32,000 bases of DNA from Gemmata obscuriglobus (GCF_008065095.1 NZ_CP042911.1:2280001-2312000); one strand, 5' to 3'; numbered from the stretch's first letter, positions 1 to 32,000 are shown. Translations and numbers: made by a program. Notes: generated by a model not told the origin, from the sequence alone.

Positions 1-211
1 TGCCTCGGTTCCGGTCTCGCCTGCTCGGTCGACAGAGGGGCCGCTTCTACTCAGCGGTTCGGCCCATGGCCGGACATTGACGGCCCTTAGAATGCCCGGC
101 CGGGCTACTCGAACCCGATATGGGTCCGAGGTTCGCGGTTGCGCCGGCACGGATGCTCCCGAAGAACAACGTTCCACAACCGCTCACGCGACGCGGGGGA
201 GTGGCTCGCCG

Positions 212-1531
212 ATGAAGACTGCTGGCACGTTGAACGACCGGTCCAAGAAGGAACTGGCCGATTTGGCCAAGCGAAACGGCGTTCGCGGATGGGAAGCGAT
301 GGACAAACCCTCTCTCATCAAGGCGCTCGCTAAAAAGTCGGCGCCTAAAAGCTCCAGCTCCGTGCCGGATAAATCGCCTCCGAAGTCCGCTAAGCCCCCG
401 GTGAAGGTGGCAAAAGTGGCGGCGAAGGTGACAAAGGCGAAGAAAGTCAAACCCACCCCGAAGCCGGCCGACAAGGGTAAAGTTGTCGCAAAGGCTGCTC
501 CGACTCCGAAGCCTGCTCCTGCCAAAACTAAACCGACTCCGACTGTCGCCTCGCCTGTTACAAAGGCGACGACGAACGGCAGTCACAAGCCCGTTCCGCC
601 GGCAGTCACGAAGCCGCTGATTCAGAAAACCACTACGCCTGCCAAGACTGCGACGAAGTCACTGCTTCCAACACGAGATACCTCAAAAGAAGCGGCCCGC
701 TCTCTGAACACGGCCACCAAAGATCGTATCTTTCTGACCGTTCCGAATCCCTACTGGCTCAATGCGTATTGGGAGCTGACCACTCATTCCATGCAGCGTG
801 CCGAGGCGGCTCTTCGTCAGGACTGGCACGGTGCGAAACTCATTATCCGATTGTTTGATGTGACGAGCGGTGACACCACCAGCACCAGCGAAACCCCTGT
901 CAAAGACGTGACGATCCAGGGGACTGGGCAGACGTGGTACATTGATGTCTCGGGCGTCGGCCGCGCGTACCGTGCCGACATCGGATACGTCTCCCGCCGC
1001 GGCGATTTCTACGTCTTGGCCCGGTCGAACGTGGTGACGCCGCCGAAGGCGGGCACGGGGGAGGCCGGTGAAGGGTTCGACCTCGGTGGGTGGGACGACG
1101 ACGACGCGAAGCGGAAGGCCGAACGCATTTTGGCGATGTCCACCGGGTTCGAGTCGTCAGGCAGCTCCGAACTGCGTGAGCTGTACGAAGAGCGCCTCGG
1201 TCGACCGCTCGGGCCGCCGAAGCAGACCGCGTTCGGCACCGGTGCGATCCCGCCGGGCAGTGTGAAAAAGTTCTTCTTCGAGATCGACGCGAAGCTGATC
1301 GTGTTCGGCCGTACCGACCCGTCCGCGCACCTGACGCTCAACAACGACCCGATCAAACTGAGTTCCGACGGCACCTTCCGGATGACGTTCAACCTTCCGG
1401 ACAGCCGGCAAATCATCCCCGCCGTCGCCGCCAGTGCCGATGGCGTCGAAGAGCGGACCATCGTGCTCGCGGTCGAACGCAACACCAAGCACCTTGACCC
1501 GATGATTCACGACCAGATGAACGAGGTTTGA
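212..1531 (+). CDS. DUF4912-family protein with an N-terminal Rho_N/SAP-like motif and a Lys/Pro/Ala-rich linker
   Basis: The ORF is open from 77 (TTG), but the ATG at 212 (MKTAGTLNDRSKKELADLAKRNGVRGWEAMDKPSLIKALAK) starts a Rho-N-like helix-hairpin. A KPxPK/AKxA low-complexity tract of about 120 aa follows. The C-terminal part (DRIFLTVPNPYWLNAYWEL ... FFFEIDAKLIVFGRTDPSAHLTLNNDPIKLSSDGTF) matches my memory of the DUF4912 pattern. Confidence 0.8.
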   Translation: MKTAGTLNDRSKKELADLAKRNGVRGWEAMDKPSLIKALAKKSAPKSSSSVPDKSPPKSAKPPVKVAKVAAKVTKAKKVKPTPKPADKGKVVAKAAPTPKPAPAKTKPTPTVASPVTKATTNGSHKPVPPAVTKPLIQKTTTPAKTATKSLLPTRDTSKEAARSLNTATKDRIFLTVPNPYWLNAYWELTTHSMQRAEAALRQDWHGAKLIIRLFDVTSGDTTSTSETPVKDVTIQGTGQTWYIDVSGVGRAYRADIGYVSRRGDFYVLARSNVVTPPKAGTGEAGEGFDLGGWDDDDAKRKAERILAMSTGFESSGSSELRELYEERLGRPLGPPKQTAFGTGAIPPGSVKKFFFEIDAKLIVFGRTDPSAHLTLNNDPIKLSSDGTFRMTFNLPDSRQIIPAVAASADGVEERTIVLAVERNTKHLDPMIHDQMNEV

Positions 1532-1565
1532 TCGCCGCGCTGCAGGAGAGACAGAAGAGGAATGA

Positions 1566-1660
1566 CCGCGAAGAAGCACAAAAGAGAACCAAGGACAAGA
1601 GCTTGAATTTCTTCAACTCTGCCTTGATTCCTTTTTGTGCTTTTTTGCTTTCCTTCGCGG
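1566..1660 (+). terminator. Imperfect long inverted repeat in an AT-richer spacer; possible terminator or regulatory hairpin
   Basis: ccgcgaag (1566-1573) pairs with cttcgcgg (1653-1660). aagcacaaaa (1574-1583) pairs with ttttgtgctt (1633-1642). There is a 10-nt T-rich bulge on the 3' arm. The repeat sits just after the stop at 1531 in an unusually A/T-rich stretch for this window. Confidence 0.3.
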
Positions 1661-1678
1661 CCAATCTGTTGGGTTCTT

Positions 1679-2806
1679 ATGGTTGTTGATTTTTTCCTCT
1701 CCGACCAGCCAGAAGTCCCGAGCGAGTTTGCTCTCGTGCGGGTGTCGCGGCGCGCGATGGCGACCCGGTTCGAGGTCGCGATTCCCGTCGGCACACACCA
1801 TGATCCCGTTGCAGCGGCCGAAGACGCTTTGGACCTCATCGACGAACTCGAGGCTCAACTCACCGTTTACCGCGACGACTCCGAAGTATCTCAACTGAAC
1901 CAAACTGCGGCCGACGGTTTCGTTGAGGTCGAGTCGCACCTGTTTGCGTTGCTCTCACGTTGCGCGGGGTGGACGAAGGAAACGGGGGGCGCGTTCGATA
2001 TCGCCACCGGTGCGCTGACGAAGGCATGGGGCTTTTTTCGTCGCGAACCCAGTGTTCCCACACAACCCGCGCGTAACGAGGCGATGCGTGCAAGTGGCAC
2101 CCGGCACGTCCTGCTCGATCCGGCTCGCCTGGCAGTAAAATTTCGCGTGCGCGGGTTGGAACTGAACTTCGGCGCAGTCGGCAAGGGCTATGCGCTGGAT
2201 CGCGCGGCGGAACTGCTTCGCGTGAAGTGGGGGGTGCGGTCGGCGCTGCTGCACGCGGGCGGCAGTAGCGCCTTCGCGATCGGGTTCCCTCCAGGAGACA
2301 CGCGGGGCTGGCCGATCGACCTTCAACACCCATATGAAGCGAACGCCTCACTTGGCACGCTGTACCTTCGCGACGCCGGGTTGGGCACCTCGGCGGCCAC
2401 CTTCCAATTTTTTGAGTACAAAGGACAAAAACTGGGGCACCTGCTCGACCCGCGTCGCGGGTGGCCGGCTTCGGGCACTGCGAGCACGAGCGTGATTGCC
2501 CCCACGGCTGCTGAGGCCGACGCGATGTCAACGGCCGCGTTCGTGCTCGGAGCTTCCGGCGCGGAATCGCTGACGCGATTGCGACCGGCGCTCGGGGCGG
2601 TGGTGCTGCCGGATGAATCGACCCGCTTGATGTCTCTCCCCGGTCGAAAGGGAGAGAAGTCCGAATCCGCGCCGCGCTCGTCCCCGGCGAGCGATGTGCC
2701 TTGCTCACCCTTTGATTCAGAGAGAGGGGGCCAGAGCGGTCTTTTGGCCTTCAACATCGCTCCTGGCGCCTTCTCTCCAACGGCTCACGTGGATCACTCG
2801 CAATGA
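1679..2806 (+). CDS. apbE: ApbE-family FAD:protein FMN transferase
   Basis: RRAMATRFEVAI corresponds to the usual MGT strand. Other matching segments are TAADGFVEV, FDIATGALTKAWGF, NFGAVGKGYALDRAAELL, LLHAGGSSAFAIG and ADAMSTAAFVLG. The ORF is open from GTG 1637, but that start lies inside the upstream hairpin, so I chose ATG 1679. The start is uncertain. A C-terminal extension of about 60 aa is unaligned. Confidence 0.85.
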   Translation: MVVDFFLSDQPEVPSEFALVRVSRRAMATRFEVAIPVGTHHDPVAAAEDALDLIDELEAQLTVYRDDSEVSQLNQTAADGFVEVESHLFALLSRCAGWTKETGGAFDIATGALTKAWGFFRREPSVPTQPARNEAMRASGTRHVLLDPARLAVKFRVRGLELNFGAVGKGYALDRAAELLRVKWGVRSALLHAGGSSAFAIGFPPGDTRGWPIDLQHPYEANASLGTLYLRDAGLGTSAATFQFFEYKGQKLGHLLDPRRGWPASGTASTSVIAPTAAEADAMSTAAFVLGASGAESLTRLRPALGAVVLPDESTRLMSLPGRKGEKSESAPRSSPASDVPCSPFDSERGGQSGLLAFNIAPGAFSPTAHVDHSQ

Positions 2807-4194
2807 ACCTGACCCCGACCCTGGCCGCGGTGGTTTACGCGGGGCTTATCGGAACGGTGCTCTCACTCATCGTTGCGACCGCCACAAACCGCTGGTCGCC
2901 CCGCGTCTTTTTGTTGCTGGCCCTGCGGCTGGCGATCGGCTGGCACTTCATGTTCGAGGGGTTCCACAAGATCCACTCGACGTACACCGGCCCGACCGAC
3001 ACCAACCGCCCCTTCAGCAGCGAGCCGTACTTCAAGGTCGCGCCGGGGCCGATCGGTGAGAAGATGCGGCGCGAGTTCTCAGACCCGGCGGCCGATATTG
3101 CCGCAAAAGTGAAGGCCCCAAAAGAGATCAGCCCCGCCGAATTCAAGAACCTGAGCACCGAGCAGCAGGCCGCGGCGTGCCCCGAGGCCGTGGCGAAAGC
3201 GTTCGATACGGACGCCGTGCTCAAAGCCACCGAGGAAGGCATCAAACTCGAAGCGGAGCAGGACGCGAAAGACGCGGACAAGACCGCCGAGAAGGCGCTG
3301 AAGGATGCTAAAGCCGCCGAGGAGAAGGCACTCGAGAGCGTTCGCGTAAACTCGGTTCGGTGGGACGGTCCCGATCTGTGGGGCGCCGTGCAGCGCGGGC
3401 TACAGGCCCGCCAGACCGAGGCCAATAAAGCCGAGATCAAGGCGGACGCCGAGAAGGCACGCAAGAAGATTCAGGCGGACGCCGAGAAGGCCAAAAAGGA
3501 AGCGAAGGAGCGGGGGGAGAAGTTCGCCGATCTGGCGCCCAAACGCATCCTCGAAGCGAAGGCCGCTTACGCCCGATGGGTGTACGGTGTCGACGCGGCG
3601 GACGTGACCGTGAAGTTCGTGACCGGTGGCGTCCCCCGTAACGCCCCGCAACGGCTCGATTACCTCGAGTCGCTTCGCGCCTCTCTTCACGCCGCGGAGG
3701 CGCCGCAGGCGGACGGGCTCGGTAACGGGACCGGCACCGACGTGAAGCGGATCGCCGAACTGCGTCAGAGCCTCATCAGTACGGAAGCCGATCTGGCCCG
3801 GGACGCGAACACTTACGCGGCCGACCTTCGGAAAACGATTTCGGCCGGCAAGATCGTCGAAATACCTGCCGAACCGAGTCGCGGACAACTGATGGATAAG
3901 GTTACAATGTGGTTTCTGGTGGGTGTGGGCGCGTGCGTGATGTTCGGGCTGCTGACCCGGCTGGCGTGCCTGCTCGCGTGCGGGTTCTTGGTGACGACGT
4001 ACCTTGCGCACCCGCCGTTCCCGTGGTACCCGCTCCCGCCCGGCACCGAGGGCAACCCGGTGTTCGTCAACAAGAACGTGATCGAAGCGCTGGCGCTGCT
4101 CGTACTCGCGTCCTACCCGACCGGCCGGTGGCTCGGGCTCGACGCGATCGTGCTGCGGCCGTTCTGCAAGTACAAACCCGAACGTCCGGCTTAG
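2803..4194 (+). CDS. DoxX-like integral membrane protein with a ~300-aa Lys/Glu/Ala-rich insertion
   Basis: Its ATG overlaps the apbE stop (ATGA at 2803-2806). The N-terminus has hydrophobic helices (LAAVVYAGLIGTVLSLIVATA; VFLLLALRLAIGWHFMFEGFHKI). The C-terminus has more (MWFLVGVGACVMFGLLTRLACLLACGFLVTTYLAHPP; VIEALALLVLASYPTGRWLGLD), which is DoxX-like. The centre is charged and coiled-coil-like, with an internal repeat ADAEKA(R/K)KK. Confidence 0.65.
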   Translation: MNLTPTLAAVVYAGLIGTVLSLIVATATNRWSPRVFLLLALRLAIGWHFMFEGFHKIHSTYTGPTDTNRPFSSEPYFKVAPGPIGEKMRREFSDPAADIAAKVKAPKEISPAEFKNLSTEQQAAACPEAVAKAFDTDAVLKATEEGIKLEAEQDAKDADKTAEKALKDAKAAEEKALESVRVNSVRWDGPDLWGAVQRGLQARQTEANKAEIKADAEKARKKIQADAEKAKKEAKERGEKFADLAPKRILEAKAAYARWVYGVDAADVTVKFVTGGVPRNAPQRLDYLESLRASLHAAEAPQADGLGNGTGTDVKRIAELRQSLISTEADLARDANTYAADLRKTISAGKIVEIPAEPSRGQLMDKVTMWFLVGVGACVMFGLLTRLACLLACGFLVTTYLAHPPFPWYPLPPGTEGNPVFVNKNVIEALALLVLASYPTGRWLGLDAIVLRPFCKYKPERPA

Positions 4195-4316
4195 TGCCTT
4201 GCCCAGGACCGCTTTGACCGCGCCGCCCCGACGCCCAACATTAGCCGCACCGCCGATCGTCCGCCCTCTCGCTTCTCCGCTGGGGGCACCGCGAACCTTC
4301 CCTGGAGCTTCGGAAT

Positions 4317-6071
4317 ATGGCTCTCGACCTGACACCCGAGCAGAAGGCCGCCGGTAAGGCGAACTTCGAGCAAGTGACCGGTGACCTCGCCCGCGCCGGT
4401 AAGATGAATTCGATGGTCACCGGCGGCACCGACCCAAATAAGCCAGATCGCCGGGACGTTCTCAAGGCCGGTCTCGCGGCGGGCGCCGTGGTGCCGGTGT
4501 CGGCCGCCGTGTATTACGGGTACAGCTCGTGGAAGGGGAGCCGGGCGGTGCGCACCGCCCTTATCGGCACCGGGGACGAGGGCGGGGTGCTGGTCGGCGA
4601 CCACAACCCCGAGTTCAACGAAATCGTCGCGGTGTGCGACATCCGCCCGTCGAACCTGGACCGGATCTTCGAGGGCGAGAAGAACGGCCCGCGGAAGGGG
4701 CTCAACAACATATACGGCAAGGCGTCGGCCAAGAACATCAAGCGCTACGACGACGTGAGCAAATTGCTCGCGGACGCGAAGTCCCTCGGGCTAGAAGCGG
4801 TCATCATCGCGACCCCGCTGCACACGCACGACGTGATCGCCAAGGCGTGCATGGACGCCGGGCTGCACGTGCTGTGCGAGAAGCTGATGGCGCGCACTAT
4901 CGGCAAGTGCAAGGAGATGATCAAGTACGCCAAGGACCGCGGGCTGCTGCTATCGGTCGGCCACCAGCGCCACTACAGCACCCTGTACGCCCATGCCCTT
5001 GAGGTGATTCAGAACGGCGTACTCGGTGACATCAAACACATCCGGGCGCAGTGGCCGCGCAACAACTCGTGGCCGTTCAGCGCCACCGCCGCCGAGAAGG
5101 AGAAGTTCGCCACCGGCCTTGACATCAACGGCAAGAAATTCGAGCCGCCCGAGCTGCGCGACGGGTGGTGCAAGCCGGTGCTGAAGCAAGACGCCGAGCC
5201 GTTCCTTGCCGACGGCGGCGCCGCGAAGCTCAAGGAGTGCGGGTACGACAGCGTCACCGAGCTCGTGCGGTGGCGTCTGTACGAGAAAACCGGCGGCGGG
5301 CTGATGGCCGAACTCGGCAGCCACCAACTCGACGCGTCGTCGATCATTCTGGGGCACGTTCACCCGATCGCGGTGAGCGGGATCGGCGGGAAGTTCTTCT
5401 ACGGTCCCGGCAAGAATGACCGCGAGAGCGATGACGGGGTGTTCGTAACGTTCGAGTTCCCCGGGCCGAAGCACCCGAAGGCGGGCAAAGGCGGGAAGGA
5501 CGAGAGCGACATCGTCATCGTGACGTACTCGTCGTTCAACACCAACAGCTTTGAAGACTACGGCGAGTGCATCATGGGCAGCCGCGGCACCATGATCATC
5601 TCGAAAGAAGCCGAGGTGTACCTCTACAAGGAACCGGAGCCCGGTAAAGCCGGGAGCGGTGGGCGTGACACCCGTGTGACGGTGAGCGGCGCGGGCGGCG
5701 GTAAGGCCGCGATGGAATCGACCTCGACCTGGGGCGGCGGGGGCGGCGCGGCAATCAGCAAGGCGCCCGGCGCCAGCGCGTGGGACACACCGGTGCGCGG
5801 CTACCGCACCGAGATGGAGCACTTCGCCTACTGCGTTCGCGAGTGGCAGAAGCGCGGCGGGAAGGTCGATTACACGAAGAACGAGAAGGGCGAGTTCGTC
5901 CACAAGGACATCATCCCGCGGTGCCACGGCGAAGTCGCAATGGCCGACGCGATCCTTGCGCTGACGTCCAACATGGCGATGGCCAAGAAAGAACGCATCG
6001 TGTTCGAGGACGCGTGGTTCAAAGTGGACGAGGCGGCTACCCCCGAAGACAAGCACGCGAAGAAGGCTTGA
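4317..6071 (+). CDS. Gfo/Idh/MocA-family oxidoreductase with a twin-arginine (Tat) signal
   Basis: The Tat motif is DRRDVLKAGLAAGAVVPVSAAVYYG. The Rossmann start is RTALIGTGDEGG. The family core is EAVIIATPLHTHDVIAKACMDAGLHVLCEKLMARTIGKCKEMIKYAKDRGLLLSVGHQRHYS. There is a Gly-rich insertion near residue 450. Confidence 0.88.
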   Translation: MALDLTPEQKAAGKANFEQVTGDLARAGKMNSMVTGGTDPNKPDRRDVLKAGLAAGAVVPVSAAVYYGYSSWKGSRAVRTALIGTGDEGGVLVGDHNPEFNEIVAVCDIRPSNLDRIFEGEKNGPRKGLNNIYGKASAKNIKRYDDVSKLLADAKSLGLEAVIIATPLHTHDVIAKACMDAGLHVLCEKLMARTIGKCKEMIKYAKDRGLLLSVGHQRHYSTLYAHALEVIQNGVLGDIKHIRAQWPRNNSWPFSATAAEKEKFATGLDINGKKFEPPELRDGWCKPVLKQDAEPFLADGGAAKLKECGYDSVTELVRWRLYEKTGGGLMAELGSHQLDASSIILGHVHPIAVSGIGGKFFYGPGKNDRESDDGVFVTFEFPGPKHPKAGKGGKDESDIVIVTYSSFNTNSFEDYGECIMGSRGTMIISKEAEVYLYKEPEPGKAGSGGRDTRVTVSGAGGGKAAMESTSTWGGGGGAAISKAPGASAWDTPVRGYRTEMEHFAYCVREWQKRGGKVDYTKNEKGEFVHKDIIPRCHGEVAMADAILALTSNMAMAKKERIVFEDAWFKVDEAATPEDKHAKKA

Positions 6072-6077
6072 TCGGAA

Positions 6078-6192
6078 GTCGCAGGTCAGTCGGAAGTCGG
6101 AAGGCCCGAAAATCGTGAAGTCGAAGACATCCATACCGGGCGTCTTCGACTTCACGACTTTCGGGCCTTCCGACTTCCGACTGACCTGCGAC
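6078..6192. repeat. Very long inverted repeat (51-bp arms, 1 mismatch, 13-nt loop) between convergent genes; probable bidirectional terminator or palindromic repeat element
   Basis: The left arm is 6078-6128 (gtcgcaggtcagtcggaagtcggaaggcccgaaaatcgtgaagtcgaagac). The right arm at 6142-6192 is its reverse complement except for one position (t/c). The loop is atccataccgggc. The arms contain the short tandem gtcggaa gtcggaa. Confidence 0.9.
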
Positions 6193-6197
6193 CGAGA

Positions 6198-7307
6198 CTA
6201 CGGCAGCGTAGCGATTCGAATGTTACGGAACAGGATGTCCGTGGTCGGGTCGTGGCCCTGGATCGAAAGCGGCCCCTTCGCGGCCCGGAAGCCCTGACGC
6301 GGGTTGTCGCTCTCCTTGCGCTCGTCGAGCCAATCGACCGTTTGGTAACCGTTCACCCACGTCGAGATGCGCCGGCCGTTGGCGGCGACGGTCATCGTGA
6401 ACCACTCGTTGTCGTTGCTGACCACCTTCCGCGCCGCGATGCGCCGGTAGATGGCCCCGGTGCCGAAGTCGGCCGGTTTGGTCCGGTCGCCGTCCTTGTA
6501 GGCGTTCTGAACCTGGGCCTCGTACCCGTTCTGGTACTGCCCCGGGATGCAGCGGAAGAAGATCCCGCTGTTCAGGGCCTTTCCGAGCGTCTTGCACTCG
6601 AACTGAAGCACGAAGTTGTCGAACTCCTTTTCGGTGACGAGATCACCGGGACCGTTCTTCACGGAGAGTTCGCCGTCCTTTGTCACCGCCCATTTCGACG
6701 CCGCCCGCTTCGGGTCAGCCGTGTTCACCTTCCAGCCGTCGAGGTTCTTGCCGTTGAAGAGCAGAGTCGCGTGATCGGGCCGAAGTTTCGCGGTCCGAAT
6801 CCGGACTTCGTTTTTCCCATCGGTTTCAATCAACACGGGTGCGGTCGTGGCTTCGGGGCGAGGTTCCTTGACCTGTTTGTCAGAACAGAGGCCGCCTGAC
6901 ACCTCGTACCCTGCGTACCCCATACCCGGTCGTCGGTCTCGTTGCAGATGAAGGCCGGCCCACCGATTGGTGTCGTTACCCGCAGTTGGTCCGTCGATCG
7001 TGAGTTGGTACGTGCCGGTGTGAGCAATTCCCTTTCCTTGCCATTCAATGTGCGTTTCGAAATGCGGAAACGTTGCCGACGGATGCGCAATCGTCTTCTT
7101 GCCCTTCCCAAGAATCAGCACCCCGTCTTTCACTTCCGCGGCCCCTTCGATCTTCCACCCGAAGTTGGTCTCGCCGTCGAACAGCAGCACCCAGCCGTCC
7201 GCGATCTCCTTTGTCGTGAGTGTGTTCGGCTTCGGTTGATCGGCGTCGGCTGCGAACGCGGGTGATGCGCTCGCGAGTAGAGCGAGTGCGGTGAGCAGTC
7301 GGAACAT
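6198..7307 (-). CDS. Secreted protein with two DUF1080 (3-keto-disaccharide hydrolase-like) domains
   Basis: The signal peptide is MFRLLTALALLASASPAFAADAD. Domain 1 includes GWVLLFDGETNFGWKIEG. Domain 2 includes LFNGKNLDGWKV ... WAVTKDGEL ... NFVLQFECK ... NSGIFFRC ... GAIY ... GPLSIQGHDPTTDILFRNIRI. Confidence 0.85.
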   Translation of the reverse strand: MFRLLTALALLASASPAFAADADQPKPNTLTTKEIADGWVLLFDGETNFGWKIEGAAEVKDGVLILGKGKKTIAHPSATFPHFETHIEWQGKGIAHTGTYQLTIDGPTAGNDTNRWAGLHLQRDRRPGMGYAGYEVSGGLCSDKQVKEPRPEATTAPVLIETDGKNEVRIRTAKLRPDHATLLFNGKNLDGWKVNTADPKRAASKWAVTKDGELSVKNGPGDLVTEKEFDNFVLQFECKTLGKALNSGIFFRCIPGQYQNGYEAQVQNAYKDGDRTKPADFGTGAIYRRIAARKVVSNDNEWFTMTVAANGRRISTWVNGYQTVDWLDERKESDNPRQGFRAAKGPLSIQGHDPTTDILFRNIRIATLP

Positions 7308-7332
7308 GAAGGTCTCCGGGAAGGTGGCTGTT

Positions 7333-7444
7333 CCCTGGGACCGCGGGCGGGACGCCCGCTATGGAACGGCCTGTATTGTTGGGCGAATTGGTGTCTTGCG
7401 ACATCACCCGCGTCGCAGCGGGCGGGACGCCCGCGGTCCCAGGG
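7333..7444. repeat. Composite GC-rich inverted repeat (REP-like) after the stop of the SDR gene and upstream of the DUF1080 gene
   Basis: The 17-nt self-complementary core gcgggcgggacgcccgc occurs twice in direct orientation (7343-7359 and 7418-7434). The outer flanks ccctgggacc (7333-7342) and ggtcccaggg (7435-7444) are exact reverse complements of each other. Confidence 0.8.
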
Positions 7445-7455
7445 GAAGCAAAGGG

Positions 7456-8310
7456 CTACATCGTTGTGTCCGCGACGGCCGCGGTCAAGCTGTCGTGGTA
7501 GCTGGCGTACTGCGGCGCCCAACCCAGGTCGCGGAATTTCGAGGCGTTGATGCGGCGGTTCGGCGCGCCCGGTTCCGGCTTGTGCTCGAACTTCGCGGCT
7601 GGCGCGTTCAGTAACTCCGCGAGCCGCGTGTAGAAGTCCCGGCGCGTGACCGGCACGCCGTCCGCGAGGTTGTACGTTTCGCCCGGGTGGCCCTTTCCTT
7701 CCGCGAACAGTACGGCGTCGGCCGCGTCCGATACGTGAACCAGGTTCAACCACTTGTCGGCGTCGCCGATCAGCGGTTCGCCGTTCAGAACCGGTTGTCG
7801 GCGCAGGAGCCGGTGCGGACCGTACAGACCGGCCGAACGGAGGACGATCGCATCGGGCTTGTGTGTCCGCAGGAGTTGCTCCGCTTCGAGTACGACCCGG
7901 CCGGAGTCTTCGGTCGGCGCGGTCGGGCTCGTTTCATCCACCCAACCGCCGTCGCTCTGGCCGTAGACGCTCGTACTGGAAACGTAAACGAACCGGGAGC
8001 ACGGCGGGAGCGCGCGGAGGACGTTTGCCAGCCCGGTCACGTACACCTCGTGCATCGGCCGCCCGGCGGTGCGGTCGAAGCCCACGGCGTACAGCACGGT
8101 GGACGCGGTCGGCAGCGCGCGAAGGCTTGTGGGATCGAGCACATCGCCCGTAATCGGTTCGACGCCGACGGTTCGTAGTTTTTCGGCGTTGCTGCGAGTG
8201 AGGGCCGCGACACGGTGCCCGCGCGCGAGCCAGCGCGCTGCGACCACGCGGCCCAAATACCCGCACCCGATGATCAGGCGCGGCTCGGACGTATGAACCA
8301 GGGGTGACAT
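7456..8310 (-). CDS. NAD(P)-binding SDR / NAD-dependent epimerase-dehydratase family protein
   Basis: The N-terminal Rossmann motif is LIIGCGYLGRVVAARWLARGHRVAALTRS. The protein is about 284 aa. FVYVSSTSVYG and the YGPHR region are typical of atypical/extended SDRs. Confidence 0.8.
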   Translation of the reverse strand: MSPLVHTSEPRLIIGCGYLGRVVAARWLARGHRVAALTRSNAEKLRTVGVEPITGDVLDPTSLRALPTASTVLYAVGFDRTAGRPMHEVYVTGLANVLRALPPCSRFVYVSSTSVYGQSDGGWVDETSPTAPTEDSGRVVLEAEQLLRTHKPDAIVLRSAGLYGPHRLLRRQPVLNGEPLIGDADKWLNLVHVSDAADAVLFAEGKGHPGETYNLADGVPVTRRDFYTRLAELLNAPAAKFEHKPEPGAPNRRINASKFRDLGWAPQYASYHDSLTAAVADTTM

Positions 8311-8338
8311 TAGGCGCCTCTTGCACTAACTATTCGGA

Positions 8339-10711
8339 GTGCCAGCTAGCCTTCGGCCTTTGAGACCCGGAATGTCCGAGCCGTCCGCGACCGAGCCCAG
8401 TGCCTCGCTTCTCTCCGTGATCGAACCGGTTGCCCCGGCCGATCTTGCTGCGGTGCCGTCACGCCGCGAGCGGCTCGCGTGGTACGCGGGTACCGCGCTG
8501 CTGGCTCTGGTTCTTGTGTCGGCCGGGCTGCGGATCGCCGAGCAGGACCTCGGGGCACCGTTTTACTACGACCTCGACTCCCTCCTGTACCTGCCGTGGG
8601 TGAAGAGCATCATCCTGCACGGCACCCACTGGCACAACGACCGATTGGGCGCGCCGGGGGGGCAGGAGCTGTACGACTTCCCGGTCATTGACTATCTGCA
8701 CTTCGCGTTCCTGTGGGTGCTGGGGCGGCTCACGTCCGACGTGTTCCTTGCGTACAACCTGTACTACCTGCTCACCTACCCGCTTACCGCGCTGACCGGG
8801 ATGGCGGTGCTGAGGTGGCTCAAACTGTCGCTCCCGGCCGCGGCGGTTGGCGCGCTGCTGTACGCGTTCCTCCCGTACCACCAGGAGCGGTTCCAGTACC
8901 ACTTCTTTTTGTCGGCGTACTGGGTCGTGCCGCTGTCGCTGGTGCCGGCGCTTGCCATCTGTAAGGGCGAACTGCTTCTGTTCCCGCTCGCGCCGGACGG
9001 CTCCCGACGGTTCCGGCCGTTCGCACCCGGGGCGCTGTGGACCCTGGTCGTTGGCGCGTTGACCGCGTCGGCCGGGGCGTACTACGCGTTCTTCGCGTGC
9101 GCGGTGTACGCGTTCGTGGGCCTGTACGCGGTGGTGATGTTCCACACCTGGAAGGCCGTCGCCGCGGCGGCGTGGGTGATCGCGCCGGTGGTGGCGGTCG
9201 GGGTCGCGTATCACTATCCGACGGCGGCGTACCAGGCCCGCAACGGGGTGAACCCGATCACCGACCGCGGCCCCGAAGAGGCCGAACTGTACGCGCTCAA
9301 GCTCTCGCACCTGGTGCTCCCGGCGACCGACCACAACGTCGCGAAGTTGTCGCGGCTCCGCGCGCTGTACGCGGCGAACCGGCCGGCCGACGGCGAGAGC
9401 GGCGGGTCACTGGGGGCGGTCGGCGGGGGCGGCTTGGTGGGGCTGCTGGTGCTGGCACTGTTCCCGCGCCGGCGGCGCTGGCCGGAGGCCCCGCTCGCGG
9501 CGCTGGTGCTGTTCCTGGTGCTGCTCGGCACCGTGGGCGGGCTCGGGTCGCTGTTTAACCTGCTGGTCACCGCCCAGATCCGCGCGTACGCGCGGATCAG
9601 CGTGTACATCGGGTTCTTGTGCATCTTCATGAGCGTGTGGTGGGCGGACCGGTTCCTGCTCACCCGGACGGGGGCGCGGGCGAGGCGGCTCCGCTACCCG
9701 GCGCTCGCGGCGCTGCTCGTTTTGGGCTACTTCGACCAGACGCCGTGGGGCTGGAACTGGTTCAACCCGCACGGGATGGCGATGGTGCGGGACCATGCTG
9801 AGCGGTTCCGCGCGGACGAGCGGTTCTTCCGCAAGGTCGAAGAGAAGTGCCCCGGCGCGCGGGTGTTCTGTCTTCCGTATGTGGCGTACCCGGAGAGCCC
9901 GCCCGTGCAGCGGGTCGCGGCCTACGAGCACGCCCGCGGGTACCTCCTGACCGACACCCTGAGCTGGAGCTTCGGGACGGTGAAGCGGCGCGAGACCGAC
10001 ATGTGGCTGAAGGACGTCGCGTTCCAGCCGCCGGAGGAGTTCCTCCGGCGGATCGTGGTGCGCGGGTTCGACGGCCTGTTCATCGACAGCCGCGGGTTCC
10101 CGCGCAAGGCGGACCCGGCGCGGAGCGAGCCGGCGTCGGCGTTCAACCCGATCGACCGGGTTCACACGCTGTACGCGGACCTCGTGCGCAAGAAGGGGCT
10201 CACGCTGCCGGAGGTCGCTCACGAAGACGGGCGGCAGTTTTTCCTCGACCTGCGCCCGTACCGCGACGCGTACCGCGACCTCGTCGGACCTACGGCGTTC
10301 GAGCAGCAGGCGACGCAGGAGCGGGAGTGGATCGCCCCGCTGTACCTGAAGGGGTTCATCGTGTACGACCAGGTGGACGACAACGAACAGATCCGGTGGG
10401 GCAGCTACGACGCGCACCTCATGTTCGTGAACCCGGCGGACCGCACCCGGCGGATCGACTTTTCGTTCACCCTTGGAGTGGAGGTGGACGGCGTGTTCCA
10501 CTTCTCGTTCAGCGGGATGCCCGGGCTCCAGTGGCCGGAGTTCGACCTCGAACGTAAGACCGACGGGTACGGGCACGCGTTCCACAACATCGAGCTGCCG
10601 CCGGGGCGCTCGACGCTCCGAATCCGGTGCACGCCGCCGGAGTCGTACGTGCCGTTTGACCACCGGAAGATTTGCTATTCCATCCGACACCTCCGGATCG
10701 TGGAGAAGTAA
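8339..10711 (+). CDS. Large polytopic membrane protein with a ~320-aa C-terminal soluble domain (GT-C-like or envelope polymer-modifying; function unknown)
   Basis: There are about 12 hydrophobic segments up to roughly residue 470. A loop motif YYDLDSLLYLPWVKSIILHGTHWHNDRLGAPGGQELYDFP follows TM1. The C-terminal domain includes FCLPYVAYPESPP ... YEHARGYLLTDTLSWSFGTVKRRETDMW. The start is either GTG 8339 or ATG 8372. Confidence 0.6.
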   Translation: MPASLRPLRPGMSEPSATEPSASLLSVIEPVAPADLAAVPSRRERLAWYAGTALLALVLVSAGLRIAEQDLGAPFYYDLDSLLYLPWVKSIILHGTHWHNDRLGAPGGQELYDFPVIDYLHFAFLWVLGRLTSDVFLAYNLYYLLTYPLTALTGMAVLRWLKLSLPAAAVGALLYAFLPYHQERFQYHFFLSAYWVVPLSLVPALAICKGELLLFPLAPDGSRRFRPFAPGALWTLVVGALTASAGAYYAFFACAVYAFVGLYAVVMFHTWKAVAAAAWVIAPVVAVGVAYHYPTAAYQARNGVNPITDRGPEEAELYALKLSHLVLPATDHNVAKLSRLRALYAANRPADGESGGSLGAVGGGGLVGLLVLALFPRRRRWPEAPLAALVLFLVLLGTVGGLGSLFNLLVTAQIRAYARISVYIGFLCIFMSVWWADRFLLTRTGARARRLRYPALAALLVLGYFDQTPWGWNWFNPHGMAMVRDHAERFRADERFFRKVEEKCPGARVFCLPYVAYPESPPVQRVAAYEHARGYLLTDTLSWSFGTVKRRETDMWLKDVAFQPPEEFLRRIVVRGFDGLFIDSRGFPRKADPARSEPASAFNPIDRVHTLYADLVRKKGLTLPEVAHEDGRQFFLDLRPYRDAYRDLVGPTAFEQQATQEREWIAPLYLKGFIVYDQVDDNEQIRWGSYDAHLMFVNPADRTRRIDFSFTLGVEVDGVFHFSFSGMPGLQWPEFDLERKTDGYGHAFHNIELPPGRSTLRIRCTPPESYVPFDHRKICYSIRHLRIVEK

Positions 10712-10721
10712 TAGGAGAGGG

Positions 10722-10752
10722 GCGGCCGGCTGCCGGAGCCGCTGCCATTTTT
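10722..10752 (+). terminator. Candidate rho-independent terminator
   Basis: The GC hairpin is gcggccgg-ctg-ccgg(a)gccgc, followed by tgccattttt. It lies 11 nt after the stop at 10711. Confidence 0.5.
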
Positions 10753-10859
10753 CGCTTCCCGCCCAGTTTGTTTGCTCACGCGCGCAAACTCATTCCTTCG
10801 GAAGCACTTCGGAGAGGAAACCGGCCGGCGGCGAATGAAAGTCCGACCCGCTCGCAACG

Positions 10860-10865
10860 TATAAT
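10860..10865 (+). promoter_or_regulatory. Perfect TATAAT hexamer about 50 nt upstream of the gdh start (candidate -10 box)
   Basis: tataat is at 10860-10865 in a GC-rich context. No convincing -35 is seen (gaaagt at 17-nt spacing). A GAGG Shine-Dalgarno lies 8 nt before ATG 10915. Confidence 0.3.
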
Positions 10866-10914
10866 CCCGTAGTGCCTGCTACGGTCCTCCTCTCCTTCCG
10901 TCTGAGGTACGCAC

Positions 10915-12207
10915 ATGTCCGCTATGCCCCCGGGAAACCCGGCCTCGAATCCGTTCGTTACGTCGCCCACGTACTTGATGGCGTGCCAGCAGTTGCGGAA
11001 CGTCGCGCGCGCCATCAGCCTCGATCCGGGCCTCACCGACCGTCTCATGACGCCCAAGCGGTCGCAGGTCGTCGCCATCCCGGTGCGGATGGAGGACGGG
11101 CGGACGGAGACCTTTGTCGGGTACCGCGTTCAGCACTCGCTCACCAGCGGTCCGAGCAAAGGGGGCCTCCGGTACGCCAAGAACGTGGACCTGGGCGAAG
11201 TCGCCGCGCTGGCCATGTGGATGAGCTGGAAGTGCGGGATCATGAACCTGCCGTTCGGTGGGGCGAAGGGCGGCATCGCGGTGGACCCCGCCGAACTCAA
11301 GGGCGGGGAGAAGGAGCGACTCACCCGGCGGTTCACGGACGAGATCCAGAACATCATCGGGCCGCGGGTCGACGTGATGGCGCCCGACATGGGCACCGAC
11401 GAGCAGACCATGGCGTGGATCTACGACACTTACTCCATGAAGGTGGGGTACGCGTGCCCCGAGATCGTCACCGGCAAACCGGTGGAACTCGGCGGCTGCG
11501 TCGGGCGGAAGGAGGCGACCGGGCGCGGGGTGGTGTACTGCATCACGGAGGCGTTCAACGAACTCGACATCCGCCCCGAGACCGCGACGGCCGTCGTGCA
11601 AGGGTTCGGCAACGTCGGGTCGGTGACCTGCGAGGAACTGGTCAAACTCGGGGTGAAGGTGGTCGCGGTCGGCGACCGGTACGGGTCGATCCGCAACGCC
11701 CGCGGGATCGACATCCCGCAACTGCTGAACTACGCGGCCCGGAACCCGCGCAAGACCATCGTCGGGTTTCCGGGAGCGGAAGCGATCCCGGACGCGGAGC
11801 TGCTCACCACGCCCTGCACGGTCCTGGTCCCGGCCGCTCTGGAGCGGGTCATCACCGCCGAGAACGCCGGTCAACTCCGGTGCCGGGTGCTCGCCGAGGC
11901 CGCCAACGGCCCCACCGACCCTGAAGCCGATGCGATCATCTCGAACAGCGACATCTTCGTCATCCCCGACATCCTGTGCAACGCCGGCGGCGTGACGGTG
12001 TCGTACTTCGAGTGGGTGCAGGACCTCGCCCAGTTCATGTGGGACGAGGAGGAGGTCAACTCGCAGCTCAAGAAGCAGATGCTGCGGGCGTTCCACCGGG
12101 TGCGGGCCGAGGCGAAGGCGCGGAACTTCGGGAACCGCCTCGCGGCGCTGAGCTTGGGGGTGCAAAAAGTCGCGACCGAGAAGCAGAAGCGCGGGCTCTA
12201 CCCGTAA
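10915..12207 (+). CDS. gdhA: Glutamate dehydrogenase (Glu/Leu/Phe/Val dehydrogenase family)
   Basis: The catalytic-site region is KGGLRYAKNVDLGEVAALAMWMSWKCGIMNLPFGGAKGGI. The dinucleotide fold is VVQGFGNVGS. Further matches are PDILCNAGGVTVSYFEWVQ and the 430-aa length. Confidence 0.95.
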   Translation: MSAMPPGNPASNPFVTSPTYLMACQQLRNVARAISLDPGLTDRLMTPKRSQVVAIPVRMEDGRTETFVGYRVQHSLTSGPSKGGLRYAKNVDLGEVAALAMWMSWKCGIMNLPFGGAKGGIAVDPAELKGGEKERLTRRFTDEIQNIIGPRVDVMAPDMGTDEQTMAWIYDTYSMKVGYACPEIVTGKPVELGGCVGRKEATGRGVVYCITEAFNELDIRPETATAVVQGFGNVGSVTCEELVKLGVKVVAVGDRYGSIRNARGIDIPQLLNYAARNPRKTIVGFPGAEAIPDAELLTTPCTVLVPAALERVITAENAGQLRCRVLAEAANGPTDPEADAIISNSDIFVIPDILCNAGGVTVSYFEWVQDLAQFMWDEEEVNSQLKKQMLRAFHRVRAEAKARNFGNRLAALSLGVQKVATEKQKRGLYP

Positions 12208-12214
12208 GCAAAAC

Positions 12215-12291
12215 AAAAAGCAGACGGTTGGCCGATAAACGCGAAGGGGGCTTGATCCGCGCCCTTCGCGTTCGTCGGCCGCTGCCTTTTT
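12215..12291 (+). terminator. Rho-independent terminator after gdh (long imperfect hairpin plus T-run)
   Basis: The inner stem is aacgcgaaggg ... cccttcgcgtt. The outer imperfect stem is aaaaagcag..ggccga / tcggccgctgccttttt, ending in ttttt. Confidence 0.7.
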
Positions 12292-12360
12292 ATTCGTCCC
12301 ACTCGTATCATCACTTCGCGCTTCATGTGAAGCCCCACGCCTGTCTCTCGGACCTGACCG

Positions 12361-14136
12361 ATGTTGAGCGCCGGCCCGACTCCGTCTGCGGCGACCCCCT
12401 CCTCGTCTTCGCCACATCCGTCCCGGTGGCCCGACGTGGTTTGGCTCGCGGTGCTGGCCGCGTGGTCGGCGGCGTGGTGCCTCACGGCCGCGCCGAAGCT
12501 CGGCGTAACTTACGACGAGCCGTTCTATCTCGACGCCGGGATGGACGCCTGGCGCGGCTGGGTTCGAGAGGACGGCGGCTGGCGCGGGTGGGCGCACGGC
12601 AGTTGCGCGGTCAACGGCGTAATGCCGCTCCCGATCGATGCGCTCACCCTGCCGCTGTTCGTGTACGAATGCCGGACGGGTGAAAAATTCGGTCCCGGCG
12701 AATCGAAAATCGAAAAGCTGCGGTGGGCACGAGCCGTCACGCTGGGCTGGTTCTGGCTTCTCATCTTCTCGGGGTGGCGCCTCGGGCGGGCTGTCGGCGG
12801 CCCGTGGGCCGGGCGCATCGCCGCCGGACTGCTCGCTACCGATCCCAACTTCCTTGGGCACGCGTCGGTCGCTACCACCGACATCTGCGTGTGCGCCACG
12901 CTGATGGCGTACACCCGCGCCGTGTACGCAGGGCAGACCGGCGGCTGCTGGAAGCGGCTGCTGCTGCCGGGACTGTGGTTCGGTGTGGCGGCGGTGTCGA
13001 AGTTGTCCGCGCTGCTCTACGGCGGCATCATCCTCGTGGTGCTGGAGGTGTGCTTCCGGTGCGCGTCCGGGGCGTTGTCCCGCCCGTCGGGCGGTGATCT
13101 GAAGGCGTGGGGGCGAAAAGTGGCGGGTGCGGTGCTGCGGTCGGTGCTCAACGCCGCGGGCGTGCTCGCCGTGGGAATTGCGTTCGCGTTCGCGTTCCTG
13201 GGTGTACCGGACGAGGACGACAAGCCCTTCGTGAAAGTGGCCGCGAGCGTTCCCGCGGGCGAGCCGCTGAAAGAGCGGTACGCGAAGTGGGCCGAGGGGA
13301 TCGGATCGGGGCAAGTGCCCTACGCCGCGTGCGCGTTCGCGTTCCAGTGGTGGCACAACGCCCAGGGGCGGCCCACGTTCCTCGACGGCGTTTACTACCC
13401 CGAGAGCTACCGGTGGTACTTCCCCCACGTGCTGCTCATGAAGGTGCCGCTCCCGATTTTTGCGCTGGCGCTCGTCGCGCTGCTGCGGGCTCGTGCGGTC
13501 GCGAACCCGTTGACGTTCGCGGCGCTGCTGCTGCTCGCGGCGCTGCTAACGGCGAAGCTCCAGATCGGCGTGCGGCTCGCGTTCCCGGTGGTGGCGATCG
13601 GGTACGTCGCGCTCGCGGTCGCGTTGGCACGCGGGTACCCCCGGTGCGCGACGCGGCTCGCGGCACCGGCGGTGTTGGCGCTGGCCGCCACGTCGCTGTG
13701 GGTGTGGCCGCACGGTCTTGGGTACATCAACCAGGCGCACGGCGGGCCGAAGGAAGGGTACCGGCTCGTCACCGATTCGAACGTGGACTGGGGGCACGGG
13801 CTGCCGGAACTGAAGGAGTGGCACGCGGCCAACGGGGAGCCGCCCATTTGTGTCTGGTACTTCGGCACCGATCCGGCGGTGAATCAGCCGCCGTTTCAGA
13901 AGTTCTCGCCGGAATCGTTCAAGCCCGCGATCACAAACGAACGAGAACTTCGTGCAGCGGTAGGCTCGCGGGTGCTGGCGGTGGGGCACACGGTGGCGTC
14001 ACTGCACCCGGACGCGCCGCCGGAGAAGGTGGTGGCGCTCGGGTGCCTGAAGGCGCGGCGCCCGGTCGCCCGCACGGCGACGTTCACCCTGTACGACTTC
14101 CGCGACGGGCAAAACGGGTCGCCGGCGCTCGAATAA
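12361..14136 (+). CDS. Glycosyltransferase family 39 (ArnT/PMT_2-like) membrane protein
   Basis: The first-loop Asp-Glu motif is GVTYDEPFYLDAGMD. More than 10 hydrophobic segments follow. The C-terminal periplasmic part includes DSNVDWGHGLPELKEW. Confidence 0.7.
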   Translation: MLSAGPTPSAATPSSSSPHPSRWPDVVWLAVLAAWSAAWCLTAAPKLGVTYDEPFYLDAGMDAWRGWVREDGGWRGWAHGSCAVNGVMPLPIDALTLPLFVYECRTGEKFGPGESKIEKLRWARAVTLGWFWLLIFSGWRLGRAVGGPWAGRIAAGLLATDPNFLGHASVATTDICVCATLMAYTRAVYAGQTGGCWKRLLLPGLWFGVAAVSKLSALLYGGIILVVLEVCFRCASGALSRPSGGDLKAWGRKVAGAVLRSVLNAAGVLAVGIAFAFAFLGVPDEDDKPFVKVAASVPAGEPLKERYAKWAEGIGSGQVPYAACAFAFQWWHNAQGRPTFLDGVYYPESYRWYFPHVLLMKVPLPIFALALVALLRARAVANPLTFAALLLLAALLTAKLQIGVRLAFPVVAIGYVALAVALARGYPRCATRLAAPAVLALAATSLWVWPHGLGYINQAHGGPKEGYRLVTDSNVDWGHGLPELKEWHAANGEPPICVWYFGTDPAVNQPPFQKFSPESFKPAITNERELRAAVGSRVLAVGHTVASLHPDAPPEKVVALGCLKARRPVARTATFTLYDFRDGQNGSPALE

Positions 14137-14450
14137 TACTCGCGCGTTCGTGTTGATACTTCTGTGCGGATGGGATATCTGACTGCGTCAACCTCGTTCG
14201 TGTGAAGCGGGGCGAGAGGTTACGGACGGGGCGCGCGGAACCGTTAGGGGTGTAGTGATGAGGGCGCGAAAAAAGCGCCGAACACGCACGGTTTCGCTCG
14301 GCGTGCAACTTGTTTTTCAGAGACCCCGCGTTACGATTCGTTCTTAAAGCGTTCTCGCTCGGACCCGATCCGGGTGCGGGGCGCACCCGAGAAGCCGGCC
14401 GCCGCGTGGCGCCGGCCCGGGACTGGTGGACCCCTGGAGTCACCCGGCGT

Positions 14451-15896
14451 ATGTTCGAGTCCGACGCCCGACACCCGCTCATCGAGCGCGCGGTCGCACC
14501 GGCCGCGAGCGGGTTCGAGGACGAAGAGCCCCCGAGTCAGCCGCGCCGGCACCCGCTCTGGAAGGACGTGCCCGACGCCCAGTGGGACGACTGGCGCTGG
14601 CAGACCCAGAACTCCATCCGCTCGGTCCGCCAACTGCGCACCCTTCTGTCGTTCACCCCAGAAGAGCTCGAAGCGCTCGGCGAACTGGAGAGCGAGTACA
14701 AGCTCGCCATCCCCCCGTACTTCTTCTCCCTGATCGACCCCGAAGACCCCAACGACCCGATCCGGCTCCAGTCGGTCCCGTCGCCCCTGGAGGCGGAAAG
14801 CGCTTCGGGGCACGAACTCGACGACCCGCTCGAAGAAGAGAAGGACTCACCGGTCCCGGGGCTGACGCACCGCTACAGTGACCGCGCGCTGCTGGTCACC
14901 ACCCCGAACTGCACGATGTACTGCCGGTACTGCACCCGCAAGCGCGCGACGCTCACGCGCGGCGGGTGGGAAGGGGTCAGCGCCGACGACGAGCGCATGA
15001 TCCAGTACGTGCGCGAGCACCGCGAGATCAAGGACGTGATCGTGAGCGGCGGCGACCCGCTCACGCTGCCGATGGGCAAGCTGCGGTACTACCTCGAAAG
15101 CCTGAAGGCGATGAAACACGTCGACGTGATCCGCGTCGGCACCCGCGTCCCCGTCACGCTCCCGCAGCGGCTCTACGACCCGGAACTGATCGACCTCCTC
15201 GGCTCGGCCGAGAAGGTGTACGTTCAGACCCACTTCAACCACCCGCGCGAGGTGACCCCCGAGGCGGTGCGGGCGTGCAAGTCGCTGCTCCGCGCCGGGG
15301 TGCCGATCAACAACCACACCGTGCTGCTCAAGGGCGTGAACGACGACGTGGGCACGATGCGGTCGCTGTTCCGCGCTCTGTTGCGGGCGAAGGTGCGGCC
15401 GTACTACCTGTTCCACTGCGACCCGGTGACCGGCGCCGGGCACTTCCGCACGAGCGTGTGGAAGGGGCTCGAGATCATGGAGGGGCTGCGCGGGCACATG
15501 TCCGGGATCGGCATCCCGACCTACGTGGTGGACGGCCCGCAGGGCTCCGGCAAGATCCCGATCCTGCCGAACTACCTCATCTCCATGTCCGACGACGTGG
15601 TGGTGCTGCGGAACTACGAGGGGATGATCGTCCGGTATAAGGCCGACGACAAGCCGATGTCCGCGGGCCAGCCGACCACGACGAAGGGCGTGAGCGGGTT
15701 GCTCCAGGGTGATAAGGGGTCGTTGATCCCCGAGGGCAACGAGCGCATGGCGCGGCGCAAGCCGCGGGTAGTGCGCGACGGGTGTGGGGGCGGCGAGCGA
15801 GACGCGAACAGCGACGGCGCGGCGATGCGGCCGATCATTCCGCTCCCGCTCCTGAACAGCGGGAACGGCAACGGGAACATCGCGTCCAACGGCTGA
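14451..15896 (+). CDS. kamA: Lysine 2,3-aminomutase (KamA/AblA-type radical SAM, PLP enzyme)
   Basis: LWKDVPDAQWDDWRWQTQNSI and SPVPGLTHRYSDRALLVTTPNCTMYCRYCTRKR (CxxxCxxC) align closely with my memory of Bacillus KamA. Other matches are VIVSGGDPL, HFNHPREVT, NHTVLLKGVNDD, RPYYLFHCDPV, VVDGPQGSGK and PNYLI. The in-frame ORF extends up to TTG 14310, so the start is uncertain. A C-terminal Gly/Asn-rich tail of about 80 aa is present. Confidence 0.92.
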   Translation: MFESDARHPLIERAVAPAASGFEDEEPPSQPRRHPLWKDVPDAQWDDWRWQTQNSIRSVRQLRTLLSFTPEELEALGELESEYKLAIPPYFFSLIDPEDPNDPIRLQSVPSPLEAESASGHELDDPLEEEKDSPVPGLTHRYSDRALLVTTPNCTMYCRYCTRKRATLTRGGWEGVSADDERMIQYVREHREIKDVIVSGGDPLTLPMGKLRYYLESLKAMKHVDVIRVGTRVPVTLPQRLYDPELIDLLGSAEKVYVQTHFNHPREVTPEAVRACKSLLRAGVPINNHTVLLKGVNDDVGTMRSLFRALLRAKVRPYYLFHCDPVTGAGHFRTSVWKGLEIMEGLRGHMSGIGIPTYVVDGPQGSGKIPILPNYLISMSDDVVVLRNYEGMIVRYKADDKPMSAGQPTTTKGVSGLLQGDKGSLIPEGNERMARRKPRVVRDGCGGGERDANSDGAAMRPIIPLPLLNSGNGNGNIASNG

Positions 15897-15977
15897 CCGC
15901 AGCCGTGCCTCAGCCGAACCCCGGGCGGCGCCCGGGGTTCGTTGGTTCCCGGGTCCGAGTCGTGCAAGGAGGTTCGC

Positions 15978-16217
15978 ATGTCCGCGCCGGCACCGGACCC
16001 GAAGGACGACGCGAAACAGGAGCGGTCCAACGCGGTCGTGTGGGCGCTGGCGTCTGCGGCGGTCGCGGTCGGCCTGTTGATGTACGCCGGCCGGATCGAA
16101 CCCGGGAAGCAAAAAACGTATTACATCCTGGCGGGGCTGGCGGCGGCGGTCGCCGCGGTTAACGGGTACGGCGCCTGGTCGCTCTACAAGAACGCTCATC
16201 CGCCCGCTGCCAAGTAG
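15978..16217 (+). CDS. Small two-TM membrane protein (79 aa), hypothetical
   Basis: ATG 15978 is preceded by caaggagg. The two hydrophobic helices are AVVWALASAAVAVGLLMYAG and YYILAGLAAAVAAVNGYGAW. It sits between kamA and the ATP-grasp gene on the same strand. Confidence 0.55.
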   Translation: MSAPAPDPKDDAKQERSNAVVWALASAAVAVGLLMYAGRIEPGKQKTYYILAGLAAAVAAVNGYGAWSLYKNAHPPAAK

Positions 16218-16244
16218 CGGGCTTCCTGCGGAGGCGAACCGGCC

Positions 16245-17267
16245 GTGCGAATCGGAATCGCGTGTACTTTGAAGCCGGACGGCCCGCTCCCGCCCGGCGC
16301 GCCGGACGATCTGCACGAGGAGTTCGACTCCCCCGCGACCGTCAAGGCCATCGCGGACGTGCTCGCGTCTCTCGGTCACACCGTCGCCCTGCTCGGTGAC
16401 GGCCGCGCACTGATCGAATCTCTACTAAACGCTCCCCCGGATCTGGTGTTCAACTTCGCGGAAGGGGCCGGGGTGAGCCGGTCGCGCGAGGCCCGTGTGC
16501 CGGCGGTGTGCGAGATGCTGGGCGTCCCGTATACCGGCTCAGATCCGTTCGCACTGGCGGTCGCGCTCGACAAGGACGCGACCCGGCGGCTCGCCGAATC
16601 CTACGGGCTGACGGTTCCCAAAGGCATCACCCTGGCACCGGTCGCGGGCGAGTACGACGGGGATTTCGCGGAGTTCGCCCCGGCCCTCGAAGACGCCGGG
16701 CTGACGCTCCCGGTGATCGCGAAGCCGACCTGCGAGGGGTCGAGCAAGGGCATCCGCGGGAAGTGCCTCATCACCTCAGCGGCCGAGTTCGGTCCCGCCG
16801 TGGTCGAACTGTGGAGGAACTACCAGCAACCGGTCTTGGTGGAGGAGTACATTGCCGGCGACGAGATCACCATTGGGTTGTACGGGAGCGACCCGCCGCA
16901 GCCGATCGGGGTGATGCAGATCGTGCCGAAGCAGTCGCCCGAGAGCTTCGTGTACAGCCTCGAGGTGAAGCGCAACTGGGCCGATGCGGTCGACTACGTT
17001 GCCCCCGCGAAGCTGCCGCGCGAGGTGCTGCACGCGATCGAGGCCGACGCGATGGCCCTGTACGCGGGCCTCGGCTGCCGGGACGTGGCGCGGCTCGATT
17101 TCCGCGTGCGAGACGGTGTGCCGTACTTCCTGGAGATCAACCCACTTCCCGGGCTGAACCCCGACTCGGGCGACCTGTGCTACCTCGCGTACCGCATGGG
17201 GCTGACGTACCCGGAACTCATCGGGCTGATCCTCGACTCCGCGGCCGCGCGCTACGGATTACGGTAA
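16245..17267 (+). CDS. D-alanine--D-alanine ligase-like ATP-grasp ligase (paralog 1)
   Basis: The GTG start has GGAGG 10 nt upstream. ATP-grasp motifs are LPVIAKPTCEGSSKGI, PVLVEEYIAGDEITIG and ARLDFRVRDGVPYFLEINPLPGL. The N-terminal part (EFDSPATVKAIADVLASLGH) is a pre-ATP-grasp domain. Confidence 0.85.
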   Translation: MRIGIACTLKPDGPLPPGAPDDLHEEFDSPATVKAIADVLASLGHTVALLGDGRALIESLLNAPPDLVFNFAEGAGVSRSREARVPAVCEMLGVPYTGSDPFALAVALDKDATRRLAESYGLTVPKGITLAPVAGEYDGDFAEFAPALEDAGLTLPVIAKPTCEGSSKGIRGKCLITSAAEFGPAVVELWRNYQQPVLVEEYIAGDEITIGLYGSDPPQPIGVMQIVPKQSPESFVYSLEVKRNWADAVDYVAPAKLPREVLHAIEADAMALYAGLGCRDVARLDFRVRDGVPYFLEINPLPGLNPDSGDLCYLAYRMGLTYPELIGLILDSAAARYGLR

Positions 17268-17558
17268 CCGCCGGCGCCAGTAGCCCGGTCGTCGGCTCGT
17301 GTGCATCACCGCGAGCAGCAGAACCGTGTTCGCATCGAGTTCGAGGTAAACCAGCAGGTACGGGAAACTGGGCAGGCGGTAGAACCTTGTTCCATCGGTG
17401 TGCGGTGCAAAACTGGCGGGAGCAGCCCCGATGGACGCGATTCCGGTATCGAATTCGTCCAGGAACCGTGCGACCAGACGCTGGCTGACGCGGGCGTAGC
17501 GTCGGCGCGCCAGCCGAGCCTCCTCGATTGCCCGCGGGTGAAGGTCAACGGCCGCCAT
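17259..17558 (-). CDS. Type II toxin, RelE/ParE family
   Basis: The protein is 99 aa. FYRLPSFPYLLVYLELDANTVLLLAVMHTSRRPGYWRRR is the typical ParE/RelE C-terminal core. The gene overlaps the upstream antitoxin gene by 14 nt. Confidence 0.85.
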   Translation of the reverse strand: MAAVDLHPRAIEEARLARRRYARVSQRLVARFLDEFDTGIASIGAAPASFAPHTDGTRFYRLPSFPYLLVYLELDANTVLLLAVMHTSRRPGYWRRRLP

Positions 17559-17784
17559 CGGCGTCGTCCAAGATTTGCTGCCGAGCGGTGGCCCAAGGAA
17601 CCGCTTTCACTTGGCCGCTGCGCACCTCTTCGATTCGCGCTTGGAGTTCCTGGCCCCATCCACCCTCGTCTTCGGTACCCGCATTGGGTTCGAGGCTGTC
17701 GAGTAAGTGCGCGGCCAGTTCGGCGCGGTCCGCGTTGGGCAACTGGAGCAGTGTTTCGAGAATCGCGTTCGCAGCTTGCGTCAT
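17545..17784 (-). CDS. Antitoxin, 'putative addiction module component' type
   Basis: The protein is 79 aa. LLQLPNADRAELAAHLLDSLEP ... WGQELQARIEEVRSGQVKAVPW matches the pattern of that antitoxin family. It lies immediately upstream of the toxin and overlaps it. Confidence 0.8.
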   Translation of the reverse strand: MTQAANAILETLLQLPNADRAELAAHLLDSLEPNAGTEDEGGWGQELQARIEEVRSGQVKAVPWATARQQILDDADGGR

Positions 17785-17845
17785 GTGTCACCTCAACGGG
17801 ATACTACATTATTGGTCGTGTTCTGTGCAACTACCGGGGCAATCC

Positions 17846-18547
17846 GTGATCTCAACGCGCGATTTGTCCGGCCTGCTGCCCGTCGATCTGCTGAAACGCA
17901 TCATGCAGAGCATGGCGATGCTCGACGCGATTCTTTCGCCGGAGTGGGAGTACCGTTACTACTCGTTCAACGTGAAGTGGGCGCCCGAAGAGCAAATGGG
18001 GTCGATGCGGAATGGAAGCGGCGACGACCTGTTCGCGCTTTTTAATGCGCACGGCTGCTTTATCAAAGGATTCGACCACGAGGCACTGATGTCTCCATAC
18101 GGTCGGCAGCCGAAGGCGGTGTGGCCAGGAGTGTTGGACGCTGTCCCGAAGGCGTTTGAACGCGGGTTGAGTGAGCCGGCGTTTGCGATGGAAGACACCA
18201 CGTTTTGCATTTGGCGCCAGTACGGCGACGAACAATGGCACCGCGGTGTGATTGAGTTTCCGCCGCCGAAACTCCGTTTCGATGGGGCGCCACTCGATCC
18301 CGACGGCTCTGGTGATTTGCTCTCACCCTACGATGGTAATCCAGTAACGTATCTCGCCTGGGCGATCTACCGCTTCGGCGGTTTGACGGGTGAAAACCTC
18401 ACACTCGAACACGTTCAGCACGTCTATGACCACAAACCATTGACCGCGGAACTGGTGCGGGAGATTAACCCCGAGTTGCCGCTGGGCGACCTCGACGGCG
18501 ACATCGAAGAAATCGGTTATCCGCGACGCGGTGCCAAGAAGGATTAG
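17846..18547 (+). CDS. Hypothetical protein (233 aa), no family recognised
   Basis: GTG 17846 is the first start that does not overlap the TA pair. The annotated ORF start at 17528 runs antisense through the TA genes. The gene reads divergently from the antitoxin. G+C is about 57% in three hand-counted 60-nt blocks, against about 67-73% in neighbouring genes. Distinctive segments are SPEWEYRYYSFNVKW, GSGDDLFALFNAHGCFIKGFDHE and TTFCIWRQYGD. Confidence 0.6.
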   Translation: MISTRDLSGLLPVDLLKRIMQSMAMLDAILSPEWEYRYYSFNVKWAPEEQMGSMRNGSGDDLFALFNAHGCFIKGFDHEALMSPYGRQPKAVWPGVLDAVPKAFERGLSEPAFAMEDTTFCIWRQYGDEQWHRGVIEFPPPKLRFDGAPLDPDGSGDLLSPYDGNPVTYLAWAIYRFGGLTGENLTLEHVQHVYDHKPLTAELVREINPELPLGDLDGDIEEIGYPRRGAKKD

Positions 18548-18626
18548 AAAACACTCTTGGTGGCTTCGCCGCGCCGGACGGTGACACCAACGCGACCCCT
18601 GCCCGCGCACCGCGACGAGCGAACCC

Positions 18627-19694
18627 ATGACCGCGCCTTCCGTACTCGTCCTCTACAACGAACCGGTGCTGCCGCCCGACCACCCGGACGCCAACTCCGA
18701 ACACGACATCTACGACACCGTCGGCGACGCCTACAAGGTGCTGGTCGCGGCCGGGTTCGTTACAACCAAGCTCGGCATCAACCACGATCCGCAACCGCTA
18801 CTCGATGCGCTCAAACGCGACCGCCCGGCCGCCGTGTTCAACCTCTTCGAGGGCATCGCGACCCAAACGAGCACCGAGGTTTCGGCGGCGGCGCTGCTCG
18901 AGTGGCTCAACGTGCCGTTCACGGGCTGCCCTGCGGCGGCGCTTGCGCTGGGGCGCGACAAGGTCCGCACCAAACACGTCCTCGCGGCCAGCGGGGTTCC
19001 CACGCCGGACTACCTCATCGTCGACACGCTGCCGGTTCCGACTTGGTGCCATGGCTGGCCCGCGATCGTGAAGCCCGCTTACCAGGACGCGAGCGTCGGC
19101 ATCGAGCAGAGCAGTGTGGTTACCTCGCAGGAACAGCTCCAAGCCCAAGTTGCACACACGCTCGCGACCTACGGTCCGCCCGCGATCGTCGAGCGCTACA
19201 TTAAGGGGCGCGAGCTTCACGTCAACGTAATCGAACCGTTCGGCGCGACCGGCGGCGAACCGGTGGCGCTCGCACCGACCGAGATCGCGTTCCAGAAGGA
19301 CGAGCCGGGGCGCTGGGCGGTCTACACCTTCGCCGCCAAATGGCACGAGCAGAGCGACGAGTACAAGGCCGCGTCGCTCAAGTTCCCGGTTGATCTGCCC
19401 GCGGCCGATTTCGCCCGGCTCGCGCAGATCGTGCAACGCTCGTTCCGTGTGGTCGGGTGCCGTGACTACGCGCGCGTCGATGTGCGCATGGACGCCGGCG
19501 GTGCGTTCCACGTCCTCGAAGTGAACCCGAACCCGTACCTGAACAGCATCACCCTCGTGGACGGCTTGAAGGCGCGCGGGAGTTCTTACGAGCGGTTCGT
19601 GGTGGAACTGACACTGGCCGCGCTGGCCCGCGGTGGGATTGCCCTGCCCGCGGGCGCGGTTACCGTTCCGGTGGGACTCATTTCCGGCTCGTGA
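18627..19694 (+). CDS. D-alanine--D-alanine ligase-like ATP-grasp ligase (paralog 2)
   Basis: Motifs are PAIVKPAYQDASVGI, PAIVERYIKGRELHVNVI and ARVDVRMDAGGAFHVLEVNPNPYL. The N-terminal domain is colinear with the 16245-17267 protein (AAVFNLFEG.. vs DLVFNFAEG..; LNVPFTG vs LGVPYTG). Confidence 0.85.
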   Translation: MTAPSVLVLYNEPVLPPDHPDANSEHDIYDTVGDAYKVLVAAGFVTTKLGINHDPQPLLDALKRDRPAAVFNLFEGIATQTSTEVSAAALLEWLNVPFTGCPAAALALGRDKVRTKHVLAASGVPTPDYLIVDTLPVPTWCHGWPAIVKPAYQDASVGIEQSSVVTSQEQLQAQVAHTLATYGPPAIVERYIKGRELHVNVIEPFGATGGEPVALAPTEIAFQKDEPGRWAVYTFAAKWHEQSDEYKAASLKFPVDLPAADFARLAQIVQRSFRVVGCRDYARVDVRMDAGGAFHVLEVNPNPYLNSITLVDGLKARGSSYERFVVELTLAALARGGIALPAGAVTVPVGLISGS

Positions 19695-19711
19695 TAGTGC
19701 TCTGGACGGTG

Positions 19712-21970
19712 TCAGTCTTGCGGTTTGATCCGCCACTTCAGTAGCGAGAACCGCTTCTTGGTGTCCGCCGTGCTGACCGCGATCCGCATCGCCTTTCGGC
19801 TGCCGACCAGGGCCACGAGCTTCCGGCCGCGGGTGATGCCGGTGTACAGCAGGTTCCGCTGGAGCATCACGAAGTGCTGCGTGTGGACCGGGATCACCAC
19901 CGCCGGGTACTCGCTCCCCTGTGACTTGTGAATGGTGCAGGCGAACGAGAGCTGCAACTCGTCCAGGTCGCTGAACTCGTACTCCACGAACCGCCCGTCG
20001 TAGTCCACCACCAGCATCTGTTCGTCGGTGTCGATGGCGTCGATGCGGCCGATGTCGCCGTTGAACACCTCGCGGTCGTAGTTGTTCTGAACCTGCATCA
20101 CCTTGTCGCCGATCCGGTACGTTTCGCCGTTCCGCTGCACCTCGGCCAGGCCGGGGCGGGCGGGGTTCAGTGCCTGTTGGAGTTCGCGGTTCATGTTCGC
20201 CACGCCGAGCGCGGTTTTGACCTGCGGCGACAGCACCTGAATGTCGCGGAACGGGTTCAGGTTGAACCGGGCGGGGATCCGCTCCTTCACCATCTGAACG
20301 ACGCGCTGGATCACGGTGTCGGCGTCGTTCGCTTCGACGAAATAGAAATCGCCGTCCCCGCCCGCCGGCGCGGACTGCGGTTCCTGTCCGCTGTTGATCG
20401 CGTGGGCCGCCCGGACGATCCAGCTACTTTCTGCCTGCCGGTGAACTTCCGTGAGCCGGGCCACCGGCACCACCTTCGAGTCGATGAGGTCCGTCAGAAC
20501 GGAGCCCGCGCCCACCGACGGGAGCTGATCGACGTCGCCGACCAGCACGACGCACGCATACGGCGGCACCGCTTGCAGAAGCCTGTTCATCAGCACGACA
20601 TCGACCATCGACGTCTCGTCGACGACGAGCAGGTCCACGTCGAGCGGGTTCTCCGCGTTGCGGGTGAACTGCCGCTGCTGCGGGTTGAACTCGAGCAGGC
20701 GGTGGATGGTCTTCGCTTCTCGCCCGGTGGACTCGTTCAACCGCTTCGCCGCGCGCCCGGTGGGGGCCGTCAGCAGCACCCGGAGGGACTTCGCCAGGAA
20801 CATCTCGATGATGGCCCGGACGATGGTGGTCTTGCCGGTCCCGGGGCCGCCGGTGACCACCATCATCTTGTTGGTGACCGCGGCTTTGATCGCGGCGCGC
20901 TGGCTGGTCGCGAACGCGATCCCCATTTTCTGTTCGATCCAGTTGACCGCGGCCTCGACGTTCACCGACGGCAAGGGGTGCGGGCCGGCCGCCAGCGCCC
21001 GGATCGACCGCGCGACCCCGACTTCTGCCAGGAACATCGGCTTGAGGAACAGGAGGTCCTCTTCGGAGATGCGGACCTTCGCCGGTTCACCGTCCGGTCC
21101 CTCTCCCGGGGACTGGGGTTGAGGTGGCGGGGCGTTGACCTTCCCCCCGGTCGCCTTGCCGACGCTGTCGCGCACGATCTCGTCGGTGATGCGCAACTGT
21201 TCGACGGCGTCGATGATCCCGTTTGGTTCGATCCCGGTGAGCTCGGCGGCCTTCTCCCGGAGCAACTCCTCTGGAAAGCCGACGTGCCCGTTCCCCGTTT
21301 CCTCCTGGAGCACGTGCCGAACCGCCGCCTGCGCCCGGAACGGCGAGTCGGGCGGGATGCCGAGGCTCACCGCCAGTTGATCGGCGGTCTTGAACCCGAA
21401 CCCCCAGATGTCCCCGCTCAGTCGGTACGGGTTGGCTTTGATCAGCTCGATCGCCTGGTCGCCGTAGGTCTTATAGATGCGTACCGCCCGCGCGGTGCCG
21501 ATCCCGTGCGACTGAAGGAACACCAGGATCTTCTGCGATTCCCGCTGCTCCTCCCAGCTCTTGCGGATCTTCTCGACGAGTTTCGGGCCGATGCCCTTCA
21601 CCTGCGTGAGCATGACGGGGGTGGCGTCGATCACCTCCAGCGTTCGATCGCCGAACACGTCCACGATGCGCCGCGCGTACCCGGGACCGATGCCCTTCAC
21701 CAGCCCCGACCCGAGGTACTTGACGATGCCCTCCTTGGTGTGCGGCGGGTTCGTCTTGACCTCCGCCGCTTTAAACTGCTTTCCGTAGTTGCGGTCGTTG
21801 ACCCACACGCCGGTCGCGGTGACGTACTCGCCTGCCACCACCTGCTGGGCGCTGCCGATTACGGTCACGATGTCGCGGTGGCCGCGCGCGAGCACACGCA
21901 GCACACAGTACCCGGTGTCCGGGTTGTGGTGTGTGATGCGTTCGATGACGCCGGTCACTTGCTCAGTCAT
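19712..21970 (-). CDS. recD2: RecD2-type SF1B ATP-dependent DNA helicase
   Basis: The N-terminal OB-like segment is GVIERITHHNPDTGYCVLRV. HhH repeats include VKGIGPGYA and VKGIGPKLVEKI. Walker A is VVTGGPGTGKTT. LLVVDETSMVD, LVGDVDQLPSVGAG and the C-terminal FACTIHKSQGSEYPAVVI also match. I prefer the start at ATG 21970 over the ORF start at 22045. Confidence 0.92.
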   Translation of the reverse strand: MTEQVTGVIERITHHNPDTGYCVLRVLARGHRDIVTVIGSAQQVVAGEYVTATGVWVNDRNYGKQFKAAEVKTNPPHTKEGIVKYLGSGLVKGIGPGYARRIVDVFGDRTLEVIDATPVMLTQVKGIGPKLVEKIRKSWEEQRESQKILVFLQSHGIGTARAVRIYKTYGDQAIELIKANPYRLSGDIWGFGFKTADQLAVSLGIPPDSPFRAQAAVRHVLQEETGNGHVGFPEELLREKAAELTGIEPNGIIDAVEQLRITDEIVRDSVGKATGGKVNAPPPQPQSPGEGPDGEPAKVRISEEDLLFLKPMFLAEVGVARSIRALAAGPHPLPSVNVEAAVNWIEQKMGIAFATSQRAAIKAAVTNKMMVVTGGPGTGKTTIVRAIIEMFLAKSLRVLLTAPTGRAAKRLNESTGREAKTIHRLLEFNPQQRQFTRNAENPLDVDLLVVDETSMVDVVLMNRLLQAVPPYACVVLVGDVDQLPSVGAGSVLTDLIDSKVVPVARLTEVHRQAESSWIVRAAHAINSGQEPQSAPAGGDGDFYFVEANDADTVIQRVVQMVKERIPARFNLNPFRDIQVLSPQVKTALGVANMNRELQQALNPARPGLAEVQRNGETYRIGDKVMQVQNNYDREVFNGDIGRIDAIDTDEQMLVVDYDGRFVEYEFSDLDELQLSFACTIHKSQGSEYPAVVIPVHTQHFVMLQRNLLYTGITRGRKLVALVGSRKAMRIAVSTADTKKRFSLLKWRIKPQD

Positions 21971-22171
21971 TCCGTACCAGTAATCGGCGGTCGGAATCGG
22001 GGAGAAGAGCACGCGTGCCGAGTGCCGGAAGGGCGCAACACCCATACCGGTCTTATGTTCCCCGATCCCGGCCTCCCGATTGCTGCCTCCTGCCCTTGGA
22101 CTCTCGACTCTTGAAACTACCCGATCCCATCAGAATGTCCAACTGAGTGGTCGCGCCGTACCACTGTTTCC

Positions 22172-23788
22172 ATGCGCACCCTTGCACTCTTGTCGGCCTA
22201 CGCCGGGGCTCTGGCTCTGGGCACGTACCAGACGTTTTACCCCACGTTCGACACGGGGTTCGCCAACGTTCAGACCGAGCGCGGCGACGGGATGCTGAAT
22301 CACCTGATCCTGGAGAATTCGTGGCTCGCGCTGTCGGACCCCGACTACCGGGGGACGCTCGCGACAGCCCCGTTCTTTTTCCCGGAACGGTACACCATCG
22401 CCTACTCCGAGAACCTGTTCGGCTCGGCCCCCGTTTACTGGGCGCTTCGGCTCGTGACCGGGCACGAACTGGCTTACGCATGGTGGCAGATCGTGTGTAC
22501 GGCCCTCAACTTCGTGGCGCTCGCGGTGGTGTGCCGCTGGCTGCGGATGCCGCACGCGCTCGCGCTCACCGGCGCGTTCGTGGGGGCGTTCGCGGTCGTC
22601 TACGCCGACCAGATCAAGCACGCGCAGATGATCCCGCGGTTCTATTCGCCGTTCGTCGTCTACTACGCGATCGTGCTGGTCACCGAGGCCGAGGGGAAGG
22701 CGAAGGCTCTCAACCGGATGCTGGGCGCCCTGTTCTTGCAGTGCCTCGCGTGCGTCTACACCGGGTGGTTCCTCGCGACCGGATTGGCGGTGTTTTTCCC
22801 GCTCCTGGTCGCTTTGCGGCCGGGTTCGGCGGGCGAGTTGCGGGCGTTTGCTGTCGCGAACAAGCGGCGGGTGGGCGGCATCTTGCTCCTCTGGGCGGGC
22901 GCGATGCTCGCGCTGTTCGTACCGTACATCCTGGTGAACTTCGGGGTCACGCGCACCTACGAGGAGTGCTACAACCTGTTCCCGACCCCGAGTGCTTGGT
23001 TCACCGGGCCGAAGGACGCGCGGTGGTCGGAAACGCTCGCACAGGTTCGCGACCCGGCGCCTTACGAGTGTCTGCTGTTCTCCGGGTTCGCGCTCTACGG
23101 CCTGATCCTGGCCGCGTGCGTACATCTGCCACTCATCGGCCGCGACCGGCGTGGGCCGCTGTGGCCGGCGGCCGCCGCGGCCCTGGTGACGGCCGCCCTT
23201 TGGGTGCTGTTCACGATGCCCGCGTCCCAGACCGGCGAATCGCTGTGGCGGGTCGTGCGGCTCATTCCCGGTGGGAACGCGATCCGGGTGGTTTCGCGGG
23301 TGTACGTCACCGTGTACCTGTTCGGCACAATGGGAATGCTCCTGTGGCTGTCGTCCGTGCTGGAGCGGCCCGGCCTCGGGTGGGTACGAATCGCGCTCGT
23401 CCCAGTGCTGGCCCTTCTGGTATGGGAGCAGACCGGGTACCACCAGGAGAGCTTCTCGCGCAAAGACTTCTACCCGTTCGTCGACCAGCACGCCGAAACC
23501 CTGCGGGGCGGGGACGCGGGCTACGTTGTGCCCCGGTTCGTGGACGGCGAAGGGTTGGTGAGCACCGGCGCCTACGGTGAGGTGTTCTCGATGTGGGTCG
23601 GGATGCGAGCTAACGTGCCGGTGGTGAACGGGTACAGCGGGCGGTGGCCGAACGACTTCCCACAACCGGAGGGCGGAGCCCTATCCGACAACGAACTGCA
23701 GGTGTGGCTCGCGGGCCGCTACAAGGGGAGGGTGCGGCGGGTCGATTCCGAGTTCCCGGGTGTTTCGTCCGAAGTTGTCATCGAGTGA
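22172..23788 (+). CDS. Polytopic membrane protein, GT-C/PMT_2-like (hypothetical glycosyltransferase)
   Basis: The protein is 538 aa with about 11 hydrophobic segments. The first loop is ERGDGMLNHLILENSWLAL ... APFFFPERYTIAYSENLFGSAPVYWALRL. A short C-terminal soluble domain is present. Confidence 0.55.
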   Translation: MRTLALLSAYAGALALGTYQTFYPTFDTGFANVQTERGDGMLNHLILENSWLALSDPDYRGTLATAPFFFPERYTIAYSENLFGSAPVYWALRLVTGHELAYAWWQIVCTALNFVALAVVCRWLRMPHALALTGAFVGAFAVVYADQIKHAQMIPRFYSPFVVYYAIVLVTEAEGKAKALNRMLGALFLQCLACVYTGWFLATGLAVFFPLLVALRPGSAGELRAFAVANKRRVGGILLLWAGAMLALFVPYILVNFGVTRTYEECYNLFPTPSAWFTGPKDARWSETLAQVRDPAPYECLLFSGFALYGLILAACVHLPLIGRDRRGPLWPAAAAALVTAALWVLFTMPASQTGESLWRVVRLIPGGNAIRVVSRVYVTVYLFGTMGMLLWLSSVLERPGLGWVRIALVPVLALLVWEQTGYHQESFSRKDFYPFVDQHAETLRGGDAGYVVPRFVDGEGLVSTGAYGEVFSMWVGMRANVPVVNGYSGRWPNDFPQPEGGALSDNELQVWLAGRYKGRVRRVDSEFPGVSSEVVIE

Positions 23789-23800
23789 GTGCACCACCGC

Positions 23801-24382
23801 TTACCAAAACTTCCACCACGGGCGCTTCGGCCCGTCGGGTTGCGCACGCGGTTCTGGTGCGTGCGCCCGGATCATGCCCATGAACACACCCTCGGGTGGC
23901 CGGGCCTGATCGAGGTCGCCCGGGAACCGGTCGACCCCGGTCGCCACCGCGACGCACCGGCCCATCTGAGCGTGCGTTCGCGCTTCGGCTAGCGACTGGC
24001 TGTAGAACACGTCTTCACCGCACGATCGACAGTGCCGCACGTTCGGATCGTCGGTGCCCTGAAGCTGTTCCCATTTCTTCGGGCATCTGAACTCGAACAC
24101 CTTGTCGCAGTTTTCGATCGGCGGGCGGTCGAAAATCGCGACCCAGTCCGGGTCGAGGGTCGGGCGGAGCGTTTCGAGCCGGGTGGCGATCCGGTGCCGC
24201 TCGACTTGGCTCGTGCCCCGAGCCACGAACCGCACTTCGAGCCGGAGGAACTCGGACCGATCGCGCTCCTCGTACTCGTCCAGCCAGTCGGCGTAGGCGA
24301 GCCACGCGGTCAGCTCGGCCGGTTCCGCAAGGATCGCGCGGAGGAACTGCTTGTCTTCGTCCGACAGAGGGGGACGTGGCAT
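23801..24382 (-). CDS. TIGR02996-type (Gemmata 'repeat-companion') N-terminal domain protein with a C-terminal Cys-rich zinc-ribbon-like region
   Basis: From ATG 24382 the protein starts MPRPPLSDEDKQFLRAILAEPAELTAWLAYADWLDEYEERDRSEFLRLEV. The C-terminus is CDKVFEFRCPKKWEQL ... VRHCRSCGEDVFY. The ORF start at 24487 lies inside the palindrome and is unlikely. Confidence 0.7.
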   Translation of the reverse strand: MPRPPLSDEDKQFLRAILAEPAELTAWLAYADWLDEYEERDRSEFLRLEVRFVARGTSQVERHRIATRLETLRPTLDPDWVAIFDRPPIENCDKVFEFRCPKKWEQLQGTDDPNVRHCRSCGEDVFYSQSLAEARTHAQMGRCVAVATGVDRFPGDLDQARPPEGVFMGMIRAHAPEPRAQPDGPKRPWWKFW

Positions 24383-24445
24383 GTCGGCACCGGGAACGAG
24401 GTGAGGGCCGGTTCCATGATAACAGAGTTGCGACGGCCCGAAACG

Positions 24446-24481
24446 CAAGCGACCGTAACCCACGTGGGTTACGGTCGCTTG
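24446..24481. repeat. Perfect 36-bp palindrome centred on CACGTG (terminator and/or operator)
   Basis: The sequence is caagcgaccgtaacccac|gtgggttacggtcgcttg. A second cacgtg lies at 24485-24490. The palindrome sits 86 nt downstream of the stop of the 24568-27384 gene and 64 nt upstream of the start of the 23801-24382 gene, both on the minus strand. Confidence 0.85.
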
Positions 24482-24567
24482 TTTCACGTGTGCCGTGCGG
24501 AACGACCCACTTCCGTTGCCGGTCTCACAACAACTCGGCGACAGAAAACACTCCGAACGGTTCCGGA

Positions 24568-27384
24568 TCAGTCCCGGCCGCCGGACTTGGCGTTCTCGTC
24601 CAGCTTCTTTTTCTGCTCCTCGGTCTCCTCGTACCGGAACTCTTTCTTCAGAAGGGCCACGACCGACTGTCGCGCATCGCGGGCCGCCTCGAACCGGAAC
24701 TCGTTGATCACGGCGTGCTTCGGAGCGGTCGGCGGGTACACGTCCTTCGCGAAGCTGTCCGCGCTCTGGAGCGCCAGCGGGTCGGTCGACGGCCGCACCA
24801 GCACCGCCACGTAGAACGTGTCCTTCGGCGCGTCCGGCAGCACCAGCGCGTTCTTGAACGGCTTGTCACGGTTGTCGATCAGGGCGGACACAAACTCGCG
24901 GGTCGGGTACGGGATGTTCTCCGACTCGTTCAGCCCGAACGGTTGGAGCCGCCCGGCCAGGTTCATCCCCTGCGAGAACATCTGTTGGAGCACTTCCGGG
25001 CTGAGGCTCGCCAGGTCGATCGGGGTCAGCGGGCTGACGTTGTCGATCTCGAACGCCTTCGCGCGGAAGTACGCTTTGTTCCCCGCCGGAATTTCGCTTT
25101 GCAGCTTGTTCGCTTGTTCCGCCACGGCCTGGTGCAGGGTAACCGAGCTGCTCGCCGGGTCCTTACGGATCGCCTCGGCGACGGCCTCGGCCCGCTGCTG
25201 GGCCAGTTCGCGCGCCTTAATCCGCTTCCAGGTCGCCCGCACCTGATCCTTCATCGTGAGGTAGTTCGTCTTCTTCGCCTGAACGTCCTCGGTGACCCAG
25301 TAGACGTACCGCGCGCGGCCCTCGCTGCCGAAGGAGCTGCGGTCGTCGGGCGGGTACAGGGTGGCGACGAAGGTGCCGGTGCTCGGTCGGCGGCCCTGGT
25401 TCGGCTGTGCCGTCCAGAAGAAGCTCCGACCGAACGGCAGGTACCGGCTCCCGCCGTGCGCGCCGAACGCGCGGCCCAGGCTCGACTGCTGGGCCTGCAC
25501 CAGCGGACGCATCCCGGGGTCCTCTTCGAGCGTCCACTCGTCGCGCGGCGCGGCGGTCGAGCCGAACTGCTCGCCCGGCTTCGTCAGCCCGCGGTCGGCC
25601 ATGAACTTCTTGATGTAGTCGTTGACGGCCGTCTTATCCTTGGCGCGGCCCTTGTCGGACAGCTTTTCGAGCTGCTCCTTGAACCGCTCGATGTCGCCCT
25701 TCTCGCCCGAGCCGCTCGGGTCGAACCGGTTCGACTGCGACCCGAAGGCCAGCGTTTTCGCGCGCTCGCTGGTGGCGGTTTTCATCAGTTCCGGGCGGAC
25801 CGTCTCGATGGACAGCGGTTGCGGCGCGGTCGCCTGGTACACCGCCGCGCCGCCGAGGGCCGTCGGGAACAGCCCCGGGCTCGGCACGGCGCCGAGCACC
25901 AGAGGCAGGCCCGTCTTAACGCGGTCGCGGATCTCGTAGGCGATGGCCGCGCTGACCGCGACCGACGCTCCGGCGGCGGGGTGCCCGAACGGCACCGTTT
26001 GCCCGCTGAAGCCGCCGAGCGCGGCCGCAAGCGTTCCGGGCCGCACCGTACTGGTCGGGAGCAGGTCGCGGGTGAACAGCGTTGAGCGGTCGTACGCGCC
26101 GCCCCCGAACATCTGATGCACCTTGTCGGCGAACTCGGTCTTGTACCGCGTGTACGCGGCGTCCACCGCGGGCTCTTTGAGCGCCAGCGGCGCGACCGCG
26201 GCCTCCGCCCACGCGGCGCCCACGCCGGGCACCGGTACGGCCGTCAGACCCGACACCTTCGCCATCACCTCGCCGACCCTGAGCTGGTCCGCGGCGAGCT
26301 TCTGGTAGTACGGCTCGTCCCCGGTGAGCGCGAGCCAACTGACCGACAGCTTCCGCGGTTCCTTGAACCCGAACCCTTCCTTCGCCGGGTTCGGTTCGTC
26401 GTTGGCGTATTTGTCGTACAGCGCCTTCAGTTCGCTCTCCGACGGCTCGCCCGGAACCTTCTCGACGAACGCCTCCGCCGGCACCGGCACGATCTCGTAC
26501 TTCGCCGGGCTGCACTGCCGGCGGTAGTACTCGAACATCTCATACGGGGCGGGGTACACCGCCGCGTCCGGTCCGATCCGGCCGGCCGGGCCGAACACCG
26601 CGGTCTGCGCGGCGCGTACCTTGAACTCGACCGCCAGCGCGTCCATGCAGGCGTCCAGGTTGAACCCGTCGATCTGCTTCTGGAGCGCCTTACGGACCTC
26701 GACGTCGGACTTGAAGAAGCTGTAGAATTCACGCGCGATGAGCGTGTGAACGTCGGCCCGGGTGAAGCGGATGCCGAGCTGGTCGGCCTTCTTCTCCCAC
26801 AGCATGAACTCGATCGTTTCGCGCGTCGTCCGGTTCGGGGCGTTGAGGAAGAACAGCCCGTCGGCACCGACGAACCGCCGCTGGATCAGGTCGAGCTGCG
26901 CCATGTACGCGCGGGCGGCGTCCTTGTCCTCGCTCTTCGCGGCGGGGTTCTCGGACACCGCGCGGATCGTCATCCGGGCGCGGGGGATGGTCTGTTGCGG
27001 GTTGCCGAACTGCTGGCTCATGAGCGAAAATTCGGCCATCTGGACCGCCGACGCCATCTGCTGGCCGTCGTCGCCCAGCTTGCCGCGCTGCTGATCGGTG
27101 TACCGGCGGAGGCTTTCAAGAGTCTCGCTGGCGGCGAGGTTCATGAACGAGTTCGCCATGACCCGCCCGCGGCGCACGCGCGAGACGTCACTCTCCTTGA
27201 TCGTGCTGCCGTCGAGCCGGCAGACGACCTCGCCCTTCCGTCCGCCGCCGAGCCAGCGCGACAGCCGGTCGAACGCGTCGTTCGAGCCGAACGACAGCGT
27301 GAACATGATCATGATGAAGACGGTCAGAACCGCGAACAACGCCTTCTGGTTCCGGCGGAAAATGTTGAACGGGTTGTAAGCCAT
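24568..27384 (-). CDS. Large N-terminally anchored periplasmic protein, PpiD/SurA-N-like (no parvulin domain recognised)
   Basis: From ATG 27384 the protein starts MAYNPFNIFRRNQKALFAVLTVFIMIMFTLSFG (signal anchor), then VVCRLDGSTIKESDV, which resembles a PpiD N-terminus. The C-terminal segment is DKPFKNALVLPDAPKDTFYVAVLV. The 97 codons upstream to 27675 look non-coding. Confidence 0.5.
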   Translation of the reverse strand: MAYNPFNIFRRNQKALFAVLTVFIMIMFTLSFGSNDAFDRLSRWLGGGRKGEVVCRLDGSTIKESDVSRVRRGRVMANSFMNLAASETLESLRRYTDQQRGKLGDDGQQMASAVQMAEFSLMSQQFGNPQQTIPRARMTIRAVSENPAAKSEDKDAARAYMAQLDLIQRRFVGADGLFFLNAPNRTTRETIEFMLWEKKADQLGIRFTRADVHTLIAREFYSFFKSDVEVRKALQKQIDGFNLDACMDALAVEFKVRAAQTAVFGPAGRIGPDAAVYPAPYEMFEYYRRQCSPAKYEIVPVPAEAFVEKVPGEPSESELKALYDKYANDEPNPAKEGFGFKEPRKLSVSWLALTGDEPYYQKLAADQLRVGEVMAKVSGLTAVPVPGVGAAWAEAAVAPLALKEPAVDAAYTRYKTEFADKVHQMFGGGAYDRSTLFTRDLLPTSTVRPGTLAAALGGFSGQTVPFGHPAAGASVAVSAAIAYEIRDRVKTGLPLVLGAVPSPGLFPTALGGAAVYQATAPQPLSIETVRPELMKTATSERAKTLAFGSQSNRFDPSGSGEKGDIERFKEQLEKLSDKGRAKDKTAVNDYIKKFMADRGLTKPGEQFGSTAAPRDEWTLEEDPGMRPLVQAQQSSLGRAFGAHGGSRYLPFGRSFFWTAQPNQGRRPSTGTFVATLYPPDDRSSFGSEGRARYVYWVTEDVQAKKTNYLTMKDQVRATWKRIKARELAQQRAEAVAEAIRKDPASSSVTLHQAVAEQANKLQSEIPAGNKAYFRAKAFEIDNVSPLTPIDLASLSPEVLQQMFSQGMNLAGRLQPFGLNESENIPYPTREFVSALIDNRDKPFKNALVLPDAPKDTFYVAVLVRPSTDPLALQSADSFAKDVYPPTAPKHAVINEFRFEAARDARQSVVALLKKEFRYEETEEQKKKLDENAKSGGRD

Positions 27385-27736
27385 TACAATTCCTCGGGAT
27401 GCGCCGACGCCTTCGTTGCGCAGGAGGGCCGCGGGGGTTGACAGCCTTCGTAGCACTGTACTAAGGGTGGTGGGCGCGTTCGGCCCTTGCCAGCTTCGAC
27501 CGGTTATCCGATTGTACGGAATGTGCTCCTCGGAACAATTGGAAACGGACCCGCGGCCCGCCCCTCTAATAAGGTAGGCGTGGTAGACCGGGCGAGCCGG
27601 AGCCGTCTTTCGCCCGAAGAAGACCTGCGGGCCACGAAATCCGCCCCGCGCGTTTCGCGGCGCCGGCTGCCCCAACTAAAAGAACAGCACGGGCGACTCG
27701 AACTCGCATTAGCCCTGTTGACGGAGTGACACCAGA

Positions 27737-30694
27737 GTGCCGACATCGAAAAAACCAGCGGCGACCGACGCGGCACCGAAGAAGCCCCGCGCCGCCAAAA
27801 AGGCTCCTGCAAAGGCCTCTACGAAGGCCACGGCCCCCGAGAGCGATGCGCCCGTCGCGTCGCCGGCCGGCCCCAAGGGCGGGTTCGACCTCGTTGTGGT
27901 CGAGTCGCCGGCGAAGGCCAAGACCATTAACAAGTACCTCGGCCCGAATTTCCGGGTGCTGGCCAGTTATGGTCACGTCCGCGACCTCGACACCAAGAAA
28001 AAGAAGGGCGAGGACATCGCGGGCATCGACATCGCGAACGGGTGGAAGCTGCGCTACACCGTCGACGACGGCAGCAAGTCGGAGGGCGGGCGCAAGCGGT
28101 TCCGGACCGCGAAAGAGATCCTCGGCGAGATCGGCCGCGAGGCGAGCCGGGCCAACAAGGTCTACCTCGCGAGCGACCCCGACCGCGAGGGCGAGTCGAT
28201 CGCGTGGCACATCGCGGACGAACTGAAGCTGCCGGACGCGACCACCTACCGCATCCGCTTCAACGAGATCACGAAGAACGCCGTGAACGCGGCGCTCGCC
28301 GGTGCGGAGAAGATCAACGACCTGCGCGTGTCGGCCCAGGAGGCGCGCCGGGCGATGGACCGCGTCGTGGGGTTCCCGCTCTCGAACCTGCTCGGCAAGA
28401 AGGTCGCGAGCCGTCTGAGCGCGGGCCGCGTGCAGTCGGTCGCGGTCAAGCTGATCGTAGACCGCGAGCGCGAGATCGAGGCGTTCAAGACCGAGGAATA
28501 CTGGAAGATCACCGCGCTGCTGGCGGCGCCCGGGGTGAAGGCGGCGTGGACCCCGGACCCCGCGAAGTCGAAGATCTTTGCCAAAAAGAAGACCGAGGCC
28601 GCGAAGCCGGTCGCGTGGCACAAGCCCACGGAAGAGGACACGCAAGGCGACCCGGACGAACCGGTCGTGGACAGCGAAACGGCGGACACGCCTGAAGGCG
28701 CCGAGGCCGCCGCCGCGGCGCCCGCGAGTGACGCGGGCGGCATCCCGACGCCGCCGAAGGACACGTTCCTGGCGAACCTCGCGAAGTGGGACAACGCCGA
28801 GCCCAAACTCGCGAGCGAGGCCGACGCCGACGCGGTGGTCGCCGCGCTCGCGGGCGTGCCGTTCGTGGTGTCGAAGGCGGAAAAGAAGACGCGGCAGGAC
28901 CGCCCGCTCCCGCCGTTCACCACCAGCACGCTCCAGCAGCAGGCGAACGCGCGGATGCGGTTCAGCGCCAGCCGCACGATGCAGACGGCGCAGAAGCTGT
29001 ACGAGGGTGTCGAACTGACCGGAATGGGGCAGGTCGCGCTGATTACGTACATGCGTACCGACAGCACCCGCGTGTCGAACGACGCGCTCACCGCGGTGCG
29101 GGCCTACATCCAGGGCACCACGTTCCTCGGCCCCCGGTACCTGCCGGCGCAGCCGAACGCGTACAAGTCGGGCAAGAGCGCGCAGGAGGGGCACGAGGCG
29201 GTCCGCCCGACGGACGTGAAGATCACCCCCAAGGACGCCGAGAAGGCCGGGCTCGGGGGCGACCAGTTGCGGCTCTACACCCTGATCTGGCAGCGGTTCG
29301 TGGCGAGCCAGTGTACCCCCGCCGAGATGGACGTGACGACCTACGAGATCACGGCCGGGCGCGGGCTGTTCCGCGCCAGCGGCCGGGTGATCACGTTCGA
29401 CGGCTACCGCAAGGTGCTGCCGCCGGTGGGCCGGCAGGAGGAGCCCGAACTGCCGCCGGTGAAAGAGAAGGACGTGCTGAACCGCCTCGACCTGTTCGAG
29501 AGCCAGCACTTCACGCAGCCGCCGCCGCGGTTCAACGAAGGCTCGCTGGTGAAGGCGCTTGAAAAAGAGGGCATCGGCCGCCCGAGCACCTACGCGAGCA
29601 TCATCAGCACGATCCAGAAGCGCGGGTACGTCACGCAGGACCGCGGGCGGTTCTTCGCGACCGAGATCGGGAAGGTGGTGACGGACCTGCTCGTGAAGCA
29701 CTTCCCGAACATCATGGACACGCAGTTCACGAGCAAGTTCGAGACGGAGCTGGACGAGATCGAGACCGGCAAGTTCCGGTACCGCGAGGTGCTGGACGAG
29801 TTCTGGGACTCGTTCTCGAAAACCCTCAAGAGCGCCGACGCCGAGATGCCGGTGGCGCGCGAGCTGACCGGCGAGAAGTGCCCGAAGTGCGGGCGCGACA
29901 TGCAGAAGCGGTACAGCACCACGACCGGCGGCTTCTTCGAGGGCTGCACCGGCTACAGCGCCGACCCGCCGTGCAAGTACATCAAGCCGCGCCCGGGCGA
30001 GGCCGAGCGCGAGGGGCCGACGGTCACCGACATCCCGTGCCCGGCGTGCGGCAAGCACATGGTCCGGAAGGTCGGCCGGTTCGGCGTGTTCTACACGTGC
30101 GAGGGGGCACCCGATTGCCCCACGACGATGAACGAGAACGCCGAGGGCGTTCGCACCGTCACCGCGCTGCCGACCAAGCACAAGTGCCCGAAGTGCGAGA
30201 AGCACAACCTGCTCCTGAAGGAGAGCAAGGCGGGCAAGAAGTATGTGCAGTGCCCCGACGCGAAGTGCAAGTTCATCAGCGACGCCGACGCCGACGGCGC
30301 GCCGGTGAAGCCGGCCGACACGGGTGTCGCGTGCGAGAAGTGCGGCAGCCCGATGGTGATCAAGGTGGCGTGGCGCGGGCCGTTCCTGTCGTGCAGCGGG
30401 TACCCGAAGTGCCGCAACGCGAAGTCGATCAACGCCGAGCTGCGCGAGAAGCTCAAGGACATCCTCCCGCCGCCACAGGAGAAGGTTGAGAAGAAGGAGG
30501 ACCCGGCGCTGTCGGTGGAAGTGACCGAGACGTGCCCGGAGTGCGGCGCGCCGCTGAAGCTGCGGAAGTCGCGGTTCGGGCCCGGCTACTACCTGGGCTG
30601 CTCGAAGGGGCCGAAGTGTAAGGGCAAGGGGAAGATCAGCCCCGAGCTTCAGGCCAAGATCGACGCCGCCGTTGCCGCTCCGGCGGCGCAGTGA
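27737..30694 (+). CDS. topA: DNA topoisomerase I (type IA) with an N-terminal Lys/Ala/Pro tail, an internal low-complexity insertion and five C-terminal C4 zinc ribbons
   Basis: The TOPRIM start is LVVVESPAKAKTINKYLG. Other matches are DPDREGESIAWH, RVQSVAVKLIVDREREIEAF, PPFTTSTLQQ, ITYMRTDS (catalytic Tyr region) and GIGRPSTYASII. Five CxxC...CxxC modules span 29879-30619. The start is GTG 27737. Confidence 0.95.
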   Translation: MPTSKKPAATDAAPKKPRAAKKAPAKASTKATAPESDAPVASPAGPKGGFDLVVVESPAKAKTINKYLGPNFRVLASYGHVRDLDTKKKKGEDIAGIDIANGWKLRYTVDDGSKSEGGRKRFRTAKEILGEIGREASRANKVYLASDPDREGESIAWHIADELKLPDATTYRIRFNEITKNAVNAALAGAEKINDLRVSAQEARRAMDRVVGFPLSNLLGKKVASRLSAGRVQSVAVKLIVDREREIEAFKTEEYWKITALLAAPGVKAAWTPDPAKSKIFAKKKTEAAKPVAWHKPTEEDTQGDPDEPVVDSETADTPEGAEAAAAAPASDAGGIPTPPKDTFLANLAKWDNAEPKLASEADADAVVAALAGVPFVVSKAEKKTRQDRPLPPFTTSTLQQQANARMRFSASRTMQTAQKLYEGVELTGMGQVALITYMRTDSTRVSNDALTAVRAYIQGTTFLGPRYLPAQPNAYKSGKSAQEGHEAVRPTDVKITPKDAEKAGLGGDQLRLYTLIWQRFVASQCTPAEMDVTTYEITAGRGLFRASGRVITFDGYRKVLPPVGRQEEPELPPVKEKDVLNRLDLFESQHFTQPPPRFNEGSLVKALEKEGIGRPSTYASIISTIQKRGYVTQDRGRFFATEIGKVVTDLLVKHFPNIMDTQFTSKFETELDEIETGKFRYREVLDEFWDSFSKTLKSADAEMPVARELTGEKCPKCGRDMQKRYSTTTGGFFEGCTGYSADPPCKYIKPRPGEAEREGPTVTDIPCPACGKHMVRKVGRFGVFYTCEGAPDCPTTMNENAEGVRTVTALPTKHKCPKCEKHNLLLKESKAGKKYVQCPDAKCKFISDADADGAPVKPADTGVACEKCGSPMVIKVAWRGPFLSCSGYPKCRNAKSINAELREKLKDILPPPQEKVEKKEDPALSVEVTETCPECGAPLKLRKSRFGPGYYLGCSKGPKCKGKGKISPELQAKIDAAVAAPAAQ

Positions 30695-30771
30695 ACCTGT
30701 CGGCGGAGTTCACCGCCCTTGTTGCCCGGGGAACGTTCGGCAACAAGGGCGCCTGTCCGGGGCTCGCGAGT

Positions 30772-31650
30772 ATGGGCAAACCGTTCGACGCGACCCTGAA
30801 CACCCTCATTGATGCCCACCTCGGCGATTGGGCCGCGTTTCTGGGCGCTCGCGCCGGTGTGCCGCCCGGACCGGCTGCGCCTCTCGACACCGATCTGTCA
30901 GCGACGCTGCAAGCGGACCGCCTGTTCCGCATCGACGGCGTGTCGCCCGCGGCGTTGCACCTGGAACTGGAATCCAGCGGCCGGCTCGGCATTCCGGGCG
31001 AATTGTTGCGGTACAACGTTGCGGCCTGGGCCGTGAACGGTTTGCCCGTCCACTCGGTGCTCGTGCTGCTGCGCCCGAAGGCCACCGCCACTGATCTCAC
31101 CGGCACGCTGGAGTTGGCCGGCGCGGACGGGGCACCGTACCTGACGTTCCGGTACACGGTGATTCGAGTGTGGCTCGAAACCGTGGACGCGCTGTTGGCT
31201 GCGGGGCCGGGTGTGGCTCCGCTGGCGCTGCTCACCAACGAGGCGGATGCGGACCTGCCGGCGGCGTTCGTTCGCTTCCGGCAGGCGTTGCGATCGGCCG
31301 CCGTTCCCGATAGTGTGGAACGTGGGTTGCTGGGCTCCACGTTCGTGCTGTGCGGCTTGCGCTATGACCCGGCTCGCGTCGAGACCCTGTATCGGGAGCT
31401 GAGTATGACCCTCGAAGACTCGACGACGTACCAACTCATTCTCAACCGGGGGGTGGCTCAAGGTGAGGCCCGGGGGGCCGTTGCGGAAGCCCAACGGCTG
31501 CTGCTACTGCTGGGGCAGGAGCGGTTCGGTATGGCTCCGTCGGCAATTGAGGCTGCACTGCGGGCTGTAACAGATCGTAGTCGATTGGAACGGCTCGCGC
31601 GACGTGTTCTTACCGCAACCGACTGGAACGACCTGCTCACCACGAACTGA
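30772..31650 (+). CDS. Rpn/YhgA-like PD-(D/E)xK 'putative transposase' family protein with a DUF4351-like C-terminus
   Basis: QADRLFRIDGVSPAALHLELESS fits the D...ExQ/S nuclease-core pattern of this family. LRYNVAAW follows. The C-terminus LLLLLGQERFGMAPSAIEAALRAVTDRSRLERLARRVLTATDWNDLL is DUF4351-like. An alternative start at GTG 30691 overlaps the topA stop. Confidence 0.65.
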   Translation: MGKPFDATLNTLIDAHLGDWAAFLGARAGVPPGPAAPLDTDLSATLQADRLFRIDGVSPAALHLELESSGRLGIPGELLRYNVAAWAVNGLPVHSVLVLLRPKATATDLTGTLELAGADGAPYLTFRYTVIRVWLETVDALLAAGPGVAPLALLTNEADADLPAAFVRFRQALRSAAVPDSVERGLLGSTFVLCGLRYDPARVETLYRELSMTLEDSTTYQLILNRGVAQGEARGAVAEAQRLLLLLGQERFGMAPSAIEAALRAVTDRSRLERLARRVLTATDWNDLLTTN

Positions 31651-31754
31651 ACTGAAGGGCGCGTGAATTGAGGTCCTCGACATCTCACCGAGTTGCTCGA
31701 CGCGCTCGCCCTGTCGAGCGAGCGTGACGGCCCGTTCGGCTGAGCTTTCCGTCA

Positions 31755-32000
31755 TCACGTCGTGTAGAGCGACGGCATCCGGGGCCACACGTACAGGCTC
31801 ACCATCATGCACGCGGCGGTGACCGCGGCCAGCCCGCCGATCAGCATCGCGAACACGGCCAGGGCGTTACCGGCGTACTTGCCGCCGGCGCGTTCGACCG
31901 CGCTCATTGCCGACCCGCCGAGCAGCGCGGCGCCCAACCCGAGAACGAACGGCAGCACGAACGCCACGATCTGGAGCGTGTAGTTCGCGACCTTCGACCT
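31755..32000 (-). CDS. Hypothetical small-helix membrane protein, 5'-truncated by the window edge
   Basis: The minus-strand frame stays open from the stop at 31755 to base 32000, with no stop upstream of the annotated GTG at 31967. The hydrophobic sequence is VAFVLPFVLGLGAALLGG ... LAVFAMLIGGLAAVTAACMMV. Confidence 0.45.
   Translation of the reverse strand, partial: RSKVANYTLQIVAFVLPFVLGLGAALLGGSAMSAVERAGGKYAGNALAVFAMLIGGLAAVTAACMMVSLYVWPRMPSLYTT

Follow-up and report, generated by a model that had tools for sequence, protein, structure and literature searches.

Several described systems resemble, each in part, the locus analysed here. In the AblA/AblB pathway to N-epsilon-acetyl-beta-lysine of methanogens and some bacteria, a lysine 2,3-aminomutase gene lies next to a GNAT gene. 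For Dehalococcoides, 'AblA' and 'AblB' appear as entries distinct from YjeK in the SEED table published by Bailly and de Crecy-Lagard (2010); their identity with the genes considered below is unverified. In the EpmB/EpmA system, beta-lysine produced by a KamA-family aminomutase is linked to EF-P through an amide bond by an ATP-dependent enzyme. PylB and PylC are a lysine-rearranging radical-SAM enzyme and an ATP-grasp ligase that joins the rearranged amino acid to an amine via an acyl-phosphate. ATP-grasp enzymes also build small peptides, as in the synthesis of glutathione (GshA/GshB, GshF) and of the N-acetylglutaminylglutamine amide osmolyte (Ngg), in which a GNAT adds N-acetylation.

The present locus lies in a 32-kb stretch of Gemmata obscuriglobus DNA (the window) and contains kamA, for a KamA-family radical-SAM/PLP lysine 2,3-aminomutase, and two genes for Ddl-fold ATP-grasp ligases, lig1 and lig2. 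We regard it as the form taken in Gemmata by a biosynthetic cassette that is widespread but uncharacterised and that would make a small beta-lysine-containing compound; there are no biochemical data, and we give this reading a probability of about 0.6. The core of the cassette is KamA, lig1 and lig2, plus a small GNAT in most non-planctomycete lineages. AblA is the best NCBIfam model for the cassette KamA (440-478 bits). However, the cassette differs from AblA/AblB in that its aminomutase and GNAT genes are separated by those of two ATP-grasp ligases, in some cases fused to the aminomutase, the score of KamA is below the 525-bit cut-off for AblA, and the GNAT (about 160 aa) has RimI as its best model (34 bits) and no match to the beta-lysine acetyltransferase (AblB) model at E <= 1e-3; the Gemmata cluster has no GNAT. 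From EpmB/EpmA it differs in that EpmA is a lysyl-tRNA-synthetase paralogue and not an ATP-grasp enzyme, the EpmB cut-off is unmet by KamA (230 bits against 369), neither efp nor epmA is nearby, and the published SEED table gives YjeK and YjeA separately for Dehalococcoides. PylB/PylC is the nearest mechanistic analogy for KamA and lig1, although PylB is not a PLP-dependent aminomutase, its product is 3-methylornithine, and no pylD, pylS or pylT is present at the cassette. PylC was absent from the best 60 PDB sequence matches of the lig1 profile and the best 50 fold matches shown, all of which were Ddl or other ATP-grasp families. With the Ddl/Van family the ligases share the three-domain ATP-grasp fold, all ATP and Mg2+ ligands and the Pfam domain Dala_Dala_lig_C, and by analogy their chemistry is likely to be of the Ddl type, with an acyl-phosphate and then amide formation. 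In contrast to that family, they fall under the family cut-offs, have changed substrate-site residues and other gene neighbours, and are found in lineages said to be without peptidoglycan. Among the PDB matches of the lig1 profile, the GshAB ATP-grasp domain is a distant one (3ln7, E = 7e-7), but the Gsh and Ngg routes use neither a beta-amino acid nor a radical-SAM step, and their similarity to the cassette is at the superfamily level only. No description of such a system was found in the full-text literature searched, in agreement with an earlier note that had proposed a beta-lysine ligation pathway from the sequence alone.

That note had described kamA, a miniprotein gene and two ligase genes as a cluster with a catalytically complete KamA, and all of its sequence-level statements held. 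The kamA ORF spans 14310-15896 on the plus strand with a likely start at the ATG at 14451, and the 481-aa product (14451..15896) is identical to the G. obscuriglobus protein WP_010036402.1. The protein has the Pfam domains Radical_SAM and LAM_C and, in the profile placement that the note had proposed as a check, passes TIGR00238 of NCBIfam (317 bits; cut-off, 199) and stays under the equivalog cut-offs of the AblA (440 against 525 bits), Glu, Arg and EpmB models. In the alignment with the Clostridium subterminale enzyme 2A5H (E = 9e-126), R134, D293 and D330 of the latter are kept as R163, D324 and D361, and the PLP lysine K337 as K368; as claimed, the two Asp residues are 37 residues apart and the Lys is 7 residues beyond. 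The radical-SAM motif CTMYCRYC provides C154, C158 and C161. These cysteines, R163, D324, D361 and K368 are shared by the window protein and all 65 cassette KamAs, which have lost the Zn-site cysteines. KamA carries a complete lysine 2,3-aminomutase-type active site. Because it misses the AblA equivalog cut-off, lysine as the substrate is inferred from the pocket residues alone, and beta-lysine, which had been named as the probable product, is supported by the active site but is itself an inference.

The two ligases, lig1 (16245..17267, plus strand, 340 aa) and lig2 (18627..19694, plus strand, 355 aa), are paralogues (29% identity, E = 1e-25), as had been stated. Public annotation names both D-alanine--D-alanine ligase, and lig2 is an exact match to WP_010036389.1, 'Ddl-like protein'. 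However, their best Ddl models in NCBIfam reach only 147 bits (lig1) and 131 bits (lig2) against a cut-off of 243 (the Ddl cut-offs are 243-246 bits). Structure prediction, another of the proposed checks, gave lig1 the Ddl fold: the best PDB matches of its AlphaFold2 model (pLDDT 94) are all Ddl (TM about 0.75-0.79, 20-26% identity). Since the ATP and Mg2+ ligands of DdlB (K97, K144, E180, E187, K215, R255, D257, E270 and N272) are all kept in lig1 and lig2, both are expected to be active ligases, an inference without biochemical data. The D-Ala site, in contrast, is altered. Compared with DdlB, lig1 has H63->E, E68->R and a deletion of Y216, and lig2 of the window has E15->S, S150->A, H63->E and Y216->W; the altered residues are invariant across the cassette ligases, with A/S at E15 and A/G at S150 in the lig2 family. 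E15, the Glu that anchors the acyl-donor amino group in Ddl, is kept in lig1, and its loss in lig2 would fit an enzyme acting on an already N-substituted product. The extra Glu at the H63 position, invariant in both ligases, may fit a substrate with a second ammonium group. From the sequence, structure-site and gene-context evidence, it is very likely that neither lig1 nor lig2 is a true D-Ala-D-Ala ligase.

Gene linkage was analysed in 80 species-level genome loci, each retrieved by a lig1 homologue. A KamA gene was present within 10 kb of the lig1 homologue, usually directly upstream, in 70 of the 80 genomes (18/24 Planctomycetota, 36/37 Chloroflexota and 16/19 loci of other phyla), and several of the KamA-less loci are cut contigs. 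Outside Planctomycetota the usual operon is KamA-lig1-lig2-GNAT, an order that recurs in Dehalococcoidia, where the cassette is common, and in Desulfobacterota-like MAGs, Acidobacteria, Krumholzibacteriia and Myxococcota. The lig2 gene directly follows lig1 in 10 planctomycete and 33 Chloroflexota loci. Natural fusions, with domain order equal to gene order, comprise 2 KamA-lig1 (P0199 and P0200) and 14 lig1-lig2 cluster representatives, the latter flanked by KamA and GNAT. The clustering, with its recurrence in several phyla and the fusions, is far beyond chance, and this conservation of neighbourhood, which the note had also proposed to check, ties the two ATP-grasp genes functionally to KamA; lig1 is the ligase most tightly coupled to KamA by gene linkage and KamA-lig1 fusions. 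Identity between lig1 orthologues is 42-48% between phyla and 72-95% within Gemmataceae. Neighbours in other lineages include MFS and NAAT/MarC transporters, a histone-deacetylase-family protein directly after the GNAT, and S66 peptidases, a context that suggests a small amine-bearing metabolite.

Not every feature of the Gemmata locus belongs to the system. The reported absence of GNAT, epmA, efp, kamDE and NRPS genes held for the 32-kb window, where no larger ORF has such a domain and tblastn with the GNAT family of the cassette found nothing. However, because the GNAT is the fourth core gene, directly after lig2, in most other lineages, its absence is a planctomycete peculiarity rather than a trait of the system. 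The position of lig2 further downstream also held for the window, but lig1 and lig2 abut in other planctomycetes; in the window they are apart only because a toxin-antitoxin pair and one ORF were inserted. In several planctomycete loci (L002, L017) lig2 is more than 10 kb away or absent, and this, together with the Gemmata insertion, makes it uncertain that the pathway has two steps in every genome. At locus L013, neither KamA nor lig2 lies within 10 kb of lig1, and another locus (L015) has lig1-lig2 without KamA in the flanks available.

In the pathway that we propose, KamA would convert L-lysine to beta-lysine (3,6-diaminohexanoate), and lig1 would activate a carboxylate as an acyl-phosphate and join it to an amine, one of the partners being beta-lysine. 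A ligation of the same type by lig2 on the lig1 product would give a beta-lysine-containing di- or tripeptide or short oligo-amide, and the GNAT, where present, would acetylate a free amine; because the GNAT is missing from the Gemmata cluster, the product there would stay cationic. The data show the active-site residues and the Ddl fold, the substrate residues that depart from Ddl, and the linkage and fusion of the genes. The central claims of the earlier note are supported; what the pathway makes, in which order its steps run, which second and third building blocks it uses and what role it has in the cell are inferences, the substrates and product being guesses. The product is likely to be a soluble cytoplasmic metabolite rather than peptidoglycan, for example a polyamine-like compound or a compatible solute. 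If this is correct, the cassette represents an undescribed pathway to a small beta-lysine compound, spread over many bacterial phyla and not concerned with the cell wall. As a separate observation, Gemmata lives in fresh water and its cluster is without the GNAT, and both facts speak against the product being a classical zwitterionic osmolyte in that organism.

One alternative is a macromolecular target: beta-lysine might be attached to a carboxylate of a protein, as by ATP-grasp enzymes of the RimK or tubulin-tyrosine-ligase type, or to an envelope polymer, with the Gemmata membrane proteins and the miniprotein taking part. In its favour, kamA adjoins large polytopic membrane proteins, one weakly PMT_2-like, in the window and in L002 and L003; in L006, the protein encoded before kamA is distantly related to the membrane protein at 22172-23788 (26% identity; E = 3e-12 by tblastn); and the miniprotein sits inside the cluster in Gemmata loci. 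However, these membrane neighbours and the miniprotein are confined to Gemmata-like genomes, the conserved partners elsewhere (GNAT, transporters, deacetylase-family protein) are typical of small molecules, known Ddl-fold members join small molecules, and the host lineages differ greatly in their envelopes, so that we consider this possibility unlikely. Similarly doubtful is a secreted, antibiotic-like peptide, with the GNAT and S66 peptidase serving self-protection as do streptothricin acetyltransferases and MccF. Beta-lysine is a known antibiotic building block, and a GNAT, MFS transporters and S66 (MccF/LdcA-family) peptidases adjoin the ligases in some lineages. Against this, the cassette is kept across whole orders, including the small-genome Dehalococcoidales, with lig1 orthologues recognisable between phyla at the identities given above, a pattern that suits core physiology better than secondary metabolism with its patchy distribution, and the conserved surroundings include no genes for NRPS, PKS or tailoring enzymes.

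It is less probable still that KamA merely feeds beta-lysine to an EpmA encoded elsewhere for EF-P modification, the ligases being unrelated neighbours. A 2026 review names Planctomycetota and Chloroflexota among the groups with EpmAB-type EF-P modification, and KamA is similar to EpmB at the family level (230 bits). However, it is under the EpmB cut-off, its best model is AblA-type and it has the LAM_C domain; no efp or epmA occurs in the window, to which the search was confined, the rest of the genome not being covered; and KamA is fused to lig1 in some organisms. Furthermore, the SEED table cited above records for Dehalococcoides strains, besides the 'AblA' entry, a distinct YjeK and also a YjeA, the latter next to efp in 2 of 3 strains; a dedicated EpmB can therefore coexist with an AblA-type gene. 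Even more improbable is that lig1, lig2 or both are the peptidoglycan D-Ala-D-Ala ligases of the organism and the position of kamA is incidental. The public annotation, the Ddl fold and the complete ATP-grasp catalytic set would agree with this, and a COG-based survey found ddl retained in Gemmatales. However, the same survey found Gemmatales without most mur genes, mraY, ftsI and ftsW; the ligases score far under the Ddl cut-offs, with a D-Ala site altered in an invariant way in both; no mur or dcw genes are near them in the window; across phyla, their genes are found in linkage or fusion with those of KamA and GNAT; and they abound in Dehalococcoidia, a group said to have no peptidoglycan. 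That KamA is the first step of lysine fermentation or catabolism is the least probable reading: KamA is the entry enzyme of clostridial lysine fermentation, but no kamDE, kdd, kce or kal-type genes are present in the window or conserved in the 80 loci, and the conserved partners are ATP-consuming ligases.

Regarding the remaining elements of the cluster, the genes between lig1 and lig2 are a ParE-family toxin (17259..17558, minus strand; Pfam ParE_toxin, E = 1e-8), absent at this position in other loci, and an antitoxin, a putative addiction module component (17545..17784, minus strand; Pfam Unstab_antitox, E = 1.7e-12; TIGR02574, 39.4 bits against a cut-off of 31.9). This pair is part of an insertion that splits lig1 from lig2 and is outside the pathway. 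The ORF between it and lig2 (17846..18547, plus strand, about 215-233 aa) has no assigned function and no Pfam match and was not found at the same position in other loci; Gemmata L001 has a DUF4058 gene there. The gene of the two-transmembrane miniprotein (15978..16217, plus strand, 79 aa; exact match to WP_010036399.1) is preceded by AGGAGG 6 nt upstream and separated from kamA by 81 nt and from lig1 by 27 nt on the same strand, as had been noted. The protein has two hydrophobic segments (residues ~19-38 and ~49-68) and no Pfam or NCBIfam match. Its homologues are found only in Gemmata loci (the window, L001 and L002); it is a Gemmata-specific insert, and the claim that it is part of the system failed in this respect. 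Between kamA and this gene there is a perfect GC-rich hairpin (15915..15941; GAACCCCGGGC-GGC-GCCCGGGGTTC), which has no T-run after it and was not predicted to be an intrinsic terminator; the region 15890-15985 folds no more stably than its shuffles (z = -1.28). Upstream of kamA, a conserved non-coding block (14232..14364, plus strand) has the invariant AT-rich cores CAACTTGTTTTTC and GCGTTACGATTCGT..TTAAAGCGT. Weak covariation (-0.38 kcal/mol) and the lack of an Rfam match leave a structured RNA unsupported here. The block is 84% identical to that of L001 and 74% identical over 233 nt to that of a MAG labelled Isosphaera (L003); it is unique in the window, with 0 chance matches expected, and by nhmmer it matches solely upstream of kamA in L001-L003 and, weakly, in L006. 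As inferred from its sequence, the block is likely to be promoter or operator DNA.

We found a gene for a lysine-type aminomutase that is linked, both within operons and through gene fusions, to two ligases that have the Ddl fold and are not Ddl; the activities of these enzymes are predicted. In the window, kamA (ATG at 14451, stop at 15896), a 79-aa ORF for a two-transmembrane miniprotein (15978-16217, preceded by AGGAGG), lig1 (16245-17267) and lig2 (18627-19694) all lie on the plus strand, with spacers of 81 nt between kamA and the 79-aa ORF and of 27 nt between this ORF and lig1. Three of the encoded proteins match those of Gemmata obscuriglobus exactly (KamA, WP_010036402.1; miniprotein, WP_010036399.1; lig2, WP_010036389.1, named as a 'Ddl-like protein'). 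Upstream, on the same strand, are genes for a glutamate dehydrogenase (10915-12207) and for a polytopic membrane protein with weak similarity to PMT_2 (12361-14136), followed by a spacer of 314 nt before kamA; downstream, a RecD2 helicase gene is convergent with lig2. The gap between lig1 and lig2 is occupied by an insertion (17259-18547). Its first part is a minus-strand pair of ParE toxin and antitoxin (17259-17784); the 3' end of this pair and the lig1 stop codon overlap by 9 nt. The second part is a plus-strand ORF without any family hit (17846-18547). In place of the insertion, a DUF4058 gene is present in another Gemmata genome and nothing in other planctomycetes. No GNAT, EpmA, EF-P, KamDE or NRPS domain was detected in any of the larger ORFs of the 32-kb window, so that the claim of the earlier note that none of these genes is nearby held within that scope.

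KamA has the Radical_SAM and LAM_C domains of Pfam, and aligns with the lysine 2,3-aminomutase of Clostridium subterminale (2A5H) over about 400 residues (E = 9e-126). The cysteines of its CTMYCRYC sequence, C154, C158 and C161, which form the CxxxCxxC motif for the radical-SAM [4Fe-4S] cluster, correspond to C125, C129 and C132 of 2A5H; R163 corresponds to the carboxylate-binding R134, and K368 to the PLP lysine K337. D324 and D361, which are 37 residues apart, correspond to D293 and D330, the ligands of the lysine epsilon-ammonium group, and K368 lies 7 residues beyond D361. Thus, the active site proposed in the earlier note from sequence alone (the Cys motif, two Asp residues 37 apart and a Lys 7 further on) was upheld by residue mapping. 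In the 65 homologues that adjoin lig1 in other genomes, the three cysteines are invariant, as are R163, D324, D361 and K368 (65/65 each). Glutamate 2,3-aminomutases replace the two lysine-binding Asp residues. The structural zinc site of the clostridial enzyme (C268 together with C375, C377 and C380) is missing across the whole clade of cassette KamA proteins: C268 is replaced by Asp in the window protein (residue 299) and by S, D, T, N or H in the family, and the C-terminal Cys cluster is gone. The C-terminal changes concern the window protein from about residue 406 onward, and Gemmata KamA ends in a low-complexity tail rich in Gly and Asn. Among the curated models, KamA passes only the broad KamA-family model TIGR00238 (317 bits, cut-off 199), and it falls below the cut-offs of the AblA equivalog TIGR03820 (440.2 vs 525.4 bits), the glutamate aminomutase model (412 vs 650), the arginine aminomutase model (362 vs 600) and the EpmB equivalog (230.4 vs 369.3 bits). 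The lysine-type pocket and the missed cut-offs together indicate that KamA is probably a lysine-type aminomutase of a subfamily without a curated name; its conversion of lysine to beta-lysine is inferred.

Both lig1 and lig2 carry the C-terminal Ddl domain of Pfam, and all of the solved structures related to them in sequence are Ddl or Van enzymes. The AlphaFold2 prediction for lig1 (pLDDT 94.2) can be superposed on Ddl structures at TM scores of 0.75-0.79, with sequence identities of 20-26%. We aligned 69 lig1-type and 49 lig2-type sequences with E. coli DdlB, the sequence of which is identical to 1IOV/2DLN. Every ligand of ATP and Mg2+ (K97, K144, E180, E187, K215, R255, D257, E270 and N272) is kept in both families, and because of this both ligases are predicted, with good likelihood, to be catalytically active. 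The D-Ala site was compared at the E15-S150-Y216 triad, H63 and S281/L282. Both families have an invariant Glu in place of H63. The lig1 family retains E15 and S150, has a deletion of Y216, and carries Arg in place of E68 and Gly or Ser in place of L282; in lig2, E15 is replaced by Ala or Ser, S150 by Ala or Gly, and Y216 by Trp. The scores against the Ddl models are well under the cut-offs, both for NF002378 (147.4 bits for lig1 and 131.0 for lig2 vs 243) and for TIGR01205 (118 and 117 vs 245.65), and the Dehalococcoidia orthologues are likewise under the Ddl cut-offs. NCBIfam has no specific model for either ligase. No mur or dcw gene was found in the window, and none is conserved across the 80 loci analysed. 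The ligases are thus likely to be Ddl-like in their working, a chemistry that we infer, yet they fail the test of membership in Ddl. At the position of DdlB G276, 45 of the 49 lig2-family members have Asp, and the two Gemmata proteins have Tyr (Y304 in the window lig2); this may reflect a shifted specificity in Gemmata, where the GNAT is also absent.

When lig1 was compared with 1.84 billion representative proteins, many of the best matches were proteins of 500-790 aa. Domain mapping of the matches identified 14 lig1-lig2 fusions, two KamA-lig1 fusions (Radical_SAM + LAM_C + Dala_Dala_lig_C) and 25 proteins in which lig1 is joined to a third ATP-grasp domain that is more divergent. When one genome per GTDB species was scanned with the lig1 alignment, at least 600 stretches were obtained, at least 593 of which were confirmed to encode a lig1 relative, and the best 80 loci were analysed; 37 of these are from Chloroflexota, mostly Dehalococcoidia. 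The cassette KamA lies inside the locus in 70/80 (18/24 in Planctomycetota, 36/37 in Chloroflexota and 16/19 in other phyla), and several of the loci without KamA are truncated contigs. The gene for lig2 is directly 3' of lig1 in 10 planctomycete and 33 Chloroflexota loci, and a GNAT of about 160 aa follows lig2 in 33/37 Chloroflexota loci, 9/19 loci of other phyla and 0/24 planctomycete loci. Two lig1-lig2 fusion genes that we inspected each have KamA upstream and the GNAT downstream, and the order in a second Gemmata genome is KamA, the 79-aa ORF, lig1, a DUF4058 gene and lig2. From these linkage counts, fusions and gene orders, the conserved unit is likely to be KamA-lig1-lig2 with or without the GNAT. 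The adjacency of kamA to ATP-grasp genes, which the earlier note had offered as a check on its proposal, is therefore conserved in several phyla. The same note had counted the miniprotein as a member of the cluster; it is present in the window, but its homologues are confined to the Gemmata loci L001 and L002, and it is probably an addition found only in Gemmata. A role for it as a RiPP or precursor peptide was rejected on account of this confinement, and also because the genes in the operons of Dehalococcoidia abut or overlap, leaving no room for a small ORF.

A possible explanation of this conserved unit is that KamA supplies beta-lysine, that lig1 carries out a first ligation mediated by an acyl-phosphate, with beta-lysine involved, that lig2 extends the N-substituted product, and that the GNAT, where present, caps a remaining amine. 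We place lig1 first because it is fused to KamA and keeps the Glu by which, in Ddl, the acyl donor is anchored through its free amino group, and lig2 as the extender because it lacks this Glu. The invariant Glu at the H63 position of both ligases might accommodate a diamino acid or another substrate that bears two ammonium groups. By analogy with the homodipeptide made by Ddl, beta-lysyl-beta-lysine or a short oligo-beta-lysine could be a simple candidate for the product, and a mixed tripeptide is equally possible. We lean towards this general mechanism (probability roughly 0.6); any specific product is much less likely. A bolder reading, which we regard as no more probably right than wrong, is that the cassette encodes an undescribed pathway to beta-lysine peptide metabolites of a new class (for example, beta-lysyl-beta-lysine, a short oligo-beta-lysine or an X-beta-Lys-Y tripeptide), acetylated in most lineages and present in at least several hundred species-level genomes of Chloroflexota, Planctomycetota, Desulfobacterota-like lineages, Myxococcota, Acidobacteriota, Omnitrophota and others.

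Among known systems, AblA/AblB is the nearest in gene content. The cassette differs in its two interposed ligases; furthermore, the planctomycete loci (the window and 24 others) have no GNAT next to the aminomutase, and the cassette GNAT of other phyla follows the two ligases and does not match the model of beta-lysine acetyltransferase (NCBIfam, E <= 1e-3). In logic, PylB/PylC comes nearest: lysine undergoes a radical-SAM rearrangement, and an ATP-grasp enzyme then ligates what is formed. Precedents for small peptides made by ATP-grasp ligases are glutathione synthesis and the Ngg osmolyte pathway, the latter also with a GNAT. In the full-text literature that we searched, no paper brought a lysine 2,3-aminomutase together with ligases of the ATP-grasp or Ddl-like kind in such an arrangement. 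The cassette is thus likely to be an uncharacterised pathway assembled from known enzyme families.

Among the alternatives, modification of a macromolecule by beta-lysine and production of a secreted antibiotic both stay open, and we consider each of them unlikely. That lig1 and lig2 are true D-Ala-D-Ala ligases of peptidoglycan synthesis is very unlikely: the cut-offs are missed, the D-Ala site is changed, the mur context is absent, and the cassette is abundant in Dehalococcoidia. Dehalococcoidia are described as lacking peptidoglycan. According to a recent review, based on a COG survey, 'ddl' is retained in Gemmatales, from which most mur genes, mraY, ftsI and ftsW are missing; in our own reading, this survey probably counted lig1 and lig2 as the retained gene. 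Jeske et al. (2015) do not indicate in their supplements whether any Gemmata gene, and if so which one, was treated as ddl. A service of KamA to EpmA in the lysylation of EF-P is not excluded for Gemmata and is also very unlikely, as KamA scores below the EpmB cut-off and is fused to lig1 in some organisms, the window has no efp or epmA, and a published SEED table gives Dehalococcoides a separate YjeK and YjeA beside an 'AblA' entry. Lysine fermentation can hardly be maintained, since all of the downstream genes are missing from the window and none is conserved in the 80 loci.

If the pathway of successive ligations proposed here is true, the cassette represents a new fate of beta-lysine and a new, widespread small-molecule pathway in Dehalococcoidia and Planctomycetota, lineages that are environmentally important and poorly understood. 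It would also correct a systematic error of annotation: public records name these genes D-alanine--D-alanine ligase, and surveys at the COG level would probably take them for ddl, which bears directly on the unresolved debate over whether and how planctomycetes of the Gemmata type make peptidoglycan. On the bolder reading, neither the 'ddl' genes scored as retained in Gemmatales, an order without most of the mur genes, nor the genes of Dehalococcoidia annotated as Ddl would have any connection with the cell wall. The proposal is a testable target, as G. obscuriglobus can be cultured and is reportedly amenable to genetics, and all three enzymes are small, soluble proteins.

Upstream of kamA, a non-coding block of about 130 nt (14232-14364) is conserved, at 74-84% identity in DNA, among Gemmata genomes and a MAG that bears the label Isosphaera; its counterparts are at 7930-8063 and 7925-8055 in the Gemmata loci L001 and L002, and at 8268-8401 in the Isosphaera-labelled L003. 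The block holds invariant AT-rich cores (CAACTTGTTTTTC; GCGTTACGATTCGT..TTAAAGCGT) in a genome of 67% GC, occurs once in the window and, among the loci examined, only in front of kamA. A riboswitch or leader RNA was considered and dropped: Rfam gave no match at E <= 1 except two implausible ones inside lig2, and covariation was negligible with RNAalifold on four kamA leaders. The block is more likely to be dedicated promoter or operator DNA, perhaps with TTGTTT-N16-TACGAT, and through it the regulator, and with that the physiological signal, might be traced. The spacer that separates kamA from the miniprotein gene contains a perfect 11-bp GC hairpin (15915-15941). It has no T-run, terminator scoring did not call it, and its stability does not exceed that of shuffled sequences; within the cluster, intrinsic terminators and sigma-70 promoters were not found beyond chance level. 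Further upstream, a block including a 790-aa membrane protein and glutamate dehydrogenase is shared by the window (8339-14136) and two related MAGs, L002 (2035-5935) and L003 (709-6449), with the PMT_2-like membrane protein also present in L003. A distant relative of the membrane protein encoded at 22172-23788 of the window is encoded upstream of kamA in L006, a locus of another genome. These neighbours may be a matter of simple synteny, or may point to a connection with the envelope that is specific to the lineage.

Three kinds of neighbour recur in Dehalococcoidales (L047, 13123-14862 and 12502-13104; L067, 7294-8610). The first is a 579-aa protein with a C-terminal domain of the histone-deacetylase family (acetylpolyamine-amidohydrolase-like), found in L047 and eight other Dehalococcoidales loci, and its gene lies 3' of the cassette GNAT, either directly or after a gene for a NAAT/MarC transporter. 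MFS transporters are encoded upstream of KamA in several loci of this order. The deacetylase and the transporters hint that the product could undergo a cycle of acetylation, deacetylation and transport. Occasional neighbours also include a winged-helix regulator and, in three loci, an S66 (LdcA/MccF-type) peptidase with a RimK/LysX-like ligase; we infer that they might fit a small amine-bearing metabolite for which acetylation state and transport matter. In variant cassettes from Margulisbacteria, Omnitrophota and one metagenome contig (L063, 11021-14422; L077, 10995-12005; L082, 7164-12253), a RimK/LysX-like ATP-grasp protein and an S66 peptidase take the place of lig2 and the GNAT. L082 has KamA and lig1 as one fused protein and, upstream, a 66-aa zinc-ribbon protein with an acidic tail and a weak match to LysW (Pfam); a LysW-type carrier was rejected, as this small protein has no counterpart near the cassette in other loci by tblastn. 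In five Desulfobacterota-like MAGs (L065, L075, L076, L079 and L080) the cassette is split: lig1 adjoins tatC, genes for a PAS histidine kinase and for a response regulator of the sigma-54 type come next, and KamA-lig2 lie about 4 kb on; this arrangement suggests that these cassettes may be under sigma-54-dependent control.
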